NCBI GenBank assembly: GCA_043813915.1
Contig: JBDRKO010000024.1
Coordinates: 1-58,420 of the forward strand
Source: Candidatus Omnitrophota bacterium
GTDB taxonomy: Bacteria > Omnitrophota > Gorgyraeia > Tantalellales > Tantalellaceae
Direction of reading: 5' to 3'
Length of the DNA stretch: 58,420 nucleotides
Shown here: piece by piece, positions 1 to 58,420 of the stretch
How positions within the stretch are numbered: the stretch's first letter is position 1
Layout: every line of letters begins with the position of its first letter
Made by a program: the position numbers and the translations under genes
The notes under the pieces: model-generated
Told to the model about the DNA's origin: nothing
Databases searched by the model: none
The model's input: the letters and a program-made list of their open reading frames with translations, nothing else

Positions 1-305
1 TCCTGTCGATAGCGCCGCCCGATTTCAAGCGCGGCCTGAATATGGGCGATCTTGGCCCCGCCCAACCCCTTGAACTCTTTCCAGTCCCGGGCGTCAGTGT
101 GAGCCATGTTGCGGAATGTGCTGAATTTCTTTAAGATTTTGCGTGCGAGGTCGATTGCGCTGGTGCCCTGCGTACCGGTACGAAGAAGAATCGCCAGAAG
201 CTCGGAATTACTCAAAGCCCCTGCGCCCTTTTTGAGGAGTTTCTCTCTCGGCCTGTCATCTATCGGCCAAGACTTTATGCCTGATATTTTTCTTTCCTTC
301 ACCAT
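1..305 (-). CDS. radC: RadC-family (HhH + JAB) DNA repair protein, N-terminal part; gene continues past the left edge
   Basis: Absent from the ORF track because no stop lies in the window. Reverse complement of 305..3 reads MVKERKISGIKSWPIDDRPREKLLKKGAGALSNSELLAILLRTGTQGTSAIDLARKILKKFSTFRN...FKGLGGAKIAHIQAALEIGRRYRQ. This matches the conserved RadC N-terminus (RPREKL, ELLAILLRTG, GxAKAxxxxAAxExxRR). Confidence 0.8.
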   Translation of the reverse strand, partial: MVKERKISGIKSWPIDDRPREKLLKKGAGALSNSELLAILLRTGTQGTSAIDLARKILKKFSTFRNMAHTDARDWKEFKGLGGAKIAHIQAALEIGRRYRQ

Positions 306-337
306 TCTTCTCTTCTCTGTTCTTCACTTAAAATACT

Positions 338-601
338 GAGCCCATTGTGAGCCATTAATGAGCCAATTGAGCCATTTATGAGCCAACCGACCCTTTTGCC
401 CCATTACCGCATCTATGTCCCGTTTGTCCCCTTTGTGTCCCCTTAGGCTAATCGCGCACTAATCGCGCAATGTCCGATATGTCCGTTAAATGTCCGAAAT
501 CTCTGCTCGTCAAAAAGAGCCATGAATAGAGACATTTTTTAAATATTCGAGCCAAAATCTAATCGAGCCATAAATCGGGCCATTTTCAGCAAAATCGAGC
601 C
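338..601. repeat. Dense array of short direct words (GAGCCA x9 plus 2 variants; ATGTCC/TGTCCC x7; TAATCGCGCA x2) between radC and the DUF4062 gene
   Basis: GAGCC(A/C) starts at 338, 349, 360, 369 and 380 (spacing 11, 11, 9, 11), then at 517, 549, 565, 578 (GGGCCA) and 596. ATGTCC-type words lie at 415-495. CTAATCGCGCA is doubled at ~448-469. Confidence 0.85.
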
Positions 602-602
602 A

Positions 603-2072
603 CTAAGGTTTTTTGTACTTAACAGCCCTGCCCGATCCTTCCTGAACAATAAGGCTCTCAGCTAAGAGTTGCCGCAAGTCACGCTGTGCCGAACGAATAG
701 AAGTATTAAATCGTTGGGCATAATCCTTCCTACTAATAACTTCCCCCTTATTATAAATTAATTGCAACACTTCCAATTGTCGCTTATTCAAATGGGAGAG
801 ATCGGTCATTCTATTGGCTGGAATGCTTGGCGCAAGATCCAAAATCCTATCCCCGGGACCATAAAATTTAACAACAAAGAAATCCCCTTCCTCCGAGAAC
901 TCCGGAGCTGAAAGGCCATGCTCTTTCATAAGTTTCTTCATCTTTTCTATTCCAGTACCAAAGCGTTCCATATCCAAAGTCTCATGAAAGATACCACAGA
1001 TGGCCTTATTGCGTGTCGCATGAGTGCCTTCCAACTTCTTAATGTTTAGACCGGGCAAAAGCCCGCCGGGATTGCGAACCTCAACACGATCATCAAAAAC
1101 AGCTACCATAATTGGCGCGCCTTGACGGTTGTAGTTGCGATGAGCTATTGCATTAATGACCGCTTCACGAATAGCCTCGAAAGGGTATTCGGGAATATCT
1201 ACCCGTTTAAACTCGACGATCTTGTTCGCCAAGCGAGTGTTCCGCACGAAGAATGCCTGCACCTGAGCAAGCATTTTATAAATAGGCCCTTTGATCTCTT
1301 GCGAATCTATAAACTCTGAACGCGTTGTCCCTTTGAATCGGGCAATACGAATCTCATGGTTCGTGATGATGTCGGAAGGATTTTTACCGAAGAATAGAAT
1401 TCCTGTATTCGTAGGCCGTAGCCCGCCATCTTCTTTTTTAACAACTTTAAGGACGTTGGTCAGGATATCCTTAATTGATGTCTTCGGAACTTTAACATTA
1501 AGCTTGGTAGCGCGATTCTGCAGAAAATCTTTCACGCACTGCTCGTCGATTGCGTCATAGCCCACTTCACGAGGAATCGCCTCATCAAAAGGCCCTTTAC
1601 TAACTTCGCCTTTATCATCCAAGAATGAAATCAAACTATTGAGCACTTGAACCTTTAGATCGTCAACACTGCGGAATCTTTTGTAAATAAATACAGCTTT
1701 TATGGATTTAAAGAAGGCCTGCTCATCTTTATCCCGCTTTGAGTCATCTCCAGACGTTCCTTTCACAAAAACAAGAATTTCTCCGCGCGGGCATTCTTTT
1801 TGAAACTTCCTGAATTCTCGCTCTGTCGCCGAGAAACCGTCTTTGCCTTTATCTCCATAGTCCTTACCCAGAATCCCAAGATAAATATCACTGTCGCAAA
1901 CATGCTTCAAGTATGTTGCCGCTGGCGACTTACCCTTTGCGGGAAGATCCTCAAAAAGGAATACATCAAAGCACTGCCGCAAAGTCGAGTTGCCGTTGAT
2001 CAAATCCTTGATCGCGAACCTCTCATCACGAAGCTCTTTTTGATTAGCACTGACAAATATTTTATATTTCAT
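603..2072 (-). CDS. DUF4062 domain fused to a RecG-C-terminal-like HATPase_c_4 module and a C-terminal winged HTH; putative DNA-binding / conflict-system protein
   Basis: 489-aa ORF. The N-terminal ~110 aa fit the DUF4062 pattern (KIFVSANQKELRDER...VCDSDIYLGILGKDYGD). Residues ~300-400 carry the HATPase_c_4 signature (EAIREAVINAIAHRNY..VEVRNPGGL..ATRNKAI..ERFGTGIEKM). The tail looks like a wHTH (LNKRQLEVLQLIY..SIRSAQRDLRQL). The ATG at 2072 is 1 nt after the stop of the XRE gene. Confidence 0.7.
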   Translation of the reverse strand: MKYKIFVSANQKELRDERFAIKDLINGNSTLRQCFDVFLFEDLPAKGKSPAATYLKHVCDSDIYLGILGKDYGDKGKDGFSATEREFRKFQKECPRGEILVFVKGTSGDDSKRDKDEQAFFKSIKAVFIYKRFRSVDDLKVQVLNSLISFLDDKGEVSKGPFDEAIPREVGYDAIDEQCVKDFLQNRATKLNVKVPKTSIKDILTNVLKVVKKEDGGLRPTNTGILFFGKNPSDIITNHEIRIARFKGTTRSEFIDSQEIKGPIYKMLAQVQAFFVRNTRLANKIVEFKRVDIPEYPFEAIREAVINAIAHRNYNRQGAPIMVAVFDDRVEVRNPGGLLPGLNIKKLEGTHATRNKAICGIFHETLDMERFGTGIEKMKKLMKEHGLSAPEFSEEGDFFVVKFYGPGDRILDLAPSIPANRMTDLSHLNKRQLEVLQLIYNKGEVISRKDYAQRFNTSIRSAQRDLRQLLAESLIVQEGSGRAVKYKKP

Positions 2073-2073
2073 C

Positions 2074-2286
2074 TTACTTGACCTCTTTTGTGCTCTTAGC
2101 CGAAAATGTTATTTTCTTTTTGGTTAAATACTTCTCGACGTGATACTGCTGAATTTTGCTGGGAACGGTCTTGCCGTTAAACCAGCGGCTCACGGTCGAA
2201 AAAGCAACGCCCAGCTCTTTGGCTAAATCCTGCTGAGTAATCTTGTTTTCAAGACGGTACAGTTCTAATTTTTTTATCATATCCAT
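2074..2286 (-). CDS. XRE-family helix-turn-helix transcriptional regulator
   Basis: ORF track gives 2074..2340. HTH core is ITQQDLAKELGVAFSTVSRWFNGKTVP. I place the start at ATG 2286 (MDMIKKLELY) because AGGAG lies 8 nt upstream; the longer 2340 start cannot be excluded. The stop is 1 nt from the next gene's ATG. Confidence 0.8.
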   Translation of the reverse strand: MDMIKKLELYRLENKITQQDLAKELGVAFSTVSRWFNGKTVPSKIQQYHVEKYLTKKKITFSAKSTKEVK

Positions 2287-2411
2287 ATGCCTAGCTCCTG
2301 TGGTTAGCATAGTCATTTTCCCCTTTTGCGCATATTGCATCTTATAGCACAGAATTAATTAAAAGTCAATGTGAAACTACCGATAAAAAACCGTGAGGGT
2401 AACAAGACTGC

Positions 2412-2447
2412 CCTATGAAATAGGACAATTGTTCTATGGAATAGAAC
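2412..2447. promoter_or_regulatory. Two related palindromes (CCTATgaaATAGG and GTTCTATggaATAGAAC); candidate operator upstream of the XRE gene
   Basis: 2412-2424 and 2431-2447 share a CTAT-N3-ATAG core. They lie ~125-175 nt upstream of the preferred XRE start (2286), or 72-107 nt upstream of the 2340 alternative. Both are in the gap after ORF 2456..2728. Confidence 0.4.
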
Positions 2448-2455
2448 AGGCGGGA

Positions 2456-2728
2456 TTAAAGGACGGATTCTTGAAGCTTGCCGGTCGTTGCATCCACAAT
2501 CCGGAAATGGGTCTTGCCGGTGCGATCCTTCCACTGCTCCTCGATATTCAGACTCCAGTCCCCCAGTGGCATAACTTTCTGGATCTCCCGCAGGCGAAGT
2601 TTACCGGCCGGGACCGCGCCCAAAAGATCGCCCTCGGTTGAGATGTTTTCCACGTAAACTTCCTCGCCAGCCAGCCGGACGCTGATGTAGCGGGTTTTCT
2701 TAACAGCTTGCTCAATAATCTTTGCCAT
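2456..2728 (-). CDS. hypothetical protein (90 aa), first gene of the XRE/DUF4062 module
   Basis: Clean ORF with a strong SD (GGGAGG) 6-8 nt upstream of ATG 2728. No recognisable motif. The overlapping ORFs 2393..2641(+) and 2548..2832(-) lack comparable signals. Confidence 0.55.
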   Translation of the reverse strand: MAKIIEQAVKKTRYISVRLAGEEVYVENISTEGDLLGAVPAGKLRLREIQKVMPLGDWSLNIEEQWKDRTGKTHFRIVDATTGKLQESVL

Positions 2729-2924
2729 GCGCCTACCTCCCTTTTGGGGTCAAGTAGGCCATAGGGTTGAGCGGTTGGCAAGGGATTTATTGGGGTTACG
2801 AGCCTACCCCTCCCATATGAATAATATGCCATAACCTGCTTTAATATTGATAGTTACAGAGAATTTAGGAAGGCTTTTTTGTCATAAATAATCTACACTT
2901 TTTGTGACAAGATTTTTGGGGCCT

Positions 2925-3180
2925 AATGTTCAGTAATTAGTGAACATTACCTATCGAGTGAACATTAAATGTCCACCGGCCGGAAATGTCCACTATTTAC
3001 GAGACATTTCAATTTAGTGGACATTTGCATGTCCATCCATGTCCATCAAAACGGCCTTTTTTGACCTTCCCGGACACCCACAGGACACCCCTTAAATCGC
3101 CTGTTTTCCGACGCTGGGCGCTTGTTTTGGCCGGGTTGACATTGATGCCCAAACTGCCAATTGCGTGGACATGGACATCG
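2925..3180. repeat. Iteron-like word array (GTGAACATTA x2, AAATGTCCAC x2, GTGGACATTT, ATGTCCAT x2, GGACAT x2, CGGACACCC/GGACACCCC)
   Basis: Read directly from the sequence: 2949-2965 region (GTGAACATTA twice), 2966-2973 and 2983-2990 (AAATGTCC), 3019-3026 (GGACATTT), 3029-3044 (ATGTCCAT twice), 3070-3092 and 3165-3178. Confidence 0.8.
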
Positions 3181-3402
3181 ATTTTTTTGACCACTATCAC
3201 TGGCTCCTTGCGCCTCGCCCGACCCTCACCCAAGCCCCCTTCCAAGGACCCGTGGCACCTGCCAGCATAAAAAATCCCTGCGACCACGCCTATCGGCATA
3301 ACCATAGGGACTTGAGTTGCTAAAACGATGCTGATCCTTACAACGCCCCGACTACCGCCTCTGCCAAGCTTCTCATCGCATTACTATAATCCTGCCACCG
3401 GC

Positions 3403-3470
3403 CACCCGAAGGTTTTTAAAAAGACCTTCATAGAATAACCTCCGATGGTCTTTTTAAAAACCTACGGGTG
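3403..3470. repeat. 24-bp inverted repeat (23/24) with 20-nt loop
   Basis: 3403-3426 CACCCGAAGGTTTTTAAAAAGACC pairs with 3447-3470 GGTCTTTTTAAAAACCTACGGGTG. Confidence 0.85.
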
Positions 3471-3475
3471 CCACA

Positions 3476-3499
3476 TTCCACGCACGGTAGTGTGGGGAA
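3476..3499. repeat. Degenerate copy of the TTCCCCACAC-N4-GTGTGGGGAA hairpin family
   Basis: TTCCACGCACggtaGTGTGGGGAA. Compare 5991-6014 and 27237-27258. Confidence 0.7.
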
Positions 3500-3595
3500 T
3501 TCTCGTTTATGCTTAGTCATATGTTTTCTCATTTTATTCGATCGTGCCGCCCAAATGTCCTGATATATATCTTTTTACTAACGATGCTTTATCCT

Positions 3596-4351
3596 TTAAT
3601 ACCCTCTTTTGCTCTTGATCTCTTGAGCCTGTTTTTTTATCATTACCATTTCTTCCGGGTCAATTAAGCTATCAATGGTGCCGATCATGTCAGGATACTG
3701 CTGTTCTATCCCCTTTGCCATACCGTCAAAAATAAGATCATAGCTATAAAGTTGGCCGGGCCTATACTTCTTACTATGCGCGTATTCATCATAGGTTACC
3801 TTGTTAACATATGGGAACTCAAAACTCTTAAAGGAAATAGTTTTTACCCACATTAACTCTCGCGTAGCAATCTCTTTCATCTCCAAAATAAACTTGCCGC
3901 TGATCACGGCATTCCCGGTCTGGATCTGATCCGCAGCAGGTACCCAAATATTTTCAGCTTTCTCTTGTTGATCCTTTAACATAACTGACAATTCTACTGT
4001 CGGGAGCAATAACAGATCAATGACTTTTTTGTCCTGAAACGGCATTAGATCGTAAGACTCATAAGGACCACGAACATTAAACCCTTTTGCAGTAATGACC
4101 TTGAACAGATCTTCCTGTATAGATCCCAAAAGATCAGCAAATCGTGGAGAGGTAAACCAGTGTATACCATTAGTGGTCTTGTAAAAAGTATTTGCTATCG
4201 TAAACGTCACATTGGCCGAATCGGGAGTTTCCTCAAGAGGTGTCGTATGGTCAGAATTCTCTGTGTATTTTTCGTTTTCTTGCGCCGCAGCCGGCATCAT
4301 AACGCACCAGATGAACCCTAAACATAAAAACAAAGCTAATGATCCTTTCAT
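3596..4351 (-). CDS. exported hypothetical protein
   Basis: N-terminal signal peptide MKGSLALFLCLGFIWCVMMPAAAQ followed by a soluble domain. No family recognised. Confidence 0.6.
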   Translation of the reverse strand: MKGSLALFLCLGFIWCVMMPAAAQENEKYTENSDHTTPLEETPDSANVTFTIANTFYKTTNGIHWFTSPRFADLLGSIQEDLFKVITAKGFNVRGPYESYDLMPFQDKKVIDLLLLPTVELSVMLKDQQEKAENIWVPAADQIQTGNAVISGKFILEMKEIATRELMWVKTISFKSFEFPYVNKVTYDEYAHSKKYRPGQLYSYDLIFDGMAKGIEQQYPDMIGTIDSLIDPEEMVMIKKQAQEIKSKRGY

Positions 4352-4417
4352 TTCATTCCCCTTTTCTTGCCACTCATTCAGCCCCCGCGCATTGGGTCAA
4401 AGTATTCGGGTATTTCA

Positions 4418-5302
4418 TTACGATGGTTCGATATGGACGGAAATAAAAACATCCTCTCCGAACACTTCTTTTATTTTTTTCTCTACCATTGTTGAGATAT
4501 CGTGACCTTTCTCGATATTCAGATCCTTATTTACTTTGATGTGCAGTTCTACGGCAATGTGGTTGCCTATTTTCCGTGTTTTTAAATTATGCGGCATATT
4601 AGCGCCCGGAACAGATCGGACAACATCCATTATCCTATTCTCCGTTCTATCATCTAAAGACGCGTCAATTAATTCGTTAATGCCGTCGGCAGAGATCACA
4701 ATAGCCGTTTTTATAATAAAAAAACTCACTACGATCGCGGCTATGGGATCAAGAATATGCCATCTTTCTCCGAGCATTATAGCGCCCCCTATGCCTATCA
4801 TGGTCGCAATGGAAGAAAAAGCATCTGATCTATGATGCCACGCATTAGCAATAACTGCCCGGCTGTTGATCCCCTTGCCAGTCTTTAAAGTATACCGATA
4901 TAACCACTCCTTGCTTATTATGGAAATTACGGCAACATAGAACGCTATCAAACCCGGCTCAGGGATCGATCGCCCCTGATAAAATTTAAAAACGCGGTAA
5001 GATCCTGACCAACAGATCTTTAGCCCCGCCGCAAGCAAAACCACTCCTATAACCACTAAAACTAAAGTCTCAACTTTACCGTGTCCATAATCATGGCTTT
5101 TGTCCGCCGGCTTATCTATTATCCTAAACCCGAGCAGCACCACGATATCCGTCCCGAGATCCGAAAGGGAATGAAAAGCGTCGGCTATCATGGCCGCGCT
5201 TTTCCCGTAAATACCCGCTAATAATTTTAAACAGGTCAAAAAAACATTGGAAAAAAGCCCTATCCATGTAACACGGTTTGCTTTGAAAGTCCTGCTATTC
5301 AT
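4418..5302 (-). CDS. cation diffusion facilitator (CDF) family metal efflux transporter
   Basis: Six TM segments with CDF signatures: ADAFHSLSDLGTD, DYGHGKVETL, WHHRSDAFSS. A C-terminal cytoplasmic domain is present (VELHIKV...VHIEP). Confidence 0.9.
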   Translation of the reverse strand: MNSRTFKANRVTWIGLFSNVFLTCLKLLAGIYGKSAAMIADAFHSLSDLGTDIVVLLGFRIIDKPADKSHDYGHGKVETLVLVVIGVVLLAAGLKICWSGSYRVFKFYQGRSIPEPGLIAFYVAVISIISKEWLYRYTLKTGKGINSRAVIANAWHHRSDAFSSIATMIGIGGAIMLGERWHILDPIAAIVVSFFIIKTAIVISADGINELIDASLDDRTENRIMDVVRSVPGANMPHNLKTRKIGNHIAVELHIKVNKDLNIEKGHDISTMVEKKIKEVFGEDVFISVHIEPS

Positions 5303-5373
5303 TTCACTCCCTTCGTCCGGTCTTCCTTGATCATCCTGCGCCTAAACATTTTCACTTCGCGTTAACCAGGGAT

Positions 5374-5390
5374 ACGGCATGCCGTGCCCC
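5374..5390. repeat. Half copy of the GC-rich palindrome family (ACGGCATGCCGTGCCCC)
   Basis: Shares the CGGCATGCCGTGCCCC core with 14883, 14960 and 32628. Lies 72 nt upstream of the CDF gene start. Confidence 0.7.
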
Positions 5391-5449
5391 GACTTATGTT
5401 TATCATTCCGTGCTCATGATCTATCATCACGATATATGCGTCCATCCTC

Positions 5450-5857
5450 TCATTTAGAAAAGTACTTTTTCACCTTGGCGATTATCTGTTTGTCCGTGAG
5501 CTTATCCGAAGGCTCGACAGCTCGGATCTTTCCCTCAAGATCTTTCACTTTTTTCATTTCTTTCGCAAATTCCGTTTTCGCCTCACCCGGACCAAAAATA
5601 AAGATCTCTTTAGCCATTTTAACATTCTGGATCAACTCTTGGAAGTAATTATGCAGCTGATGCTTGTGCCTTTCTTCCGGTTTTCTCTCGGAAACAGCAC
5701 TGGTCCCGGATGAACTCACTGATCTATATCCGCCGGACAAGCGGAAATGCGGTTCAACGTTTGATTCTATTTTTTTGAGCGAGGACTTGTTGTCATCCAA
5801 CAAAGTAATGACAAAGGCCTTCTCATGATCGATCCAAATACCAATATACTTATCCAT
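5450..5857 (-). CDS. hypothetical protein (135 aa)
   Basis: Clean ORF, no TM segments. The central segment FIFGPGEAKTEFAKEM loosely resembles the GPG-x-K loop of eRF1/Pelota-type central domains. This is speculative. Confidence 0.55.
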   Translation of the reverse strand: MDKYIGIWIDHEKAFVITLLDDNKSSLKKIESNVEPHFRLSGGYRSVSSSGTSAVSERKPEERHKHQLHNYFQELIQNVKMAKEIFIFGPGEAKTEFAKEMKKVKDLEGKIRAVEPSDKLTDKQIIAKVKKYFSK

Positions 5858-5922
5858 ATCACTCCTCCTATTTTATCCATCAGTTCCTTCAATAACCCCA
5901 ATATCATCCCGCGCCACTGTAA

Positions 5923-5978
5923 CCATCGGACACCCAAATGTCCTTATATATACACATGGACATTTGGGTGTCCGATGG
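5923..5978. repeat. Perfect 21-bp inverted repeat with a 14-nt AT-rich loop
   Basis: 5923-5943 CCATCGGACACCCAAATGTCC; loop TTATATATACACAT; 5958-5978 GGACATTTGGGTGTCCGATGG, the exact reverse complement. Confidence 0.9.
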
Positions 5979-5990
5979 TTTGTTTCTCCA

Positions 5991-6014
5991 TTCCCCACAC
6001 GGCAGTGTGGGGAA
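5991..6014. repeat. Perfect hairpin TTCCCCACAC-GGCA-GTGTGGGGAA
   Basis: 10-bp stem and 4-nt loop, between the stop at 6029 and the start at 5857. Confidence 0.9.
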
Positions 6015-6028
6015 ATCCGCGTCACGTA

Positions 6029-6703
6029 TTATTTCGGTATTTTTTCACCTTTCAAGATAGAAGGAAGAGGAGCGGAATCTATCCTCATACCGCCGTCATG
6101 CTCTATCTTTATAGTGTAAAGCATGCCGGGAATGAACATCGTCCCCGGCGCCTCTATTTGAGCGTTCTTTATTCCCGCTACTTTCGCTTTTTCATTATCT
6201 AAAGCGTATTCCCAGAACCTCCCCCAGAGCTTTTCCTCAAATCCGCTTTTCCCGCCATCTATCTTATACCCTTCAGGCACCTGCCGCGCCTCAGTTATAT
6301 CAAATTCCTGCGTATTTCTGCCGTCAAGCATAAATACTTTCCAAAAAAGATAAACGCTTTTACCGCGCAGTTTATCCGCGTTCTTGACATGGATATCAGC
6401 GAATCTGATGACCAATGATTGAAATTGTATGATATTGCCCGAGAAAGTAAAATATCTCGGTTCAAGAGGATCCCCTTTCGCGTTATATTCCAAAAATTTA
6501 ATAGTGGTCTTTTGTTTCCGTTCGTCCTCATCATACCGCACATTAGTGACCAATACCTCCGCTGAACGCGATTCCGCTTCCAACCGCTGAATGACCTGTT
6601 TTAGAACTTTGTTCTCATAAAATTGCGTTTTTATAAAACTTAAGAAAGCGTACGCCGTTATGATCAAAACGAATATCTTAAAGAACAGTTTTGTTTTTCT
6701 CAT
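6029..6703 (-). CDS. membrane-anchored hypothetical protein
   Basis: Single N-terminal TM (LFFKIFVLIITAYAFLSFI) and a ~190-aa soluble domain. Last gene of the cdaA-led gene string. Confidence 0.6.
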   Translation of the reverse strand: MRKTKLFFKIFVLIITAYAFLSFIKTQFYENKVLKQVIQRLEAESRSAEVLVTNVRYDEDERKQKTTIKFLEYNAKGDPLEPRYFTFSGNIIQFQSLVIRFADIHVKNADKLRGKSVYLFWKVFMLDGRNTQEFDITEARQVPEGYKIDGGKSGFEEKLWGRFWEYALDNEKAKVAGIKNAQIEAPGTMFIPGMLYTIKIEHDGGMRIDSAPLPSILKGEKIPK

Positions 6704-6709
6704 ATTGGG

Positions 6710-7054
6710 CTAACTCCGTTCTATATTTTTTTCATTACCCGACATGAACATAGCCGCGGCATCTTCATAGGTGATGTCATCCAGTATAGTTATTTCATGT
6801 ATCCGGCCCGAAAAGAAATAGAGGATCATATATGTGGAATCATCTATTTTATATAGCGCTTTTTCTTTCGGAATAGGCAGAAACCCCGATCTTAGTTTTT
6901 CTTCGAGCAAAGGAACTCCGTATTTTTTATTAACATATCTTTTATGCAGTCCTTGTTTTATCGCAAACGTCTCATATCCGTCTCCATAGCTTACGGATGT
7001 GCCTGTTAAATAAACTGCGAAGCATATAAAGACAGCTAGAAGTTTTCTCATCAT
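6710..7054 (-). CDS. small exported hypothetical protein
   Basis: Signal peptide MMRKLLAVFICFAVYLTGTSVSYG. Separated by 6 nt from the next gene. Confidence 0.55.
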   Translation of the reverse strand: MMRKLLAVFICFAVYLTGTSVSYGDGYETFAIKQGLHKRYVNKKYGVPLLEEKLRSGFLPIPKEKALYKIDDSTYMILYFFSGRIHEITILDDITYEDAAAMFMSGNEKNIERS

Positions 7055-7070
7055 TCCCTCCCCTCTCCGG

Positions 7071-8375
7071 TCAAAAATCCTGTTTGAATTTCAGCATCAC
7101 TTTATCATCGGCTTGCTGTTTATCCCCGTTTTCCGAGGTTTCAGTTTTCTGTTTTAAGTCCTTTTCGGCGCTGACCGATATATTGTCGGTTATTTTATAC
7201 TCGCCGCCTATTTTATGTCCAATGACCGCATCTTCGCCTTTTTGCTGTGTTTGTTCTACAGCGTAACTGACCGCCGCCTGCTGGGTAATATCTTTTGTAG
7301 CCCCTATTCCGGTGGAAGTTTCATTATGTTTTACCGAAATATCCCGTATTCCGTACTTTTCCGCCATCTTACTGCCGGATCCCGAAAAAATGAAATAGTC
7401 CAAGAAATCTTTAGCGATGTCCGCCGATAATTCCTGACCAATAACAGCCGTTTCGACGCTTTGCCAGGTTTTGTTTGTCGCCAGCATAAGTAGGAGCCTG
7501 TCCTGATCCATCGCGGGTACGGAAGTTAACCTTATTTTAGGCTGATCAAAGGTCCCTTTCGACACAATATTTATCTTGGTCCCCTCAACGGCGGCTTCCC
7601 CTTTCAGATCAAGCGCCGGTCTTTCAGGCTTACCTTCAAAAATAATACTGCTTTCTTTTATATTAACAATAGCTGTTTTCGGACCGGATACCGTTCCGCT
7701 TTTCAGCAAAACATTGCCGCTTAATTTAGGAGCGCTCCCGATCCCTTTCAGCTGTATTTTCATTTCTACGGGACAATCGTTCATAGAAAACCCATTACTG
7801 GATAATTTTGTAACATGAAAACCGCCGTATATTTCCGGTTCGAATAAAGAACCCTTGATATTAATATCTACATCGCTAAGAGCACCCGATATTTTTTTCA
7901 ATGCCCAGGCCCCAGTACATAGGTCCAAAATATCTCGGACACTTATATTCTTAGAATATATATCTATATCCAGTATTCCGTTCTGATAACCGCCATAAAA
8001 AAGTATAGCCTCGGAACCGGAGAATCTTAATGTTCCGTTACGTATTTTGACATTAAGCCCTTTTGAACTGAAAGGATCAAATGATATTTCGGATCTCTGG
8101 ACCTTAAGCGAACTCCCTTTTGGAAGTCCTTTCAGATCGAGGAACTCGACATCCTGATAAACCAAGGTTCCCGCAAGGTTTCCGGTCGTTTCTTTAACGC
8201 TGAATCCGTCTGCCTCGATATATTCCAGGACAATAGGTCTGACGATACAATCCGAACCTTTGGTAGTAAAAACGATATAAGATATCCCTGCCCCGCCTAG
8301 CAAGACGGCGGCAACAATAGCTGCAATAAAGAAATGTTTTGTTCTATTTAAATTGTTCATGTTCATCCTGACCAT
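7071..8375 (-). CDS. TamB-like translocation/assembly module protein (short form, DUF490-type C-terminus)
   Basis: N-terminal TM anchor and repetitive beta-rich segments. C-terminal region is RLTSVPAMDQDRLLLMLATNKTW...AVSYAV...LKFKQDF, typical of the TamB DUF490 end. Only 434 aa, against >1000 aa for canonical TamB. Confidence 0.6.
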   Translation of the reverse strand: MVRMNMNNLNRTKHFFIAAIVAAVLLGGAGISYIVFTTKGSDCIVRPIVLEYIEADGFSVKETTGNLAGTLVYQDVEFLDLKGLPKGSSLKVQRSEISFDPFSSKGLNVKIRNGTLRFSGSEAILFYGGYQNGILDIDIYSKNISVRDILDLCTGAWALKKISGALSDVDINIKGSLFEPEIYGGFHVTKLSSNGFSMNDCPVEMKIQLKGIGSAPKLSGNVLLKSGTVSGPKTAIVNIKESSIIFEGKPERPALDLKGEAAVEGTKINIVSKGTFDQPKIRLTSVPAMDQDRLLLMLATNKTWQSVETAVIGQELSADIAKDFLDYFIFSGSGSKMAEKYGIRDISVKHNETSTGIGATKDITQQAAVSYAVEQTQQKGEDAVIGHKIGGEYKITDNISVSAEKDLKQKTETSENGDKQQADDKVMLKFKQDF

Positions 8376-9579
8376 CGGTGATCAATGGTACATTATTATC
8401 CGGTTTAATGCGTAATTTTACATTGCGGGGAAAAATGTTCACGATAGTATAAGATCCGGGCAATGTCACATCCGATGCTTTTATGGTTAAGTCATAATTT
8501 CCCTCTTCTGTCTCATTCAGATCCTCAATGTCGATGATCTTCACTGAAACTTCAACATCCTTTTTCGAGACAAAATAGAAATTACGTTTGGGAGCCGAAA
8601 GAACGACTTTTACCTCTTTGGGGATCATTTCATCGATATTAAGATCCTTGGCTAAATTAACATACTGGACCGGGACCTCAAAAGATCTATATACAACGGT
8701 TGATTCATGGACGAAGAACCACCATAAAAATACAGAAAGCGCGATAACTATGGTTTTTTGTCTTATGTTTACTGTTATAAAGTTCCCTTTAGAACAGCTC
8801 TCTCCTCCCTTCCCGAGACTTTTATAAAACCTCTCTATCGACTCCTGAAATATCTTTTTTTCTTTTATTATGCTGACTTTTCCGTTCTGAAAGATTGAGA
8901 TCTCTCCTGTTGTTTCAGAAACAACGATACATAAAGCGTCGGTCATCTCCGATAATCCCAAAGCTGCCGCATGTCGGGTGCCTTTACCCTGTAATTGGTT
9001 CATTTCTTTTGAAAGAGGCAGATGAGAGGCGAACTGCAGGACTGTATTGTTTTCGATGATCACCGCGCCATCATGCCCATCGGAATGGGTATCGAAAATA
9101 CTTTTTAGAATGAACGTGCTTAGCTCTCCGTTAAGCGTGATCCCCCTTTGAATATTTCTTAGGATCGCGTCTTTTCCTTTCAGAACAATTATGGCGCCAA
9201 TACGTTTTTTCGCGAAGAAGAGGACAGTATCCGTCAAAATGTCTATTTGAGGCTGCAAGATGCTATCTGCTTTTCTTTTTTTCAGCTTCGGCGTTAAACT
9301 GAAAAGGGCGATCTGTTCGAATAATTTCCTGATCTCTTCCTGAAAAATAACTACGATCGCTACCAGAATAACGGCAAAAAAACCCTGCATCAGCGTAGCT
9401 ACCAACCTAAGACCCAAGATCCTGACGATCAGATAAGCGCTGCTTGATATAATGATGCCCACAAATATAAAGACGGATTTTGTCCTCTTAAACCAGAGAA
9501 AAAGCAGATACAGCAAAAAAGAGACCGTAAGAATATCAACGACATCGATAATGCTCATATCTTTTATGAAATCAAACAT
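8344..9579 (-). CDS. cdaA: diadenylate cyclase CdaA fused to a YbbR-like (CdaR-type) domain region
   Basis: Three N-terminal TM helices and a DAC domain (HDGAVII, GTRHAAALGLSE, IVVSETTGEISIF). These are followed by an extra TM and YbbR-like beta repeats (VPVQYVNLAKDLNI..VKVVLSAP..VEVSVKI). Confidence 0.85.
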   Translation of the reverse strand: MFDFIKDMSIIDVVDILTVSFLLYLLFLWFKRTKSVFIFVGIIISSSAYLIVRILGLRLVATLMQGFFAVILVAIVVIFQEEIRKLFEQIALFSLTPKLKKRKADSILQPQIDILTDTVLFFAKKRIGAIIVLKGKDAILRNIQRGITLNGELSTFILKSIFDTHSDGHDGAVIIENNTVLQFASHLPLSKEMNQLQGKGTRHAAALGLSEMTDALCIVVSETTGEISIFQNGKVSIIKEKKIFQESIERFYKSLGKGGESCSKGNFITVNIRQKTIVIALSVFLWWFFVHESTVVYRSFEVPVQYVNLAKDLNIDEMIPKEVKVVLSAPKRNFYFVSKKDVEVSVKIIDIEDLNETEEGNYDLTIKASDVTLPGSYTIVNIFPRNVKLRIKPDNNVPLITDGQDEHEQFK

Positions 9580-9605
9580 AATTTTGTGTCCTTTTTCATA
9601 GTGTT

Positions 9606-9625
9606 ACGGCATGCCGTGCCCCTAC
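9606..9625. repeat. Partial copy of the GC-rich palindrome family
   Basis: ACGGCATGCCGTGCCCCTAC, 27 nt upstream of the cdaA start. Confidence 0.75.
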
Positions 9626-9656
9626 GTGCATAATACCATGTTCGTTCATTCACGTG

Positions 9657-10490
9657 TTATTTAAACGGTGTTTTCAAAAGACCGGGCCAGTTCTCTCTCC
9701 ATCCTTTGTGATGAGTGCATCCCTTGACCGATATTTCTTGCGCCCGGTTATCGCGGGGCATACTGTCAATAAATCTCTCCGCGATGGACGGGGGAACGGT
9801 CTTATCCTTGTCTCCCGTAAAATGGTTCTGAGGAATACCGGCCACCTTTTCGGATAGGTCTATGGGATTCAGCGACCCGTTAAGCCTGCTCGCTTTATGA
9901 TACCGATTGACCTCTTCATGGTCAAGATTCCCCGCGATCGTCCTTATACTGGATATATCGTTTCTCCTCGCCGCGACTAAGACCGCGACCGCCCCGCCGC
10001 CCGAATATCCTATAAGATCTATATTTTCCGCTCCGGTCCTTTTCTTTAAACGATCTATGACCTGATCGGCGGAGACGATAACAGGTTCTGAAAACCGTTC
10101 CGATGACCAGTATACCGGGTCATATAAAGGTTCTTCTTCCCTGGGTGTATACTGGCAGGGTCTTGCCATATAAACTACGTTCTTAGCCGGATCCATCGCC
10201 GCCAGGTCAAATACCAGAGTGTTTCTCGGGGTAGGATCACCGGACAAACGTCTTTTCTTGATCCATGCCCTGCCGTCACCTTCGATATAGACCGTGATGG
10301 GCATACCGGGTCCCGTGATCCGCGAAAATACCGTGATATTAAAGGTATCGGTCTGTATAAGCTCTTTCACGAACCCTTTTCGTTCCGGTGACAGGTCGAC
10401 AAGGCGTGATGTTCCCGCGCACCCTGAGCACAGAACAGATACGGCGAGTAAAGAACACCATAAAAAAGTTTTAGAATATGCGGTTTTCAT
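9657..10490 (-). CDS. alpha/beta-fold hydrolase, probably exported/lipoprotein
   Basis: Nucleophile elbow GYSGGG within IDLIGYSGGGAVAVLVA. Signal peptide MKTAYSKTFLWCSLLAVSVLCSGC. I place the start at ATG 10490 rather than the 10517 given in the ORF track. Confidence 0.7.
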   Translation of the reverse strand: MKTAYSKTFLWCSLLAVSVLCSGCAGTSRLVDLSPERKGFVKELIQTDTFNITVFSRITGPGMPITVYIEGDGRAWIKKRRLSGDPTPRNTLVFDLAAMDPAKNVVYMARPCQYTPREEEPLYDPVYWSSERFSEPVIVSADQVIDRLKKRTGAENIDLIGYSGGGAVAVLVAARRNDISSIRTIAGNLDHEEVNRYHKASRLNGSLNPIDLSEKVAGIPQNHFTGDKDKTVPPSIAERFIDSMPRDNRAQEISVKGCTHHKGWRENWPGLLKTPFK

Positions 10491-10514
10491 GTGACATCCC
10501 GAGGTAGCCTTTGG

Positions 10515-10585
10515 CATAGAGCATAGCCTTAAACAGTAGCTTCTTTAAAGTAACCAGTTGCCTGTTACCAGTTACCAGTAACTCT
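10515..10585. repeat. Heptamer word arrays (CATAGAG CATAGCC ... TAACCAG TTGCCTG TTACCAG TTACCAG TAACTCT)
   Basis: 7-nt periodicity read directly. The segment AGTAGCTTCTTTAAAGTAACCAGTTGCCTGTT recurs at 29641 and, in diverged form, at 58217. Confidence 0.85.
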
Positions 10586-10670
10586 AACCGAGATTACTTC
10601 GTCGTTCGCTTCGCTCTCTCCCCGCAATGACGGAGGAGAGAACGTCTTCCGCATCTATGCTCGTCATTGC

Positions 10671-11759
10671 GGGCATAATGGTCATAAAGTGTTGGTGCTC
10701 TTTGATATAATAGCTTATAATTACGTTACTTACGATAAAAAAATCGTTATATCTCAAAGGGAGTTGAGAATGTCAAAAAAAAACGATGTCCAACATGTGC
10801 TTCAAAGAATGTAATTTTATATGGAAAAACTAGTTACAATAAGCAACGCTTTTTCTGTCATTTTTGCAATAAATCGTTTGTTTGGCAAAGTAAATTAAAT
10901 AAAATATCTAACGAAAAACACTGGTTTTATCTTTGGGTTAAAGAAGCTTTTTCCCTTAGACAATTAAGTTATATTTCCGGGCATAGCCCGGCTAAACTAA
11001 AACGTATAAAAAATTATTGGCTTAAAAAATCACCACCAGAATATTCGTCATATTCGCGGTGTAAACACATAATTATTGATGGTACCTATTTCCATAAAAC
11101 CGGCTGCATTATTTGTTTAATGGATGTTACATCACAGGATATTATTTCAACCATTTATGTCAACAAAGAGAACTACAAAAATGTATTTCCCTGGCTTAAA
11201 AGACTAAAAGCAAAAGGATTAAAGCCAACCCACATAGTTGTTGATGGAGAAAGATCAGTTATGCGCGCAATAAAAGACACATGGCCAAAGATAACCATAC
11301 AACGTTGCTTGTATCACATACAGCATGAGGGCATGCGCTGGTTACGTACATATCCAAGAACTGACGCAGGCAGAGAATTGCGCCACCTTTTAGGAACATT
11401 ATGCACAATTAGGACTGTCAAAGAACGGAATCAATTTATCGGTACTTTTAATCTCTGGCTAACAACACATAGAGAGTTCATGAAAACATTGCCATTATCG
11501 AATATCGCTTTATCTGATTACGGTAGACACCGAGGATTAACTGAATTAAATAAACGCCAATATCTTAACTGGTATTGCTTTTTAAATAACAAAAATATAA
11601 AAACTAAACATTGTGGATAGTGACACTTTGTGGACATCCTTTCAGGATGACCACAAAGCTTGGATAACTAAAAATCAGTTATCCACACTCCCCACAATAC
11701 TACGACTACTAGTTATCAATTTAGGGCATAAAAAACAACATTCTGTGACCTTTATGCCC
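10671..11759 (+). mobile_element. Insertion sequence (~1.09 kb) with imperfect ~24-bp terminal inverted repeats and 5-bp ATTGC target-site duplication
   Basis: IRL 10671 GGGCATAATGGTCATAAAGTGTTG versus the reverse complement of IRR (11759..11736) GGGCATAAAGGTCACAGAATGTTG, 20/24 identical. ATTGC lies directly outside both ends (10666-10670 and 11760-11764). The single transposase ORF is the only substantial plus-strand gene in the window. Confidence 0.8.
10770..11620 (+). CDS. Transposase with N-terminal zinc ribbon and a MULE/IS256-like DDE core; needs a -1 shift (or one extra A) in an A9 run
   Basis: SD AAGGGAG precedes ATG 10770. ATG TCA then A9 (10775-10783), and frame 0 stops after 13 codons. 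The -1 frame reads KRCPTCASKNVILYGK..FFCHFCNKSF..IIIDGTYF..IVVDGERSVMRAIKDTWP..QRCLYHIQHEGMRW without interruption to 11620. The ORF track shows only the part from the internal Met at 11120. Confidence 0.7.
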
Positions 11760-11785
11760 ATTGCGAGCGCAGCGAAGCAATCTCG

Positions 11786-11853
11786 TCCTTCATCCTTCGT
11801 CCCTCGTCTCTCATCCTTCGTTCATCCCTGACACTTTGACACTCTGACACTTT
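11786..11853. repeat. Heptamer/octamer word arrays (TCCTTCA TCCTTCG TCCCTCG TCTCTCA TCCTTCG ...; GACACTTT GACACTCT GACACTTT)
   Basis: Read directly. The TCCTTCG/TCCCTCG/TCTCTCA block recurs at 26326-26359. Confidence 0.85.
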
Positions 11854-11871
11854 TTTCTCTTCTCCCCTATA

Positions 11872-11913
11872 AGAGAAACGACCCCTGCGAATACTCACAG
11901 GGGTCGTTTCTCT
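11872..11913 (-). terminator. 16-bp perfect hairpin downstream of the autotransporter gene (possible terminator; no clear U-tract)
   Basis: 11872-11887 AGAGAAACGACCCCTG pairs with 11898-11913 CAGGGGTCGTTTCTCT. 10-nt loop. 28 nt past the stop at 11941. Confidence 0.45.
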
Positions 11914-11940
11914 TGTAACGCATTCGTTGATATCTATCTC

Positions 11941-14091
11941 TTAGAAATCATACTTTACCGTTACGGCTCCGGAATGCGCGCTGAAATCCTCTTTCAGTTC
12001 CAGATCGTAATTGAGTATCAGACTGATATTCTTCTGCGTGAGAAGGGTAAGCTGAGCTCCCACATCGAAACTATGCTGCGCGGGATCCGCTCCATTGGTC
12101 TCGAAAGACGCGCCGCCGCCCGTGAACTTTGATGTCGTCTGGGCTTTATCCCCGATAAAATCATAGTACCACGAGGAATGTATCTCCGGTATTATGGTCA
12201 TACTTTTCTCTTTTATCGGATACGCGATCTTAAGTCCGAGCCCTGATTCCAGGACGTCATAATCCTGGTCGGAGATCTTCAGATTAAGAGATCCGGCCCC
12301 TGTTTCCGTATAATCCCCTATGTGAAGACGCGTGTACTGCAGAGACGCTATAGGTGTTATCTCAAAACCTTCTTCCTCGAAAGTATAACCGCCACCCACA
12401 TACCCGGAATACTGCTGTCCGTCATAATCCGATTTAGCCGTCCTTGATGTATCTCCCAGATCGATCTTGCGCGACCCTTCGTAACCATTCCAAGCGAAAG
12501 CGAATACTGTGTCTATGTAGTAAGGACCGCCGTCAAAACTTCCGTATAAAGTCCCCTGATAACTGTCTATATCGGTATTGTTAAGTGTCGCTTTTTTAGG
12601 ATCGACTTCGGTATACGCGTATCCTCCGCTTATCCCGAGCGTCACGTTCTCTGCCGCAAGCACATCGAACCCGAGAGTTGTTCCGTAAGTATAGGATTCA
12701 TATCCCTGTATACCGCTTCGCGTGCCTTGATCGGAGAAATTACCGAATCCTTTTATCCATATATCTTTCTCCTCAAATCCTTCTATCCCGTCTCCGGTAG
12801 AAACGCCTGTATTCCCTGAACGCGCGCTTGAAAGATGCGCGGTTACTGTCCCAAGAGACTGGTTCAGCGCTTCAAGGCTGCCGTCCATGGCCCCGGCGCT
12901 TATATCCGGTGACACGGTATCCATAGCTGTTTCAATCTCTGACGCGGACAGAACATCTATTATGTTAAGAACATCCAGCATATCGCCGGTCGGATTGTCA
13001 GCAAGGTTAGTTTCTAGGGCAGACCCCGCGGCGGAAGCGTTCCCGCCTGAAGCAAGATCTTCGTAAGTGGTTCCGGAACGGGATGCGGTAAGGACTATGT
13101 TGTTACCTACAGATGTAGACGTAAATGAGAGTACCGCACTGTTATCGGTAACTGTCTGTCCTCCGGTTTCTACACCATTAGATTTTATTATTGAATAAGT
13201 AGAGCCATCAGCAACAGCACCTGTTACATTAACATCTACTGCAAGTCCTGCAACAAGAGTAGATCCTGCAGCAGTTGCATCAACAGATCCAGATGCTGTA
13301 GAACTGGAAACATCAAGGGCAAGTTGGCTGGTGTTAACCACAGTGTACACACCGGTTGAAGTGTACGTATAGCCATTGACGTCGAGTTTTCCGGTAGTAG
13401 TATGAGTTGTAGCTCCGCCATTCGCGACACTCTTCGTTAAGTTCAAAGTAGTACCAGTACCAATAGTGGTAAGAGCAGCTGATGCTAGGTCCCCACCTAG
13501 ATTTATAGTTCCCGTAGTAAGTGTAGTAACACCGGTGTAGGTATTATCTGCAGATAAGGTAAGAGTTCCCGCTCCGGTTTTAACAAGAGAACCTCCACCA
13601 CTGATGATGCCGGATATAGTTGTATCAAATCCGCCTGTAACGGTTAGAGCGGTAGCCGCAGCATGAGTTACAGTGCCTCCAAAAACCAATCCACCAACAT
13701 TAGCATTAAACGTTTCAGCGCCGACTAATGTCAAATTAAGGTTCATCGTTTGCGTGTTGGCACTCGAGTTGAGTACGGATGACCCAGCAGAGAGACTAAG
13801 GTCATTGCCGGTAATAGTCATAGAGGGTGCAGTGACAAGGTATTCTATCCCCGTTAATATGTATGGACCAGCAGGAACATCGTTATTGGTTGGGTTTGTA
13901 CCATCGGCGTTTATTGAGATATCATCAACATTACTCGTAGGGACAGCACCACCAACCCAGTTAGTAGCGTCGTTCCAGTCTGCGTCTGTACTACCATCCC
14001 ACACTACCGTAGCACCAAACGCCATTTGCGGCGTAAGCACCATCGCCAGCGCCAGGCAAATACCCAGCATTTTGAATAGATTCTTCCTCAT
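11941..14091 (-). CDS. autotransporter outer-membrane protein (PATR beta-strand repeats plus C-terminal beta-barrel)
   Basis: Signal peptide MRKNLFKMLGICLALAMVLTPQMAFG. Autotransporter-associated repeat GAGTLTLSADNTYTGVTTLTTGTINLGG. C-terminal barrel region has alternating aromatic strands and ends VTVKYDF. Confidence 0.85.
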   Translation of the reverse strand: MRKNLFKMLGICLALAMVLTPQMAFGATVVWDGSTDADWNDATNWVGGAVPTSNVDDISINADGTNPTNNDVPAGPYILTGIEYLVTAPSMTITGNDLSLSAGSSVLNSSANTQTMNLNLTLVGAETFNANVGGLVFGGTVTHAAATALTVTGGFDTTISGIISGGGSLVKTGAGTLTLSADNTYTGVTTLTTGTINLGGDLASAALTTIGTGTTLNLTKSVANGGATTHTTTGKLDVNGYTYTSTGVYTVVNTSQLALDVSSSTASGSVDATAAGSTLVAGLAVDVNVTGAVADGSTYSIIKSNGVETGGQTVTDNSAVLSFTSTSVGNNIVLTASRSGTTYEDLASGGNASAAGSALETNLADNPTGDMLDVLNIIDVLSASEIETAMDTVSPDISAGAMDGSLEALNQSLGTVTAHLSSARSGNTGVSTGDGIEGFEEKDIWIKGFGNFSDQGTRSGIQGYESYTYGTTLGFDVLAAENVTLGISGGYAYTEVDPKKATLNNTDIDSYQGTLYGSFDGGPYYIDTVFAFAWNGYEGSRKIDLGDTSRTAKSDYDGQQYSGYVGGGYTFEEEGFEITPIASLQYTRLHIGDYTETGAGSLNLKISDQDYDVLESGLGLKIAYPIKEKSMTIIPEIHSSWYYDFIGDKAQTTSKFTGGGASFETNGADPAQHSFDVGAQLTLLTQKNISLILNYDLELKEDFSAHSGAVTVKYDF

Positions 14092-14262
14092 AGTCCGATC
14101 CTCCCTTTTTTAACCCGCTTTTTAAGACTTAGGCAACTGAACTTCCTAACAAAACTGACTATTTGTATATGTTTCACATTGATAATATCCCACCCGTATA
14201 TAATAGTCAAGGAATAAAGAGCTTTTTTGGAAACCTATTACCGCGATTTAAGAGCATAGGGC

Positions 14263-14356
14263 AAATAAAGTAACCAGTTGCCTGTTACCAGTTACCAGAT
14301 GAAATAGCGCGCCATTTCTGGTTACCGGTTTCTGGTTACAGGTAACTATTTTATTT
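14263..14356. repeat. Inverted pair of heptamer arrays (TAACCAG/TTACCAG words versus CTGGTTA/CTGGTAA words)
   Basis: Left arm 14263-14298 AAATAAAGTAACCAGTTGCCTGTTACCAGTTACCAG. Right arm 14318-14356 CTGGTTACCGGTTTCTGGTTACAGGTAACTATTTTATTT. Complementary at word level. Confidence 0.85.
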
Positions 14357-14397
14357 CGCCTGCCCCCGCGCTTAGATTTCGAAGAAGATCTACGGGG
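14357..14397. repeat. Copy 1 of a recurring ~40-nt module (CGCCTGCCC..GCTTAnATTTCGAAGAA..ATCT..GGGG)
   Basis: CGCCTGCCCCCGCGCTTAGATTTCGAAGAAGATCTACGGGG. Compare 36079-36118. Confidence 0.65.
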
Positions 14398-14440
14398 ATC
14401 CTTCGTCCCTCTGACTTCTGGCTTTGTTTTACCTATCTAA

Positions 14441-14468
14441 TTAAAAGGGCGGACACACAGGTCCGCCC
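14441..14468 (-). terminator. Rho-independent terminator overlapping the stop of the YkgJ-family gene
   Basis: The minus-strand RNA reads GGGCGGAC-cugugu-GUCCGCCC followed by UUUUAAUU. 8-bp GC-rich stem at 14447-14468. Confidence 0.7.
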
Positions 14469-14851
14469 CTACGACCTTTAAACTTTTTAACTGCTCTCCC
14501 ATACCCCATCCTGCCCTTGAACCTTTCCGCAAGATATTTATCAAGATCTTCCAGTTTCGTAAAAACCTTTCCGTGCTCAAAATCCCCGGTCATGAATTCA
14601 CAGGTCGATACGCTATGTTCGCGGCATATGTCCGGACGCGTACTATATATTCTGCAGCCGTTCTCTTTGGTATGATACCTGCATTCATTCCGGACTTCCA
14701 AATACCACTTCCGTTTATCGATGAAGACATTTATCTCTTTATGGGCCAAGTACCACCTTACGTTCTCAAAATCGTCTTTTTCTTTAGGAGTGTCTATCTG
14801 GAGAACAAAATACTTGCAGCATTTAGCTTCGCATTTCTTACATGACAACAT
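14441..14851 (-). CDS. YkgJ-family (UPF0153) cysteine-cluster protein
   Basis: CxxCxxCC motif (CKKCEAKCCKYF) plus a downstream Cys cluster (NECRYH..GCRIY..PDICREH). I place the start at ATG 14851 (MLSCKKC) with AAGGA 7 nt upstream. The 14881 start in the ORF track abuts a palindrome. Confidence 0.8.
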   Translation of the reverse strand: MLSCKKCEAKCCKYFVLQIDTPKEKDDFENVRWYLAHKEINVFIDKRKWYLEVRNECRYHTKENGCRIYSTRPDICREHSVSTCEFMTGDFEHGKVFTKLEDLDKYLAERFKGRMGYGRAVKKFKGRRGGPVCPPF

Positions 14852-14882
14852 CGATGTCCTTTCAATTATCGCACAGCGCATA

Positions 14883-14908
14883 GTAGGGGCACGGCATGCC
14901 GTGCCCTA
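14883..14908. repeat. GC-rich palindrome family copy (GTAGGGGCACGGCATGCCGTGCCCTA)
   Basis: Near-perfect palindrome centred on GCATGC, 32 nt upstream of the ykgJ-like start. Confidence 0.9.
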
Positions 14909-14959
14909 TAAAAACACCGGTTTCGATAGCGGGTATATGTTCGATAATGGATTTAAAAT

Positions 14960-14983
14960 GGGCACGGCATGCCGTGCCCCTAC
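14960..14983. repeat. GC-rich palindrome family copy (GGGCACGGCATGCCGTGCCCCTAC)
   Basis: Second copy, 77 bp from the first. Overlaps the stop codon of the flavodoxin-like gene. Confidence 0.9.
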
Positions 14984-15549
14984 GTCGCCAGTCTTTTCCC
15001 CATCTTCCCGGCCGCTTCGAGGAATTCCGGATGGTTCATAACGCTTCCTTTACCGTCAAGTCCCGGACAGAAAAGCTCGTCGCTATATTCCGCGTTGATG
15101 GTCGCGAAGAAATGTTTCACAATAGATGACGCGTTAGCGAAAAAATCTTTCCGGTCCGCCGCACCCGCGCAGATAAAGGCTCCCTTGATCCGTTTGCTGT
15201 ATACTTTTTTCTTGAACACATGTTCGGATATCCATACGCTCTGGAACCGGTCTATCATGGTCTTTATCTGAGCGGATAGGCTTCCGAAGAATATCGGCGA
15301 AGCCAATATGATACGGTCACTTTCGTTTATCGCCCTAAAGACCTGGTCCATACCGTCTTTGATAACAGAGAATCCTTCATCGCTGATCTTACTGTATTCT
15401 TCTTCCCTGCAGGGAGAGATATCCAGATCGTTTATCACGATCTTTCTGATCTTTGCGCCGGTCTTTTCGGCCTCTGCCAAAGCTATATCCAAAAGCCTGT
15501 CGGAATTCCCGTCTTTACGGGGGCTGCCGCTTATGCCAAGCACTATCAT
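14980..15549 (-). CDS. flavodoxin-like fold NAD(P)H-dependent FMN reductase family protein
   Basis: MIVLGISGSPRKDGNSDRL..ILASPIFFGSLSAQIKTMIDR is typical of FMN reductase / iron-sulfur flavoprotein-like proteins. ATG 15549 has AGGAGA upstream. The 71-codon extension in the ORF track reads through repeat DNA. Confidence 0.75.
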   Translation of the reverse strand: MIVLGISGSPRKDGNSDRLLDIALAEAEKTGAKIRKIVINDLDISPCREEEYSKISDEGFSVIKDGMDQVFRAINESDRIILASPIFFGSLSAQIKTMIDRFQSVWISEHVFKKKVYSKRIKGAFICAGAADRKDFFANASSIVKHFFATINAEYSDELFCPGLDGKGSVMNHPEFLEAAGKMGKRLAT

Positions 15550-15606
15550 ATATCTCTCCTCTGAACTATTAGCTCTCTCGCGTGGTAAAATTTGGCTTTC
15601 ATCGAT

Positions 15607-15672
15607 CGCATAGCGCGCAGAGCATAGAGCACGCATTTTATTCGTATATCGTATAGCGTATGTCGTATAGCG
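15607..15672. repeat. Heptamer word arrays (CGCATAG CGCGCAG AGCATAG AGCACGC; CGTATAT CGTATAG CGTATGT CGTATAG)
   Basis: 7-nt periodicity read directly at 15607-15634 and 15643-15672. Confidence 0.85.
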
Positions 15673-15683
15673 CGAACAGAAAT

Positions 15684-15769
15684 AAAAATATATTCTGGGG
15701 ACATTCTTCGGCCAGGGCTTATACCCCCACGGGAAGAGTGTCCTCAGAACTTCCACCCTCAACTTTCAG
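15684..15769. repeat. Copy A of an ~85-nt element with conserved ends and a variable centre
   Basis: AAAAATATATTCTGGGGACAT...GTGTCCTCAGAACTTCCACCCTCAACTTT. Compare 29908-29990. The inner GGACAT/GTGTCC segments can pair. Confidence 0.8.
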
Positions 15770-15784
15770 ACTGCTTCTTTCCAT

Positions 15785-15855
15785 CACACATCACACATAA
15801 AACATTACACGACATTCCGCGTCTTTTTTCTGGTAACTGGTAACCGGTAACTTTG
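15785..15855. repeat. Word arrays (CACATCA CACATAA AACATTA CACGACA; TTCTGGT AACTGGT AACCGGT AACTTTG)
   Basis: CACATAAAACATTACACG recurs at 26291-26309. The CTGGTAA words are the complement of the TAACCAG family. Confidence 0.8.
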
Positions 15856-15947
15856 CTCAACAGACCTTCAAACTATTAATCGCATAGTGCCGGCCGCAGG
15901 CTCTTTGCCCTATGCGCTTTGCGTATCTTTAATGACTTCTTATTGCC

Positions 15948-17201
15948 TTATATAACGGTACCTGAAGGGATGACGGACTTTTTACCTATGATGACTATTC
16001 CGTCCCTTATGTAGTAATTGGGCCCGTCATGGTCGGTAAGTCCGTCTTTATTGATGATCTTCACATTATTCCCGATCCTGGCGTCTTTGTCTATTATAGC
16101 TTTCCTGATAATACAATTCTTTCCTATCCCCAGGGGGGGAATATTGTCCGCCGCGTTCTTCTCCATCTCATCAACGGTCTCGTAATAATCACATCCCATA
16201 GCTACCGTATCTTCTATGACCGAATCTTTATCCACCCTGAAACGGAGACCTATTATGGAATGTTTTATGGTCGCCGAGAGCACTATCGCCCCTTCGGCCA
16301 CTATACTGTTCTGGATATGACTGTCCTCGAATTTAGCCGGCGGAAGATAACGGGTCCTTGTGAATATCTGCCATTTTTCCTCGAACATATCGAGGGGAGG
16401 CATAGGGTCCGTGAGAGAAAGGTTCTCCTCATAAAAATTCTTTATCGTCCCTATGTCCCGCCAATAGCCGCTGAAAACATGAGCGTAAGCGTCCCTTTCG
16501 TGTATCACGTCGGGAATGATCTCTCTTCCAAAATCCGCCCTGTTATCCTTGGATAAGATATCCATCAGCGCGGACTTATTGAACAGATAGATTCCCATCG
16601 AACCCAGATATTTTTCTTTTCCGCCTACCTTGACCGATAAACCCTTTATCTCGGAAATATCTTTAGGTTTTTCAACGAATTTATTTATCCTAAGGTCCCC
16701 ATCTACCCCTAAAATGCCTAATTCTTTGACTTTATCCGACGGCACCTCATTGCAGGCCAATGTTATCTCGGCTTTTCTTTCCAAATGCCGGAGATATATC
16801 TCACCCAGATCCATTTTGTACAGCTGGTCTCCCGAAAGAACAAAAATATATTTTATCGCCGGATTCCCGAAATGTTTCAGGCATCTCCTAACGGCGTCGG
16901 CCGTGCCTTGGAACCAATCCGTATCGTCCATGGACTGTTCCGCCGCCATGATCTCTATGAAACCCTTTGTCATAGGCTCCATCTTATAAGTGCGGTTTAT
17001 ATGTTTATTGAGCGATTCTGACAGGAACTGGGTGAGGATATATATGCGGTTAAACCCCGAATTAAGGCAGTTACTCACCGGGATGTCTATAAGCCTGTAT
17101 TTCCCAAAAAGGGGCACAGCCGGTTTGCATCGTTCTTTAGTAAGGGGGAATAAACGCGTTCCTCTGCCCCCCCCTAATATGACGCACAATACTTCTTTCA
17201 T
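15948..17201 (-). CDS. glgC: glucose-1-phosphate adenylyltransferase
   Basis: N-terminal ILGGGRGTRLFPLTKERCKPAVP, FQGTADAV, and a C-terminal left-handed beta-helix region. Sits in the glycogen gene cluster. Confidence 0.9.
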   Translation of the reverse strand: MKEVLCVILGGGRGTRLFPLTKERCKPAVPLFGKYRLIDIPVSNCLNSGFNRIYILTQFLSESLNKHINRTYKMEPMTKGFIEIMAAEQSMDDTDWFQGTADAVRRCLKHFGNPAIKYIFVLSGDQLYKMDLGEIYLRHLERKAEITLACNEVPSDKVKELGILGVDGDLRINKFVEKPKDISEIKGLSVKVGGKEKYLGSMGIYLFNKSALMDILSKDNRADFGREIIPDVIHERDAYAHVFSGYWRDIGTIKNFYEENLSLTDPMPPLDMFEEKWQIFTRTRYLPPAKFEDSHIQNSIVAEGAIVLSATIKHSIIGLRFRVDKDSVIEDTVAMGCDYYETVDEMEKNAADNIPPLGIGKNCIIRKAIIDKDARIGNNVKIINKDGLTDHDGPNYYIRDGIVIIGKKSVIPSGTVI

Positions 17202-17223
17202 TAACTATGACCCTTTTTTTCGG

Positions 17224-17481
17224 CTATGTTCTCTTTCCTTTTATCATAGACATGACTTTTCTTTCAGCGGTATACCAATCGCTTTGATCGTCGCCGTGTC
17301 CTCCGCCTCTCTGCAGATAAAGGTTATATGCCTCTTTTGCCGTAAGCGTGAACAAGTCCCCCGTTATGTTTTTTTTACCCTTACTTGCCTGCGCCCAGAT
17401 CGAGGTTCCCTTTTTTGCCGTTGCGGCCGTTTTTTTCTTAACCGCATTATCTTTGATGCTCTTTATCATTTTCTTGACCAT
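17224..17481 (-). CDS. DUF2934-like small basic protein
   Basis: The C-terminal half, AKEAYNLYLQRGGGHGDDQSDWYTAERKV, fits the DUF2934 pattern (A..AY..W...G.p.G.d..DW..AE). The N-terminal half is lysine-rich. Confidence 0.55.
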   Translation of the reverse strand: MVKKMIKSIKDNAVKKKTAATAKKGTSIWAQASKGKKNITGDLFTLTAKEAYNLYLQRGGGHGDDQSDWYTAERKVMSMIKGKRT

Positions 17482-17562
17482 GGCTCTCCCTTCCTTTTTT
17501 TTTAATGTTTCCTGAACATATATCCTTCCCGGATCGATCCTCGGCCCGGGAATAACTTGCGT

Positions 17563-19146
17563 TTATCCTTCGTACATACTGTAATTGATATTACCGAAGA
17601 CGTTATACTTGCTCTCGGCGTCGCTCAGAAGTTTTTCGTCTATACTGCCGTTCCTGAGCTGCGCGTGCAGAGTAAGGAATCTGGCGATGTGGTCTTTCGT
17701 TCTTTCAACGGCATATTCTGAAAAGGTTCCCGTTCTCATAATGAACGCCCAGTCGCTGGACTGTGCCAGAAGCAGTTCCCGCGCCATTTGGTTCAGGGTC
17801 CGGGCGGCTATACCTTCCGCGTTCTTGTGATCATTGGCCGCCTTTATCATAAGCTCCGCCATTTTATGAAGATGTCTGTATATCCAGTCATTCGACCCAT
17901 CCAGCCACATCTCGCTGTAACCCTTATATCCCCAGCTTGAGGAAGAAGGCTCTATGACCGGGTAATCGTCGTACATATCCATATACTCGGAGGGCGTTAT
18001 CGGTTTTATATCATCCTGATCATGACACATCTTTTTGAACAAAAAAGACAGCCATTCAGGGCCTTCAAACCACCAGTGACCGAAAAGCTCGGCGTCATAG
18101 GGCGATGTTATAACGGGTTTACGGTCCATCACGCCCGACAGATGTTCGACCTGTTTTTGCCGGTTGAACATAAAATTTCCCGCGTGATCTGACGCCGTAT
18201 TCATGGCCCTTTCACGATGATATAGCTCTTTATTGTCACCCTTTCCCGTTATTCTATGATACTTTATTCCGGTATTGACACGGGTCCCGCATCCGTTGAT
18301 AAAAGGCTTCACATAATCGTAATCCAGGTCGAACCCTATGTCGCGGTAATACTCCCGATAATTATAATCCCCCGGATACCCTTCTTTCGAACTCCATACG
18401 GCCTTAGAGCTTTCTATATCTCTGCCGAAGACGGCCGTCCCTGACTTTGTAAGATACGGACTGTACACCCCGTATTTCGGTCGCGGGCTGCCGAACAATA
18501 CGCCATGCGCTTCCACAAAGAAATAACGTATACCGTACTCCGCTAAAATTTTATCATGTTCGGGATAGTATCCGCATTCCGGAAGCCATACCCCTTTGGG
18601 ACCTTTTCCGAAAACTTCTTTGTAGGTATCAACGGCCACCTTTACCTGAGCCCTTATAGCCGGCTTATACATGTCCATAAGGGGCAGATAGCCGTGCGTA
18701 GCGCAGCATGTGATGACCTCGACTTTTCCCAGGTCCTGGAATTTTTTAAAAGCGGAGGTAAGATCGTTGCCGTATTTTTCGGAAAAAACGCGTTTCGCAT
18801 TAGTGTACCTGTCCAGATACATGTTCGCGAGCCGGTTAAGGTCCGCGTCCGAAGCCGTTCTTTCGGTCTCAAGCGAAGCCAGTTTGATAAGCTTATCCAG
18901 ATGACTCAGGTATCTGGATACGAGGAGGTCGTCCCTCAGCATGGTTATAAGCGTCGGGCTCAAGGAGACCGTTATACGGAAATCCGTTCCTTCCGATAAA
19001 AGGGAGTCGAAGACATTAACGAGAGGGACATAAGTATCGGTTATCGCTTCGAAGAACCAGGTCTCCTCCAGAAAACTCTCATGTTCGGGATGGCGGATGA
19101 ACGGCAAGTGCGCGTGCAGAACTAAAGCTAGATAACCTTTTGCCAT
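17563..19146 (-). CDS. GH57-family 1,4-alpha-glucan branching enzyme
   Basis: YLALVLHAHLPFIRHPE..EETWFFEAITDTYVPL resembles Thermus/Thermococcus-type GH57 branching enzymes. A helical C-terminal domain is present. I place the start at ATG 19146 (MAKGYLAL), 1 nt after the upstream stop. Confidence 0.85.
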   Translation of the reverse strand: MAKGYLALVLHAHLPFIRHPEHESFLEETWFFEAITDTYVPLVNVFDSLLSEGTDFRITVSLSPTLITMLRDDLLVSRYLSHLDKLIKLASLETERTASDADLNRLANMYLDRYTNAKRVFSEKYGNDLTSAFKKFQDLGKVEVITCCATHGYLPLMDMYKPAIRAQVKVAVDTYKEVFGKGPKGVWLPECGYYPEHDKILAEYGIRYFFVEAHGVLFGSPRPKYGVYSPYLTKSGTAVFGRDIESSKAVWSSKEGYPGDYNYREYYRDIGFDLDYDYVKPFINGCGTRVNTGIKYHRITGKGDNKELYHRERAMNTASDHAGNFMFNRQKQVEHLSGVMDRKPVITSPYDAELFGHWWFEGPEWLSFLFKKMCHDQDDIKPITPSEYMDMYDDYPVIEPSSSSWGYKGYSEMWLDGSNDWIYRHLHKMAELMIKAANDHKNAEGIAARTLNQMARELLLAQSSDWAFIMRTGTFSEYAVERTKDHIARFLTLHAQLRNGSIDEKLLSDAESKYNVFGNINYSMYEG

Positions 19147-19147
19147 T

Positions 19148-19696
19148 TTATTCTCCAAAAACAAAGGATCCGGAAGAACCGGACATGCGTGATGAAATAC
19201 TGTCGCTGGAAGGAAAATCGATAGAACTTTGTCCTATACCTTCCCCATCGGACCCGCACGATAAGCCGCCGTATAGACCCTTAGGGCTCATCCATTCGGC
19301 ATCGGAAACTTCCGCCATACGGTTGGAAGGAGTTATCGTGACATTCGAACGGGCCAGCGTAAAAAATTCACCCGATCCGTATAGGAGCCCTATATCTATG
19401 ATCCATTTTCTTCCGGGATCTACTCCGTTTATATACCAGCTGTTCGCGTAATCGTTTATCTCAAGATCCATCACCGGGGTAGGGGCGGTCATATCGCCGT
19501 CTGTCTGGTATACCCTCAATATCCTTCTGTAATGTGTCTGTCCCTTCTTTCTTATGTCCTCTTCCGCCGCGTGCAGAACGCCCGGCTGGACTTCCCAATA
19601 CGAAAAAAGAGTGTGCGGATCTCTAGCCATGAGGATTATTTTATTGTCCCCATAACCGCCCGGTATCTCTCTCTTCATTTTGTGAATGTAATGCAT
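19148..19696 (-). CDS. DUF4912 domain protein
   Basis: IPGGYGDNKIILMARDPHTLFSYWEV matches the DUF4912 N-terminal signature. Located between two GH57 genes. Confidence 0.6.
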   Translation of the reverse strand: MHYIHKMKREIPGGYGDNKIILMARDPHTLFSYWEVQPGVLHAAEEDIRKKGQTHYRRILRVYQTDGDMTAPTPVMDLEINDYANSWYINGVDPGRKWIIDIGLLYGSGEFFTLARSNVTITPSNRMAEVSDAEWMSPKGLYGGLSCGSDGEGIGQSSIDFPSSDSISSRMSGSSGSFVFGE

Positions 19697-19794
19697 CTAT
19701 CCCCTCTGCTAAAATGTTCTTGAACACATTTACAAAGTACATCGCCGCGGGAAACTATCTATTTGTAAATTCTAACTCTTCTATCTAGCTATTG

Positions 19795-21930
19795 TCAAGC
19801 AGATATTATTTCTATATCTAAACAAAAACTAAATATCTTCCCGGGCGCCAGGTCCAGATGGACTCTCGGGATCACCGCTGTGCTCTGGTAATTAAGCTCA
19901 TATGCTTTCTCTGACTGTGAGACCGTTCTCACCGGAAAGGCCCATAATCCACATGTCCTGTTCGCCTCTATTTTTAAGGATACCTCTTTCTTATGGTCCA
20001 TAATGAGAAAACTATCCATTTCGGAAGCGGTCATATCGTCTTTTAGACCTGCGCCGCTGCTTTTGCCGTTTATCGTTATCTCGTATCTTTCGCTGTCCGC
20101 GTCCGGCATAGTAATATTTATCTCCGGGGCGAACACGGCTCGAATATGGTCCTCTCCGTTATTCTTAACATTGTAGGCCGCTTTGAACCCTTCGCCTTTT
20201 TTCGTCAAAGTAACGGTCTTCTCGACTCTCGCGCTTATGCCGTTTATGTTCCCGTCCCGGATCATCTTGACCAAGATATCATCTTCTTTCTTCTCTACCG
20301 CGGAAACATATTCACCCAGAACAAAATCCCCGAGCTCTTTATGCTCGCATTTTTTGAACGTTTCTTTTTCGGTGCGTTCTTCCATAAAATGGTCGACCAG
20401 GCTTACCCTGTCATAGTTGTCATAACTAAGATGGCTTTCTATCCCTGCCTCGGCTTGCTGTATCCCGTCGTGTATCGTCCTGGCTTTGGCCCCGTTATCG
20501 TTAGCCGAGCGGCCCGCGTTCTCCTTGATCTTTTTATGGTATACCTCTTTCCTCCTGGATAGAGAATTTATCAAATTACACGGGACAGTTTTAAGGTCTA
20601 ACTCTTTCAGGCTTCCGCCTCTGTCAGGGTCTAAGTATAATGATATTTTCCTGTTTTCCAAGACTATCTCATCATGACCGTCGGAATCCACGTCACGGAC
20701 ATCACATGTCAGCATATCACCTTTACCATACACTATACTGTCCATAATGGCTTCACTTCGCACCAGATGCTCGTATATGGCCCTTCTGAGATGGAACAGA
20801 TAAAGCCCTCCGAACACCCCGTGCCAATAGGCGCAGTTACACTGCCCGCGGAAAAGTTCTTTTTCGGCCTCACCGAAAGCGGCGGTCTTCCCGTGCTTAG
20901 AACCTCTCATTTCTTCCAGTTTATTGCTCACATATATCATTTTTTTGTTCATATTATTGGATTCGGGATATTTTGTGAAAAAATTCCTCCAAAACCCGCC
21001 TCTTATGAACGGCTTATACCATTCTTCTTTCCCCGAGTTCCTTATATCATTCATTACTCCTTCGAATCTCTCTCCGATCTCAGCCGGAAGCGCCCATTCC
21101 AGCATTTCTTCGTAAGATACCGTAGGTATGTAAATGCGCCCCCCGGGTTTTCTTTTCTCATAGCATTCCGAAAGGGTTACGGTATCAAGCCAATCGGAAT
21201 TTTTTTTCAGTTCGCTGAAAAACTTTTCCAACCATTTCTCCTCGTATACCCACTTATGCGTTCCCGGCCATTCTCCGAATTTTTCCCCGTCATCACCGTA
21301 AACGAACAAAGGATCATGCACCCTGGACCTTATATCCCTCATATAATCCATGCATTCACGGGGCATTTTATAGGGGATATGATATCTCAATGTTTTGTCG
21401 GACGGAAAGACCGCTACTGTATTGGAACAATCTTCGGTAATATAGTGGCAATAAGTATCCTCTTTTTTTAGTCCCGCGTATAAGAAATGTGTGTCATCCA
21501 GTACGGTATATTTGATACCGGCCTTACTGAGCACCGACGGCAGCGCGGGTTCCCATACCCTCTCCGCCACCCAAGCCCCCTTGGGCTGTGATAAAAATAC
21601 TTTCTTTATATAATCGTTAAGCATCCTTATCTGGCCAAGACGGTCCCTCTCGGGGATAGACGGCAGAATGGGTTCATAGAACCCTCCGCTTATCATCTCC
21701 ACCTGACCTCGGGCCGTCAGACCTTTCACTATATCTATTATTTCAGGACGGTTCTTCTCTGCCCATTCCAGAAGACAACCTGTAAAATGGAACGTCATTT
21801 TTATCCCGGGGTAACGTGTTAATGTGTTCAAGAAAGGGATATAACACATGTCACTGGCCCGTCCGATAACATCGTCAAAATTACCGACCGGCTGATGAAA
21901 ATGGATGACCATCGCGAAATCTGTTTTCAT
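19795..21930 (-). CDS. GH57-family alpha-amylase / 4-alpha-glucanotransferase with C-terminal beta-sandwich domains
   Basis: FAMVIHFHQPVGNFDDV..YIPFL is like the Thermococcus 4-alpha-glucanotransferase N-terminus. 711 aa with a long C-terminal extension. Confidence 0.8.
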   Translation of the reverse strand: MKTDFAMVIHFHQPVGNFDDVIGRASDMCYIPFLNTLTRYPGIKMTFHFTGCLLEWAEKNRPEIIDIVKGLTARGQVEMISGGFYEPILPSIPERDRLGQIRMLNDYIKKVFLSQPKGAWVAERVWEPALPSVLSKAGIKYTVLDDTHFLYAGLKKEDTYCHYITEDCSNTVAVFPSDKTLRYHIPYKMPRECMDYMRDIRSRVHDPLFVYGDDGEKFGEWPGTHKWVYEEKWLEKFFSELKKNSDWLDTVTLSECYEKRKPGGRIYIPTVSYEEMLEWALPAEIGERFEGVMNDIRNSGKEEWYKPFIRGGFWRNFFTKYPESNNMNKKMIYVSNKLEEMRGSKHGKTAAFGEAEKELFRGQCNCAYWHGVFGGLYLFHLRRAIYEHLVRSEAIMDSIVYGKGDMLTCDVRDVDSDGHDEIVLENRKISLYLDPDRGGSLKELDLKTVPCNLINSLSRRKEVYHKKIKENAGRSANDNGAKARTIHDGIQQAEAGIESHLSYDNYDRVSLVDHFMEERTEKETFKKCEHKELGDFVLGEYVSAVEKKEDDILVKMIRDGNINGISARVEKTVTLTKKGEGFKAAYNVKNNGEDHIRAVFAPEINITMPDADSERYEITINGKSSGAGLKDDMTASEMDSFLIMDHKKEVSLKIEANRTCGLWAFPVRTVSQSEKAYELNYQSTAVIPRVHLDLAPGKIFSFCLDIEIISA

Positions 21931-21931
21931 C

Positions 21932-24900
21932 TTATCTTTCCCTTCCTATCATGTCCCTATATAACTGCATGTATTTTTCGGCGGAGACAGTCCATGAAAA
22001 GTCATATCCCATGGCTCTCTTCATGAGCTTGGTCCATTCTTCTTTATCCCGGTAAACTCTTAAGGCCCGTTCGACCGCACTATAAAGAGACCGTTTGTCG
22101 GCTGAAGCGAACTTGAACCCGTTGCTTTCTTTTCCGGACTCATCAAAATCCACTATAGCGTCATCCAAACCTCCCGTTGCTCTGACTATGGGTATAGTGC
22201 CGTATTTCAGGCTGTACATCTGGTTCAATCCGCACGGCTCATACCTGGACGGCATAACGAACATGTCGCATCCGGCTTCGATCTTATGGGCCAGTTCATC
22301 ATTGAAATCGTTGCACACATATATTTTCCCGGGATATCTCGCCGCAAGTTCCGAGAACATTCTGTTATACCCCTCATTTCCTTTACCCAAGATCACAAGT
22401 CCCGCTCCCCTTTCCGTGAGGCTTCCGGCTATCTCCGCCAGAAGATCCATTCCTTTTTGGTCCGCAAGTCTCGTCACGGCGCCTATTAGCGGAGCTTCCT
22501 CCGGGATATCAAGCCCCGTATGCTCGATAAGGTCTTTCTTGCATATCATTTTGTTCTTAAGGTTTTCGGCATCATAGTTCTTTTTTATATTCTTGTCGCT
22601 TTTGGGGTTCCATACGGAATAATCCGCCCCGTTAGGTATCCCATACAGAAAATCTTTTCTTTTACGTACAAGTCCGTCAAGTCCCGCTCCGAATCCCGGC
22701 GTCATTATCTCTCTGGCGTAACGCCGGCTAACGGTACTGACCGCGTCCGAATACAATATCCCCGCTTTCATGAAATTTATACTACCGTAGAATTCCAGGT
22801 CATCCATATTGAAAAATCTCTCGGGAATGTTTATTCTGGACATTATCCCGCGCCCAAAAATACCCTGATACGCCATATTATGTACGGTGAACAACGTTCT
22901 GATACCGTTGAAATGTTTATCGCTGCTGAGCTCGAAACGCAGATAAAAGGGTATAAGCGCGGTCTGCCAATCGTTGCAATGTATGATATCCGGTTTCTGG
23001 TCCATTTCATTTACCACCGCCAGGACGGCTTTTGAGAAACACGCGAACCTCAGCCCGTTATCCGGATAATCCCCTTTTTCCGTCCCGTATAGACCGTCTC
23101 TGTCAAAAAAATGACGGTTATCTATAAAATAAGTGGTAACCCCTCCATGTCTCGCGGAATAAACATCGAATCCGTGTGTGCCGCCGAGAAAAGCGCTTTT
23201 CTTTACGCTTTTTTCCTTTATCAGCTCAAGATCTTTCATCTCCCGCACGCATTTATATAGCGGCATGATGACGCTTATATCCGCTCCTGCCGACAATAAT
23301 GCCTTGGGAAGGCTTCCTGATACATCTGCCAAGCCCCCGGTCTTAGCGAACGGGACGGATTCCGATGAAACGAACAATATTTTTTCCTGACGCGCCATTT
23401 CCCCTTTTGCCGGACCTTCGGGAAGACCTTGTATACCAAGAACAGGCGGTATAGGCTCGGCCAGGCCGTACGGCGCGGGACGTCCGATTATGTTATATAT
23501 ATTGAGCAGATGTTTCCGGAAAAGTTCATCAAAAATAAAATTAAGCTCCGTGCCGAAATCATCGTACCACCAGAACCAATCACTCCCTTCGGCGATATAA
23601 AGCTCTTCTAACGCTTCTTTTTTTTGTTCATCCAGACTGAAGAGTTCTCTGCGCGCTTTTCTCAGATACTCCCATGCCTTGTCTTTTTGAGGCGACCCTA
23701 TCCACTTCTTGAAGTTACGGTTTATCCACGATCCGCTGAACAATTTAGGGATGCTTTTTCTTTCCTTATTAACGGCACGGTATTCGCTGACCGTTACGGT
23801 GGCCAGTTGAGGATTTGAAGAAAGATCCTTATATACGGTCTTAAGGAACGCTTCTCCGCCGCAGGGATAATACGGCCAGGGATTTTCCCCGTCCAGTATT
23901 ATTGAAGCTAAATGCTCCCCCCCTTTTAACGCGCAGAAAGAAGCTATACCTTTAAGGTCCTTTATAAGGTCCGCGGCGGCTTTTTTCGACGGCATGTGCG
24001 AATATCTGAAACTTATCGCGTTGGATATGTTTATATCGCGGAAGATAAGATCTATCTCTCTACCGTCCTCTTTCGCGGTAAAGACCTTGTATATGAGTTC
24101 ATCCCGGGACCCGTCATACCCCTTAAAGGACTCCATAAGTATGCCTTCGTCGGTGGCTATCCACTCGATCCCCCGGTCCGCAAGGAACGGTATTATATTC
24201 TGGCTGACACTTCCTTCGGGCGGCCACATCCCTTTGGGAGAACGCCCGAAGACCTTTTTATAAAGATCTAGGGCCTTTTCTACCTGAACTTTCGCGTCTT
24301 GGGTAAAATCGAACCCCTCGTCATCCTTACCTCTGCATAATAACGGCAATATCGGGTGATAGAACGGTGATGTCGTTATCTCTATCCGTCCTTCGTCCTG
24401 CAGTTTTTTATACGCGGGCAGAACAAGCGCCACCGCCTCTTTCTGTCTTTTAAAAAGCGCAGTTTTATCTTCTTCAGTATAACCCGAACCTTTTTTTATA
24501 AGTTCTTTTATTACGGGATCTTTTTTCTTAAGCGTAAAGCCGCACCACGCTAGATTAAAGAGCACCTGGAGATCCCTGAACTCGGCAACGGTAAATTTCC
24601 GGCTTTTAATAAGCAGATCCTGCTCTTTAAGGCTTCCTTCCCTTTTAGAAAAAAGTTCAGCGTATTTTTTGAAGGAAGATATAGCGTTATTAGGATCACA
24701 GGAAAAAAAGTTCTTGAGCAGAAAACATTTATCATTATCCGTAAGTTCAGAGGCTTGTTTCGAAGAAAGCTCAAGATAGGTATCGTCTATAGTTCCTTCG
24801 GATGACACATCAAGAAGCTGCCATATGAGGGAGGGGGTAAGATTGAACGTGCATTTTATATCCGGGAAATCGTACAATATCGCCGCCATATCCATGTACG

Positions 24901-25012
24901 AATAGGTAGCGTGCAGCCTCACCCAGGGAAGAGCATATTTTCCCGTGACAAGGTCTTTATACATCGGTTGATGCATATGCCAAAAAAATGCTATGGGGAA
25001 TTTGTCTCTCAT
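21932..25012 (-). CDS. glgA: Fusion protein: N-terminal GH57 glycoside hydrolase domain plus C-terminal GT5 glycogen synthase
   Basis: Residues 1-~520 are GH57-like: FFWHMHQPMY..LPWVRLHA. From ~540 on the sequence is KILFVSSESVPFAKTGGLADVSGSLPKAL, HCNDWQTAL, ..PSRYEPCGLNQMY.., the GlgA hallmark motifs. Confidence 0.85.
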   Translation of the reverse strand: MRDKFPIAFFWHMHQPMYKDLVTGKYALPWVRLHATYSYMDMAAILYDFPDIKCTFNLTPSLIWQLLDVSSEGTIDDTYLELSSKQASELTDNDKCFLLKNFFSCDPNNAISSFKKYAELFSKREGSLKEQDLLIKSRKFTVAEFRDLQVLFNLAWCGFTLKKKDPVIKELIKKGSGYTEEDKTALFKRQKEAVALVLPAYKKLQDEGRIEITTSPFYHPILPLLCRGKDDEGFDFTQDAKVQVEKALDLYKKVFGRSPKGMWPPEGSVSQNIIPFLADRGIEWIATDEGILMESFKGYDGSRDELIYKVFTAKEDGREIDLIFRDINISNAISFRYSHMPSKKAAADLIKDLKGIASFCALKGGEHLASIILDGENPWPYYPCGGEAFLKTVYKDLSSNPQLATVTVSEYRAVNKERKSIPKLFSGSWINRNFKKWIGSPQKDKAWEYLRKARRELFSLDEQKKEALEELYIAEGSDWFWWYDDFGTELNFIFDELFRKHLLNIYNIIGRPAPYGLAEPIPPVLGIQGLPEGPAKGEMARQEKILFVSSESVPFAKTGGLADVSGSLPKALLSAGADISVIMPLYKCVREMKDLELIKEKSVKKSAFLGGTHGFDVYSARHGGVTTYFIDNRHFFDRDGLYGTEKGDYPDNGLRFACFSKAVLAVVNEMDQKPDIIHCNDWQTALIPFYLRFELSSDKHFNGIRTLFTVHNMAYQGIFGRGIMSRINIPERFFNMDDLEFYGSINFMKAGILYSDAVSTVSRRYAREIMTPGFGAGLDGLVRKRKDFLYGIPNGADYSVWNPKSDKNIKKNYDAENLKNKMICKKDLIEHTGLDIPEEAPLIGAVTRLADQKGMDLLAEIAGSLTERGAGLVILGKGNEGYNRMFSELAARYPGKIYVCNDFNDELAHKIEAGCDMFVMPSRYEPCGLNQMYSLKYGTIPIVRATGGLDDAIVDFDESGKESNGFKFASADKRSLYSAVERALRVYRDKEEWTKLMKRAMGYDFSWTVSAEKYMQLYRDMIGRER

Positions 25013-25082
25013 GACTTACACATGATACTTATATAGCGGATATATCGTCAAGCTAAATCGTACATTCAGTTGAACGGTTTAA

Positions 25083-25189
25083 GAGTTCTGAGTTCGATGT
25101 TCGTAGTTCGGTGTTGATAGTCGTAAATATCTATTTGCTAGGCCCTCACTACGAACTATGAACTATGAACTACTAACTACGAACTATCT
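25083..25189. repeat. Inverted pair of six-unit heptamer arrays with a 23-nt spacer (no ORF inside)
   Basis: 25083-25124 GAGTTCT GAGTTCG ATGTTCG TAGTTCG GTGTTGA TAGTCGT. 25148-25189 ACTACGA ACTATGA ACTATGA ACTACTA ACTACGA ACTATCT. Confidence 0.9.
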
Positions 25190-26090
25190 TTCCATTCACT
25201 AATGCCTTCACCCATCCTATAGCCATTTCGAGCAGAGACCTATGGCTCTTCTCATATGCGATCAAACCTTGATCATTGAGCGCACATATATCTTTCCATA
25301 GATCCTCCGACTGAAGAACGGCAAAAACTATCTTGGGTTCGAGTGAAGGGTCGACACCGGCGAACGTACGTTTTGCTTCCTTGGTATATCCGGTCTTTCC
25401 CCAAGGACCGTCCTCCCGTTTCAAGAGCGCCTTATTGTGGGTCTTCAGGAGTATACTCTTTTTATCGCTTCCTATTATTTCGTCCTGTTTCAACGACATG
25501 GTCTCCAAAAGGTCCTTACGGCCCGCCGCATACCGCATAAGCGTACACAGGTCTTTCGCCGTTATGTACTGCGTGTCTTTTTTTTCCGCGGGAAGTCCCG
25601 ACGCGTTGGCAAAATACGTATCGTTCATCCCGAGTTCTTTGGCTTTATCGTTCATCATTCTGGCAAAAAGTTCTTCACTGCCGGCGATATGATGCGCGAT
25701 GACCCTTGCCGCGTCATTACCTGACTTTATCATTAACGCGGAGATCAGGTCTTTTGCTTTATAACTGACTCCGCCGGCCAGACCCGCGACAGTAGGTTCT
25801 ACTTTTACGGCCTCCGGAGTAGACACAATATATTCATTAGGATCGATCTTCTCGAGGACTATCAGCGCTGTCATTATCTTAGCGGTCGAAGCCGGCGGGA
25901 ATTTGTCGTCGGGGTTTTTTTCATACAGCACTTTTCCATTCTTCATCTCGCGTATGACCGCGCATCTGCCGCTGATATCAAGCGTCAGAGGTTCTTCGGA
26001 ACATCCTGCCAGCATGCCTGCGACAACAAACAGAGAAACTACTATCCCATATATATTTTTGTGAACTATTTTCATGTTTTCCTTTACCAT
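25173..26090 (-). CDS. D-alanyl-D-alanine carboxypeptidase (S11 / PBP5-like)
   Basis: SxxK (ASTAKIM), SGN (IKSGND) and KTG (GKTGYT) boxes, plus a signal/lipoprotein leader. The last codons (IVRS*) read into a heptamer array. Confidence 0.85.
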   Translation of the reverse strand: MVKENMKIVHKNIYGIVVSLFVVAGMLAGCSEEPLTLDISGRCAVIREMKNGKVLYEKNPDDKFPPASTAKIMTALIVLEKIDPNEYIVSTPEAVKVEPTVAGLAGGVSYKAKDLISALMIKSGNDAARVIAHHIAGSEELFARMMNDKAKELGMNDTYFANASGLPAEKKDTQYITAKDLCTLMRYAAGRKDLLETMSLKQDEIIGSDKKSILLKTHNKALLKREDGPWGKTGYTKEAKRTFAGVDPSLEPKIVFAVLQSEDLWKDICALNDQGLIAYEKSHRSLLEMAIGWVKALVNGKIVRS

Positions 26091-26438
26091 TTAATACTTA
26101 CCACTTAACACTTAATACTTGTCTTGGTTCTTCCTTCTGTCCTCTGACTTCTGTCTTCTGACTTCTGACTTCCGTCCTCTGTCTTCTAGCTCTGGGGCCA
26201 CCTTTAAACACAAAAAAAGTGCCACATTCAAAGCTAAATTAGCAAACGGTACAAAAGTATGCGGAAGTGTTCTTCCTCCATTCCACGTAACACATAAAAC
26301 ATTACACGCCGCCGGTTATCTCCCGTCCTTCGTCCTTCATCCCTCGTCTCTCATTCATCTGCGTCAAAACGGGGACGTTTTGCCCACCTCGAACATTACG
26401 TTCTCGGCGCCTGTGCTCTGTGCCCTATGCTCTATGCC
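26091..26438. repeat. Mosaic of word arrays (TTAATAC/TTACCAC; CTTCTGA/CCTCTGA x8; CACATAAAACATTACACG; TCCTTCG/TCCCTCG; TGTGCTC TGTGCCC TATGCTC TATGCC)
   Basis: Arrays at 26091-26120, 26131-26187, 26291-26309, 26326-26359 and 26412-26438, plus the hairpin CAAAACGgggaCGTTTTG at 26365-26382. Confidence 0.85.
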
Positions 26439-26451
26439 ATTAACGAACTAT

Positions 26452-27246
26452 TTAAACTTTTACCTCTATCCCCACAGGACAGTGGTCGGATCCCATGACA
26501 TCTTTTAAAATAAACGCTTTTTTCACCAAGGGAATAGTGTTTTCTGTAACAAAAAAATAATCTATCCTCCACCCTACGTTTCTTTCACGCGACCTTGTTT
26601 TGTAATCCCACCATGTATATTGACCCGGTTCTTTGTTGAAATGCCTGAACGTATCGATGAACCCGTGTGACACCATTTTGTCTATCCATTTACGTTCCTC
26701 CGGCAAGAACCCTGATACATTTTCGTTCTGCTTGGGACGCGCTAGATCTATCTCCTTATGCGCGGTATTAACATCACCGCATACAATTAACTTTTTATCC
26801 TTAAATCCATCAATAAAATCAAGAAATTTGTCATAAAATTTTAGTTTATATCCCAGCCTTTCCGGACGGGATCCGCCGTTCGGGAAATAAACGTTAATAA
26901 GAACGTACTTCTCGAAATAAAGTATGAGCACTCTGCCTTCCGTATCTAATCGTCCTGAAGGAAAATCGGTTTTTACCGAATGCGGTTCGATCTTAGTGAA
27001 TACCGAAACGCCGGCATATCCTCTGCGGTCAGGATTGTTCCAATAAGCAAAATATCCTTCAGGAGGATCTATGTCGCGGTCCAGCTGCTCGGGCCGGGCC
27101 TTTGTCTCCTGCAGACAGAGCACATCCGGAGACTCTTTTCTAAGCCACTCAAGAAAACCTTTTTTCTTTATAGCGCGTATCCCGTTAACGTTCCATGATA
27201 TTATTTTCACGATATGCCTATTATAGTTTTGACCCATTCCCCACAC
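26452..27246 (-). CDS. xth: exodeoxyribonuclease III
   Basis: KIISWNVNGIRA, LCLQETK, FPNGG, DHCPV motifs. The true start may be GTG 27210 (VKIISWN), because the 27246 ATG abuts a hairpin repeat. Confidence 0.9.
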   Translation of the reverse strand: MWGMGQNYNRHIVKIISWNVNGIRAIKKKGFLEWLRKESPDVLCLQETKARPEQLDRDIDPPEGYFAYWNNPDRRGYAGVSVFTKIEPHSVKTDFPSGRLDTEGRVLILYFEKYVLINVYFPNGGSRPERLGYKLKFYDKFLDFIDGFKDKKLIVCGDVNTAHKEIDLARPKQNENVSGFLPEERKWIDKMVSHGFIDTFRHFNKEPGQYTWWDYKTRSRERNVGWRIDYFFVTENTIPLVKKAFILKDVMGSDHCPVGIEVKV

Positions 27247-27258
27247 GGAAGTGTGGGG
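27237..27258. repeat. Copy of the TTCCCCACAC-N4-GTGTGGGG hairpin family
   Basis: TTCCCCACACggaaGTGTGGGG, between the eda stop and the xth start. Confidence 0.85.
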
Positions 27259-27262
27259 TCCT

Positions 27263-27913
27263 CTACACGCTCCCGCGTGTAGTATCCTTCACCGACCGCA
27301 CTTTCTCTACATATTGTCGTACCAGCTTTTCAATGGACCCGAAGTCCTCCCTATTAAGCCACTCTTCTTTAAAAACGCTTCCTCCAAAAGCCACGGCATC
27401 AGCTCCTGAGGAAAAATATTCCTCGATATTCTCAAGTTTTATGCCTCCCACAGCCATAAGAGGGATATTGTTCAAGGGCCCTTTGAGCTGTTTGATGTAG
27501 GCCGGTCCGAAAGTCTCGGCCGGAAAGACCTTTACCATAGATGCTCCAGCCTCGTAGGCTGTCAGGACCTCTTGAGGGGTAAGGGCGCCCGGGAATACCG
27601 GGATATTCTTTTTGCAACACTCGGCCACGACATTTTTTATCAGAACGGGTGAAACAATAAATTCGGCACCGGCATTCAGCGCTTTTTTCAGATCGTCCAC
27701 GGAAAGTACCGTTCCGGCACCGATACTGATATTGCCTTTAACTATACTTCTGGCTTTGGAAATAAGTCCGGACGCTCCCGGCGTATTCATGGTTATCTCA
27801 ACGGTCTCAAGCCCGGCTTCGCAGACACAGGAAAAAAGACCTTCCAAAGATCTTTCTTGAACACCTCTCAATATGCCCATAATAGGCAGTTTTCTGAACT
27901 TTTCTATATCCAT
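27263..27913 (-). CDS. eda: KDPG / KHG aldolase (2-dehydro-3-deoxyphosphogluconate aldolase)
   Basis: PIMGILRG, VEITMNTP, IGAGTVL, FIVSP, PGALTPQE, VKVFPA, MAVGGI: the Eda-family pattern. Confidence 0.85.
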   Translation of the reverse strand: MDIEKFRKLPIMGILRGVQERSLEGLFSCVCEAGLETVEITMNTPGASGLISKARSIVKGNISIGAGTVLSVDDLKKALNAGAEFIVSPVLIKNVVAECCKKNIPVFPGALTPQEVLTAYEAGASMVKVFPAETFGPAYIKQLKGPLNNIPLMAVGGIKLENIEEYFSSGADAVAFGGSVFKEEWLNREDFGSIEKLVRQYVEKVRSVKDTTRGSV

Positions 27914-28180
27914 GGAGTCCTAATTTGACCTGTCTGTCCGCTGCTAGAAAAAACGGGAACACAACGCCTCTGTTCCAAGACGATCCCGAAAGAGCCGTCT
28001 TTAAGCGAAATTGTGCCCCCGTTATTTTTACGTCAATTCACCGATACCCCGGTCTAAAGACCGGGGCTCGCTTGCCCTGAGCGAAGCCGAAGGGTTCCTA
28101 ATTGATCCTGAGCCACAGTTATTTCTCCCGCGCTAAAGCACGGGATTTCGGCGGGGCGAATGGGTAAAAGATCTAAGGGC

Positions 28181-28573
28181 TTATTTAGAGCTGCTGTAAG
28201 CCTCTTTTAACCCGTCTTTATACCCGTCCGTATAACCTTTTTTATACCCGTTACTGTATCCGTCCTCATAACCGTCAGAATAGGCAGTCCTAGGCGCAGA
28301 AGAATCTACTTCCTCTACTTTTTTGACCTTCTCCCCGCTTATGGAATCAAGCAGAGCGCCGCCTATTATATTCACTCCAGCGCCGGCAAGAGCTCCTTTC
28401 CAGACATCTCCCCCTTTAGCCCCCGAAGCCGCTCCGCCTACAGCGCCTGCGCCCGCTCCAAGCAGACCTTCCCTAAGAAGATTCGAGGAATTATCTCCAC
28501 CGAAACTTTCCGCTATGGGAACTATGGCCATTACCAGAACAAATAGCACGCATACAATATTTCTTACTCTCAT
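28181..28573 (-). CDS. glycine-zipper membrane/lipoprotein-like small protein
   Basis: Signal/TM segment, then the Gly-zipper GLLGAGAGAVGGAASGAKGG..GALAGAGVNIIGGAL. The tail is a GY-rich repeat, DGYEDGYSNGYKKGYTDGYKDG. Confidence 0.6.
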   Translation of the reverse strand: MRVRNIVCVLFVLVMAIVPIAESFGGDNSSNLLREGLLGAGAGAVGGAASGAKGGDVWKGALAGAGVNIIGGALLDSISGEKVKKVEEVDSSAPRTAYSDGYEDGYSNGYKKGYTDGYKDGLKEAYSSSK

Positions 28574-28710
28574 GTTAACCTCCCGCTGATATTTTTAAAT
28601 TCCAGGCCATTATGATATCACAATACTAGGTTCCAGTAAAAGAAGAAAATTATCCATGCTTTCGTCCGGCCCTGCAGAAGAAGGTCTATGCCGCTTCCTA
28701 ACGGACGGAT

Positions 28711-29613
28711 CTAGGATAACATGCTTCCCTGCCGAACACCTCTCTTTTCCATTTCCCTTTCTATGTATCTGACGGCTTCCAGCTTATCTTCCATCCATCT
28801 CGGCGCGACGATCAGATCTCGCTTGGCATCGGATATCAATCTCATTATAACGCAATCGCTTCTCAGATGCTCGATAAAATCACATACATAACCCGCATAC
28901 TCATCCAGACTAAGCATCCTTACGGATCCGCTTTCGTACATCTTTTCCATCGGGGTATTTTTCAGTACATGAAGCATATGCAGTTTGACCCCGTCTACGG
29001 GAAGGCCGGAGATGCGTTCCGCGATCTTAATGATATCTTCCCGCGACTGCCCCATCCCTCCTATCATAATATGAACTCCGACTTTTATCCCCCTTTTTGC
29101 CGTTCTTTCAATAGCCTCTATGGTCTGACCGGACGTATGCCCCCTGTTCATTCTTCTCAGAATATCATCACTTAACGACTGCATCCCGTATTCGACCCAA
29201 ACGTCATAATCATCCATATATCCGGCTATAAGATCCAATTTTTCATCATCAACACAATCCGGCCGTGTAGAGATGGACAGGCCTATGATCTCGGGGAATC
29301 CCCGTATGACGTCATATGCTCTTTTAAGTTCCGAAGGTTCCGCATTGGTACTTGTCCCGTTCTGAAAATACGCTATAAATTTCCGCACATCTCTTCTCTT
29401 CTTCATCTCTTTTATGGATCCTGATATCTGAGCGTCCAAGGACAATGCTTGTCCGGCATAGTTACTGTATCCTTCCTCGTTGCAGAATATACATCCGCCC
29501 AAACCGTCCTCATCGATCCTGTTCGGGCATCCGAACCCCGCGTTAAGACCGATCTTCTTGACGTTCTCGCCGTAGGTTTCCTGCACGTATTGTTTGAAGG
29601 AATAGTATCGCAT
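28711..29613 (-). CDS. TIGR01212-family radical SAM protein (YhcC-like)
   Basis: GFGCPNRIDEDGLGGCIFCNEEG is the unusual Cys motif typical of TIGR01212. Followed by ISTRPDC and WVEYGMQS. Confidence 0.85.
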   Translation of the reverse strand: MRYYSFKQYVQETYGENVKKIGLNAGFGCPNRIDEDGLGGCIFCNEEGYSNYAGQALSLDAQISGSIKEMKKRRDVRKFIAYFQNGTSTNAEPSELKRAYDVIRGFPEIIGLSISTRPDCVDDEKLDLIAGYMDDYDVWVEYGMQSLSDDILRRMNRGHTSGQTIEAIERTAKRGIKVGVHIMIGGMGQSREDIIKIAERISGLPVDGVKLHMLHVLKNTPMEKMYESGSVRMLSLDEYAGYVCDFIEHLRSDCVIMRLISDAKRDLIVAPRWMEDKLEAVRYIEREMEKRGVRQGSMLS

Positions 29614-29618
29614 ATTTT

Positions 29619-30075
29619 CGTGACTCGTGACTCGTGAACAAGTAGCTTCTTTAAAGTAACCAGTTGCCTGTTTTCTGTAACCAGTAAACTACATCTTTCT
29701 TCTGGTAACTGGTAACCGGTTTCTGGTAACTTTATTTAACTGGGCCTTCGACCTTTTAATATTTTAAACTGCTAATAGCATAGAGCACAGGGCACAGAGC
29801 ATAGAGTTATACTGACTGATGCTTAAACGTAATTCGTAATTTGTGAGTCGTGATTTGTGCCGTACGAATAGCAACCAGTTGCCTGTTGCCTGTTCCCTGT
29901 AACCAGTAAAAATATATTCTGGGGACATCTTGAGGGGTAGGTTTACACTTCCCCGGGAAAGGTGTCCACAGAACTTCCACCCTTAACTTTTTAACCCCTC
30001 TTCCTTCGTCCCTCTGACACTTTGGCTCTTCTTTTATCCTCTACCCTCTGACGTCTGTCTTCTGACTTCTGACCC
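29619..30075. repeat. Large mosaic of at least eight different heptamer word arrays plus the 85-nt element
   Basis: CGTGACT x3 at 29619-29639. TAACCAG/CTGGTAA inverted pair at 29652-29736. CATAGAG CACAGGG CACAGAG CATAGAG at 29779-29806. GTAATTC GTAATTT GTGAGTC GTGATTT at 29829-29856. GCAACCA GTTGCCT GTTGCCT GTTCCCT GTAACCA at 29871-29905. CCTCTGA CGTCTGT CTTCTGA CTTCTGA at 30048-30075. Confidence 0.9.
29908..29990. repeat. Copy B of the ~85-nt element
   Basis: AAAAATATATTCTGGGGACAT...GTGTCCACAGAACTTCCACCCTTAACTTT. The ends are nearly identical to 15684-15769 and the centre differs. Confidence 0.8.
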
Positions 30076-30112
30076 AGCCCTTTTAGTTCTTACTATGATC
30101 AAAAGGGCTGGG
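30073..30112. repeat. 12-bp perfect hairpin (CCCAGCCCTTTT / AAAAGGGCTGGG), 16-nt loop
   Basis: Read directly. ~55 nt downstream of the mnmG stop. No U-tract on the minus strand. Confidence 0.8.
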
Positions 30113-30125
30113 TAAATTCGCGCTT

Positions 30126-30158
30126 ATAACTTATGCTTCCTACGGTCGCATAAGTTAT
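30126..30158 (-). terminator. Hairpin immediately after the mnmG stop (possible terminator, weak U-tract)
   Basis: ATAACTTATGC-11 nt-GCATAAGTTAT. 11-bp perfect stem beginning 9 nt past the stop at 30167. Confidence 0.4.
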
Positions 30159-30166
30159 GTGCTCAT

Positions 30167-31948
30167 TTACTTCTTCCTCAACTTGACCATAAGTATGGAT
30201 ATTGCTACAGGGGTCACTCCTGATATCCTTGAAGCCTGCCCTAATGAAATGGGTCTTATCGAAGAAAGTTTTTCCTTTATTTCGGTCGACAGACCTTCCG
30301 TCCCGAAATAATCAAAATCTTTCGATATCCTTATTTTTTCCAGGTTCTCGAATTTTTGGACCTTTGATATTTCTCTTTCTATGTATCCGGCGTATTTCAC
30401 GTCAACTTCCAGCTGTACCTTCTCATAATAAGAAAGACCCTCTATATCCCTGTTCTCGGCGGCAAGGTCCTCGTAGGACACTTCCGGTCTTTTCAGTTTA
30501 CCGAGAAGCTTCGCCGCTTTCATACACTCTTTTATTCTGTTCACGTTGGCGTATTTTTCCTCAACTCTGGCTTTCTCTTTTTTTCCGGCAAGCCCGATCC
30601 GAACGGCCATGTCCGTGAGCCTGATATCCGCGTTATCTTCCCTGATAATTATCCTGTATTCTACGCGCGAAGTGAACATGCGGTAAGGCTCTTTAGTCCC
30701 CTTTGTCACAAGATCATCTATCAGCACGCCTATATACCCCTGTGCCCTGTCGATAACCAACGCTTCTTCTCCTCTGCATTTAAGCGACGCGTTTATCCCC
30801 GCCATTAACCCCAACGCCGCAGCCTCTTCGTAACCTGTGGTCCCGTTGATCTGACCCGACACGAAAAGCCCTTTTATGATCTTTGTTTCCAGAGACGGCA
30901 TAAGCTGTGTGGGATCGATGTAATCGTATTCTATACCGTATCCGGGTTTATTTATTTTCGCTTTTTCCATACCTTTGATACTGTGTATCATACGCTCTTG
31001 GACATCCAAAGGCAGGCTCGTCGATATCCCGTTAGGATAATATTCATCCGTATTGAGCCCTTCGGGTTCCAGGAAGATAACATGGGAATCCCTGTGAGGG
31101 AACCTGGTTATTTTATCCTCTATGGACGGGCAATACCTTACACCAGTAGACTTTATCTTTCCGGTATACAGCGGCGACCTGTCCATGCCTTCTCTAATGA
31201 TCTCATGGGTCCTTTTATTGGTCCTGGTCAGATAGCAGGGTTTTTGTTCAAGCGGTATATTTTTGTTAGAAAAAGAGAAGGGTATGATCCTGCTGTCACT
31301 ACCCTGTTCTTCCATTACGGAGAAATCTATCGTTTTTCCGTCTATCCTTGCCGGTGTTCCCGTCTTCAACCGTCCCACGCGCAGTCCCAGCTCGGAAAGA
31401 TTACCGGATAATCCGTGCGAAGCATTCTCATCTATACGCCCTCCGTCATGATGTTCCATACCCACATGTATGACTCCGTTCATAAAAGTGCCTGTTGAAA
31501 GAACAGTGCATACCGACAGGATCTCCTCTTCGGATGTCCGCACTCCGCGGCATATACCCGATCCGGTCAATATCTCCTTTACCTCACCATCAAGCACATC
31601 CAGATCCTTTTGCCCGTCTATGCACCGGACCATGTAGCTATTATACTTGGCCCTGTCTATCTGCATTCTGGATGAACGGGCGGCATACCCCTTTGAGGCG
31701 TTAAGCATACGATACTGTATGCATGAAGCGTCCGCGGCTTTCCCCATCTCTCCGCCAAGCGCGTCCACTTCTTTGACAAGCTGTCCTTTGCCGGTCCCGC
31801 CTATAGAAGGATTACAGGAAGTGTACCCTATTTTCTTCCTGTCCATCGTTACCAGAAGCGTCTTCAGGCCCATACGGCCGGCCGCAAGAGCCGCTTCGCA
31901 TCCGGCATGACCGCCGCCGACAACGATAATATCGTATTTAGTTTTCAT
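30167..31948 (-). CDS. mnmG: tRNA uridine 5-carboxymethylaminomethyl modification enzyme MnmG (GidA)
   Basis: MKTKYDIIVVGGGHAGCEAA FAD motif. Also GPRYCPSIE-like VRYCPSIEDK, and a C-terminal ISLGQASRISGVTPVAISIL. Start placed at ATG 31948; the 25-codon extension in the ORF track has no support. Confidence 0.95.
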   Translation of the reverse strand: MKTKYDIIVVGGGHAGCEAALAAGRMGLKTLLVTMDRKKIGYTSCNPSIGGTGKGQLVKEVDALGGEMGKAADASCIQYRMLNASKGYAARSSRMQIDRAKYNSYMVRCIDGQKDLDVLDGEVKEILTGSGICRGVRTSEEEILSVCTVLSTGTFMNGVIHVGMEHHDGGRIDENASHGLSGNLSELGLRVGRLKTGTPARIDGKTIDFSVMEEQGSDSRIIPFSFSNKNIPLEQKPCYLTRTNKRTHEIIREGMDRSPLYTGKIKSTGVRYCPSIEDKITRFPHRDSHVIFLEPEGLNTDEYYPNGISTSLPLDVQERMIHSIKGMEKAKINKPGYGIEYDYIDPTQLMPSLETKIIKGLFVSGQINGTTGYEEAAALGLMAGINASLKCRGEEALVIDRAQGYIGVLIDDLVTKGTKEPYRMFTSRVEYRIIIREDNADIRLTDMAVRIGLAGKKEKARVEEKYANVNRIKECMKAAKLLGKLKRPEVSYEDLAAENRDIEGLSYYEKVQLEVDVKYAGYIEREISKVQKFENLEKIRISKDFDYFGTEGLSTEIKEKLSSIRPISLGQASRISGVTPVAISILMVKLRKK

Positions 31949-32148
31949 AATCAATAAATGGTGTTTGGTATTCTGCTTCGCCGTTAAACAATAGGGCTCG
32001 CTGGTATGGCTACGCAGAAACAAGTTCTGGTACGAAGTCTCTTCGAAGTTCTACCAGTAAGCCCGAAAAAGGAAGAACTAAGAAGGATGGTATTTAGTTT
32101 ATAGTATGAACGACAGTTAAATTAGGAACAGTTCCCTGTTTCTCCCAA

Positions 32149-32302
32149 TGGTATATCCCACGCCGAGTTCCGCGACCTGTACAATATTTACATATGCAGA
32201 TCGAGGGATCTCAATGATCCCGAGATCTGCCACGGCACCCCTCCCCAATTGCCTAAATCTTAAAAAGGATCGGTGGTATATCCCACGCGCAGTTCCGCGA
32301 CC
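32149..32302. repeat. Direct repeat TGGTATATCCCACGCnnAGTTCCGCGACC, two copies 125 bp apart
   Basis: 32149-32177 and 32274-32302 are identical at 27 of 29 positions. Confidence 0.85.
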
Positions 32303-32406
32303 GAGGACGCAATGTCCGAGGAAGTGTCGAGTTCTCCCGAACTCGACCAGCCCTCCGACATTCCGGACGAGGACTGTTTGAGCATGGGATATACACCGAT
32401 CCTTTT
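32263..32406. other. ~145-nt nested hairpin (22-23-bp outer stem, 10/11-bp middle stem, 8-bp inner stem) flanked by T/A runs
   Basis: Outer stem: 32263-32285 AAAAGGATCGGTGGTATATCCCA with 32385-32406 TGGGATATACACCGATCCTTTT. Middle stem: 32311-32321 AATGTCCGAGG with 32351-32361 CCTCCGACATT. Inner stem: 32326-32347 GTCGAGTTctcccgAACTCGAC. Sits just 3' of the metH/DUF6485 gene pair. Confidence 0.7.
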
Positions 32407-32412
32407 GACCTT

Positions 32413-32607
32413 TTATTTATTCAATTCCACAAATCGCTTTATACTGCGGTCATACGTGCGCTCAACACCATCCGGAAAATAACAGGCCGGCAATTCTCCC
32501 TGCTTTCTATGGTAATGCAGACAATCGCAGCAGATCCCCTTTCTGGAGCAAGGTTCATAACTGCAATTGCATTTCGTCATATTGTTCTTGATCTTGCATT
32601 CCGCCAT
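32413..32607 (-). CDS. small cysteine-rich protein (DUF6485-like)
   Basis: [52 protein letters not shown] upstream of ATG 32607. The longer track start (MPCPY) comes from the CATG centre of a 30-bp palindrome. Confidence 0.6.
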
Positions 32608-32627
32608 TTTCTCTCCTCTATAAAATA

Positions 32628-32657
32628 AGTAGGGGCACGGCATGCCGTGCCCCTACT
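32628..32657. repeat. Perfect 30-bp palindrome AGTAGGGGCACGGCATGCCGTGCCCCTACT (best copy of the family)
   Basis: Self-complementary over all 30 nt. Lies between the metH stop (32670) and the start of the small Cys-rich ORF (32607). Confidence 0.95.
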
Positions 32658-32669
32658 TATTCTTTAACC

Positions 32670-35600
32670 CTAATATTCCGCTTTATCATTATGCAGGATC
32701 ATCGCGGTAGTAGACTGTTCCGGTATCATCTGATACCCCTCGGTCAACTCTACCCCTATACGTTTTTCCGCGTCAAGCAAAGCGAATATCTTTATCTGTT
32801 CGGAAAGGTCCCTCCACAAAGGATATCCCGGGCTATAACGTTTACCTTGTTCTTTTCTCAGGCCCCATTCCGAACGTATACGCCCGTGCATGTATTCCGC
32901 GACCGCTTCCGCCAGATGAACGCTCATTCCATGAAGAAGAAAGGCTTTACTGACCTCTTTTTTTTCATTGAGCCGGGTTATCTCTTTGCCGATCTTTTCT
33001 CCTACGGTCACGGCCTGGAATACGGTTATATCGTTCTCGTTAAAATAATCGGATAAAGACATCCCGCCGGCGTAGATCCCGCCGTCAAAGCGCAGCACCT
33101 GCGCTTCCTTCCCTTTTCCGTCCAGTACCGCTATTTCTTTACCCCTCTTCACTGTCCTAAAATATCCGTAGACCGCTTTAAGGTCTAGCCAACCTTTTTT
33201 CAGAGCCTCTTCCTTCAGCTCCAAGAACATAGGGCCGCTTTCCTTCTTGATGAAATCCTCTTTCTCTTTTTCATCTTTCATCTTTATCCCCCAGGCGGAT
33301 CTGAAAAGAACATCCCGGTCTAACCGCTCAAATATCTCGTCCGCCGGAAGGTTCACAAGCACCCTTGTCCCGAAAAAAGGCGGGATGGGAACCTCTCCCT
33401 TTGTTCCTTTATTCATTGACCGAGGCGTTTTCACGTGATCGACCGCCTCTTGAGGACTCTTATCTTTCTTCTCTTGACGGTATTCTTCCATCATACGCCG
33501 CTTACCCGAAGGATCTTTTAAGGCCTGTATTGTTGCCAGTCCGCTGAAAGCGTCTTTTGAATAAAAGACCCCTCCCGGATATACGCTCCCATCTTTCAGC
33601 AGCGATATCTCTTTCGCGAAATACCTGTTCGTAGGGGCTCCTCCTATTAGAACGGGATGATCCAATCCCGCGTCATGCATGGCCTGTACGCATGTCTTCA
33701 TATGCCTTGCCGTAGAGACAAGAAGCGCGCTCAGACCTACGGCATCCACTTTGTGTTTTCTCGCTTCCGCTACTATCTTTTCTACGGGAACCTGTTTTCC
33801 CAGGTCTATCACGGAGAACCCGTTATTCTCAAGGATCATTCTAACAAGATTTTTTCCGATATCATGGACGTCGCCGAACACGGTCGCAAGCAGGACTTTA
33901 CCTCTTTTTGGACTTTTATCGGACCGTACGAATTTCTCGAGATACTCTATCCCTTTCTTCATGACTTCGGCCGATTGGAGAACATACGGCAGGACCAACT
34001 CTCCGCTGTTAAGCTTTTCGCCAACGTCCTTCATCGCGTTCATAAGTATATCGTTGAGTATATATTCCGCCGCGCGGGTCTCCATAGCTTCCTCTAGAAG
34101 ACCCAATATGCTTGTTTTGTCTCTCTCTATAACGCATTTTTTAATTCTCTCTTCGACGGTAAGGGTTTTTTCCTCGCCGGCATCTCCGCGGCAGGAAGGA
34201 CCGGGAGACCTGTCGGAGAAATGTCTGATGAACCGTTCTAACGTATCGCTCTTTTTATTAAAAATAAGGTCTTCCGCCATTTTTCGGTCTTCTACGGGGA
34301 TATCGGTATAACTTATGTATTTCGAGGGGTCTATTATAGCTATATCCAGACCGCACTTAACGGCGTTCCCCAAAAAAGACATGTTCAGTATCTCCCTTGA
34401 CGCGGGAGTAAGACCGAAAGACACATTGCTCACACCCAGAGAAGTAAATACTTCGGGATGAGTCTTTTTAAAGGTCCTTATCGCCTCAAAAGTATTCATC
34501 CCCGAATCCCTGTACTCGTTCTCTCCCGTTCCCAAAGTGAATGTGAGCATATCAAATATCAGCCGGGACGGATCAACTCCGCATTCCCGGACAGCCATCC
34601 CGTAAAGGCGTTCCGATATGTCTATTTTACGTTGCACGGTCTTGCCCATGCCTTTTTCGTCTATCGCCAGGCATATGACAAAACTGCCGTGCTCTTTAGC
34701 TAAAGAAAATATCCGTCTTGCTTTTTCACCGCCGTCTTCCAGATTGACCGAATTTATCAAGGCTGTTCCGGGATAATTTTCAAGGACCGCTTCTATCACC
34801 TCAGCGTCCGTAGAATCTATCATTACCGGTACCTGCACGCTTTCTCCGAGCCTTCTTATGATCGTAACGGCATCCCGCGATTCGGTATCTCTTTCGGTAA
34901 GAACGGCGCACACGTCGAGTATGTCCGCTCCCTGTTTCTGCTGGAGTTTACCCATTTCCACTATGCCGTCATGATCCTCGGCGATCAGCATTTTCTTCAT
35001 TTTACGCGAACCCTGGGTGTTTATCCTTTCACCCACTTTTATCGGCCTCTCCGCGCGTGTCAGATCTATTCCGCTGTAAAATCCCGCGCAAAAAGAAGCT
35101 CTGCGTCCGGGGGCGTCCTTCGGACGATCAATGACCGATCTCATTTCGCGTATATGTTCCGGCGTCGTTCCGCAGCATCCTCCTATAACGTTTATTCTAT
35201 ATTCATCCATGAACCTTTTGATGAGCTTCGACATCTCATCGCTCTTCAGCGGATATGAGACCTTGCCGTTCTTTTCTATAGGCATACCCGCGTTGGGGAC
35301 ACAAGATATGAACGCCTTACTGTTCGCATTAAGGAATTTTAGACCGCTTTCCATCTCCAGCGGACCAGTACTGCAGTTAAGGCCTACAACGTCGGCCCCT
35401 ACCGCCTCCATGACCGTCATGACAGCCGATACTTCCGTCCCGAGAAGCATCCTTCCGTTGTTAGCCAAAGTGCACTGGGCGAGAACAGCCAGATCTTTTC
35501 TTTTGTACCCAATGGCCGCTTTGGCGCCGTTAACCGCGGCTTTCATCTCCATAAGGTCCTGCCCTGTTTCTATCAGCAGAGCGTCCGCTCCTCCGTCTAT

Positions 35601-36056
35601 CAGGGCCAATGCTTGCTCATAATAGACCTCTTTAAGCCGTTTGTAAGTTATATTTCCCATAACGGGATCGTAGGATGACGGCAGTTTCCCCGTGGGACCC
35701 ATAGTTCCTACGACATATCTTTCCTGCCCGTCCGAAGAATACTTATCCGCGGTTTTTCTGGCCAGTTTAGCCGAAGTGACATTTATATCGTATACTTTGT
35801 CTCCCAAACCGTATTCCGAAAGCTTTATGGAATTGGCTCCGAATGTGTTAGTTTCCACCGCGTCAGACCCTGCTTCTAGATAATCGAGATGGATCCGGGT
35901 GACCATATCGGGACTGGCTATTGAAAGATATTCCATACATCCCGGGACCTTTCCGAAATGTTCTTCTTTCAGACCTATCTCCTGGATATACGTACCGAAT
36001 GCTCCGTCGAGCAGAATAATATCTGTCTGCAGCTTTTCTTTAAAAGTCTTGCTCAT
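32670..36056 (-). CDS. metH: cobalamin-dependent methionine synthase
   Basis: 1128 aa with four modules in order. Hcy S-methyltransferase (ILDGAFGT, GGCCGTTP). Pterin-binding domain. B12-binding domain (GDVHDIGKN). C-terminal reactivation domain. Confidence 0.95.
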   Translation of the reverse strand: MSKTFKEKLQTDIILLDGAFGTYIQEIGLKEEHFGKVPGCMEYLSIASPDMVTRIHLDYLEAGSDAVETNTFGANSIKLSEYGLGDKVYDINVTSAKLARKTADKYSSDGQERYVVGTMGPTGKLPSSYDPVMGNITYKRLKEVYYEQALALIDGGADALLIETGQDLMEMKAAVNGAKAAIGYKRKDLAVLAQCTLANNGRMLLGTEVSAVMTVMEAVGADVVGLNCSTGPLEMESGLKFLNANSKAFISCVPNAGMPIEKNGKVSYPLKSDEMSKLIKRFMDEYRINVIGGCCGTTPEHIREMRSVIDRPKDAPGRRASFCAGFYSGIDLTRAERPIKVGERINTQGSRKMKKMLIAEDHDGIVEMGKLQQKQGADILDVCAVLTERDTESRDAVTIIRRLGESVQVPVMIDSTDAEVIEAVLENYPGTALINSVNLEDGGEKARRIFSLAKEHGSFVICLAIDEKGMGKTVQRKIDISERLYGMAVRECGVDPSRLIFDMLTFTLGTGENEYRDSGMNTFEAIRTFKKTHPEVFTSLGVSNVSFGLTPASREILNMSFLGNAVKCGLDIAIIDPSKYISYTDIPVEDRKMAEDLIFNKKSDTLERFIRHFSDRSPGPSCRGDAGEEKTLTVEERIKKCVIERDKTSILGLLEEAMETRAAEYILNDILMNAMKDVGEKLNSGELVLPYVLQSAEVMKKGIEYLEKFVRSDKSPKRGKVLLATVFGDVHDIGKNLVRMILENNGFSVIDLGKQVPVEKIVAEARKHKVDAVGLSALLVSTARHMKTCVQAMHDAGLDHPVLIGGAPTNRYFAKEISLLKDGSVYPGGVFYSKDAFSGLATIQALKDPSGKRRMMEEYRQEKKDKSPQEAVDHVKTPRSMNKGTKGEVPIPPFFGTRVLVNLPADEIFERLDRDVLFRSAWGIKMKDEKEKEDFIKKESGPMFLELKEEALKKGWLDLKAVYGYFRTVKRGKEIAVLDGKGKEAQVLRFDGGIYAGGMSLSDYFNENDITVFQAVTVGEKIGKEITRLNEKKEVSKAFLLHGMSVHLAEAVAEYMHGRIRSEWGLRKEQGKRYSPGYPLWRDLSEQIKIFALLDAEKRIGVELTEGYQMIPEQSTTAMILHNDKAEY

Positions 36057-36078
36057 TCGTCTCCCATTATCGGTGAAC

Positions 36079-36118
36079 CGCCTGCCCAGGGCTTAAATTT
36101 CGAAGAAATCTGCTGGGG
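36079..36118. repeat. Copy 2 of the CGCCTGCCC..GCTTAAATTTCGAAGAA..GGGG module
   Basis: CGCCTGCCCAGGGCTTAAATTTCGAAGAAATCTGCTGGGG. Compare 14357-14397. Confidence 0.65.
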
Positions 36119-36133
36119 TGAAAAGTCTAAATA

Positions 36134-36237
36134 GACCATTGACTGTTGACCATGGACTATTGACCATTATGCGAATCTATAAATACTGATCTATTTGTCG
36201 CTAAAGACAATAGTCAATAGTCAATTGTCCATAGTCC
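36134..36237. repeat. Inverted pair of heptamer arrays with a 38-nt spacer (no ORF inside)
   Basis: 36134-36168 GACCATT GACTGTT GACCATG GACTATT GACCATT. 36207-36237 ACAATAG TCAATAG TCAATTG TCCATAG TCC. Confidence 0.9.
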
Positions 36238-36348
36238 GATATCGTTTCTGATTTCTATTACCATTCACCATCTAGCTTCTAGCCTCTTTTTTTCGGGCGG
36301 TTCACGAACCGCCCCTACTTCTATCTTCTGTCTTCTTCTCACGACGCC

Positions 36349-37131
36349 CTATATGATCTCCAGCGCCTCTTTCTTTATCCATCCGACCTTTCCGTCTTCA
36401 CGCCGCACTTTATACCAGTCATCTTTGTTCTCTAGGACCGAACACACCATGCCTTCATACAAGGTAAAGAACTTCGTCCCGGAATCAAAAGGGCTGAACA
36501 AAGCTTCCGTTTCAGACCCTACTATAACGGCTTTGTTACCGCTGACCTTATGCGACAATACAGCTGTCGTTACCAAAGATAACAATAGCAATATCACGGA
36601 TATCACTAAAAATTTTCTCCTGTTCCCGGGCATAGCTACAGCGCCAAAAAGCATAATGACCATCAAGACATAAAGAGCGGACGCGGATAGCGAAAGCTCA
36701 TTAGCCGTTAATGATCTTTCGTATGTTCTCAGCGGCATCCAGTTCCATATACTTACTACCGGATCTTTTCTGTTCCCTTTTATTTTTTCTTCCACGAACC
36801 TCAAATTAGCAGCCAGGTCGGAGTCTCTGGGTATAATAAGCTCGGCGCGCTCGTAGTTAAGCACGGCCCGGCCTAGATCCCCTTTTTTGAAATACGCGTC
36901 GCCGAGATTGTAATACACATTGCCGCTTTCATACCCTTCTTTCAGAATCTTTTCGTATGCCTCTACAGCTTTTTCGTAATCACCTGTCTCGTAATAAGCG
37001 TTACCTTCGGCAAACAGTGTCTTTACATCCGTACCGGCATAAGCCGATACAGAAGAAAACACCGTTACCCAGACCGCGATCGTCATAAAGAACAACATCT
37101 TTTTAATGCTCATTTTATCTCCGTGATCCAT
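36349..37131 (-). CDS. batE: BatE-like protein: TPR repeats, TM segments and C-terminal SH3b domain
   Basis: TPR region (AEGNAYYETGDYEKAVEAYEKIL, NLGDAYFKKGDLGRAV), two TM helices, and an SH3-like end (DDWYKVRREDGKVGWIKKEAL). Last gene of the Bat operon. Confidence 0.7.
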   Translation of the reverse strand: MDHGDKMSIKKMLFFMTIAVWVTVFSSVSAYAGTDVKTLFAEGNAYYETGDYEKAVEAYEKILKEGYESGNVYYNLGDAYFKKGDLGRAVLNYERAELIIPRDSDLAANLRFVEEKIKGNRKDPVVSIWNWMPLRTYERSLTANELSLSASALYVLMVIMLFGAVAMPGNRRKFLVISVILLLLSLVTTAVLSHKVSGNKAVIVGSETEALFSPFDSGTKFFTLYEGMVCSVLENKDDWYKVRREDGKVGWIKKEALEII

Positions 37132-37171
37132 GGATTTGATCCGCTATCTTTCAAGCGGCAATGAACTTTAT

Positions 37172-39010
37172 CTATATCCTGATCCTCTCTACCCGGTCTA
37201 TTATCTTTTTGACCATAAGGAACACTTTCTGAGGTTCTTCCCCTCCCGTCTCCGAAGACGCGTAACGGGCCCTCTCACACGCTGAGAACACTTCATTCAA
37301 CATCTCAATTATCTCGTCCTCACACCCGAAAACTCGCAAACGTTCCTCTGATGTTCTTGCGGTTATATTCCCTATCGCGATATTGAACTTACCCGACAAA
37401 TAACTTTGCAGGGTTTTGAATACTTCATCGTAGAACAGCGATACTTCACCCTTATCAAGGAACGATCTGGCTTTCGCAAGGCCCTTTCTCGCGGCCTTAG
37501 GGGCCTTCATGGAACGGGCGTATCTCTTATCGGTAAGCATTCTTTCTTTTTTTCTGTATGACGCGTAAAAAAAGGCCAAACCCAGTAAAGGTATCATCTG
37601 ACCGAACAGGAATACCTTATTATGATACAGCTCGCGGTCCCTCTCTCTAAAAGGTCCGGATCTTTCCTTTATGTGCACGATATCCATTCCAAGTTCTTCT
37701 TTAGGATACAAACGGGAGCCTATTTCTCCCGGGACGGACATCACTTTTACTCCGTCTCCCGAATCCGGCCTCGCGATAACAGTAATAGGGAAAGGTCCTT
37801 TTTTTACCGTCTCGTATCTGCCCGTCCTTGGGTTCAGAAAACTTAAAGATACTTCCGGAACTTCCGTTATTTTATGTGTTTTAGGGATAAGTATCTGTTC
37901 GTATACTTTTTTACCCTCGTCACGGGTAACCGTAGCCTCATAGGTCTTGAAATTGTCATCGATAGCTATCACAGGCGACGTGACCGTATCCAGATTGCCG
38001 TTGCCCGTTATTGTCATAGTAACGACTATAGGGTCGCCCACCTTTACATTCGGCGGTTTCACATATACGGACATATTAAAATCTCCCACAGCTCCCTGGA
38101 ACCCCGCAGGTTTTGATGTTTCCGGGAAAGGCAATATCTTCACATTGATCGGTTCGGATTCTACTTTTATCGAATACGTCGTATAACCTAAATTCCCTCC
38201 GAAAAAATCATCTATACTGAACCTCGACGTCTGAGCGGCGCCTTTTTTGACCAGGACCGTGCAGTTCAAACTAGCGGGCCCTATCAGATAATTCCCTTCT
38301 TTTATGGCGAAAAGGTCCTGTTCAAATGTCAGCGTGTCATAGCTTCTGCCGTTAACGTTCCGTCCGCTTCTTGTGGGTCTCTCTAATTCCCCCGCGGAAA
38401 ATCCTTCATGCGGATAGAAAGGATACTCTATATTCTTCACTTTTACCTGTCCGACATATAAAGACACCGAAACCGGAAGTTTTTCGTTTATATACACGCT
38501 CCGTTTAGGCACTTCGATCTTAAGAAAAACATCATTATTGTTTATATCTTCGATCCGTCTATTCGCGGAAGGATCGTAAGGCGCGGCCTGAGGCGATGAA
38601 GGCCTGGACTGAGAGGGAACTCCGCTGGACACCAGAACAACCGTATTGGAAGTATATCTCGCACCGTCATGAAGAACAGTGAACGGACCTATAGTGAATT
38701 TCCCGCCCTCACGCGAGACTACCAAATAAGTATGCGTTACGGACTGTGAGACTTTGCCGTTAACTATGGACATTTGTGTGGACGCCCCGACATATGTTAC
38801 GCTCACTCCGTTTATCGGAGGAGGTCCATCCGGACGCTGGACATTTTGAGCGCCCGTAAAAGTAACATAGAGGTAAACCGGATTCCCCATGTATACTTTG
38901 TCACGTTCAAGGGACGCTTCTAGCCTATTATCCTGCGCTAAAGCCTCTATGCTTAGGATCCCGCATATCGCCAGAGCCATAACAAGCATTATCATGTGTT
39001 TAAGTTTCAT
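37172..39010 (-). CDS. batD: BatD-like oxygen-tolerance protein
   Basis: Signal peptide, repeated beta-sandwich modules, a late TM helix (VFLFGQMIPLLGLAFFYASY) and a helical tail. This architecture and its operon position match BatD. Confidence 0.7.
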   Translation of the reverse strand: MKLKHMIMLVMALAICGILSIEALAQDNRLEASLERDKVYMGNPVYLYVTFTGAQNVQRPDGPPPINGVSVTYVGASTQMSIVNGKVSQSVTHTYLVVSREGGKFTIGPFTVLHDGARYTSNTVVLVSSGVPSQSRPSSPQAAPYDPSANRRIEDINNNDVFLKIEVPKRSVYINEKLPVSVSLYVGQVKVKNIEYPFYPHEGFSAGELERPTRSGRNVNGRSYDTLTFEQDLFAIKEGNYLIGPASLNCTVLVKKGAAQTSRFSIDDFFGGNLGYTTYSIKVESEPINVKILPFPETSKPAGFQGAVGDFNMSVYVKPPNVKVGDPIVVTMTITGNGNLDTVTSPVIAIDDNFKTYEATVTRDEGKKVYEQILIPKTHKITEVPEVSLSFLNPRTGRYETVKKGPFPITVIARPDSGDGVKVMSVPGEIGSRLYPKEELGMDIVHIKERSGPFRERDRELYHNKVFLFGQMIPLLGLAFFYASYRKKERMLTDKRYARSMKAPKAARKGLAKARSFLDKGEVSLFYDEVFKTLQSYLSGKFNIAIGNITARTSEERLRVFGCEDEIIEMLNEVFSACERARYASSETGGEEPQKVFLMVKKIIDRVERIRI

Positions 39011-39026
39011 ATGTTCTGCCTCTTCC

Positions 39027-40001
39027 TTACCAGTCTTTCACGACCACGGGCCGTCGCGCTTTCCTTTCCTTCTTTTGTTCGGCTCTCAAACTATCCTCTT
39101 CTTCTTTCTGCACCCTTAAAAGCATCTCTGCCTCTTCTTTGCTCATCTCCTGCTCGTTCCCTTCATCCCCTTCTCTTTTTTCTCCGTCTTCTTTGCCGGA
39201 TGACTTTTCTTTTTTATCCTTCCCTTTTCCTTCCTTATCTTTTTCTTTCTGTTTTTCCTGCTGTTCCTGGTTTTTTTTCTCTCTTTCCTTTTCTTCCCGC
39301 TCCTGTTCTTTCTTCTGCTGCTGTTTTTCTTTTTCCTTTTCTTCCTGCTGCTGAGACTGAGGCTTTTGCTGCTCTTGCTGCTTTTCCTTGTCTTCCTGAT
39401 CTTTCTGAGACTGTTTCTGCTGTTGCTGCTCGCTCTGCTGTCCGTCTTTTTCTTCCTGCTTTTGGTCCTGCTTCTGCTCTTGCTGCGACTGTTGCTGCTC
39501 TTTTAATTCCTTTACTTTTTTCATCGTCATTTCATAATTGTATTTTGCGTCAGTATCCTCCGGAGAAATATCCATGGCCCTTTTATAGTATTCCATGGCC
39601 TTTTCGTATCCCTTCATTGCATCGGAAGTTTTTTCGCCGCTCAGATCCTGCGCTTCTTGATATTTGCTGTTCCCTGAATTGTAAAGCACGGAGCCCTCTA
39701 TCCCGCTGTTCCCTGACGCCAGGGCGTTCAGAAAGGTCTCTTCGGCACCCGCAAAATCTTTTTTCTTATATAACGCCGCGCCTTTATTGTAAAGAACGGC
39801 CGACTTTCCCGGTTTTTGCAATAAGGCTTCGTCATATTTTTCTACCGCTTCATCGTATTTCCCGTCCTTGTAATACTCTTCTCCTTTCCTCATGTTACCC
39901 GAGAAAGTATCAGCGCTCGCCGCGGACGCGGCGAAGATCATCCCGGACAATAACACCAATATCTTTTCTATCTTGACTGTTGCTCTCTTTTTCCTATACA
40001 T
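39027..40001 (-). CDS. batC: BatC-like TPR protein with a long Q/E/K low-complexity tail
   Basis: Signal peptide and TPR repeats (GEEYYKDGKYDEAVEKYDEAL, NKGAALYKKKDFAGAEETF). Then ~140 aa of QQEQKQDQKQEEK-type sequence, ending VVVKDW. Confidence 0.75.
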   Translation of the reverse strand: MYRKKRATVKIEKILVLLSGMIFAASAASADTFSGNMRKGEEYYKDGKYDEAVEKYDEALLQKPGKSAVLYNKGAALYKKKDFAGAEETFLNALASGNSGIEGSVLYNSGNSKYQEAQDLSGEKTSDAMKGYEKAMEYYKRAMDISPEDTDAKYNYEMTMKKVKELKEQQQSQQEQKQDQKQEEKDGQQSEQQQQKQSQKDQEDKEKQQEQQKPQSQQQEEKEKEKQQQKKEQEREEKEREKKNQEQQEKQKEKDKEGKGKDKKEKSSGKEDGEKREGDEGNEQEMSKEEAEMLLRVQKEEEDSLRAEQKKERKARRPVVVKDW

Positions 40002-40019
40002 GGTCTGATCTTTTCTCCC

Positions 40020-41024
40020 TCAGAACCGCTTTTTTCTGTCGCCCAAGAGCATTTCTATCATAAGCAGGATTAACGCCGCTCCGAGCGGTATCTGGTATCT
40101 CTCGTTATATCGTTTTTCCATTTTACTTTCGAAATCCTGTTTTTCGAGTTTTGATAATTTTTCCTCGTAGATCAGGTCCAGCCCGAATTCCGCCCCGGTA
40201 GAGCGTACGTACATCCCGCCGGTATCCATCGCTATTTTCTGCAACAGGCCCTCGACAAGCCTTGTTTTTACCACATTACCGTCAATATCCTTTAAGAACG
40301 CGCGTTTACCTTTCTCGTCGGTAATAGGTATAAGTTCACCCGCGGGATCCCCTATCCCTACACAGTAAATATCTATCCCTTCTTTTTCCGCGGCGCCTAA
40401 AGCTTCTTCGATCCCTCCTTCAAGATCTTCCCCGTCAGTTATTATTACAAGTATCTTGTGTTTTCCCTCTCCCCCTTCATAACTCTTTATGGCCGTATAT
40501 ATAGCGCTGGATAGCGCCGTCCCGCCTATCTGGACCGAATCCACGTCTACGTCATCTAAGGACAAAAGAAAACCGTCATAATCCACCGTGAGAGGGCATT
40601 GAAGGAACGCTTTTCCCGAAAAGATTATCAACCCTATCCTGTCGCCGTTCAGTTTCTTTACCAGATCTTTTACCGCCAAACGTGCCCTGTCGAGCCTGTT
40701 AGGCAGAACATCCTCCGCGAGCATGCTCTTGGATGTATCCAAAGCGATCAAAAGATCCAACCCCCGGCGTTTAACTTCCTGCCATTTAAATCCCCATTGC
40801 GGACGCATAAGCGCGATAAGCATAAGCAGGACAGAGAGAAGGAGTAGATATTTTTTCGTTCTTCTTTTGACCGGATCAAAGGAAGATGAGATCTCTTTCA
40901 GGACCTCTTCTGAAGCTACCCTTCTCAGGTTCCTTTCCCTGGCTTTTTCCGTAAGACGGTAAAAAACAAAAAACAGAGGTATTATCCACAGCCAGACCGC
41001 CGTATATACTGAACCGAATCTCAT
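40020..41024 (-). CDS. batB: VWA domain protein (BatB-like)
   Basis: Two N-terminal TM helices, a VWA MIDAS motif (LIALDTSKSM) and a C-terminal TM. Confidence 0.85.
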   Translation of the reverse strand: MRFGSVYTAVWLWIIPLFFVFYRLTEKARERNLRRVASEEVLKEISSSFDPVKRRTKKYLLLLSVLLMLIALMRPQWGFKWQEVKRRGLDLLIALDTSKSMLAEDVLPNRLDRARLAVKDLVKKLNGDRIGLIIFSGKAFLQCPLTVDYDGFLLSLDDVDVDSVQIGGTALSSAIYTAIKSYEGGEGKHKILVIITDGEDLEGGIEEALGAAEKEGIDIYCVGIGDPAGELIPITDEKGKRAFLKDIDGNVVKTRLVEGLLQKIAMDTGGMYVRSTGAEFGLDLIYEEKLSKLEKQDFESKMEKRYNERYQIPLGAALILLMIEMLLGDRKKRF

Positions 41025-42032
41025 TTAGGGAGTCCTCCTAAGAACGGTATTTGAGAGCACTATCTCCATCAAAAGGATCATCAGGGCCGGCACGAGAAAA
41101 AACGGGAAAAGTTCTTTGTAAATATTGTATCCTGTCTCTTCTATCGGCGTCTTTTCAAGTTCGTCTATTTTTTTATATATTTTTTCCAGTGATCCGGTAT
41201 CCGTAGCCCTGAAATATTCCCCGCCCGACGTATCGGCTATACGCCTTAAAAGATCCTCATCTATTTCTACCTGGATATTCCTCATAACCGTATTTCCGAA
41301 CATATCTCTTACGGGATACGGCGCATACCCCTTTGATCCGGCTCCTATGGTGTATATCCTGACTCCCAAAGCTGCCGCCGCTTCGGAAGCCGCCTCGGGG
41401 GATATTCGTCCGGCATTATTAACACCGTCCGTGAGAAGTATTATGATCTTCTCTTTTGATGACGTATCCTTCACTCTATTAAGCGCGGCGCTCACGGCCG
41501 ACCCTATCGCCGTACCGTCGTCCATCATCCCTATCTCTACTCTTTCCAGGTTCTTTTCCAGCCAATTATGGTCGAGCGTAAGCGGACACACGGTATACGC
41601 AAGTCCCGCGAACGCTATCATACCTATTCTGTCATTAGGCCTTTTTTCTATAAATTCGGCAACGACCTTTTTTACCGCGGCTAAACGGTCGACTTTTTTT
41701 CCGTTTATCTCAAAATCCATGGCCCTCATACTCGTCGATGTATCGACCGCCAGCACTATATCTATACCCTCTGTCCTCACTTGGGTCTTCTCTATTGCCG
41801 ATTGCGGACGCGCCAAAGCTATAATGACCAGAACAAGGGACAACCCGCGCAGATATATCATCTTTTGTGCCGCAACGCTTCTCAGGGAAGGCTTTATTTT
41901 TTTCACCGTGCGTATACTGTCAGAGAAACGGAAAGAACCCCTCAGATCGTTCTCTTTCCGGAGAAAATAGTGAACGCCTACGGGGACGAATAATAGCAAA
42001 AAAAGGAACCACGGAGAAGCCGCTCTTATCAT
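41025..42032 (-). CDS. batA: VWA domain protein (BatA-like)
   Basis: TM helices, MIDAS motif (VLAVDTSTSM), LLTDGVNN, and a C-terminal TM. Abuts batB with no gap. Confidence 0.85.
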   Translation of the reverse strand: MIRAASPWFLFLLLFVPVGVHYFLRKENDLRGSFRFSDSIRTVKKIKPSLRSVAAQKMIYLRGLSLVLVIIALARPQSAIEKTQVRTEGIDIVLAVDTSTSMRAMDFEINGKKVDRLAAVKKVVAEFIEKRPNDRIGMIAFAGLAYTVCPLTLDHNWLEKNLERVEIGMMDDGTAIGSAVSAALNRVKDTSSKEKIIILLTDGVNNAGRISPEAASEAAAALGVRIYTIGAGSKGYAPYPVRDMFGNTVMRNIQVEIDEDLLRRIADTSGGEYFRATDTGSLEKIYKKIDELEKTPIEETGYNIYKELFPFFLVPALMILLMEIVLSNTVLRRTP

Positions 42033-43048
42033 ACTTCCCCCTCTTCCCTGACGGCCGTCTGTCCGACAAACCTTTCGGCCAGATCAAAACTATCTATCAT
42101 TTCCAGTTTTGTAGGTCCGTATTTAGCGAACTTTACCATGTCACAATGAGACAGGAACGCTTCCAATGAATGTTTATGCTCCGCCGCAAGGAGCGGGGAA
42201 TATTTCGCCACTTCAAGGAACTCTTCTGTGGTCATTTCTACGGCCCTGAAGGAGAACCGGTTCTCCAGATAACGCCTCAATATCCCGGAAAGACGCGTAT
42301 AGTATTCTTCCACAAGACCTTTCCCGGGAAGATCCATAGCTTTTAAAGCGTTGAGCTCATTATACGCTGTTATGTGCGCCGGTACGGGAGGCGCTTCCGG
42401 CTCGCTGCTATTGTTCCCGCTCCGATATCTGCGCATAAGCAGGAAAACGGTTAGAGCCGCGAGAAATATACAAAAGATCAATATTATCCTTTTGAACATA
42501 TCAACGAACGGTAAAAGCCCTTTTATATCACGTATCTCCGAGCTTTCTTCGGTAAGAAGGCTTTCGACCTCTATAGGCACTTGGGAACTGTCCCGGGTCT
42601 GCCATTCATCATTACCCGGAGATCTGTATTTGACCGTAACGGGAGGTATTACGTGAGTTCCCGTATCGTATACGCTGAGGATATACACATGTCCCGTTCG
42701 CCCTCCATCCTGTTTTGACCCGGATAAAGAACGGGACCCTCTTAGGACAAAATCCCCGAGATTTTCCGGGGTATCGGGGAACACCACTTCACGCCCCGAA
42801 ACATTCTCAGCTTCGATCTTCAACTCAATATTATCCCCTATATTCACGGTATCTCTATCCGTTGAAACGGTTATTTTCAGGGATCCTTCGGCTCTTACCG
42901 GAACACCCGCAACAAAGACGGAAAGATATAACGCGGCAAAAAAAACATAGAAACTTCCCCGTTTGGTCAGGTATTCATGTCCGTGTATAGGTGCTTTTTT
43001 CGGCATTTTCTTTTTCCCTGTTCGATCTTTTACCGCGCCGCGCGTCAC
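42029..43048 (-). CDS. Bat-operon membrane protein (DUF4381-like C-terminal half)
   Basis: Exported beta-sandwich N-terminal half and a TM (IILIFCIFLAALTVFLL). The following segment, AHITAYNELNALKAMD...YYTRLSGILRRYLENRF, is typical of DUF4381 proteins in MoxR/VWA operons. ATGA overlap with batA. Confidence 0.55.
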   Translation of the reverse strand: MTRGAVKDRTGKKKMPKKAPIHGHEYLTKRGSFYVFFAALYLSVFVAGVPVRAEGSLKITVSTDRDTVNIGDNIELKIEAENVSGREVVFPDTPENLGDFVLRGSRSLSGSKQDGGRTGHVYILSVYDTGTHVIPPVTVKYRSPGNDEWQTRDSSQVPIEVESLLTEESSEIRDIKGLLPFVDMFKRIILIFCIFLAALTVFLLMRRYRSGNNSSEPEAPPVPAHITAYNELNALKAMDLPGKGLVEEYYTRLSGILRRYLENRFSFRAVEMTTEEFLEVAKYSPLLAAEHKHSLEAFLSHCDMVKFAKYGPTKLEMIDSFDLAERFVGQTAVREEGEV

Positions 43049-43077
43049 ATTCTCCGATATGGATATGTTCCCGGGCT

Positions 43078-43962
43078 TTATCTTACCCGCATCCTTCTCT
43101 CCCTTGCGCGGAAAAACCGTACAAGAGGATCAACGTATGATCTGTTCGTTATGATATCCACACTGTCCACATTCACCGAGCGGAACATTTTTTTTCTCTC
43201 CTCGAATCTATCTGCGGCCTCTTTTCTGTAGTTTTCCCTCAGAACGTTATCCCCCGTATCCGCGTAGTATATCTCTCCCGTTTCCGCGTCCTCGAGCGTC
43301 ATGATGCCGGCTTCCGGAAGATCCTGTTCGGAAGGATCTATAATATTGACCGCGATAACATCATGTCTTTTATTGGTTATGGATAGTGTTTTTTTGAAAT
43401 CGGGCGCTAAGAAATCGGATACTAAAAATGTTATTGTCCTGCGTGTGGTCACGTTATTAAGATACTCCAATATGTTTTTTATGTCCGTCCCTTTTCCCTC
43501 TGGCTGGTTATATATGGCTTCCCGAACGACTCTCAGCACATGACGCAGTCCTTTTCTGGGCGGTATGAATTTCTCCACCCTGTCGGTGAAAGTTATCATA
43601 CCCACGTTATCGTTGTTCTGTATAGCGGAAAAAGCTATAACGGAACAGATCTCGGCGGCTATGTCCCTTTTAAGATGCGCGCCCGTTCCGAACAGGCAGG
43701 ACATTGATACGTCAAGCAGTATCATTATGGTAAGTTCTCTTTCTTCCGAGAATTTTTTGATGTACGGATGCCCCATCCGGGCGGTAACGTTCCAGTCTAT
43801 GGAACGTATCTCATCTCCCGGCATGTATTCACGTACTTCGTCGAACTCCATACCCACGCCTTTAAAAACGCTCTGATACTGTCCGGCGAAAATATCGGTC
43901 ACTTTGCGCGAAGTCGTGATCTGTATACGCCTTATTTTTTTGATTATATCTTTCGATATCAT
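43078..43962 (-). CDS. DUF58 domain protein (MoxR-operon partner)
   Basis: GQYQSVFKGVGMEFDEVREYMPGDEIRSIDWNVTAR is the canonical DUF58 motif. Confidence 0.85.
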   Translation of the reverse strand: MISKDIIKKIRRIQITTSRKVTDIFAGQYQSVFKGVGMEFDEVREYMPGDEIRSIDWNVTARMGHPYIKKFSEERELTIMILLDVSMSCLFGTGAHLKRDIAAEICSVIAFSAIQNNDNVGMITFTDRVEKFIPPRKGLRHVLRVVREAIYNQPEGKGTDIKNILEYLNNVTTRRTITFLVSDFLAPDFKKTLSITNKRHDVIAVNIIDPSEQDLPEAGIMTLEDAETGEIYYADTGDNVLRENYRKEAADRFEERKKMFRSVNVDSVDIITNRSYVDPLVRFFRARERRMRVR

Positions 43963-44351
43963 TTATTCGTGCCCCGTGACTCGGGACTGGTGTCCCGAGA
44001 AAGACTGTTAACAAGACTCATAAGCATACGCATCTCATGATTTAGATCTTCTATCAGTTCTTCTATTTTTTTATTTTTAACGTATTTCCTCTTATCACTA
44101 ATGATAAGTTGTGTCTCTAGCTCTGCGCACGACCCAAGAGAGAGACGCAAAAACTGTGTATATTCTTTCGTGTAATGCCTGACGAATCCCTCTGCAATGT
44201 TTGACGGAACAGAAACCGCTGCTCTTCGCATCTGACTGGTCAGACCATATAATTCACTTTTCGGAAAATCATCCGTGATGGTATATATCTTATCGGCGAT
44301 TTCAATTCCCTTCTGCCATATTTTTAAATCTTTGTAATCTTTTACCTTCAT
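43959..44351 (-). CDS. four-helix-bundle protein (23S rRNA intervening-sequence protein family)
   Basis: YKDLKIWQKGIEIADKIY..FPKSELYGLTSQMRRAAVSVPSNIAEGF..FLRLSLGSCAELETQL is the family signature. Start placed at ATG 44351 with GGAG upstream. The TGA overlaps the DUF58 ATG. The N-terminal extension in the ORF track, and the last ~13 codons of the ORF as listed here, read through heptamer arrays. Confidence 0.8.
   Translation of the reverse strand: MKVKDYKDLKIWQKGIEIADKIYTITDDFPKSELYGLTSQMRRAAVSVPSNIAEGFVRHYTKEYTQFLRLSLGSCAELETQLIISDKRKYVKNKKIEELIEDLNHEMRMLMSLVNSLSRDTSPESRGTNK
43966..44000. repeat. Heptamer array forming the 3' arm of the four-helix-bundle cassette
   Basis: TTCGTGC CCCGTGA CTCGGGA CTGGTGT CCCGAGA. 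Its reverse complement contains GTCCCGAGTCACG, which matches the other arm. Confidence 0.85.
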
Positions 44352-44367
44352 TTTTCTCCTCGCTAAC

Positions 44368-44402
44368 AAGTCACGAGTCACGAGTCACGCGTCCCGAGCC
44401 AC
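44368..44402. repeat. Heptamer array forming the 5' arm of the four-helix-bundle cassette
   Basis: AAGTCAC GAGTCAC GAGTCAC GCGTCCC GAGCCAC, starting 3 nt after the moxR stop codon. Confidence 0.85.
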
Positions 44403-44404
44403 GA

Positions 44405-45418
44405 TCAAGGAACTTCTATTTCCTCGAATATCCTTTTTATGATATCTTCGGATGTCTTGTCTTCTGCTTCGGCCTCATAGCTGGGAATAACTCTGTGTCT
44501 CAGTACATCCGGACCGATGGATTTCACATCCTGCGGAGTAACATATCCGCGCCCTTTTATGAACGCGTAAGCTTTTGCGGCGAGCACAAGGTTGATGCTC
44601 GCTCTCGGAGAAGCGCCGTATTCTATAAGGCCCTCCAGCTCGGACAAACCGTACTCCCCCGGTTTTCTGGTAGCAAAGACTATATCGAGTATGTATCTTT
44701 CTATTTTCTCGTCCAGGTATATTTCGTCGATCACTTTGCGCGCCTCGATTATCCTGTCGGGAGATATCACGGCCTTAATATCAAATTTTTTGTTCGTGAA
44801 AGCCATTTTCTTAAGTATCTCGTGTTCCTCTTCCTTGCTGGGATACCCTATGTTTATTTTGAGCATGAACCTGTCCACCTGAGCTTCAGGCAAAGGGTAG
44901 GTCCCTTCCTGCTCTATGGGATTCTGCGTCGCGAGCACCAAAAAAGGTTCTTCCATCATAAATGTCTTTTCCCCGATGGTCACCTGTCTTTCCTGCATTG
45001 CCTCAAGTAACGCGCTTTGGACCTTAGCCGGAGCCCTGTTTATCTCATCCGCGAGTATGATATTGGAAAATATAGGACCTTTTTTTGTGGTAAAAGTGCC
45101 GTCTTTGGGACTGTATACAAGGGTTCCTATCAGGTCAGCCGGCAAAAGGTCGGGTGTGAACTGAATACGCTGAAACCCTGTACTGATGGAGGCGGAAAGT
45201 ACTCTTACCGAGAGGGTCTTCGCGAGCCCGGGAACTCCCTCAATAAGAACATGGCCGTTGGCCAGAAGCCCGACCAAAAGACGTTCTATGAGGTACTCCT
45301 GTCCCACTATGAACTTTCTTATCTCGGATAATAGATCATCGATAAAAGCGCTTTCTTTTTTCACTTTCTCGTTTATTCCGGTTATACCTTCTGACATAGC
45401 GTTCCCCCTTTTTTTCAC
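44405..45418 (-). CDS. moxR: MoxR-family AAA+ ATPase
   Basis: Walker A region HVLIEGVPGLAKT, Walker B ILADEINRA, and the VLATQNPIEQEGTYPLPEAQVDRF motif typical of MoxR (AAA_3). Confidence 0.92.
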   Translation of the reverse strand: MKKRGNAMSEGITGINEKVKKESAFIDDLLSEIRKFIVGQEYLIERLLVGLLANGHVLIEGVPGLAKTLSVRVLSASISTGFQRIQFTPDLLPADLIGTLVYSPKDGTFTTKKGPIFSNIILADEINRAPAKVQSALLEAMQERQVTIGEKTFMMEEPFLVLATQNPIEQEGTYPLPEAQVDRFMLKINIGYPSKEEEHEILKKMAFTNKKFDIKAVISPDRIIEARKVIDEIYLDEKIERYILDIVFATRKPGEYGLSELEGLIEYGASPRASINLVLAAKAYAFIKGRGYVTPQDVKSIGPDVLRHRVIPSYEAEAEDKTSEDIIKRIFEEIEVP

Positions 45419-45469
45419 TAAAAAATATTACCTGCCCATTAAGAAAGACAAGCATATGATTTTAATTAT

Positions 45470-45499
45470 AATATACAACAGTTCCTATTGTTTGGTCAA
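45470..45499 (-). promoter_or_regulatory. Candidate sigma70-type promoter of the moxR/Bat operon
   Basis: The minus strand reads TTGACC (45499-45494), an 18-nt spacer, then TATATT (45475-45470). ~50 nt upstream of the moxR ATG. Confidence 0.4.
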
Positions 45500-45558
45500 G
45501 ATGGATAATGAACGCGCAGACAAGATCGGGAACGGGGACTTAACCGATCAGCGTTTTT

Positions 45559-46032
45559 TCAATAGATCTGTTTGTCCGGCAGGGATCGCCAGGTCTCAAA
45601 CAATTCACGGCATTCTTCGATCAAGCATCCGGGGTAGAGCTCTATCGAAGACCCTGAAAACGCCTTCATCTCGGCGGAGGATATGATCAGTTCATTGAAA
45701 CCCAATGCCTTTACGTCCAAAATGCTCGTGCCGTAAAAGATCTTGTTTATTTTGGCCCAGTGTATGGCGGAGAAGCACATCGGACAGGGTTCTGTTGTGG
45801 TATATATCACGCACCCCGAAAGATCATATTTTTTAAGCTCGCGTGAGGCCCGTGATATGGCCGATATTTCGGCATGCTGCGTAGGGTCGTTATTTTTGAT
45901 CACTCTATTGTGAGCCGCGGCCAGAGGCTTTCCGTTAAAGGCCACAACTGCGCCAAAAGGACCGCCGTCTCCCGAGCGTATGCCCTTTTCCGCTTCTTTT
46001 ATGGCCATCGTCATCAGTTCCCTGTCAGTCAT
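45559..46032 (-). CDS. guanine/nucleoside deaminase (CDA-fold zinc deaminase)
   Basis: GGPFGAVV, HAEISAI and PCPMC zinc motifs. Overall similarity to Bacillus GuaD-type guanine deaminases. Confidence 0.8.
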   Translation of the reverse strand: MTDRELMTMAIKEAEKGIRSGDGGPFGAVVAFNGKPLAAAHNRVIKNNDPTQHAEISAISRASRELKKYDLSGCVIYTTTEPCPMCFSAIHWAKINKIFYGTSILDVKALGFNELIISSAEMKAFSGSSIELYPGCLIEECRELFETWRSLPDKQIY

Positions 46033-46042
46033 CCCGGCCGCC

Positions 46043-46447
46043 TTAAATGTCTCTCGTATTTTTTAGTATCTCTTTAAGTTTTTTTTCTATCTTGTCCAAC
46101 CGCCATTCCAGAGACGACAATATCCAGAATTGAAAATGATTCAGTCTCATGTGGGATTCTAAAAAATATACTAGCTTAAGGGAAAGCAGGAGTATCCCGG
46201 CCTCGATCATGAAAAACCTTACCCTGCCTCCCCAAACTATGGACATAGTAAAAACGCCCAGGACCATAACTATAAATACAATGTTAACGATACGCGCGGT
46301 CTCGGACGGTATTCCACCTATCCTGCCTATTATGCGCCTTATTTTCTCCTTATCCTTCTCGAAACTCCGGATCTCGGATTCCAGTTCATCTTCTATGTGT
46401 TTTTGTCCGTCGCTGTCTTTGTCATGCATATTGATCCGCCTTTCCAT
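46043..46447 (-). CDS. hypothetical membrane protein
   Basis: Charged N-terminus, two TM helices (IVNIVFIVMVLGVFTMSIVW, FFMIEAGILLLSLKLVYFL) and a coiled C-terminus. Confidence 0.55.
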   Translation of the reverse strand: MERRINMHDKDSDGQKHIEDELESEIRSFEKDKEKIRRIIGRIGGIPSETARIVNIVFIVMVLGVFTMSIVWGGRVRFFMIEAGILLLSLKLVYFLESHMRLNHFQFWILSSLEWRLDKIEKKLKEILKNTRDI

Positions 46448-46543
46448 CTAAAACTTTTTACTACATGATCCCTATATATTTCATGTTTACGCTACGATTA
46501 TACTCTCTCTAACGGACCGCGGTCAAGTAGCGGCACTCTTCTT

Positions 46544-47278
46544 TCATATAACGAGAAGCCCTCCTCCATCAAAAAGAGGCAGTGTTTCCAGCGCCATATA
46601 TTTTTGCCCATGTTTTGAGAAAAATCTTTCTATCTCCCGGGCATTATGATGCTCCTTTATGTCTCCCATAAAGATAACACCGTCCTCCATCCCGCTCGTC
46701 GAGGCTCCCCCGATAAATCCATAAGCTTCGCCGGGCAATACCACTCCTCCGGGCGCTATGCGGATAACATCCTTTCCCGTCCCGCTCACAGCATCGGCTA
46801 TACCCATATCAGAAGTAATAACAGCATCTTCGTTCACGATGACCGCCGCGCATCGCGCGTACCCCTGTTTGATATTTATGAGCTTGAACCCTTTTTTTCT
46901 GGCCGTTTCCGTAATGACCGGGTCCGAATATTCAAGATTATGAAAGATCGTCTTACCCAAACATAGTACATTATATCCGGCCGTTCCGGGATATCTGCCC
47001 GAGGGTTTTTCCGAACCTTGTATAGTCTCTATACCGCTTTCTTTGAGACATTGTATATACTCATCCGGCAGTCCCGGAGCATGAATGGCGGTACATTTAT
47101 CGAGCCGGCAAAAAAAAATGTCGGGATGATGCAATATGGTCTCGTAGACCGCCTGGGCCGTTTCCGACTGACCGCTGTCAAAAGGCAACAGCTCCGCGTT
47201 CAACGAAAGCTTCCTTATCGCGTCAAGATATTTTAAGGGAACTCGTTTGTCATGCAATATCGTCATTTTGATACACAT
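46544..47278 (-). CDS. hypothetical protein (possibly amidinotransferase/GME-fold)
   Basis: Clean ORF. The 47299 ATG in the ORF track is the CATG centre of a palindrome, so a start at 47278 or 47266 is more likely. The family call is a weak recollection only. Confidence 0.45.
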   Translation of the reverse strand: MCIKMTILHDKRVPLKYLDAIRKLSLNAELLPFDSGQSETAQAVYETILHHPDIFFCRLDKCTAIHAPGLPDEYIQCLKESGIETIQGSEKPSGRYPGTAGYNVLCLGKTIFHNLEYSDPVITETARKKGFKLINIKQGYARCAAVIVNEDAVITSDMGIADAVSGTGKDVIRIAPGGVVLPGEAYGFIGGASTSGMEDGVIFMGDIKEHHNAREIERFFSKHGQKYMALETLPLFDGGGLLVI

Positions 47279-47284
47279 AGATCG

Positions 47285-47312
47285 GTAGAGGCGCGGCATG
47301 CCGCGGGCCTAC
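47285..47312. repeat. Diverged copy of the GC-rich palindrome family (GTAGAGGCGCGGCATGCCGCGGGCCTAC)
   Basis: The core CGCGGCATGCCGCG is a perfect 14-bp palindrome. It overlaps the radical SAM stop codon and creates a spurious ATG at 47299. Confidence 0.8.
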
Positions 47313-48370
47313 GTAGTAAGCACATTTTCGGCTATATCTTTTCTTTCCAATAATATTTTCTTTTTTCCGTCCGAAAGCAGAATAGATCCCCTTTTCAATC
47401 CGTCGTCCCGTCGGATATTTTCTTTACCGGTTATTTTTAATATTTCTTCCGCGTTCTCTTTCTCAAACCCGTAAAAAGCCGCTTCGTCCCGTCCGTTATA
47501 CCATACGTTTATATCCTTTTTTATCACGGGTAGATAAGATCCTATCTTTTTGAGCATAATATTGAATATAAGGCTCTCAGCTTTTAGCCTAAAAGCCGCA
47601 TGGAACGGTCCAGCAAGTATTTCTTCTCCCGACAAAAGCCCTTCGGAAGGATGAAGCCCGCATTTGATCACCTTTATACCCTTCGCGTCAAAATACAATA
47701 TAAGCCGCGCGGAACGTTCCACGGCTTCTCGCTCCTCCAAAGGAGCATATTCCTTCCTTCTCCACATTTCCGCCATGCCGGTATTTTTTATCACAAGCGC
47801 CGGATATATCCTCACTTCTTCCGCGCCTAGTTCTGACGCGGCCCGGGCCGTGAGACACTCATCTTCCCAAGTGCTCAGCGGAAGACCCAGCATCATCTGA
47901 TGTCCCAGGACAAGCCCTTCGCTTTTTATTATCCTTGAAGCGTTCTCTATATCATTGCGTGTATATCCCCGTCTGGAAGCTTCCAGCACCTTATCGGATA
48001 CCGACTGAACCCCCAGCTCGACGCATCTAAGGCCATATCCCATGAGGGTCTCGAGCCACTTCTTGCTTACAAGATCCGGACGCGTCGAGATCCTTATGCC
48101 TTTTATCTTTCCCGCGTCTATATATTTTTTTACGGGTCTTACGAAAGACAATTGTTCGTCATGTTCAAGTCCCGTAAACGTCCCTCCAAAGAACCCTACT
48201 TCTATATGCGAATCGGCGCTGATAGTGGAAAGATACTCGTCTATTCTCGGCTGAACGTCAGAAGGTCCATCTGAGATCTTACCCGTTATATTTTTTTGGT
48301 CGCAGAATATGCACTTGAAAGGGCATCCTCTGTGAAGGATAAAAAATGGGATGGTATAGTGTTTTGTCAT
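47309..48370 (-). CDS. radical SAM protein (ELP3-like core, no acetyltransferase domain)
   Basis: CPFKCIFC (CxxxCxxC) near the N-terminus, then GGTFT, ISTRPD and ELGVQS motifs. Confidence 0.8.
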   Translation of the reverse strand: MTKHYTIPFFILHRGCPFKCIFCDQKNITGKISDGPSDVQPRIDEYLSTISADSHIEVGFFGGTFTGLEHDEQLSFVRPVKKYIDAGKIKGIRISTRPDLVSKKWLETLMGYGLRCVELGVQSVSDKVLEASRRGYTRNDIENASRIIKSEGLVLGHQMMLGLPLSTWEDECLTARAASELGAEEVRIYPALVIKNTGMAEMWRRKEYAPLEEREAVERSARLILYFDAKGIKVIKCGLHPSEGLLSGEEILAGPFHAAFRLKAESLIFNIMLKKIGSYLPVIKKDINVWYNGRDEAAFYGFEKENAEEILKITGKENIRRDDGLKRGSILLSDGKKKILLERKDIAENVLTT

Positions 48371-48399
48371 AAGTCAGTAGGGGCACCCCACCTCGCACA

Positions 48400-48996
48400 T
48401 TACGTGCTCGGCGCCTCAGGCTTACAATGATCCAACAGGTCCGATCCTAATTTTTTGAAAAGCTCTCCCAGTTTTATCATCGGAAGGCCCAATATATTAA
48501 AATACGATCCTTCTATATTATCGAAGATCAATGACCCGACTCCTTCTATAGAGAAACCGCCCGCCTTATCGTACGGTCCAAGGAGATCGAATATCTTTTC
48601 TATCTCTTCTTCATTCAAGGCAACGATCTTCAAAGAGCTCTTTTCAAAATCTACAGCGCGTTTTCCGTCTTTTATTACACATAGCCCCGTGTAGACCTCG
48701 GCCTCACTGCCAGATAAGCGTCCCAGCACAGCTCTCGCTTCGGTTTCATCCGCCGGTTTTCCGATGATCTCACCCCTATTGAGAACAAGCGTGTCGGCCC
48801 CTATTATTATGCTTCCTCCGTCGGAGGTAACAGTTTCGGCCTTTCTTTCCGCATTAGCACATACTATATCCGCAATATACATATTCCCGCCGGAGATCTC
48901 TTTTACCCCCGTTCTTATGACCTCGTGGCTTATCCCACATTCCGCCAGGATACGCGACCTTCTTTCGGATGCAGATGCTAAGATTATCTTTTCCAT
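48400..48996 (-). CDS. maf: Maf-family nucleoside triphosphate pyrophosphatase
   Basis: IILASASERRSRIL, IIGADTLV and KAGGFSIEG motifs. Confidence 0.9.
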   Translation of the reverse strand: MEKIILASASERRSRILAECGISHEVIRTGVKEISGGNMYIADIVCANAERKAETVTSDGGSIIIGADTLVLNRGEIIGKPADETEARAVLGRLSGSEAEVYTGLCVIKDGKRAVDFEKSSLKIVALNEEEIEKIFDLLGPYDKAGGFSIEGVGSLIFDNIEGSYFNILGLPMIKLGELFKKLGSDLLDHCKPEAPST

Positions 48997-49021
48997 ACTT
49001 ACCTCCGTATGACGATACTTC

Positions 49022-50065
49022 TTAGGACGGATCGTTGAGGATCAGTTTCCCGTCACATAGTTCCAACTTATCCATGAATGCTTTGAACCCGGCCGTGCCG
49101 TCTCCCGCCTGATATTTTTTCATAATATCGTTCTTGTTCTTGTATTTATTAAAATACCATATCAGATGCTTATACATCCTTTTTTTTGTCATTATCTCAT
49201 TATAGAACCTAAGACATATTTCATAGTGTTCTATTATGACCGCCTTTAGGTCATTGAACGTCATTTCCGCAGCTTTCCCTTCCCTTATTGACCCTTTTTT
49301 GATGTCGTCGAATATCCAAGGACATCCCAACGCGCCTCTTGCGATGAATACCGCGTCACACCCGGTTGAGATCAGAACATCCTCCGCGTCCTTTGCGTTG
49401 AATATGTTCCCGCTGGCGATCACCGGTATTCTTACCGTTCCTTTAACTCTTAAGGTCAAATTGTGATCCGCTTTTCCTTTATACATCTGTTCTTTGGTGC
49501 GCGGGTGTATGCCTATAGCATCCGCCCCTGCTGACTCCAGGGCCTTTGCCATTTCGACGCAGTTGATGCTGCTCTGATCCCATCCGCTCCTTATCTTTAC
49601 GGTCACGGATATATTAAGTGCGGCTTTCAGTCCGGCTACGATCCCAGCAAGTTTTTTTATATCTTTCATCAGCGCCGACCCTTTTCCTCCTTTAACTACT
49701 TTTCGGGCCGGGCATCCCGCATTGATATCAAGCAGCTTGAATCCTCTTCCTTCGCATATTTTTCCTACTTTTATGAACTTTTTAACATCCTCACCTACCA
49801 GCTGGACACCCAAAGGAAGGTCTTCGGGAATACGCTCCATCATATCAAATGTCTTGTGACTGTTATAGATGATACCATTGACATCTATCATTTCCGTAAA
49901 AGCGAATCCGCATCCGTATTTTCTGGTCATAAGACGAAAAGGTATGTCCGTTATTCCCGACATAGGGGCTAGAACGGCTTTTGATCTTATCATGGTTCCT
50001 ATGGGATCTTCTTCGGAAAATTGATATCTATTGATTGTCGGATGGTCTTTTTTGTTTTTTTTCAC
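49022..50065 (-). CDS. tRNA-dihydrouridine synthase
   Basis: LAPMSGITDIPFR, DINAGCPARKV, IHPRT and VIASGNI motifs of the Dus family. Confidence 0.9.
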   Translation of the reverse strand: MKKNKKDHPTINRYQFSEEDPIGTMIRSKAVLAPMSGITDIPFRLMTRKYGCGFAFTEMIDVNGIIYNSHKTFDMMERIPEDLPLGVQLVGEDVKKFIKVGKICEGRGFKLLDINAGCPARKVVKGGKGSALMKDIKKLAGIVAGLKAALNISVTVKIRSGWDQSSINCVEMAKALESAGADAIGIHPRTKEQMYKGKADHNLTLRVKGTVRIPVIASGNIFNAKDAEDVLISTGCDAVFIARGALGCPWIFDDIKKGSIREGKAAEMTFNDLKAVIIEHYEICLRFYNEIMTKKRMYKHLIWYFNKYKNKNDIMKKYQAGDGTAGFKAFMDKLELCDGKLILNDPS

Positions 50066-50117
50066 CTTGCGAGTTCTTTGGTTAGGTCTTTTTAGACCGT
50101 GGTTGTAACAGCATTAC

Positions 50118-51755
50118 CTATATCTCCAGACCTTTTTGTCTCATCATAACTTCTTTCATCAAATAGTCCGCTATTTTTTTATATTCCAACTGGCCTACCA
50201 GGTGTCTTGATCCCCTATTTTCCATGACCGGAATATAGTCAACCCCTGTTTGCCGGAACATATCTATAGCCATTCTTAGGTCATCCTCGGCATACACTAC
50301 AGCATTGATATCCCGAACAAGATCCCCGGCCAGGATAAGAGAGTCCATCTGTTCTTCATAAAGCGTATCTCTCATTTCTCCCAACAATATTATCCCTATA
50401 AAATCACCTTTCATATCCACGACCGGAAAATTATATGCTTCGCTTTTTTTCATAATATCTATTATCTGATGTAAATTATTGTTTTCACGGATAAGGAAGA
50501 AGTCCTCTCCCATCACATCCTTCACCTTATGTTCGTCTATTATGTCATCTTCCGTAACGTTCCTGTTCATCTCATCGGCTCTCTTTATCCCGTACCTTAT
50601 CATCGAAGGAGCCACAAGCTGAAGTATAAAAGTCGTAGCCGTGATAATGCTTATTATGAGTATACTCGCGCTCTTCGCCTCATCGTTTATCCCGCTGAAA
50701 GAAGTGAACACCGCTATGGAGAGGCCCACGGCCACTCCCGCCTGGTCGAATAGGCAAAAACCCAGATATTTTGTCACGGTATCCCGCGCGCCCGATATTT
50801 TCCCGCCTATATACGCCCCCACCATCTTTCCCGCGCTTCTGCTGACTATATAGACTACCGCCAGCAGAACCACTCCGCTTTGCGCAAATATCGAAGCATT
50901 AAGCCGCGCTCCCACAAGCACAAAGAACAATATAAATATGGGAGGACTGAGTCTTTTAATGACTTCGAACATTTCCCTGTTATCCGCCGGCTGAAGGTTC
51001 GAAACCACGGCACCAAGGACCATAGATGCTAATATCGGGTCCACCTTAAAATGCAAAGCAAGTCCCACAACTAAAATTATCGTCCCTAAAGCGAACGGAA
51101 GTATCCGGTCTCTTTCCCGCGCTTTAATGGAGATTTTATGAAGAACTATTCCCGCTATTGCCCCGATACCGACAGATACCGCTATTTCAATAAGAGGGAC
51201 AGCCAGTGTTTTAATGAGCGACGGCGTGTCATGTACTATCAGAGATCTTGCGAATACACTCGCAAAACCGTATATTATAAGCGCGAGCGCGTCATCCAGA
51301 GCCACTATGGATAAGGTCGTCATAGTAACAGGGCCTCTGGCCTTATACTCTCCCAGAACTCCGTAGGTAGCCGCGGGGGCCGTTGCGGAAGCAAGAGCTC
51401 CCAGTATAAACCCCATGTATAATTTTCCGGTAACGAGGATGGTCCCGGCGGCCACCAGAACAAAGGTCAACAGGGTTTCACAGAAAAGTATTGCATATAT
51501 GGATTTGCTGTAGCGCCTGAACCTGTCCAAACGGATCTCGGCGCCGATCATGAACCCTATGATCCCCAGGGCCAAGTTCAATAACGGCGCAAAAGAAGCC
51601 ATTATCTCTCCACACAAAAACCCGTGGAAGGATTCTCCCAGCAAGAGACCTATGATGATATATCCGGTGACTTGGGGTAGATTTAGTTTTTTGAATATAC
51701 GCCCGCCGATGGTACCTAAGAGTATTATGAGACCTATAACGAGAAGTAAGTTCAT
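50118..51755 (-). CDS. CPA2-type cation:proton antiporter with C-terminal CBS-domain pair
   Basis: ~12 TM helices with an N-terminus like Kef/NapA (LLLVIGLIILLGTIGGRIFKKLNLPQVTGYI). The C-terminal ~150 aa carry two CBS-like repeats. Start placed at ATG 51755. Confidence 0.85.
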   Translation of the reverse strand: MNLLLVIGLIILLGTIGGRIFKKLNLPQVTGYIIIGLLLGESFHGFLCGEIMASFAPLLNLALGIIGFMIGAEIRLDRFRRYSKSIYAILFCETLLTFVLVAAGTILVTGKLYMGFILGALASATAPAATYGVLGEYKARGPVTMTTLSIVALDDALALIIYGFASVFARSLIVHDTPSLIKTLAVPLIEIAVSVGIGAIAGIVLHKISIKARERDRILPFALGTIILVVGLALHFKVDPILASMVLGAVVSNLQPADNREMFEVIKRLSPPIFILFFVLVGARLNASIFAQSGVVLLAVVYIVSRSAGKMVGAYIGGKISGARDTVTKYLGFCLFDQAGVAVGLSIAVFTSFSGINDEAKSASILIISIITATTFILQLVAPSMIRYGIKRADEMNRNVTEDDIIDEHKVKDVMGEDFFLIRENNNLHQIIDIMKKSEAYNFPVVDMKGDFIGIILLGEMRDTLYEEQMDSLILAGDLVRDINAVVYAEDDLRMAIDMFRQTGVDYIPVMENRGSRHLVGQLEYKKIADYLMKEVMMRQKGLEI

Positions 51756-51792
51756 AATTTCACCGTATGAAGTATGGATTATGTCGCATGCC

Positions 51793-51929
51793 GTGAACAA
51801 CGAATGGTGAATGGTGAACGATAACCTGTTACCTGTGCCCTTGGGACACCTTTGCAGAATTTATGCTATTAAACTATTCAACTTTTTTACTACCCACTAC
51901 GAACTCCCAACTACGAACTACTAACTATT
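51793..51929. repeat. Two unrelated heptamer arrays flanking a 46-nt spacer
   Basis: 51793-51841 GTGAACA ACGAATG GTGAATG GTGAACG ATAACCT GTTACCT GTGCCCT. 51888-51929 TACTACC CACTACG AACTCCC AACTACG AACTACT AACTATT, the same word family as 25148 and 55711. Confidence 0.85.
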
Positions 51930-54385
51930 TAGCTCTTTTTCTTTTTCCCTTTACCCTTGGCACTTTCTTTCTTACCCTTTGTTTTCTTGGTCTTTTCTTC
52001 TTTATCGCCAAGTTTAGCGAAATTCTCTGAATATTCCCGGAGCTTTTTATCCACTAGATAGTTTATAGTGTCCTTCGGATATTTACCTTTAGCATCTCTC
52101 TTTCCCGCTTTTTTACCGGTCAATACTTCTATCCCCTCATCTATCGTAGATACGGCCCATATGTGGAACTTCTTCTTTTTTACGGCCTCTACTACCTCTT
52201 CTTTAAGCATCAAGTGCCTGACATTGGTCTCGGGGATCATTACTCCCTGTTTCCCCGTGAGCCCCTTGGCCTTGCACACATGGAAAAAGCCCTCTATTTT
52301 TTCGTTAACCCCTCCGATAGGCTGGATCTTTCCGTGCTGGTTCATCGAACCTGTCACAGCGATATATTGTTTAATAGGCACACCTGACAAAGAAGACATC
52401 AGGCAATAGGCTTCGGTGCTGGAAGCTGAATCTCCGTCGACCCCGTCATACGACTGTTCGAAACATATACTTGCGTTAAGGCTAAGCGGGTTATCCTGCG
52501 CGAACTTCTCCCCCAGGTATCCCGAAAGTATCAGCACACCTTTTGAGTGGATATTTCCACCCATCTTGACCTGCCGCTCTATATCAACGACACCGCTCTT
52601 CCCCATATAAGCCCGGGCAGTTATCCTTGAGGGTTTGCCGAACATATATTCACCTATATCTATTACCGCCAGGCCGTTCACCTGACCGACTACCTCTCCT
52701 TGGGACTCTATCATGATTATGTTCTGATCCATAAGTTCCCCTATCTTTTCCTCGATAAGGCTTGACCGGTAAACTTTTTCCCTCAACGCTTTCTCCACAT
52801 GAGGAACGTCCACATACTCCCTATTATCTTTTCCTGCCCAGTAATCAGCTTCTCTCAGAACATCGGCTATATACATGAACCTTGCGCTTAATTTCTCCTG
52901 ATCTTCCGTCAGCCGGGATCCGTATTCTATTATCCTGGCCACCGCTTTCCTGTCGAAATGCCGCAGAGCCTCTTCTTCGCATCTGACCTTTATGAAAGCG
53001 GCATACTTCTTCATTTTTTCCTCATCACGGTCCATCTCCACGTCAAAATCCGATTTTATCTTGAACATCTTCCTGAAATCTTCATCGTATTTATAGAGCA
53101 TCTGATGCAGCCACGGCGGTCCGACCATTATTATTTTTATGTCACAGGGAATGGGTTTTGGTTTTAAGCTGGTCGTGCTTATAAGCCGGAATTGCTCGTT
53201 TATGTCCTCTACTTTTATTTCATGATTACGGATCACCCGCTTCAAAGCATCCCATGCCATAAAAGTGCTGATAACATCCATCGCCTGCAGGACCAAATAC
53301 CCTCCGTTGGCTTTATGCAGCGCTCCGGGAGCTACCATTGTAAAATCCGTGGACATAGAACCGAATTGGGATATGTATTCTATTCTGCCCAAAAGGTTAT
53401 AATACGTCGGGTTCTGTTCATATATGACCGGAGCCCCCTTTGAATGACGGTGATCGATCAGAAGATTGACCTGATATTTCTTGAATTCGTCTTTCTTCGG
53501 CGCCCCTTTCAGGCCGAACAGAGACGCCTGGACATCCCCAGAGTCATCTTTGAACAGATCTATATTATCTATTATGTCGTCCTGAACATGGTTCAGATAT
53601 TCCAGGACGCTTTCGAATTCCCTGTATTTGAACCTCAGTTCATCTATGGTATGTCTTACCGAAAAAAGAGCGACTTCTCTTTCCAACTCCTTTATCTTGA
53701 TCTTTGCGTTCCTTTCCATTACCCGGACTTCCGCAAGGACTTGTTCTATCTTAATGTGCAGATCGTTCTTTTTCTTCTCTATTTTTTCTTTTTTCTTATC
53801 CGTTAGCTTTTCATATTCATCCGCCTTCATAGGGTTATCACCGCTTCGCGACACAAGGATGACCCCCGTCGCGGATTGTTTCAGCACAAACCCTTCATCA
53901 AACGCTTTGTTCTCTATATCTTCCAGCGTACTATCGCGTTTTGTCTTGTATTCTTTCAAAAGGGCCTGTCTTCGGACTTCATAGTCCTCGCTTTCGAATG
54001 CTTTAGGTATGCCTATCTTAAGCTCTTCGATAAGCTCTTCCATATCCTTTTTGAACATAATACCTCTGCCGGCGGGCATTCTCATGGAGATAGGTTCGTC
54101 CTCGCTTACAAAATTATATACATAAAGCCAGTCATCGGGTGTCTTCTGTTTCGCGGCTATCTGGTTAACCGCTTTACTGACCTGGGTATTCCGTCCCGTT
54201 CCGGCCGCTCCGCAGACAAATATATTAAAGCCGTCGGCTTTCACGTTCAGTCCGAGATCAATAGCGCTGACCCCCCTTTCCTGGTGCAGGGGTTCATGCT
54301 CAAATACATAATCTTCCGTGGTCTTGAACTTGAACATGGACGGATCGCATGTTTTTCTCAGGTCACTGGGTTTAAGTTTTCTCAT
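51929..54385 (-). CDS. Lon-like ATP-dependent protease (COG1067-type; AAA+ module with insertion, plus Lon Ser-Lys protease domain)
   Basis: Walker A FVCGAAGTGRNT, a long coiled insertion, and a C-terminal Lon protease domain (DGDSASSTEAYCLMSSL, IQPIGGVNEKIEGF). Lys-rich tail. Confidence 0.85.
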   Translation of the reverse strand: MRKLKPSDLRKTCDPSMFKFKTTEDYVFEHEPLHQERGVSAIDLGLNVKADGFNIFVCGAAGTGRNTQVSKAVNQIAAKQKTPDDWLYVYNFVSEDEPISMRMPAGRGIMFKKDMEELIEELKIGIPKAFESEDYEVRRQALLKEYKTKRDSTLEDIENKAFDEGFVLKQSATGVILVSRSGDNPMKADEYEKLTDKKKEKIEKKKNDLHIKIEQVLAEVRVMERNAKIKIKELEREVALFSVRHTIDELRFKYREFESVLEYLNHVQDDIIDNIDLFKDDSGDVQASLFGLKGAPKKDEFKKYQVNLLIDHRHSKGAPVIYEQNPTYYNLLGRIEYISQFGSMSTDFTMVAPGALHKANGGYLVLQAMDVISTFMAWDALKRVIRNHEIKVEDINEQFRLISTTSLKPKPIPCDIKIIMVGPPWLHQMLYKYDEDFRKMFKIKSDFDVEMDRDEEKMKKYAAFIKVRCEEEALRHFDRKAVARIIEYGSRLTEDQEKLSARFMYIADVLREADYWAGKDNREYVDVPHVEKALREKVYRSSLIEEKIGELMDQNIIMIESQGEVVGQVNGLAVIDIGEYMFGKPSRITARAYMGKSGVVDIERQVKMGGNIHSKGVLILSGYLGEKFAQDNPLSLNASICFEQSYDGVDGDSASSTEAYCLMSSLSGVPIKQYIAVTGSMNQHGKIQPIGGVNEKIEGFFHVCKAKGLTGKQGVMIPETNVRHLMLKEEVVEAVKKKKFHIWAVSTIDEGIEVLTGKKAGKRDAKGKYPKDTINYLVDKKLREYSENFAKLGDKEEKTKKTKGKKESAKGKGKKKKS

Positions 54386-54400
54386 TTTCAGTCCTCCGGA

Positions 54401-54586
54401 CTATATTTTCGTAAAAACGTCCATAAATGGATCTTTTGAACGATCCGCCATTCTCTTATACCTCACCCCTACCGAGAGAACGGTTATCCCGGCCGAAATA
54501 AGCAATGCCGCTATGATCAGAGAAAGCAGCGGAGGAAATAAAGCTATCATTATACCGCTCAGAATAAGTATAGATCCTATCAACAT
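54401..54586 (-). CDS. small two-TM membrane protein
   Basis: 61 aa, two hydrophobic helices. 15 nt upstream of the Lon-like gene. No family recognised. Confidence 0.45.
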   Translation of the reverse strand: MLIGSILILSGIMIALFPPLLSLIIAALLISAGITVLSVGVRYKRMADRSKDPFMDVFTKI

Positions 54587-54670
54587 TTTATCCTTCTCCT
54601 TATGCCGATGTTATCACGAAAATACCCTATATACGCGTATAAGTCAAATTATCTCCCCGGATAAGGTCTT

Positions 54671-55636
54671 TTACCCGGACATCACTATCCTGAACAGCGA
54701 GAACCACAAAGGAATACTTATAACCCCCGCAAGATGCGAATAGAATATCGTTCCTGACAGGAACTTATTGTCAGCTCCGGTATAGCTCCCTATAACGACC
54801 AGCGACACCGCGGTAGGCATAACGCCCTGAAGGAACAGAAAGAACTTATAGTCCATTCCTATGGGCAGATATTTTAACAGCACCAAAAGTAACGCAGGCA
54901 GGATAAGAAGTTTTGCCGCGCATACCGCGGAAACATTTTTCATCATCTCCCTATCCAGATCATGGGCCTTATATTTCGAAAGGTATGCTCCAAGCGTTAT
55001 CATAGCTATGGGAAAAGCGGCCTGACCTAACTGTTTTAGGGGCTCAAAGAGTACGTCCGGAAAGGTGTCCTTCCCGAAACAAAATACCCAGACAAGAGAA
55101 AGGACCGTAGCGATCACGGGCGGATTCATGAATATACTTAGCCTGAACTTTTTTCCTAGCTTGCCCGCAAAGAACAAAGGCACAAGCGACCACATTATAA
55201 GATTAAAACCCATTATGAAAAGGAACATGTATATCAGCAGCCTGTCGGCCAGGGCTCCGGCGAAAGAGAATATTATAAGGTTCATAGGCAGATACGCGCA
55301 GTTCTGGAAGCCGCATCCGCAGATGAACTCCTTCTTTATGCGATCGGCTTTTACCGCTTTGTTCATTATGTATCCTATGCCCATGCCGAAAAAAGAAAGA
55401 CATACCGCTATCACGGGCAGAGTCCACCAAAAAGCGTATCCCGCGGGATCAAAATGAGAGATTATCTTTGTAAAGATAAGGGACGGAAATATTATTTTAA
55501 CAAGAATGAGGCTTAACGCGTCAACAAACCCGTCATCGATGACCCTCCGGGCGTGAAGCACATAGCCTATGGCCATAAGGATAAAAAGTTTAGCGACGGC
55601 CATGATCACAAAACTGAATGTAAAATAAAATTCCAT
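54671..55636 (-). CDS. AEC-family (auxin efflux carrier) transporter
   Basis: ~10 TM helices in two halves with a central loop. Length and hydropathy are typical of the AEC family. Confidence 0.8.
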   Translation of the reverse strand: MEFYFTFSFVIMAVAKLFILMAIGYVLHARRVIDDGFVDALSLILVKIIFPSLIFTKIISHFDPAGYAFWWTLPVIAVCLSFFGMGIGYIMNKAVKADRIKKEFICGCGFQNCAYLPMNLIIFSFAGALADRLLIYMFLFIMGFNLIMWSLVPLFFAGKLGKKFRLSIFMNPPVIATVLSLVWVFCFGKDTFPDVLFEPLKQLGQAAFPIAMITLGAYLSKYKAHDLDREMMKNVSAVCAAKLLILPALLLVLLKYLPIGMDYKFFLFLQGVMPTAVSLVVIGSYTGADNKFLSGTIFYSHLAGVISIPLWFSLFRIVMSG

Positions 55637-55640
55637 AATT

Positions 55641-55745
55641 TAGTTAGTAGTTCATAGTTCGTAGTTCGTAGTTTATCAAACTTGGGCTGACACCATCTTT
55701 TTGCATTTCCCAACTATGAACTACGAACTACCCACTACGAACTCA
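55641..55745. repeat. Inverted pair of five-unit heptamer arrays with a 35-nt spacer (no ORF inside)
   Basis: 55641-55675 TAGTTAG TAGTTCA TAGTTCG TAGTTCG TAGTTTA. 55711-55745 CAACTAT GAACTAC GAACTAC CCACTAC GAACTCA. Confidence 0.9.
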
Positions 55746-57026
55746 CCTCGGTTTTCCCAGAAGTTTGAACATTTTTTTCTTATATGCCTCCACTCCGGGC
55801 TGGTCAAAGGGATTAACACCCGAAATGTATGCTGATACGGTAACGGCCTTTTCAAAAAAATAAAAAAGCTGCCCCACATTGAACGCCGATACTTCTGGCA
55901 TTATTATGGCGGAATTAGGAACTCCTCCTTCAAAATGCGCCTCACTTGAGGCCTCGTAGGCTTTTCTGTTGATAAAACTCATATCTTTACCGGCTAGGTA
56001 ATTAAGATCATCAATATCTTCTTTATTTTCCGGTATCAAAGTTTCTTTCTCTTTGTCCGATACTATGAACGTCTCGAATATATTTCTCTCTCCATCCTGT
56101 ATCAATTGCCCCAGAGAATGAAGGTCAGTGGAAAAATCGCAGGACGCGGGAAATATACCATGTCCTCCTTTACCTTCGCTCTCTCCAAAAAGCTGTTTCC
56201 ACCATTCACTCATATAATGGAGTTTGTAAACGAAACTCGAAAATATCTCTATCTTTTTACCCTGACGGTATAAGATGTTCCGTATCGCAGCGTATTTATA
56301 ACTATCTTTATCCCATATGTCGCGGGCCGCTTCGTCTTCACGCTGCTGTTTTGCCCCCTGAAGAAGCTCTCTGATATCTATACCGGCGCAGGCTATGGGC
56401 AGCAAGCCTACCGGGCTCAACACAGAGAATCTCCCGCCTATACCTGACGGGATGACCAGGCTCTTATATCCTTTTCTATCCGCTATCGAACGTAAGGCGC
56501 CGCTGTGTTTATCGGTGGTACATACAATACGTTCCGCCGCCTCTTTTTTTCCGTACTTTTTCTCAAGAAAACCCTCTATTATCCTGAAAGCTATGGCCGG
56601 CTCAGCGGTCGAACCGGATTTTGATATCACATTAACGCTGATCTCCTTATCTTTCAGTCCTCCCAGAAGTCCGGAAAGATGGTCTCCCGAGAGATTATGC
56701 CCCGCGAATTTTATCTTTTTCCGGGCCGGTCCTTCAGCTAAAGCTTCTATCGCTGTGCGCGCGCCCAGGTATGATCCCCCTATCCCGACTATGATCACGG
56801 CGTCCGATCTTTTCATCATACCTGCCGCGATCTGTTCAATGTCCGTTAAGTCTGATTCACTGTAAATAAAAGGTATATCCATCCAGTCCAGGAACTCTTT
56901 TCCCTCGCCGTTCCTGCTCTCTATTGATCCATGGACCCTTTCCAGTTCCGGACGGATACTATTCTTATCTTGTTCGGAAACAGATCCTCTCATATACCCG
57001 GTATCATATATCAGTCCTTTTTCCAT
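55743..57026 (-). CDS. pgi: glucose-6-phosphate isomerase
   Basis: IGIGGSYLGAR, ISKSGSTAEP, GIGGRFSVLS and GESEGKG-type motifs of the short bacterial Pgi. Confidence 0.9.
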   Translation of the reverse strand: MEKGLIYDTGYMRGSVSEQDKNSIRPELERVHGSIESRNGEGKEFLDWMDIPFIYSESDLTDIEQIAAGMMKRSDAVIIVGIGGSYLGARTAIEALAEGPARKKIKFAGHNLSGDHLSGLLGGLKDKEISVNVISKSGSTAEPAIAFRIIEGFLEKKYGKKEAAERIVCTTDKHSGALRSIADRKGYKSLVIPSGIGGRFSVLSPVGLLPIACAGIDIRELLQGAKQQREDEAARDIWDKDSYKYAAIRNILYRQGKKIEIFSSFVYKLHYMSEWWKQLFGESEGKGGHGIFPASCDFSTDLHSLGQLIQDGERNIFETFIVSDKEKETLIPENKEDIDDLNYLAGKDMSFINRKAYEASSEAHFEGGVPNSAIIMPEVSAFNVGQLFYFFEKAVTVSAYISGVNPFDQPGVEAYKKKMFKLLGKPR

Positions 57027-57039
57027 GATATATCTCCTT

Positions 57040-57846
57040 CTAACCGCTCTTTTTTAGACCACGGAACAGATTATAATATCCCGATATTTTGGCCCTGAAA
57101 TGCAAAGGTTTGGTACAGTCAGAATTTGTTATTTTGACCCTGTTCAGTTCGTAAATGTCCCGATTATACCTATCCGTCCCCCTATTGGTCGTGCAAGCCG
57201 CCTTATACCCGGCTTTCTTTACCATGCTTTTTACTTCTTCGTTGAACCCGCCTATCGGGTAACAAAAGAACATAATGTCCTTGCCGGTCTCTTCTTCCAA
57301 TACTGTCTTACTGCCTGAGATCTCATCCCAGAGCCTTTCCGGGTCCTGCAATGACGGAAGGTACTCGTTGTTTCTCGTATGCGCTCCTATGTCTATACCG
57401 TTATTGAGCATTAAACGCACTTGATCCCAATTGAGATACCCTTCTTTTTTTCCTACATATCCTGTTATAACAAAAATGGCCGCCGGCATATCATATTTTG
57501 CCAGAACAGGGAACGCGTAAAGAAAATTATCCTCAAATCCGTCGTCAAAAGTTATAGCTACGGTCCTCTCGGGACAAGGTTCGCCGTTCCTTATGCCTTG
57601 CACAAGCTCATTCATTGATATTACGGAATATCCTGAATTTCGGAGAAAATCGATCTGTTTAGAAAAATTTGAGGGACTTACATGTAAAGAGTCATCTTTA
57701 TCTGAACTTACGGCATGATACATCAGTATCGGCACTACATACCTTGGGCGCATATACAGCTGATAGAACAGCGCTATCAAAATCGCCGCCACCAGAAAAA
57801 GAAACGTAAGCCTTTTAAGTATGCGCATGATTGCAAATCCAGACAA
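57040..57846 (-). CDS. polysaccharide deacetylase (NodB homology domain) with N-terminal TM anchor
   Basis: VAITFDDGFEDNF, a HT motif (GAHTRNN) and LNRVKI-type C-terminal elements. Confidence 0.85.
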   Translation of the reverse strand: MSGFAIMRILKRLTFLFLVAAILIALFYQLYMRPRYVVPILMYHAVSSDKDDSLHVSPSNFSKQIDFLRNSGYSVISMNELVQGIRNGEPCPERTVAITFDDGFEDNFLYAFPVLAKYDMPAAIFVITGYVGKKEGYLNWDQVRLMLNNGIDIGAHTRNNEYLPSLQDPERLWDEISGSKTVLEEETGKDIMFFCYPIGGFNEEVKSMVKKAGYKAACTTNRGTDRYNRDIYELNRVKITNSDCTKPLHFRAKISGYYNLFRGLKKSG

Positions 57847-57876
57847 AGACGATCTTATGATATTTTTTTGGTGATA

Positions 57877-58062
57877 TCAGGATACTGTTATAGCCGATAC
57901 GGGGCACTGATCAGCACCGCTCTGAGCGTCTTCTTCCCTGTCAGCAGGGATCTCGTCCACTTTCGACACGGCTTTGTCGTCCTGCATCTCATAGATCTCT
58001 TGGGCTACCTGTACACACAGACCACACCCTATGCATGCTTCACTGTCTATAATTACTTTCAT
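57877..58062 (-). CDS. small single-cluster [4Fe-4S]/[3Fe-4S] ferredoxin
   Basis: 61 aa with CIGCGLC...CP, the Pyrococcus/Desulfovibrio-type mono-cluster ferredoxin pattern. Confidence 0.85.
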   Translation of the reverse strand: MKVIIDSEACIGCGLCVQVAQEIYEMQDDKAVSKVDEIPADREEDAQSGADQCPVSAITVS

Positions 58063-58137
58063 CTCAATACACCTCTCTTTCTTATTCGGATTATTCTATC
58101 AGAACGGACATACAGGGTCAATATAAGTATTAAGAGA

Positions 58138-58268
58138 CATAGATCGCATAGCGCATAGGGCACAGGGCATAGAGTTGTATTGACTGATGCTCCAGCAGTA
58201 ACCCCCTTACAGCGAACAGTAATTTCTTCAAAGTAACCAGTTGCCTGTTACTTGTAACCAGTGACTTG
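58138..58268. repeat. Word arrays (CATAGAT CGCATAG CGCATAG GGCACAG GGCATAG; TAACCAG TTGCCTG TTACTTG TAACCAG TGACTTG) sharing modules with 29779-29830 and 10535-10585
   Basis: The block GGCATAGAGTTGTATTGACTGATGCT parallels GCATAGAGTTATACTGACTGATGCT at 29800-29823. Confidence 0.85.
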
Positions 58269-58288
58269 CGTTTTCTGGTATGTATAAT
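58261..58288 (+). promoter_or_regulatory. Candidate promoter for the plus-strand gene at the right edge
   Basis: GTGACT (58261-58266), 16 nt, then TATAAT (58283-58288). ~118 nt upstream of ATG 58406. Confidence 0.3.
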
Positions 58289-58405
58289 CTTCAAGTGGTG
58301 TTTACACCAGTTAACTGTTCTTTGAAATAAAAAGGTCATTTGTTAACCTCGGTTGTCGTAAAATATTGTTGGAGACAATAGACAACCACACAAGGAGGTA
58401 TACAA

Positions 58406-58420
58406 ATGACCCAACAACAG
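58406..58420 (+). CDS. 5' end of an unidentified plus-strand gene (runs off the window)
   Basis: AAGGAGG at 58392-58398, 7 nt upstream of ATG 58406. Only MTQQQ is visible. Confidence 0.35.

Follow-up and report, generated by a model that had tools for sequence, protein, structure and literature searches.

What does a protein do that carries a DUF4062 domain in front of an ATPase module and a DNA-binding tail, and why does an array of short repeats begin at the base directly after the stop codon of its gene? The question is raised by a 58,420-nt stretch of DNA from a Candidatus Omnitrophota bacterium (GCA_043813915.1, JBDRKO010000024.1:1-58420), here called the window. An earlier note had read positions 603-2728 as a three-gene conflict or defence module made of a small ORF (orf90), an XRE regulator gene and the gene for a 489-aa protein. 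All three ORFs lie on the minus strand where that note had placed them; the module itself dissolves, orf90 appearing independent and the XRE gene facultative. What remains is the 489-aa protein, which its domains (a NADase domain, a switch driven by ATP and a DNA-binding tail that is hypervariable) mark as likely anti-phage, and the array that accompanies it. The features of the locus, in order of position, are:

305-1, minus strand: N-terminal 101 codons of radC, running off the window (translation)
337-503, minus strand: short tandem arrays stacked within the spacer ahead of radC, conserved with the sister locus L005
503-798, minus strand: swappable cassette, wHTH plus array (gap in the blastn alignment with L005)
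547-602, minus strand: cis array of four direct TGGCYCGA repeats (595-602, 575-582, 563-570, 547-554)
603-2072, minus strand: gene for the 489-aa NIR(DUF4062)-middle-GHKL-wHTH protein (ORF, Pfam DUF4062 and HATPase_c_4, homologues, AF2)
606-797, minus strand: hypervariable C-terminal winged HTH (wHTH), aa 426-489 (AF2 helices, identity profile)
858-1190, minus strand: GHKL (Bergerat-fold) ATPase domain, aa ~295-405 (PF13749 over 318-403)
1164-1166 and 1152-1154, minus strand: E303 and N307, the E-x3-N motif of the GHKL domain
1203-1595, minus strand: middle alpha/beta domain, aa ~160-290 (pLDDT 75-90; alignment to relatives)
1608-2072, minus strand: predicted NIR/DUF4062 TIR-like NADase domain, aa 1-155 (PF13271, KpSwz profile match, Foldseek)
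1821-1823, minus strand: codon of the candidate catalytic residue E84 (alignment to the KpSwz DUF4062 chain)
2074-2286, minus strand: XRE/HTH_3 regulator gene, 70 aa from MDMIKK (HTH_3, gene call, homologues)
2341-2369, minus strand: promoter-like TTGACT-17 nt-TATAAG upstream of the XRE gene (by eye)
2456-2728, minus strand: orf90, a 90-aa gene of an orphan family (ORF, 93 homologue clusters)
3403-3470, strandless: 27-nt inverted repeat at the island/host junction

Both domain calls of the earlier note were upheld by a Pfam search of the 489-aa protein, in which DUF4062 (PF13271) matches aa 4-88 with 61.1 bits (gathering score 24.7) and HATPase_c_4 (PF13749) matches aa 318-403 with 82.7 bits (gathering score 26). 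In the same search HTH_11 gives a weak match at aa 431-473, and no AlbA_2 match was found at E<1 anywhere in the protein. The AF2 model (mean pLDDT 73.5) reaches 84-93 across most of aa 1-150, and the structure search that had been recommended for this part returned TIR domains through Foldseek (TIR-STING 9lmq, L7 TIR 7vu8 and RRS1 TIR 4c6s; E=5e-4 to 3e-3). As modelled, the N-terminal domain has a TIR-like, flavodoxin-type fold. A profile match links aa 1-147 to the solved DUF4062 chain of KpSwz (10wc_A; E=2.2e-7), pairing E84, in the motif SATEREF, with chain residue E82, which is E97 of full-length KpSwz only if the crystallised construct is 16-C. E84 is invariant in an alignment of 29 homologues. 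According to three 2026 preprints (10.64898/2026.05.01.722283; 10.64898/2026.09.04.749371; 10.64898/2026.06.25.731849), DUF4062 is a TIR-like NADase serving anti-phage defence, which agrees with its earlier description as a conflict-associated domain. In the first two, the catalytic glutamate (E97 in KpSwz, E108 in PsAvs2, E98 in Vulcan, E103 in VstA) is indispensable both to defence and to the depletion of NAD+ by KpSwz, PsAvs2, Vulcan and Vesta.

Behind this head lies a middle domain with no Pfam family and no AlbA_2 match, as judged from the Pfam search and a comparison of relatives. About 13,000 representatives among the relatives align with it at their residues ~140-290; it is common to Schlafen-GHKL relatives, and the pAgo/Aga models of PADLOC match aa 158-394. 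The GHKL domain that follows is poorly modelled (pLDDT 33-70). Across 84 diverse relatives E303, N307, H311 and G374 are invariant, and the spacing of E303 and N307 is that of E314 and N318 in RzAgo, through which the PF13749 domain of that protein binds ATP and Mg, driving tetramerisation (10.64898/2026.05.29.728809). The C-terminal wHTH has predicted helices at 430-441, 448-454 and 459-471 and a beta wing (pLDDT 79-93), and together with aa 283-426 it matches the 3LMM profile (E=1.6e-12). Homology, together with the covariation described below, suggests that members of this family hydrolyse NAD+, bind ATP and bind DNA.

The architecture had been called unusual, yet homologues that have it over the full length (64-89% identical) form at least 910 clusters at a 90% identity threshold, so that it cannot be called rare; PF13271 is present in all 120 homologues listed. 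Members come from archaea as well as from several bacterial phyla, with identities of 60-89%, and the family evidently is large and horizontally spread. The related remark that DUF4062 occupies the position of a Schlafen/AlbA_2 domain is well founded, for the heads among 84 relatives of the C-terminal module are AlbA_2 in 66, DUF4062 in 15 and a deaminase in 2. The Schlafen-headed relatives are 25-49% identical over aa 155-489, that is, the middle, GHKL and wHTH domains. Public names for the family include "ATP-binding protein", "RecG", "HTH regulator" and "predicted HTH transcriptional regulator".

Comparison with the sister locus L005, which is 93% identical, locates the variable part of the protein precisely. 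In a blastn alignment, positions 1-502 and 799-3313 of the window are aligned, and 503-798 is the sole segment of the module that is not. The two proteins are 98% identical over aa 1-408, where only 8 positions differ, but 23% identical in the wHTH, where 49 of 64 residues differ; their differences cluster at aa 409-489. Likewise, L005 has AAATGTCYCTAAAA repeats where the window has TGGCYCGA. The gene and its array appear to travel as one unit, within which the wHTH-plus-array segment is exchanged between otherwise near-identical genes.

In the window the four TGGCYCGA repeats are spaced at 20, 12 and 16 bp. Four of the five copies in the whole 58-kb window fall at 547-602, and none lies upstream of the operon. 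The motif recurs with the same wHTH class, in other contexts, at L004, L045 and L047. More generally, 3-7 direct repeats of ~10 bp run from the stop codon onwards at the 74 non-redundant loci for which the 160 bp after the stop were analysed. These stretches hold a mean of 4.9 copies, against 2.4-2.8 in three controls, and five or more copies are reached by 65% of loci but by just 0.9% of the control windows (p≈1e-37). In 59 of the 74 loci the first copy begins no more than 10 bp from the stop. Spacings of 20 and 11-12 bp predominate in every wHTH class, while copy number differs within a class.

The motif follows the wHTH and not the remainder of the protein. Mean pairwise identity is 0.47 in the wHTH versus 0.69-0.80 in the remaining domains; 54-89% of locus pairs share a motif at a wHTH identity of at least 0.6, against 0-4% below that value, and identity of the rest of the protein is without effect (rho 0.07). 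Motif-sharing pairs number 138 of 212, compared with a maximum of 32 in 2000 permutations, although part of this covariation must stem from co-inheritance since wHTH and array are adjacent. Motif cores are 0.88-0.95 identical between loci, a value inflated by the choice of cores through matching, and spacers 0.47-0.65. Similar wHTHs also have similar motifs, for example TGGCGCATAA, TGATGCATAA and TGCAGCATAA. The rule extends beyond DUF4062 heads: motif and spacing were forecast for the Schlafen-headed P0246, which has a class-3-like wHTH, and were found at its stop codon (AAATGTCATGAAA three times, spaced 20 and 12 bp, directly after the stop). Six distant plasmid-borne AlbA_2 relatives have no clear array, so the feature is confined to a subfamily. 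The existence and geometry of the array and its covariation with the wHTH are therefore established, and they point to the wHTH as a sequence-specific DNA-binding domain and specificity determinant that would bind the array. A matching repeat array right behind the stop codon is a layout new to description.

Other repeats nearby behave differently. The earlier note had the module surrounded by iteron-like arrays, and the arrays are real, but the one behind the stop codon matches the protein's own wHTH and is not mere surroundings. The stacked arrays at 337-503 (TGGCTCA five times, GGGGACA three times, CGCGATTAG twice and CGGACAT three times) are shared with L005 despite its different wHTH and so are not matched to the wHTH of the window protein. 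Four of the six TGAGCCA copies in the window lie at 348-385, and AATGTCC occurs 17 times in the window against 7.3±2.7 expected.

The wider setting is one of defence. The neighbouring radC was recognised correctly, its N-terminus lying at 305-1 on the minus strand, and the locus's own contig (L021) carries the full RadC (235 aa), then hsdR, hsdM, hsdS, an unassigned gene, SIR2_2 and a 1070-aa ORF; the SIR2 is split and Dsr1-like. The PADLOC run that had been proposed for the contig identified type I R-M (REase_I, MTase_I and Specificity_I), but the 2023 release holds no model for the 489-aa protein as a system. With these genes downstream and homology to L005 ending at about window position 3407, the proposal of a horizontally acquired defence island stands, and by gene order the 489-aa gene is at the edge of it. 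The ~870 bp of non-coding DNA that had been noted is also there, 2729-3595 holding only unsupported ORFs. GC-rich flanks were seen in part: 1-300, 2401-2850 and 3001-3450 have 52-54% GC versus about 42% around them, but 2701-3000 has 41%. Elsewhere, the expected defence neighbourhood of homologues is found at some loci and not at others. Type I R-M genes lie within 2.5 kb in at least 14 of 74 loci (a raw count, not an enrichment), and OLD, AbiEii, RhuM, integrases or IS elements are near others. Further copies sit within type I R-M operons, beside integrases or IS elements, or alone, but some lie among housekeeping or two-component genes.

The two smaller genes contribute less. In the Pfam search orf90 has no family, and its AF2 model (pLDDT 86) found no match in a structure search. 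It has 93 homologue clusters, and a copy in a Clostridia MAG shares 92% of the amino acids, most of the differences in DNA being synonymous. It is found in mobile-element backbones beside other cargo, and just 2 of the sampled loci have it close to a 489-aa-type gene; orf90 thus appears to be a real but independent mobile-element gene and no partner of the 489-aa gene. The XRE gene (HTH_3, E=4e-11 in the Pfam search) has a full ORF of 88 aa at 2074-2340 on the minus strand, and the MDMIKK start is that of its homologues and of the public gene call. The junction had been described as 1 nt wide, and with the XRE stop at 2074-2076 and the ATG of the 489-aa gene at 2070-2072 that is indeed the gap. 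The promoter-like TTGACT-17 nt-TATAAG is identical in L005 and is missed by a consensus scanner because its second hexamer ends in G.

Taken as a whole, the evidence makes it fairly probable, in our judgement, that this is an abortive-infection-type NADase in a single chain, with a GHKL switch and a wHTH that docks on the protein's own cis array. Established features on which this builds are the domain homologies, the conserved catalytic and ATP-binding residues, the swapping of heads and the defence or mobile contexts; ATP-driven oligomerisation, a resting or sequestering role for the array and the trigger are what we infer beyond them. The effector would be the N-terminal NIR/DUF4062 domain, a TIR-like NAD+ hydrolase that would yield ADP-ribose and nicotinamide, with E84 as candidate catalytic residue. 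The switch would be the middle domain plus GHKL ATPase, binding ATP through E303/N307 and governing oligomerisation, as the same module does for the Schlafen nuclease in SLFN-pAgo. Specificity would lie in the wHTH, recognising the four TGGCYCGA repeats. Freshly made protein would dock side by side on the cis array and may there be held or arranged as an oligomer at rest. This state could then be shifted by a cue linked to infection, for instance DNA that competes or has been altered, a damaged host chromosome or a rearrangement that depends on ATP, whereupon the NIR domains would join into an active NADase and NAD+ would be depleted. In this scheme the XRE protein would serve the operon as an accessory regulator of transcription and would not be an antitoxin, and orf90 would be part of the mobile-element framework. 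Oligomerisation usually activates TIR-like enzymes, so a resting array-bound oligomer would have to adopt an inhibitory geometry, and that is pure conjecture. A bolder version, which we hold to be doubtful, makes the array a cis "docking station" that keeps the NADase (or the Schlafen nuclease in relatives) at rest. The effector would fire upon loss or remodelling of that contact, for example through phage nucleases degrading the host chromosome, protein titration or ATP-dependent rearrangement, and cassette exchange would diversify its specificity.

Other readings must be set against this one. The earlier note had likened the coupled XRE gene to the partner in toxin-antitoxin and abortive-infection modules; here the XRE protein would act as antitoxin or repressor neutralising the DUF4062 protein, with the 1-nt coupling balancing stoichiometry. 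The same junction is kept in L005, L007 and L024-26, the XRE protein is 83-100% identical where the big protein is only 68-89%, an HTH gene is likewise coupled to an AlbA_2-headed relative in Parabacteroides, and the XRE protein matches the HipB, HigA and MqsA antitoxin models, if weakly and far under their curated cut-offs. Yet among loci with enough flank, the XRE gene stands upstream in only 13 of 65, the big gene elsewhere following hsdR or an integrase or standing alone, and at L034 a 77%-identical XRE DNA copy precedes different cargo, an unrelated 1867-aa DUF4011 helicase-nuclease. These two observations do not fit an obligate antitoxin; a type II pair fails on obligate co-occurrence, and we consider this reading quite unlikely. 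An ordinary transcription factor, in which the repeats regulate neighbours or the gene itself while DUF4062 and GHKL sense a ligand or NAD and immunity plays no part, is unlikely as well. Such a factor would explain a C-terminal wHTH with sequence-matched sites, the public name "predicted HTH transcriptional regulator" and the copies in non-defence neighbourhoods, and the array between the gene and radC-hsdRMS could be a roadblock or operator for read-through. The sites, however, trail the 3' end of the gene whatever is downstream (hsdS, radC, an MmeI fragment, two-component genes or a 109-aa ORF), and in the window none precedes the operon. Moreover, the catalytic glutamate of a proven NADase family is invariant, the same module bears nuclease or deaminase heads in relatives, and 60-89% identity across phyla goes with R-M operons, integrase elements and a defence island.

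Direct, evenly spaced repeats do resemble iterons, many copies are cargo of plasmids or of integrase- and IS-rich regions, and a toxin freed on loss of its DNA anchor would be an addiction module. All this would suit mobile-element maintenance, the array being a centromere-like site or a set of iterons and the protein a factor for partition, control of replication or post-segregational killing. Rep and Par genes do not accompany the gene, however; the minimal conserved unit is gene plus array, most copies are chromosomal, within R-M operons or islands, and 2.9 million viral contigs contain none of the arrays of the two classes tested and only distant relatives of the 489-aa protein. Maintenance is accordingly a role that we rate as improbable. 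Finally, the repeats may be functionless and merely hitch-hike with the swapped 3' end, the wHTH recognising something else, such as a phage protein. Adjacency would guarantee covariation after cassette exchange, and the KpSwz AUX domain, which has an HTH/winged fold, binds the phage portal, not DNA. Against this, each wHTH class has its own motif on a common plan (direct repeats starting at the stop codon, spaced 20/12 bp), cores are kept where spacers diverge, copy number is not fixed within a class, related wHTHs have related motifs, and five copies are found behind other stop codons in only 0.9% of control windows. We regard hitch-hiking as very improbable, and the array-docking NADase remains the reading that we prefer.

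If the array controls activity, it would represent a new way of restraining a toxic immune effector. Were the docking-station version true, a protein toxin would be restrained by a DNA site, and not by a protein or RNA antitoxin, and the principle could reach a sizeable share of tens of thousands of Schlafen-GHKL-HTH proteins. The class-matched array at the stop codon offers a handle on the regulation of this chassis within the subfamily, and cassette exchange is a possible new route to diversify specificity. The GHKL-wHTH chassis appears to take exchangeable effector heads (NADase, tRNA nuclease, deaminase), and the family bridges the DUF4062/NIR NADases and the Schlafen-GHKL proteins, two new fields, each of them shown in 2026 to work in immunity. 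Its annotation as "ATP-binding protein", "RecG" or "HTH regulator" can be improved.

Among known systems, the closest by effector is Swarozyc (KpSwz), a DUF4062 defence protein (PDB 10wc, 11cq, 11cv; Osinski et al., 10.64898/2026.05.01.722283). KpSwz shares the homologous N-terminal NADase with its glutamate position, a single-gene layout, residence in defence islands and a C-terminal specificity domain of helix-turn-helix type. It differs in being about 326 aa long, consisting of DUF4062 and the portal-binding AUX and lacking a GHKL ATPase or middle domain, and the accessible text of its preprint makes no mention of a cis DNA array. The 489-aa protein is not a Swarozyc, as only aa 1-147 match and the remaining 340 aa are middle, GHKL and wHTH domains. 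PsAvs2, Vulcan and Vesta (Le Mouellic et al., 10.64898/2026.09.04.749371) and Evangelion (10.64898/2026.06.25.731849) are NIR/DUF4062 systems that are enriched near defence genes and defend, in a glutamate-dependent manner, by NAD+ depletion. They share the effector domain fused to a variable sensing part, their partners being STAND-TPR, HEAT repeats, alkaline phosphatase or short AUX regions. Evangelion, with its short C-terminal AUX and clades Eva01-04, differs by description from the GHKL-wHTH fusion, and the accessible text of the three DUF4062 preprints does not mention HATPase_c_4, GHKL, Schlafen or RecG-type modules.

The closest relatives by chassis are the "Schlatpases", defined as SLFN_AlbA_2 plus GHKL ATPase, often with a C-terminal HTH, and described with the SLFN-pAgo RzAgo (Kuzmenko et al., 10.64898/2026.05.29.728809). 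They correspond to the "pSlfn-HisKinase-HTH" group of the bacterial Schlafen paper (PMC13056530), and 60,692 SLFN-GHKL proteins are counted, most of them small and many with a C-terminal HTH (10.64898/2026.05.29.728809). Homologous middle, PF13749 GHKL and wHTH domains are shared, the E-x3-N residues of the ATP site are kept, genes of both kinds are embedded in type I R-M operons (10.64898/2026.05.29.728809) and the Schlafen-headed P0246 bears the same kind of post-stop array. The 489-aa protein has the GHKL half of a Schlatpase; the defining SLFN half is absent because its head is a NADase domain and not a Schlafen tRNA nuclease, and it has no Argonaute part. Among solved structures, the closest to aa 283-426 and the wHTH is that of DIP2311 from Corynebacterium diphtheriae (PDB 3LMM), which comes from structural genomics, has no DUF4062 head and is the top Foldseek match (about 440 columns, identity only about 16%). 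Finally, the TIR and SIR2 NADases of SPARTA, Thoeris and DSR share the putative logic of sensor-controlled assembly of a NAD+-depleting effector leading to abortive infection. The 489-aa protein differs from them in its effector family, NIR, which clusters apart from TIR (10.64898/2026.09.04.749371), in its predicted GHKL ATPase switch and in the array of DNA sites linked to its gene.

The minus-strand ORFs proposed in the earlier note were all recovered from the sequence (603-2072, 489 aa; 2074-2340, an 88-aa ORF; and 2456-2728, 90 aa), and a repeat search of the window confirmed the repeat arrays near them. The shared start MDMIKK in homologues, together with the public gene call, shortens the 88-aa ORF to 70 aa. 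The features of the locus are as follows.

305-1, minus strand: N-terminus of RadC, the neighbour originally named
337-503: further tandem arrays between the cognate array and radC (TGGCTCA x5, GGGGACA x3, CGCGATTAG x2, CGGACAT x3)
595-602, 575-582, 563-570 and 547-554: cognate array, TGGCYCGA, running from the stop codon of the 489-aa gene onward
603-2072, minus strand: 489-aa protein
2074-2286, minus strand: XRE regulator, 70 aa
2407-2788: block of ~380 bp containing orf90
2456-2728, minus strand: orf90, 90 aa
2923-2951: palindrome, GGTAATGTTCACTAATTACTGAACATTAG
2920-3060: several copies of AAATGTCCAC, in both orientations, next to the palindrome
3338-3407: GC-rich element of 70 nt
3403-3470: 27-nt inverted repeat

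Pfam searches upheld the domain calls made by eye, placing DUF4062 at aa 4-88 (61 bits vs a cut-off of 24.7) and HATPase_c_4 at aa 318-403 (83 bits vs a cut-off of 26), with a weak match for the C-terminal HTH and an HTH_3 match for the small upstream regulator. Three 2026 preprints show DUF4062, now called NIR, to be a TIR-like NADase that defends against phages by depleting NAD+, with each NIR system relying on a single glutamate (10.64898/2026.05.01.722283, 10.64898/2026.09.04.749371, 10.64898/2026.06.25.731849). The family profile retrieved the solved DUF4062 domain of one such system, KpSwz (E=2.2e-7). E84 of the 489-aa protein, within the motif SATEREF, aligns with residue 82 of that chain, which corresponds to E97 of full-length KpSwz provided that 16-C was the construct crystallised; E84 is identical in 29/29 homologues. 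The AF2 model is confident for the N-terminal domain, which returned TIR domains in a structure search, and poor across the GHKL domain. In the SLFN-GHKL-pAgo protein RzAgo, the PF13749 domain binds ATP via E314 and N318, and this binding drives tetramerisation, thereby assembling the effector (10.64898/2026.05.29.728809). Judged by its sequence, PF13749 of the 489-aa protein is likewise a true GHKL ATPase, with E303 and N307 (the equivalents of E314 and N318), H311 and G374 invariant in 84 diverse relatives. Two other assignments were rejected. The middle domain is not a cryptic AlbA_2, as it has no Pfam match and, in relatives, the homologous middle domain is preceded by AlbA_2 in the place taken here by DUF4062. 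Likewise, an Argonaute system is ruled out, as the PADLOC pAgo/Aga matches span only aa 158-394 and stem from SLFN-GHKL-pAgo fusions.

Clustering at 90% identity divides the 489-aa family into at least 910 clusters, all from uncultured organisms and of a uniform length of about 490 aa, and its top 120 homologue clusters are 63-89% identical to the protein. Members occur in Omnitrophota, Elusimicrobiota, Nitrospirota, Planctomycetia, Actinobacteria, Clostridia and archaea, a distribution that points to horizontal spread. An exhaustive search with aa 155-489 returned about 13,000 representative relatives, mostly of 450-490 aa, in which the match begins at residue ~140-160. Among 84 of these scanned for domains, HATPase_c_4 was present in all 84, whereas the head was SLFN_AlbA_2 in 66, DUF4062 in 15 and a cytidine-deaminase domain in two. 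DUF4062 thus does take the usual Schlafen/AlbA_2 position, as had been suggested, and the middle domain, GHKL and wHTH form a chassis that accepts interchangeable heads, of which two have been shown to act as immune effectors. The two deaminase heads are of the cytidine/dCMP-deaminase type (dCMP_cyt_deam_1, MafB19-deam, Inv-AAD); a simple motif search among the 84 relatives did not pinpoint the sequences bearing them. On plasmid pLPP of Legionella pneumophila str. Paris (NC_006365.1, 130347-131847), the NIR and GHKL parts are split between adjacent genes for a 173-aa DUF4062 protein and a 323-aa GHKL “ATP-binding protein”. These genes adjoin a site-specific integrase, the plasmid is conjugative, and the split pair is conserved on many Legionella plasmids, offering a cultivable way in for experiments.

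The most variable part of the protein is its wHTH. Relative to the sister locus L005, from an Omnitrophota MAG, there are 8 differences in the first 408 residues and 49/64 in the wHTH, and family-wide mean pairwise identity is 47% in the wHTH vs 69-80% in the other domains. At the DNA level, the stretch that is non-homologous between the two loci (503-798) covers the wHTH plus about 100 bp past the stop codon. It is here that the arrays lie: at least three direct copies of a ~10-bp motif are found downstream of the stop codon in 73 of 74 loci. For the 74 non-redundant loci, copies of the best-scoring 8-mer were counted over the 160 bp that follow the stop, with up to one mismatch. Mean copy number is 4.9 after the big gene vs 2.8 in shuffles, 2.4 in coding sequence and 2.4 after other ORFs (235 windows), and windows with five or more copies make up 65% of those after the big gene vs 0.9% of those after other ORFs (p≈1e-37, Mann-Whitney). 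In 59/74 loci the array begins no more than 10 bp from the stop. All copies point the same way, and each wHTH sequence class is dominated by spacings of 20 and 11-12 bp. Selection on the sites is suggested by motif cores that are 0.88-0.95 identical across loci vs 0.47-0.65 for spacers, the former value being inflated in that cores were picked by matching. In the window, four of the five TGGCYCGA copies in 58 kb fall in the cognate array, and the region upstream of the operon has none.

The array motif tracks the wHTH, not the remaining protein or the neighbourhood. Locus pairs with wHTH identity of at least 0.6 share three or more copies in 54-89% of cases, vs 0-4% below that value, and motif sharing correlates with identity of the body (the protein outside the wHTH) at only 0.07. 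In 30 pairs the bodies are at least 85% identical, yet wHTH and motifs differ; in seven others the bodies have diverged, the wHTH is similar and the motif is the same. In a permutation test, 138 of 212 pairs were observed, and none of 2000 permutations gave more than 32. A forecast was also made for P0246, a Schlafen-headed relative whose wHTH resembles class 3: TGTCAYGAA repeats were predicted after its stop codon, and subsequent examination found AAATGTCATGAAA x3 there, spaced by 20 and 12 bp. P0246 is the one Schlafen-headed near-relative locus that homology search and contig look-up yielded, none having been found in viral contigs, plasmids or the loci already collected. Six distant plasmid-borne AlbA_2 relatives have no clear post-stop array, and a Runella repeat (TAATCTCC x4) was set aside as it adjoins a rep gene and probably represents plasmid iterons. 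Viral contigs held only distant relatives of the 489-aa protein and no match to the class-3 and class-5 array patterns.

Damage is apparent in the two copies from archaea (Methanobacteriota), one showing a frame change near aa 370 (L019, 10001-11462) and the other a loss of about aa 64-168 (L020, 10001-11145); both keep clean five- to six-copy post-stop arrays (TGATGCATAA and TGCAGCATAAA). The further tandem arrays at 337-503 are about 93% conserved in L005 despite its other wHTH and so are not explained by the present wHTH class. They may have been left behind by past cassette swaps, or may be bound by some other protein, e.g., the XRE regulator. Similar secondary arrays of “foreign” classes lie downstream in L009, L013 and L007. 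TGAGCCA totals 6 in the window vs 4.8 expected, which is not significant; only its local clustering stands out.

The 489-aa locus forms one edge of a defence island, in line with the island setting first proposed. A public contig with an identical protein (L021) reaches beyond the left end of the window, where the big gene is followed by radC, by hsdR, hsdM and hsdS (PADLOC REase_I, MTase_I and Specificity_I), by one unknown gene and, at 17486-19962, by a gene for a 303-aa SIR2_2 protein and a >1000-aa ORF. The former matches only the N-terminal 283 of 1227 positions of the PADLOC Dsr1 model (E=9e-75) and the latter has no match; from sequence, this looks like a Dsr1-type system divided between two genes. 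On the other side, DNA homology to L005 runs from the window start to ~3407, where it ends at the 27-nt inverted repeat, and the 251-aa gene and beyond belong to a different host background. The supposed GC-rich flanks hold for 1-300, 2401-2850 and 3001-3450 (52-54% vs about 42%) and fail for 2701-3000 (41%). The 70-nt element, which abuts the inverted repeat where synteny ends, is kept in L005 (8062-8131), parted there from the remaining island by a ~600-bp insert with two small ORFs (DsrE-like and DUF202-like), and may mark a junction or serve for attachment. Scanning the window for Rfam families and tRNAs gave no match, so that the island junction shows neither an RNA gene nor a tRNA att site by these searches. 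Elsewhere, the big gene lies straight after hsdR within hsdR-X-hsdS-(OLD)-hsdM operons, after an excisionase-integrase pair, alongside IS110, IS21, AbiEii or RhuM, or alone. A 368-aa protein without a Pfam match lies directly downstream in five non-redundant loci (L003/L018 9629-10735; L012 11699-12784; L058; L093; L097), with 63% identity between L003 and L012, and may serve one sub-lineage as an accessory partner.

The three-gene module put forward in the earlier note does not survive this comparison, as an XRE homologue precedes the big gene in 13/65 loci with sufficient flank, and orf90 is near it in only two of those sampled, both counts being based on a small probe set and short flanks. 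orf90 is nevertheless a real gene, with copies in L018 (70-339), L034 (6001-6273) and L036 (6001-6300). Its orphan family counts 93 homologue clusters of 88-90 aa that are 78-92% identical between phyla, including one from a Clostridia MAG that is 92% identical in amino acids, most of the DNA changes being synonymous. It resides in mobile-element backbones with a serine recombinase and an NrS1-like primase-polymerase, preceding an HTH gene and then varying defence-type cargo. The ~380-bp block, with the orf90 SD sequence and, downstream, two CTAT-N3-ATAG hairpins, travels as one unit. Pfam, PADLOC and NCBIfam assign orf90 to no family, and its confident model (pLDDT 86, bb-a-bbb) has no meaningful match among PDB or viral structures.

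The XRE stop codon and the ATG of the big gene do lie 1 nt apart, and the same junction is seen in every one of the 13 XRE-bearing loci, which often also have radC and type I R-M. This tight junction had suggested a toxin-antitoxin pair, a reading that we now consider very unlikely, being contradicted by the facultative occurrence of XRE. Moreover, in L034 (6794-12273) an HTH_3 gene whose DNA is 77% identical to the window XRE stops 5 nt before an unrelated 1867-aa helicase-nuclease (DUF4011, AAA_11, AAA_12, MTES_1575, DUF3320), indicating that the same small regulator pairs with different large genes across islands. These data fit XRE as an accessory regulator of island cargo rather than an antitoxin. 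The palindrome, which in L024 recurs some 110 bp ahead of the XRE gene, the AAATGTCCAC copies and AATGTCC (17 vs 7.3 expected in the window, with a further pair at 5937-5964) are candidate XRE operators. A consensus promoter and terminator scan gave hits no more numerous than in shuffles, and a by-eye candidate promoter (2341-2369) does not satisfy the scanner rule.

From the domain homologies, residues, contexts and array statistics, we infer, as the best-supported and reasonably probable reading, a one-protein, abortive-infection-type system. The NIR domain would be the NADase effector, GHKL an ATP switch governing oligomerisation, and the wHTH would dock onto its own array; the array-bound state would be a resting or organising state that an infection cue turns into active NADase. 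It is unlikely that the 489-aa protein is a plain transcription factor, and still less likely that it serves, together with the repeats, in mobile-element maintenance. That the post-stop repeats are mere hitch-hikers is least credible of all, as the conserved geometry and footprint of the sites contradict it.

Both halves of the NIR-GHKL-wHTH system belong to families characterised in 2026, and the closest solved relative of its C-terminal module is the uncharacterised DIP2311 (3LMM). On a Parabacteroides distasonis plasmid (L121, 798-2568), an HTH regulator stops 1 nt before an AlbA_2-GHKL-HTH gene, which is followed by a SNF2 gene; this junction is as tight as that of the window XRE, though the relative is Schlafen-headed. 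The text of the DUF4062 and Schlafen papers does not mention the NIR-GHKL-wHTH fusion, and no mention of a post-stop array was found in the parts of that literature available to us. Relative to these systems, the novelty lies in the fusion as a large family, in the interchange of heads on a shared chassis and, most notably, in the array after the stop codon, matched to the wHTH class and exchanged with it as a cassette.

Follow-up and report, generated by a model that had tools for sequence, protein, structure and literature searches.

What kind of element sets two mutually complementary rows of 7-nt words directly behind the stop codon of a bacterial gene? The question is raised by four spacers of the window, as we call the whole 58,420-nt stretch of DNA that was analysed, in which the original prediction had described inverted pairs of heptamer arrays. 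Tandem heptamers are reminiscent of the STRR heptanucleotide repeats of cyanobacteria, which, like long simple-sequence repeats of 5-11 nt, have reportedly been described by Mazel in 1990 and Mrazek in 2007. To our knowledge, the cyanobacterial heptamer tandem repeats, known since 1990, have no accepted origin or function. The analysis reported here indicates that the hairpins of the window are apparently copies, devoid of a gene, of an element that is widespread but poorly described and that is related to the intervening sequences (IVS) of rRNA.

Heptamer arrays and hairpins in the spacers of the window

Period 7 is the sole enriched period in the window. A strict scan (21-nt window, at least 17 lag matches) returned 18 period-7 segments against none in 50 Markov-2 simulations, and the other periods from 4 to 15 gave no segment except 12 (two) and 14 (seven, this period being twice 7). 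The predicted strictness of the period was confirmed by TRF, which reported 0% indels at 25148-25186, 55641-55673, 55712-55743, 36208-36236 and 14269-14298, among others. In total, about 29 arrays were found, all inside the non-coding 12% of the window or overlapping gene ends only, and no motif common to all heptamer words is visible. The four predicted inverted pairs are all present, accompanied by a weak fifth one:

Locus 1, 5' arm: 25148-25189, minus strand, TAGTTCG-family array supplying the last codons (IVRS-stop) of the PBP5-like gene 25173-26090
Locus 1, 3' arm: 25083-25124, minus strand, degenerate CGAACTA-family array; loop 25125-25147 (23 nt)
Locus 2, 5' arm: 55711-55745, minus strand, TAGTTCG family, overlapping the PGI stop codon TGA (55743-55745)
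Locus 2, 3' arm: 55641-55675, minus strand, CGAACTA family; loop 55676-55710 (35 nt)
Locus 3, 5' arm: 36207-36237, minus strand, GACTATT/GGACAAT family
Locus 3, 3' arm: 36134-36168, minus strand, AATGGTC/AATAGTC family; loop 36169-36206 (38 nt)
Locus 4, 5' arm: 14315-14356, minus strand, GTAACCA/GAAACCG family; loop 19 nt
Locus 4, 3' arm: 14263-14298, minus strand, a copy of module D1 (CTGGTAACAGGCAACTGGTTAC), which is dispersed in five copies
Fifth, weak inverted pair: 29655-29735, minus strand, GTTACCA family, arms 29702-29735 and 29655-29689

An inverted-repeat search recovered all four pairs, often in several registers offset by 7 nt (I1/I8, I3/I6/I17/I20, I9/I14 and I19), and their loops of 19-38 nt contain no ORF. 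The predicted stems are AT-rich, 30-40 bp long and interrupted by periodic mismatches. When the gene strand was folded against 200 dinucleotide shuffles, no shuffle matched the stability of any of the four stems, with z-scores of -6.57 at locus 2 (55636-55750), -6.77 at locus 3 (36129-36242) and -4.45 at locus 4 (14258-14361). Locus 1 (25078-25194), whose 3' arm is degenerate, is the weakest of the four (z -2.39; 0/200 shuffles as stable), and the fifth pair (29655-29735) reaches -1.74; both locus 1 and this 29.7-kb pair are decayed. A locus-specific co-evolution of the arms was considered and rejected: arms combined across loci pair equally well or better than those of one locus (for locus 1, -46.4 versus its own -26.7 kcal/mol). 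The arms of one locus are thus not co-adapted and decay independently.

The inverted pairing itself had been called systematic. It exceeds chance, as 5 of the 15 neighbouring array pairs are complementary versus 0.94 expected (P ~0.001), but the same proportion does not bear out the word systematic. The tally is five inverted doublets and about 19 singlets, so that only about one-third of the arrays are paired and pairing cannot be the whole story. The unpaired arrays include the following:

51889-51929, minus strand: TAGTTCG-family array beginning 1 nt past the stop codon of the Lon-like gene
51802-51818, minus strand: CACCATT array at the opposite end of the Lon-side spacer, not complementary to 51889-51929
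26084-26438, minus strand: spacer with four arrays of the AAGTGTT, GAAGTCA/GAAGACA, GACGAAG and GCATAGA families
10549-10583, 11781-11853, 15642-15852, 29618-30074 and 58141-58266: further arrays

The half arrays at 51793-51929, already described as unpaired, are genuine and not complementary (fold z -0.87).

All these arrays lie in spacers of protein-coding genes, and the expectation that they abut gene ends or even supply them was verified in the sequence. Three TAGTTCG arrays begin inside a stop codon or at most 1 nt from one: the terminus of the PBP5-like ORF falls within its array, the first heptamer word overlaps the stop codon of PGI, and a single nucleotide separates the Lon-like stop codon from the array that follows. 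At locus 2, the 3' arm stops 5 nt short of the Mem_trans start codon (55636). The hairpin takes up the entire spacer from stop to start codon, so that no promoter would fit in, which contradicts the description of these gaps as inter-operon. Loci 1 and 4 are followed, before the next start codon, by promoter-like sites (TTGACG-18-TATCAT at 25051..25022 and TTGACT-17-TATTAT at 14210..14182, respectively). Most other spacers of the window harbour ordinary, non-heptamer hairpins at the same position after the stop codon. The window contains no rRNA, and no tRNA or tmRNA was found in it; Rfam gave no match at gathering score over the whole window and none at E<=0.1 over 14000-30300. True REP-like palindromes (D3/D4 and D12) are also present in the window.

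A four-helix-bundle gene inside a heptamer hairpin

A link between the arrays and a four-helix-bundle ORF had been suspected from the start, and it proved to be the key lead to a gene-bearing form of the hairpin architecture. Pfam and NCBIfam scans of the small ORFs beside the hairpins returned no four-helix-bundle gene. A search of all ORFs with Nostoc proteins found one, enclosed by inverted heptamer arrays:

43959-44381 (also delimited as 43959-44351), minus strand: four-helix-bundle gene (PF05635 23S_rRNA_IVP, TIGR02436; 131 bits) in the loop, inserted between MoxR and DUF58 genes
44362-44404, minus strand: 5' arm of the element, CGTGACT, about four copies
43964-43984, minus strand: 3' arm of the element, AGTCCCG AGTCACG GGGCACG, forming the coding end of the gene and complementary to the 5' arm

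A long-range predicted stem closes 43959-44404. We take the PF05635/TIGR02436 '23S rRNA intervening-sequence protein' to be a homologue of Avd; the family has thousands of members, and we know of no role assigned to it.

A survey of the window gene and 29 other PF05635 genes from Cyanobacteriota, Bacteroidota, Pseudomonadota, Gemmatimonadota and PVC bacteria suggests that the link of this gene to inverted short tandem arrays is general (30 genes, five phyla). Most of the 29 sampled genes sit in the architecture seen around the window gene, which places this kind of hairpin in at least four phyla besides Omnitrophota. A strict period-7 array is found in the flank of 20 of the 30 genes, versus 0.6-3.2% of background windows, and complementary arms occur at about 20 of them. 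In every protein pair with at least 72% identity, both members have the same repeat word, even across cyanobacterial orders, and the relatives of the window protein (71-88% identity) retain CGTGACT-type arms yet occupy different operons. These observations suggest that the repeat word tracks the relatedness of the four-helix-bundle proteins.

The two forms of the element are both found on plasmid pNPUN01 of Nostoc punctiforme: the hairpin at 958-1093 has no gene, the one at 1551-2006 bears one, and their arms are the same down to the order of the variant words. A search of ~800 kb of Omnitrophota loci revealed no four-helix-bundle gene flanked by TAGTTCG, GACCATT or GTTACCA arms, and the fetched IMG/VR loci, including 12 with TAGTTCG arrays, contained no four-helix-bundle gene. 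Since no PF05635 gene with the arm words of the gene-less hairpins of the window turned up in these loci, the master-derivative link is seen directly only in Nostoc.

Dispersal of the arms and competing explanations

The words had been thought to differ from locus to locus. They belong instead to a few dispersed families, which are also found in another genus, on cyanobacterial plasmids and on IMG/VR contigs. Grouping the arrays by their exact canonical consensus word split these families too finely, and direct blastn-short served instead. Six of them (D1, D2, D5, D9, D11 and D18) have dispersed copies in the window; the five copies of module D1 show an identical order of variant words, and the D9 copies likewise keep theirs. 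In Ca. Aadella, arms are 92-97% conserved at non-orthologous sites. The 3' arm of locus 3 (aligned segment 36131-36165) matches two arms of a Ca. Aadella gelida hairpin located after LptG at 94-97% identity and has a terminal CGGACTAT motif in common with them, while the PGI sequences of the two organisms share only 69% identity. The presence of one family's arms at unrelated sites and in different genera argues that the elements have been copied or moved as units, rather than generated by local slippage. A degenerate pattern searched in IMG/VR (GACYATTGACYRTTGAC) gave mostly chance matches. The density of strict arrays is high, with 18 in 58 kb for the window versus 12 in 762 kb for other Omnitrophota loci, and two Nostoc plasmids have 3 and 9, respectively, per 50 kb.

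The comparison of syntenic gaps proposed in the original prediction was informative at two sites. The PGI-to-Mem_trans spacer is a heptamer hairpin both in the window (TAGTTCG/CGAACTA) and in Aadella (TAGGTTC/GAACCTA; z -7.4), with conserved flanks, an unchanged TAG phase and both arms altered together. Other Omnitrophota lineages display plain hairpins after PGI, followed by a T run in L056 and L086, and the conserved element downstream of PGI in these lineages had no match in Rfam. The Lon-to-Na/H-exchanger spacer measures 128 nt in the window versus 1-36 nt in four relatives. Exact-protein look-ups of the PBP5-like and GH57-GT5 proteins returned no record, and a contig scan with the PBP5-like protein yielded only relatives of at most 38% identity and no synteny.

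On balance, we consider it probable that the four loci are gene-less members or derivatives of a family of IVS-like hairpin elements that provide gene ends with long RNA stems. In each element, two inverted arrays, each with about five STRR-type heptamers, make up the stem around a variable loop, and the full-size form, to which 43959-44404 belongs, carries the PF05635/TIGR02436 four-helix-bundle gene in that loop. The elements are placed between co-directional genes, typically beginning at the upstream gene's stop codon or within it, and may be copied or moved as units. If the spacer is transcribed, the arms are predicted to pair into an imperfect RNA stem of 30-40 bp, most likely a substrate of RNase III by analogy with ribosomal intervening sequences; if left uncut, the stem could act as a barrier to 3' exonucleases or as a terminator. 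In each case, it would define mRNA ends between neighbouring genes, and the functions that we would propose are processing by RNase III, protection of 3' ends or termination. Against this reading count the lack of target-site duplications, of a candidate mobilising enzyme in the window and of a U tract after the stems, as well as the unpaired majority of the arrays, the arms that are not co-adapted and the failure to find PF05635 genes with the arm words of the four loci.

We only tentatively extend this reading to the proposal that STRR arrays, far from being inert products of slippage, are the cognate arms of a widespread and so far unrecognised class of selfish hairpin elements, each protein lineage reading its own word and the gene-less hairpins and single arrays being non-autonomous derivatives. 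About one heptamer would be contacted per subunit, hence five per array, by a pentameric Avd-like four-helix-bundle protein, and this protein together with RNase III would still act on gene-less hairpins and single arrays. If true, the STRR puzzle, now 35 years old, and the orphan family PF05635 would receive one common explanation, which would also cover their shared patchy distribution over Cyanobacteria, Bacteroidota, giant sulfur bacteria, PVC bacteria and Omnitrophota.

Among the alternatives, an unlikely one is that these are ordinary 3'-end hairpins (U-tract-less terminators or mRNA stabilisers) that happen to consist of slippage-prone heptamers and are unrelated to the four-helix-bundle elements. 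Their placement after stop codons and ahead of promoter-like sites, the plain hairpins or canonical terminators of relatives at the PGI site and the non-heptamer hairpins of most other spacers would all be expected, and the functional part of the element reading could stand alongside this explanation. However, it accounts neither for the arm conservation between genera at non-orthologous sites, nor for the kept variant order in dispersed copies, nor for the same architecture around PF05635 genes across phyla. In addition, a U tract is absent, and at locus 2, as in its Aadella orthologue, the hairpin extends through the spacer as far as the next start codon.

Somewhat less likely still, the array could work single-stranded as a row of protein-binding sites of ~7 nt per subunit, with the inverted pairs being incidental. 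Candidate proteins would be the pentameric four-helix-bundle protein, a cold-shock protein or ribosomal protein S1. Arrays typically count 4-6 units and S23p is a pentamer (PMC4990558); each heptamer is bound by one CspB molecule, and the partners proposed for the TAACTGA repeats are S1, Csp or CsrA (PMC4679880). In the same vein, two-thirds of the arrays are unpaired, many arrays lie just upstream of start codons, word and protein co-vary, and identical words recur across phyla. Incidental pairing is nevertheless difficult to reconcile with the enrichment of inverted pairs, with the concordant changes in both arms that preserve pairing at the orthologous PGI site, or with the arms around PF05635 genes, which are nearly always complementary.

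We regard it as improbable that the hairpins belong to the MITE- or REPIN-like elements, in which case the heptamer arrays would be terminal inverted repeats and a transposase gene outside the hairpins would provide for their mobility. Conserved inverted arms around unrelated loops, the coexistence of doublets and singlets as in REPINs (PMC3116915), the insertion polymorphism of the Lon-to-Na/H-exchanger spacer and the terminal CGGACTAT motif common to the locus 3 and Aadella arms would all suit such elements. Yet, no direct duplication of the MITE target-site type flanks any of the four hairpins, many word families would require many enzymes, and no RAYT or other IS200/IS605-like Y1 transposase gene was found among the scanned ORFs of the window, which represents 58 kb of genome and whose sole transposase trace is a Mutator-family fragment (11120-11620). 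Finally, chance or an assembly artefact, to which nothing but the weak stem of locus 1 lends itself, is hardly conceivable in view of the period-7 enrichment, the stems compared with their shuffles, the pairing statistics and two independent assemblies that refute an artefact for loci 2 and 3 (a Logan contig, L044, 99.98% identical over 6425 nt including locus 3, and a JGI contig, L131, identical across locus 2).

The presence of a PF05635 gene in a hairpin loop, with a word that follows the protein phylogeny, makes both puzzles testable: word binding by the protein, RNase III cutting of the stems and hairpin movement can be addressed, for which Nostoc punctiforme offers a tractable host. As the hairpins mark gene ends, contribute the last codons of genes and interrupt assemblies, their recognition would also help annotators of Omnitrophota and cyanobacterial genomes.

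Relation to known repeats and intervening sequences

The likeness to cyanobacterial STRR repeats, proposed at the outset, holds for strict 7-nt tandem units, a non-coding location only and a few dispersed families common to related genera. Classical STRR descriptions concern direct repeats, not hairpin arms. Near-identical words even exist: a plasmid of Cyanobacterium aponinum carries TA[AG]TTCG, Nostoc 7120 has CTTCTG-type arrays, and GAC(C/T)AAT in Nostoc resembles GACCATT in the window. Inverted pairs are frequent on pNPUN01 of Nostoc punctiforme. In contrast, the original definition refers to a (heterocystous) cyanobacterium, whereas the host here is an uncultured bacterium of Candidatus Omnitrophota according to the best named PGI relatives. 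Heptamer repeats of Nostoc are the subject of a preprint (bioRxiv 10.1101/2022.06.06.494920). We found no published report of STRR-type heptamer arrays in Candidatus Omnitrophota, and what is new here is that heptamer repeats and PF05635 genes are joined, in a phylum where neither had been discussed.

Three other classes share part of the features. Like intrinsic terminators, the hairpins directly follow stop codons, and loci 1 and 4 precede a promoter-like site; unlike them, they form AT-rich stems of 30-40 bp with no U tract, and one reaches the next start codon. The sole hit of a terminator consensus scan was a sub-stem within the 3' arm of locus 4, followed by a TTATTT tail; loci 1-3 gave none. 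The TAACTGA heptamer repeats of Beggiatoaceae, Cyanobacteria and Bacteroidetes are similarly intergenic, in 2-6 units, often abut start or stop codons, contain stops in all frames and show a patchy cross-phylum distribution suggesting transfer, but they consist of one word only, which is nearly always directly repeated (1 inverted set/170), with neither hairpins nor a PF05635 link reported (PMC4679880). Finally, REP/BIME/REPIN sequences are also extragenic imperfect palindromes after stop codons, occur as inverted doublets and singlets or as mosaics with other small repeats in shared spacers, and are thought to stabilise the upstream mRNA (PMC3116915). REPs differ as fixed-sequence single palindromes of 20-40 nt mobilised by RAYT, in contrast to the many-family heptamer arrays that form the arms in the window.

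The claim that no annotated feature class would explain the architecture did not survive, as the same architecture is common on the Nostoc punctiforme plasmid and its gene-bearing form is that of the 23S IVS (PMC4990558). The latter, known from Leptospira, Coxiella and Brucella, is excised by RNase III and viewed as selfish or possibly mobile (PMC4990558). It sits in helix 25 or 45 of 23S rRNA, unlike the elements of the window, which lie in protein-gene spacers and whose stems consist wholly of repeat arrays. Terminal inverted repeats and a long predicted stem are common to the IVS, the four loci and the 43959-44404 element, and a PF05635 ORF in the loop is found in the latter element only, the four loci being without ORF. 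In Coxiella, the IVS has a 28-bp stem around the S23p ORF, RNase III cuts at the first of three tandem heptamers at its 5' end, and the copy number of this heptamer differs between strains (PMC4990558).

Anatomy, predicted stems and gene-end placement of the hairpins

The inverted heptamer-array hairpins are confirmed, and at all four loci of the original prediction the sequence matches the description given. Tandem Repeats Finder returned about 30 arrays of period 7 across the window, those of the four loci with 0% indels. The period-7 enrichment also holds in a scan of lag matches over periods 4 to 15 (at least 17 matches per 21-nt window), which gave 18 segments of period 7 against none in 50 second-order Markov simulations; seven segments had period 14 (2 × 7), two had period 12, and the remaining periods gave none in the window. 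All of the ~29 arrays lie within the non-coding 12% of the window or overlap gene ends only, the sole seeming exception (15642-15672) being upstream of the true start of an FMN-reductase gene. An assembly artefact is contradicted by two independent assemblies reproducing the arrays of loci 2 and 3: a JGI contig is identical throughout locus 2, and the arrays of locus 3 recur base for base in a Logan contig (99.98% identity, 6425 nt).

Each of the four pairs was recovered by an inverted-repeat search, several of them in more than one register, offset by 7 nt as the periodicity of both arms predicts. When the gene strand was folded as RNA and compared with 200 dinucleotide shuffles, no shuffle attained the native energy at any locus.

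25078-25194, minus strand: fold of locus 1, z -2.39
55636-55750, minus strand: fold of locus 2, z -6.57
36129-36242, minus strand: fold of locus 3, z -6.77
14258-14361, minus strand: fold of locus 4, z -4.45

Owing to a degenerate 3' arm, locus 1, taken as representative, has the weakest stem. At 29655-29735, a fifth pair forms a marginal stem (z -1.74). The half arrays reported at 51793-51929 are real as arrays; they belong to separate families and form no pair (z -0.87).

The window is 88% coding and its minus strand carries nearly all genes. Three TAGTTCG-family arrays start at a stop codon, in agreement with the gene-end overlaps first noticed: one begins inside the PBP5-like gene, whose final codons (IVRS*) are array sequence, one overlaps the stop codon TGA of PGI, and one lies 1 nt past the stop codon TAA of the Lon-like gene. 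Since 7 is no multiple of 3, TAG-containing arrays give a stop codon in all frames. Good sigma-70-like sites are found between hairpin and next start codon at loci 1 (TTGACG-18-TATCAT) and 4 (TTGACT-17-TATTAT). The locus 2 hairpin takes up the whole spacer between the stop codon and a point 5 nt short of the next start codon; the proposed inter-operon location is therefore not generally right. In most other spacers of the window, non-heptamer hairpins stand directly past the stop codon. A REP-like palindrome family is similarly placed, with six copies:

5363-5397, 9595-9629, 14882-14906, 14955-14987, 32626-32660, 47284-47308: palindrome GTAGGGGCACGGCATGCCGTGCCCCTAC, directly past stop codons

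The Logan contig L044 terminates at the copy near 32632, and resembling palindromes occur past PGI in other Omnitrophota (L048, L056).

Arm dispersal, cross-genus arm conservation and insertion polymorphism

Inverted pairing had been called systematic. It does exceed chance, since 5 of the 15 pairs of neighbouring arrays at most 120 nt apart are complementary against 0.94 expected from permuted arrays (P ~0.001), but about two thirds of all arrays lack a partner. The words had been thought specific to each locus, which proved wrong: modules are dispersed and variants are common to several arrays. The GTTACCA module (dispersed repeat D1) has five copies with variant words in an unchanging order and, in part, a shared flank, and variants such as TAGTGGG are common to the TAGTTCG arrays (dispersed repeat D9). 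Furthermore, the locus 1 5' arm forms a stronger duplex with the locus 2 3' arm (-46.4 kcal/mol) than with the 3' arm at locus 1 (-26.7 kcal/mol), and cross-locus pairing is likewise better in the GTTACCA family. Complementarity thus belongs to the family, with decay of single arms; co-adaptation of arms within a locus is ruled out by these cross-locus duplexes.

The closest named relatives of the PGI are Candidatus Omnitrophota (top, Ca. Aadella gelida, 69%) and, judged by sequence, the window DNA is not cyanobacterial. Synteny of the PGI-Mem_trans-61aa-Lon-Na/H exchanger-Dus-Maf block extends to Ca. Aadella gelida and other Omnitrophota. At the orthologous PGI-to-Mem_trans spacer, the flanks are kept (stop codon ... 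AATTATGG) and the interior is replaced. Aadella again has an inverted heptamer hairpin there (z -7.4), built of TAGGTTC/GAACCTA versus TAGTTCG/CGAACTA in the window, with an equal TAG phase past the stop codon and both arms altered jointly. Other lineages carry direct arrays (ACAAGCG, CCGACGA), a different heptamer hairpin (GTGATGC/GCATCAC in L057 and L067) or plain hairpins; those of L056 and L086 have a T run behind them. The Lon-to-Na/H-exchanger spacer measures 128 nt in the window versus 1-36 nt in four relatives, which indicates an insertion composed of arrays. Arms are also conserved at non-orthologous sites: window 36131-36165 shows 94-97% identity to both arms of the Aadella hairpin past LptG, and 51887-51928 shows 92-95% identity to the Aadella array past AdoHcyase. 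More distant Omnitrophota loci contain few period-7 arrays (12 in 762 kb); the high density is therefore specific to the window's lineage.

In another Omnitrophota lineage (L066, L068-L079, L091-L097), a conserved ~90-nt element lies ~10-110 nt past the PGI stop codon and consists of a hairpin AAAACCTACGG...CCGTAGGTTTTG followed by TAAGGGGATAGGCCTTAGA.TTGCTTTCGCTATCC. It had no Rfam match at E<=0.01 and is possibly a structured RNA not yet described, or a terminator module. The window contains further repeats. Another palindrome family, CATTCCCCACACGG.AGTGTGGGGAA, occurs three times (3474-3502, 5989-6017, 27235-27263), with long perfect hairpins (3403-3470 and 5921-5980) adjoining two of the copies. 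An 84-nt dispersed element is present twice (15683-15766 and 29907-29990, 80% identity), with conserved ends (TAAAAATATATTCTGGGGACAT...GTCC.CAGAACTTCCACCC), a variable, hairpin-forming centre, no Rfam match and heptamer arrays on the flanks of both copies. The 26-nt motif CATTGCGAGCGCAGCGAAGCAATCTC (11759-11784) recurs at 96-100% identity in distantly related Omnitrophota loci (L072:6913-6938 and L081:3476-3501; PGI ~51% identity) and CGCTTGCCCTGAGCGAAGCCGAAGGG (28069-28094) in L124; both resemble small hairpin repeats of wide dispersal. The non-coding stretch 10518-11940, of unusual size (1.4 kb), holds several arrays, long hairpins and a Mutator-family transposase fragment (11120-11620, plus strand, Pfam E 2e-7), and is probably a decayed insertion. 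Finally, 21932-25012 (minus strand) is one 1026-aa ORF fusing a GH57 glycoside hydrolase (Pfam E 3e-62) to a GT5 starch/glycogen synthase (1e-86).

Cross-phylum association with PF05635 genes and covariation of word and protein

In a blastn search against plasmids, locus 2 matched a TA[AG]TTCG x7 array of Cyanobacterium aponinum. Nine strict period-7 arrays occur in the initial 50 kb of Nostoc punctiforme pNPUN01; eight of them make four inverted pairs, and the CAGGAGT/GACTCCT pair surrounds a gene with the annotation 'four helix bundle protein'. In N. punctiforme, a gene-less hairpin (958-1093) and a gene-bearing one (1551-2006) have an identical arm, including the order of variant words. Nostoc 7120 pCC7120alpha has a four-helix-bundle gene with a CTTCTGC array 14 nt past it. 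Searching the window ORFs with the Nostoc proteins revealed such a gene at 43959-44381 (E 3e-27), scoring 131 bits against PF05635 and 124 bits against TIGR02436.

43959-44404, minus strand: gene-bearing element, inserted between MoxR (44405-45418) and DUF58 (43078-43962)

A CGTGACT array precedes this gene, its final codons are the complementary array AGTCCCG AGTCACG GGGCACG, and a long-range array stem closes the ORF in both MFE and centroid structures. An 88%-identity homologue occupies the same MoxR|DUF58 site in ENA contigs L149-L151.

Together with 29 further genes from plasmids and metagenome contigs, the window gene makes a family sample of 30. Strict period-7 arrays occur in at least one flank of 20 of them, versus 0.6-3.2% of background 113-nt windows, and about 20 have mutually complementary 5' and 3' arms; 8- or 9-nt units replace the heptamer in a few. 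Hosts include Cyanobacteriota, Riemerella, Azospirillum, Gemmatirosa and PVC bacteria, and genes sit inside unrelated operons (nrdB|nrdA, cas6|cas4, cas10|cmr3, V-ATPase C|F). The repeat word tracks protein relatedness, being common to all pairs with at least 72% identity, across cyanobacterial orders; relatives of the window protein (71-88% identity) lie in different operons and retain arms of the CGTGACT/CGTCGCT type. Two genes, on plasmids of Pseudanabaena galeata (L138; AAAGCTA x14 upstream, AAAGCCA x10 downstream) and Gemmatirosa (L145; 8-nt unit), are exceptions to the hairpin rule, with direct flanking arrays. A clearly different organism (L176, IMG/VR UViG_3300033149_005996, 66% GC) has three inverted [GT]AGTTCG / CGAACT[CT] pairs (1665-1967, 2983-3090, 4561-4697) of the word family of loci 1 and 2, with loops of just 7-9 nt in two.

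Proposed relation to intervening sequences and STRR repeats

The best-supported explanation assigns the four loci, as members lacking a gene, to a family of hairpin elements resembling intervening sequences (IVS), whose stems are inverted arrays of the STRR (short tandemly repeated repetitive) type. Hairpin-bearing spacers would be transcribed, and their imperfect 30-40 bp stems might be cut by RNase III, or mRNA 3' ends set otherwise; the elements presumably spread, and the protein may act on the arrays. Against an IVS-like origin stand the independent decay of arms and the unpaired state of most arrays. No PF05635 copy with any of the three arm families of the loci turned up in about 800 kb of Omnitrophota loci or among 12 IMG/VR loci with TAGTTCG arrays, which counts against the loci being gene-less derivatives. 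Three rival explanations are less likely but retain some probability. The first, a terminator or stabiliser of purely local origin, is compatible with the functional half of the IVS-like explanation. Another rival takes single-stranded arrays as protein-binding sites; S1, Csp or CsrA have been proposed as binders of the TAACTGA direct repeats of Beggiatoaceae, Cyanobacteria and Bacteroidetes, in which just one set in 170 is inverted (PMC4679880). The last rival would see the hairpins as MITEs driven by a transposase.

The original interpretation, which placed the hairpins outside annotated feature classes, is supported in part. As a class, the hairpins vary on kinds already known (STRR repeats, IVS elements), in a new phylum. 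STRRs reportedly form helix P12 of RNase P RNA (Vioque, 1997) and Elhai is said to have treated the contexts of heptamer repeats in N. punctiforme in 2008, so that inverted STRR stems may have published precedent. Heptamer repeats of Nostoc 7120 have been considered possible regulators (bioRxiv 10.1101/2022.06.06.494920). Our literature search found no publication joining Omnitrophota with tandem intergenic repeats and, the Coxiella paper excepted (PMC4990558), none tying PF05635 genes to heptamer arrays. The unexpected value of these hairpins is that they tie heptamer repeats to an orphan four-helix-bundle family, itself homologous to the DGR accessory protein Avd (PMC10053308). In Coxiella, the IVS is a 28-bp stem around the S23p ORF, excised by RNase III, which makes its 5' cut at the first repeat in a run of three tandem heptamers; heptamer number differs among strains (PMC4990558). 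The gene-bearing element, a stem around a PF05635/S23p ORF, matches such described 23S rRNA intervening sequences.

What the first reader, a model, noticed from the sequence alone, without database searches (positions are those of the whole stretch)
43959..44405. 23S-IVS-family four-helix-bundle ORF in a hairpin cassette placed exactly between moxR and the DUF58 gene of the Bat operon
The ~440 bp between the moxR stop (44405) and the DUF58 start (43962) holds a four-helix-bundle protein gene. This family is named for ORFs found inside 23S rRNA intervening sequences.

The gene is bracketed by two arrays of 7-nt words:
- 44368-44402: AAGTCAC GAGTCAC GAGTCAC GCGTCCC GAGCCAC
- 43966-44000: TTCGTGC CCCGTGA CTCGGGA CTGGTGT CCCGAGA

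The arms are reverse complements at word level; GTCCCGAGYCACG appears on both. The transcript could therefore fold into a long stem with the ORF in the loop. rRNA intervening sequences excised by RNase III have the same layout.

The ORF has its own GGAG Shine-Dalgarno, and its TGA overlaps the DUF58 ATG (ATGA). It is therefore embedded inside a conserved operon rather than sitting beside it. Several other gaps in this window hold the same kind of inverted heptamer arrays without an ORF. That points to a mobile or processed cassette family whose biology I do not know to be described.
Basis: partly seen in the sequence, partly recalled or inferred. Interest (0 to 1): 0.72.

Follow-up and report, generated by a model that had tools for sequence, protein, structure and literature searches.

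The report
IVS-type gene cassette inside an operon
A small gene of the kind first found inside ribosomal RNA "intervening sequences", bracketed by two mirror-image runs of 7-base repeats, has been inserted between two genes of a conserved operon, and the same gene-plus-repeats package recurs across many bacterial phyla with no known function.

Summary
A 130-aa PF05635/TIGR02436 four-helix-bundle gene (44351..43959, minus strand) fills the moxR–DUF58 spacer. It is bracketed by two inverted arrays of five degenerate heptamers (44404–44370 and 44000–43966) that pair at about −42 kcal/mol.

It is an insertion. None of 80 related moxR–DUF58 junctions carries it. One sister lineage (88% aa identity) does, with core dN/dS of 0.06 and an exact 7-nt indel in one arm.

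The layout is family-wide. In 81 homologous copies from Planctomycetota, Omnitrophota, Atribacterota and others, 60% have strongly complementary flanks, against 1.1% of background positions. The periodicity is specifically 7. Arm sequence co-diverges with the ORF. 65 of 75 copies are co-oriented inside operons.

The same layout occurs in a true 23S rRNA intervening sequence (IVS) in Azospirillum, between accB and accC in Xanthomonas (the GGGAATC repeats), between cas6 and cas4 in cyanobacteria, and in Riemerella.

Best reading: this is a non-ribosomal copy of the S23p/IVS element, co-transcribed with the operon and closed by an RNA stem. RNase III processing, protein–arm binding and the mobility mechanism are inferred, not shown. 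I found no paper that describes the general cassette.

The parts
44405..45418 (-). moxR (AAA_3 MoxR ATPase), the upstream cistron. Its TGA is at 44407-44405.
   Evidence: Pfam AAA_3 at E 4e-64 and AAA_lid_2. ORF list.
44370..44404 (-). 5' arm: five degenerate heptamers, TCGTGGC TCGGGAC GCGTGAC TCGTGAC TCGTGAC. It starts on the base after the moxR stop codon.
   Evidence: Sequence. TRF period 7, 5.1 copies. Inverted repeats I13/I15. Paired in the MFE and centroid structures.
44356..44359 (-). GGAG Shine-Dalgarno of the cassette ORF, 4 nt upstream of the ATG. It lies just inside the stem.
   Evidence: Sequence. The sister copy L174 has GGGAGG at the same place.
43959..44351 (-). Cassette ORF, 130 aa: a PF05635/TIGR02436 four-helix-bundle (S23p / '23S rRNA IVS') protein. 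Residues 118-130 are encoded by the 3' arm and are predicted to be disordered.
   Evidence: Pfam E 1.5e-38. NCBIfam NF008911 at 147 bits and TIGR02436. AF2 pLDDT 87.5 with four helices, and tail residues 122-130 below 50. Foldseek hits 2gsc and 2rld. dN/dS 0.06 against the sister copy.
43966..44000 (-). 3' arm: five degenerate heptamers, TCTCGGG ACACCAG TCCCGAG TCACGGG GCACGAA. It is the reverse complement of the 5' arm at word level, and it ends 3 nt before the DUF58 ATG.
   Evidence: Sequence. Inverted repeat. Duplex -42.1 kcal/mol against -25.4 for shuffled partners.
43078..43962 (-). DUF58 gene, the downstream cistron. Its ATG at 43962-43960 overlaps the cassette TGA (ATGA).
   Evidence: Pfam DUF58 at E 1.8e-78. 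Sequence.

Best explanation
The locus is a non-ribosomal copy of the S23p-type 'intervening sequence' element. It is a cassette of about 446 bp with no promoter of its own. It consists of a PF05635 four-helix-bundle gene enclosed by two inverted arrays of about five degenerate heptamers. It was inserted into the short moxR-DUF58 spacer in the common ancestor of this lineage and one sister lineage.

Shown:
- The ORF and both arms are there.
- The cassette is an insertion.
- The protein is under strong purifying selection.
- Gene plus inverted period-7 arms is the normal form of this family in many phyla and in a real 23S rRNA IVS.
- Arm sequence co-diverges with the ORF while the two arms stay complementary.
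- Copies sit co-directionally between cistrons.

Inferred:
- The cassette is co-transcribed with the operon.
- In the transcript the arms pair into an interrupted helix of about 30 bp. This closes the insert off as a stem-loop and brings the moxR 3' end next to the DUF58 start.
- As in rRNA IVSs, this helix is a double-strand RNase (RNase III) processing site that makes the insertion tolerable.
- The protein belongs to the same fold family as the RNA-binding DGR scaffold Avd. I infer that it acts on its own heptamer arms.

How the cassette reaches new sites is unknown.
For: Anatomy and stem.

Insertion:
- 0 of 80 related DUF58 loci have a PF05635 gene at the junction, and 47 of 75 measurable gaps are under 60 nt.
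- The closest empty site, L084, has a 23-nt spacer.
- The sister copy L174 is at the same site. Core dN/dS is 0.06 and dS is 0.9. One arm has an exact 7-nt indel. The duplex is kept at -44 kcal/mol.

Family-wide architecture:
- Own arm pairs average -40.7 kcal/mol, non-own pairs -28.8.
- 60% of 81 copies share at least five 7-mers between the upstream flank and the reverse complement of the downstream flank, against 1.1% of 120,450 background positions in the same loci.
- Period 7 scores 8.7/11.2; periods 5, 6, 8 and 9 score about 3. Arrays are typically 3-5 units.
- Arm similarity tracks ORF identity between copies in different contexts (Spearman 0.42; Mantel 0 of 300).
- 65 of 75 copies are co-oriented with both neighbours, with gaps of about 50 nt.

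Same layout elsewhere:
- Azospirillum 23S rRNA.
- Xanthomonas accB|accC, with GGGAATC arrays.
- Nostoc, Geminocystis, Stanieria, Riemerella and Gemmatirosa.

Other points:
- The Coxiella IVS has tandem heptamers before the S23p ORF, and RNase III cuts at the first repeat (PMC4990558).
- The simple scans found no promoter between moxR and the ORF and no terminator on the minus strand.
- The sense strand folds slightly better than the antisense strand (-40.1 against -38.2 kcal/mol; 49 against 33 copies; p = 0.011).
- Fold: 2gsc, 2rld, then Avd in the DGR RNP.
Against: - No transcript data exist for this organism, so processing is extrapolated from rRNA IVSs.
- Mismatches within the arms show no RNA-type bias (G.U 49, A.C 51), and the sense-strand advantage is small. 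The arms could equally be kept complementary at the DNA level.
- About a quarter of the copies lack a recognisable 5' arm within 70 nt, so the stem is not indispensable.
- In this copy the 3' arm lies inside the ORF, so translating ribosomes would melt the stem.
- Cleavage between cistrons could harm rather than help expression of DUF58.
- Nothing shows that the protein binds nucleic acid. The Coxiella study argued that its ORF is not even translated.
Confidence: 0.6

Rival explanations
1. A DNA-level mobile element. The heptamer arrays act as terminal inverted repeats, or as a cruciform or hairpin in single-stranded DNA. These would be used for transposition, recombination or gene conversion, possibly with the four-helix-bundle protein as the specificity factor. 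RNA pairing would be a by-product. This can coexist with the best explanation.
For: - Presence/absence at the junction.
- Close homologues sit at unrelated sites: moxR|DUF58, V-ATPase C|F, upstream of hypC, upstream of V-ATPase D.
- Arms travel and co-diverge with the ORF.
- G.U roughly equals A.C in arm mismatches.
- Arm-like arrays of the same unit occur elsewhere in the same loci (38 sites against 2 in the control).
- The idea of a mobile element whose ORF serves mobility is old (cited in PMC4990558).
Against: - The 117-aa helical bundle has no recognisable nuclease or recombinase domain.
- No target-site duplication is visible against the empty site L084.
- Arm sequence is not conserved across the family, unlike transposase-recognised ends.
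- The strong co-orientation with host operons points to selection at the transcript level.
- REP-associated transposases in related genomes are flanked by their own REPs, not by heptamers.
Confidence: 0.25
2. Coincidence of two independent things. Heptamer or oligomer hairpins are generic intercistronic elements of these genomes, and the ORF merely landed in, or is tolerated only in, the loop of a pre-existing hairpin. On this view the arms are not part of the cassette.
For: - ORF-less inverted arrays occupy the same moxR-DUF58 spacer in several relatives (L096, L105, L112, L113, L163 and others).
- They also occupy other gaps of the window.
- Their units differ from locus to locus.
Against: - Arm units follow ORF relatedness across different insertion sites.
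- The cassette arms are specifically period 7. ORF-less hairpins in relatives are period 7 in 9 of 28 long gaps and period 5, 6, 8 or 9 in 7 of 28.
- The Azospirillum rRNA copy carries heptamer arrays at a site (helix 45) that has none natively.
- Enrichment is about 55-fold over background in the same loci.
Confidence: 0.1
3. A host-adaptive regulatory device of the Bat/MoxR operon. The stem-loop and small ORF would tune the moxR:DUF58 ratio by attenuation or translational coupling, and the protein would be a dedicated partner of the MoxR-VWA system.
For: - The ATGA overlap implies translational coupling to DUF58.
- The protein is under purifying selection.
Against: - The cassette is absent from 80 of 80 other MoxR-DUF58 operons.
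- The same cassette sits in unrelated operons and in rRNA, so it has no specific link to MoxR biology.
Confidence: 0.05

Closest known systems
S23p-encoding intervening sequences (IVS) of 23S rRNA (Leptospira, Coxiella burnetii, Brucella, Haemophilus; here also Azospirillum lipoferum AZO_p2)
   Same: - Same ORF family (PF05635).
- Same size class: the Coxiella IVS is 428 nt and this cassette is about 446 nt.
- The ORF is in sense orientation.
- Flanking inverted repeats form a stem with the ORF in the loop.
- Tandem heptamers lie next to the ORF: GACAGAT x3 in Coxiella (PMC4990558), and CAGAGGA/CGGATGA arrays on both sides in Azospirillum.
   Different: - The host transcript is a protein-coding operon, not rRNA. 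Rfam finds nothing here.
- The ORF has a good SD and is under strong purifying selection. The Coxiella ORF was judged untranslated and decaying.
- The 3' arm overlaps the ORF's C-terminus and abuts the next start codon.
- RNase III excision is shown for rRNA copies only.
Intergenic heptamer repeats: GGGAATC in Xanthomonas and GGGGAYT in Nostoc (Rehm et al. 2015, PMC4692102), TAACTGA in Beggiatoaceae, cyanobacteria and Bacteroidetes (MacGregor 2015, PMC4679880), cyanobacterial STRR (from my own knowledge)
   Same: - Short tandem arrays of 7-nt units in intergenic and intercistronic DNA.
- In Xanthomonas, 70-75 arrays occur as convergent inverted pairs.
- The XCC0516-like gene between accB and accC is flanked by exactly those GGGAATC arrays.
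   Different: Those papers treat the repeats as stand-alone elements (G-quadruplex formation, translational regulation). In the text I searched they do not connect them with PF05635 genes. TAACTGA sets are mostly direct repeats, not inverted.
Avd, the accessory protein of diversity-generating retroelements (PDB 4DWL, 8UB7)
   Same: Homologous four-helix-bundle fold (Foldseek TM about 0.7-0.8; weak Pfam bAvd and NCBIfam Avd hits). Avd is a pentameric scaffold that binds RNA and a reverse transcriptase.
   Different: - The Avd model scores 23.7 bits against a cut-off of 80.
- No reverse transcriptase is among the neighbouring genes.
- No template/variable repeat pair is known here; this was not searched for.
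- Sequence identity is about 13%.
REP/REPIN elements and their RAYT transposases
   Same: Small hairpin-forming repeats that populate intercistronic spacers of operons. A RAYT gene lies next to one cassette (L038).
   Different: RAYT homologues in four further genomes are flanked by their own conserved REP (GTAGTGTGCCCGTAAGGGCA...), not by heptamer arrays. No RAYT is present in the window.

Membership tests
PF05635 / TIGR02436 four-helix-bundle (S23p, '23S rRNA IVS protein') family | Profile match above the curated cut-off | tested here: met
   Pfam 131.7 bits (cut-off 33.8). TIGR02436 124 bits (cut-off 24) and NF008911 147 bits (cut-off 137).
PF05635 / TIGR02436 four-helix-bundle (S23p, '23S rRNA IVS protein') family | Up-down four-helix bundle like Xcc0516 (2GSC) and BT_0352 (2RLD) | tested here: met
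   AF2 pLDDT 87.5 with helices 3-26, 31-57, 62-87 and 93-120. Foldseek 2gsc TM 0.79-0.91 and 2rld TM 0.72-0.89.
PF05635 / TIGR02436 four-helix-bundle (S23p, '23S rRNA IVS protein') family | Conserved polar motif R..x3..S..x3..N..x2..E(G) | tested here: met
   Q40, S47, N51, E54, G55, S74 and E77 are invariant in 30 diverse members. R42 and R58 are nearly invariant. The motif was reported in PMC3936711.
PF05635 / TIGR02436 four-helix-bundle (S23p, '23S rRNA IVS protein') family | Homopentameric ring | not testable with these tools
   Only a monomer could be modelled. The five chains of 2gsc in the PDB and PMC4990558 indicate a pentamer for the homologue.
23S rRNA intervening sequence (IVS) element | Located inside a 23S rRNA gene (helix 25 or 45) | tested here: not met
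   It lies between two protein-coding genes. There is no Rfam match in 43000-45500. The Azospirillum homologue does lie in LSU rRNA.
23S rRNA intervening sequence (IVS) element | Flanking inverted repeats that form a long stem with the ORF in the loop | tested here: met
23S rRNA intervening sequence (IVS) element | Excision from the transcript by RNase III | not testable with these tools
   No transcript data. Shown for Coxiella (PMC4990558).
Diversity-generating retroelement (Avd) | Avd equivalog score; adjacent reverse transcriptase and template/variable repeats | tested here: not met
   NF033474 scores 23.7 bits against a cut-off of 80. The neighbours are MoxR, DUF58, BatA/B/D-like, a deaminase and radical SAM proteins. 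TR/VR repeats were not searched for.
REPIN/RAYT system | Cognate RAYT gene flanked by the same repeats | tested here: not met
   No RAYT in the window. RAYT homologues elsewhere are flanked by a different, conserved REP.
DNA transposon / MITE with terminal inverted repeats | Target-site duplication and a conserved terminal sequence recognised by a transposase | tested here: inconclusive
   No duplication is visible against the empty site L084, but that relative is only about 80-87% identical. Arm sequence is not conserved across the family. The cassette encodes no transposase.
Tandem heptamer repeats (STRR-like simple sequence repeats) | Head-to-tail copies of a 7-nt unit in non-coding DNA, changing by whole units | tested here: met
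   TRF period 7, 5.1 copies. Exact 7-nt indel between orthologous arms. Period-7 specificity.

The most novel reading that the evidence does not exclude
PF05635 genes and inverted heptamer arrays together form one pan-bacterial cassette system. In this reading the pentameric four-helix-bundle protein recognises its own arrays of about five heptamers. The cassette spreads into intercistronic spacers, cas operons and rRNA helix 45. The ORF-less heptamer arrays long known as unexplained repeats (cyanobacterial STRR, Xanthomonas GGGAATC pairs) are its non-autonomous or decayed derivatives.
Probability: 0.25. Interest if true: 0.85.

Novelty: new variant of a known kind. Interest (0 to 1): 0.7.

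Why it matters
Three unexplained observations may be facets of one element:
- the conserved ORF inside 23S rRNA intervening sequences (known since 1993);
- the tandem heptamer repeats of cyanobacteria and Xanthomonas;
- the puzzling "association" of PF05635 genes with CRISPR-cas loci.

PF05635 is a very large family with no known function; each of two searches here returned thousands of significant hits.

If gene plus inverted period-7 arms is its normal form, three consequences follow.
1. Many annotated "associations" of this gene (cas6|cas4, cmr3|cmr2, accB|accC, V-ATPase, Bat operon) are better read as insertions than as functional partnerships.
2. rRNA IVSs become a special case of a general intercistronic element.
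3. The question becomes testable in tractable organisms such as Xanthomonas campestris (XCC0516, structure solved) and Nostoc PCC 7120.

If instead the cassette is only a tolerated selfish insert, it still shows how an operon can carry a foreign cistron without polarity.

Tried and rejected
1. **RAYT lead.** A REP-associated tyrosine transposase in L038 (NF047646, E 3e-25; PDB 4er8) is bracketed by heptamer arrays of the same unit as the neighbouring cassette. This suggested that the arrays are REPIN-like. Four further homologues, and L038 itself, are flanked by their own conserved REP (GTAGTGTGCCCGTAAGGGCA / ACGCCTTACGGCGTCACTAC). L031's RAYT-like gene is flanked by another REP type. Rejected.
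2. **Decayed copies in the window.** A profile search of the six-frame translation found none. The solo GTCACGA x3 array at 29618-29637 has no ORF remnant next to it.
3. **Heptamer copy-number polymorphism within the species.** Five public assemblies are identical over the cassette.
4. **RNA or DNA level.** Mismatch types in the arms are symmetric (G.U 49, A.C 51). The sense/antisense energy difference is small. Inconclusive.
5. **Own promoter, terminator or known RNA family.** None by simple scans or Rfam.
6. **Defence-system models (PADLOC).** No hit.
7. **Wider flank windows (300/200 nt) for arm detection.** Discarded, because chance alone gives about 3.5 shared 7-mers.
8. **Organism name.** Cluster look-up gave none. 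The phylum was not determined.
10. **Ralph & McClelland 1993.** Could not be read.
Full report
**Observation**

- moxR ends with TGA at 44407-44405.
- On the next base (44404) begins an array of five degenerate heptamers, TCGTGGC TCGGGAC GCGTGAC TCGTGAC TCGTGAC, read on the transcript (minus) strand. TRF reports period 7, 5.1 copies.
- A GGAG lies at 44359-44356.
- An ATG at 44351 opens a 130-codon ORF whose TGA (43961-43959) overlaps the DUF58 ATG (43962-43960).
- The last 13 codons of the ORF are a second array, TCTCGGG ACACCAG TCCCGAG TCACGGG GCACGAA (44000-43966). It is the word-level reverse complement of the first.

The two arrays are the best long-range inverted repeat of the region (26 nt, 81%). 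Both the MFE and the centroid structure of the 466-nt transcript pair them. The arm duplex is -42.1 kcal/mol, against -25.4 +/- 4.1 for shuffled partners.

The window holds about 18 other period-7 arrays of quite different units. Several form short-loop hairpins in intergenic gaps: 36141-36236, 55642-55743 and 25079-25176. This is the only pair with a gene in the loop. It is also the only PF05635 gene in the window.

**The protein**

The protein matches PF05635 (E 1.5e-38), TIGR02436 and NF008911, all above their curated cut-offs. AlphaFold gives a confident four-helix bundle (pLDDT 87.5). The array-encoded tail, residues 122-130, is disordered.

The closest solved structures are Xcc0516 (2GSC, 40% identity) and BT_0352 (2RLD). 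The DGR accessory protein Avd follows, both alone and in the reverse-transcriptase RNP. The Avd equivalog model is far below its cut-off. No reverse transcriptase is among the neighbouring genes.

The family's polar motif is intact: Q40, R42, S47, N51, E54, G55, S74 and E77.

**It is an insertion**

Five public assemblies, including MAG GCA_018817765.1, carry the identical locus.

Among 80 metagenomic loci encoding DUF58 homologues (54-83% identity), none has a PF05635 gene next to DUF58. 75 of them have moxR directly upstream, with spacers of -3 to about 420 nt, and 47 of those spacers are under 60 nt. The closest empty site, L084, has a 23-nt spacer. Its SD-to-ATG segment (ACGGAGACTCAATAAATGAT) resembles the end of the window's 3' arm (ACGGGGCACGAATAAATGAT).

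One sister lineage (P0002/L174, 88% aa identity) has the cassette at the same junction.
- Between the two copies the core has dN/dS = 0.06 at dS = 0.9. The array-encoded tail has 0.47.
- The 5' arm differs by many substitutions and by an exact 7-nt deletion.
- Even so, the arm duplex is maintained at -44.4 kcal/mol.

The protein is therefore functional, and arm complementarity has been kept through substantial divergence.

**The layout is the rule for the family**

The protein search returned thousands of homologues. Many have C-terminal tails (…TSDERRATSD, …SRDTDPESRGTE) or N-terminal extensions that are translations of heptamer arrays.

I examined 86 copies in 78 genome loci. These came from Pirellulales, Phycisphaerae, Sedimentisphaerales, Omnitrophota, Atribacterota, Aerophobetes and others, at 42-75% identity. 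Nearly every ORF is preceded by an array and followed by its reverse complement, and the unit changes from copy to copy. Examples are TCGTGAC/GTCACGA, TCGTCGC/GCGACGA, CGTATAT/ATATACG, GTCGCCA/TGGCGAC, CTAGTCG/CGACTAG and GGGGTTA/TAACCCC.

Quantitatively:
- Own arm pairs average -40.7 kcal/mol and non-own pairs -28.8.
- 60% of 81 copies share at least five 7-mers between the upstream flank and the reverse complement of the downstream flank. Only 1.1% of 120,450 background positions of the same geometry in the same loci do so.
- The periodicity is specifically 7: scores are 8.7/11.2, against about 3 for periods 5, 6, 8 and 9. Arrays are typically 3-5 units long.
- Arm similarity rises with ORF identity even between copies in different genomic contexts (Spearman 0.42; Mantel 0 of 300). 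The arms therefore belong to the evolving unit and are not local scenery.
- 65 of 75 copies with two neighbours are co-oriented with both, at gaps of about 50 nt. Examples are V-ATPase C|F, the position upstream of hypC, and the position upstream of V-ATPase D.

**Reach beyond this clade**

A tblastn search of plasmids found mostly cyanobacterial copies. Ten were inspected.
- Nostoc edaphicum: GGGAGTA x8 upstream and TCCCTAC x5 downstream.
- Geminocystis, Stanieria, Nostoc punctiforme and Anabaena 90 show the inverted layout.
- Riemerella (Bacteroidota) shows it too.
- In Gemmatirosa the arrays on the two sides appear to run in the same orientation rather than inverted; this was not resolved.
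- In Nostoc PCC 7120 only the downstream array is evident.
- Pseudanabaena has direct arrays rather than inverted ones.
- Two copies sit between cas6 and cas4.

The Azospirillum lipoferum copy lies inside an LSU rRNA gene (Rfam 514 bits, model positions 868-1664), at the helix-45 site. Its arms are CAGAGGA CGGATGA CAGAGGA CGGAGGA and TCCGTCC TCTGTCT TCTGTCA TCCGTCT. A genuine rRNA IVS therefore has the same heptamer-array arms.

In Xanthomonas campestris, a close relative of the crystallised Xcc0516 lies between accB and accC. It is preceded by GGGAATC GGGAGTG GAGAATC GGGAATC and followed by the complementary array, which ends at the accC ATG.

**Literature**
- The Coxiella IVS paper records three tandem GACAGAT heptamers before the S23p ORF. 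Copy number varies between strains, RNase III cleaves at the first repeat, and the IVS RNA decays rapidly. It also recalls the older ideas that IVSs are transposition remnants or mobile elements (PMC4990558).
- Rehm et al. described 186 GGGAATC arrays in Xanthomonas, 70-75 of them as convergent pairs, and GGGGAYT arrays in Nostoc. They did not mention S23p genes (PMC4692102).
- MacGregor described TAACTGA repeats, likewise without that link (PMC4679880).
- Zhang and Ye found 18 PF05635 genes inside cas loci, and a later CRISPR survey lists the domain as CRISPR-linked. Both treat it as an association (PMC3936711 and PMC10910872).
- Eight full-text searches found no paper that describes gene plus inverted heptamer arrays as a general cassette. 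The library is open-access only, so this absence is not proof.

**How it most likely works**

Shown: a cassette made of a small ORF with no promoter of its own and two complementary period-7 arms. It is inserted co-directionally between cistrons, the protein is under purifying selection, and the arms stay complementary while their sequence drifts and changes by whole units.

Inferred: the cassette is co-transcribed with the operon. The simple scans found no promoter between moxR and the ORF and no terminator on the minus strand. The arms then pair in the RNA into an interrupted helix of about 30 bp. As in rRNA IVSs, that helix would be an RNase III site, or at least an insulating stem that keeps the flanks functional. 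The Avd-like protein would act on the arms.

Evidence on the level at which complementarity is selected is weak. The sense strand folds slightly better than the antisense (p = 0.011), but arm mismatches show no G.U excess (49 against 51). A DNA-level role, as terminal repeats or as homology for gene conversion, therefore remains a live rival and could coexist with the RNA role.

The view that the ORF merely landed in a pre-existing hairpin is disfavoured by three results: arm and ORF co-diverge, the rRNA copy carries arrays, and the cassette arms are specifically period 7. ORF-less hairpins in relatives' spacers also use periods 8-9.

A function specific to MoxR is unlikely, given the many unrelated host operons.

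**Dead ends**

A REP-associated transposase next to one cassette looked like a candidate mobiliser, but it is flanked by its own REPs in five genomes. I also found no decayed copies in the window, no polymorphism among the five assemblies, no Rfam hit and no PADLOC hit.

**Verdict**

The locus is a new variant of a known kind: an S23p/IVS-type element living in an mRNA operon. The analysis suggests a generalisation that I could not find described, namely that PF05635 genes are normally packaged between inverted heptamer arrays. Function, processing and mobility remain to be shown.

Noticed in passing
window 10547-10566, 14267-14286, 29653-29672, 29868-29887, 58230-58249 (all minus strand): A dispersed repeat, ...ACTGGTAACAGGCAACTGGTTACTTTAAAGAAGCTACTGTT..., occurs five times where none is expected by chance. 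At least two copies (10547-10566 and 29653-29672) lie within about 60 nt upstream of a minus-strand gene start, and all are embedded among GGTAACC-type heptamers. It could be a shared 5'-UTR or promoter-proximal element, or a small mobile repeat.
   Followed up: partly
window 14886-14907, 14959-14980, 32632-32653, 5369-5390: GC-rich perfect palindromes, (GTA)GGGGCACGGCATGCCGTGCCCC(TAC), recur in intergenic gaps. They look like REP-type elements and are distinct from the heptamer arrays.
   Followed up: partly
window 10549-10579, 11782-11853, 14269-14343, 15642-15852, 25091-25187, 26084-26438, 29618-30073, 36134-36336, 51802-51927, 55641-55743, 58145-58172: Intergenic gaps are packed with tandem heptamer arrays of many different units (AGTTACC, TCCTTCA, TCGTATA, ACTACGA, CTTCTGA, TGCTCTA, CAATAGT and others). 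Several form short-loop hairpins. Nearly all genes of the window are on the minus strand.
   Followed up: partly
window 29618-29637: A solo array of three perfect GTCACGA units, the same unit as the cassette arms. It ends 4 nt before the start codon of the radical-SAM gene 28711..29613, like the 3' arm of a cassette, but has no ORF and no partner arm. No PF05635 remnant was detected nearby.
   Followed up: yes
window 11120-11620 (+): A truncated Mutator-family transposase fragment (Pfam Transposase_mut, E 2e-7). It is the only ORF of at least 90 aa on the plus strand that was scanned and gave a Pfam hit. It lies in a 1.4-kb gap bordered by heptamer arrays.
   Followed up: partly
L002-L005 (window about 45240-45245): Four independent assemblies of the same population all break at the same point inside moxR, about 840 nt upstream of the cassette. 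This may indicate strain variation or a repeat just upstream.
   Followed up: no
L166 (Pseudanabaena pPg_01) and L173 (Anabaena sp. 90 pANA02): PF05635 genes sit between cas6 and cas4, flanked by long heptamer arrays. In Pseudanabaena the AAAGCTA/AAAGCCA arrays of more than 10 units are direct on both sides, not inverted. This suggests the reported CRISPR 'association' of this domain may reflect cassette insertion.
   Followed up: partly
L185 1430-1875 (Xanthomonas campestris): A close relative of the crystallised Xcc0516 (2GSC) protein lies between accB and accC. It is flanked by the GGGAATC heptamer arrays described as G-quadruplex repeats by Rehm et al. 2015.
   Followed up: yes
L038 7014-8330; L188-L191: A clade of REP-associated tyrosine transposases has conserved flanking REPs (GTAGTGTGCCCGTAAGGGCATA and ACGCCTTACGGCGTCACTAC) in Sedimentisphaerales-like MAGs and Desulfosudis oleivorans. 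In L038 and L188 the element sits next to the V-ATPase D gene, which also hosts a cassette.
   Followed up: yes
L086, L087, L092, L154 (moxR-DUF58 spacers of relatives): ORF-less inverted arrays in the same spacer have periods of 8-9 nt rather than 7. Tandem-array hairpins in these lineages are therefore not restricted to heptamers.
   Followed up: partly
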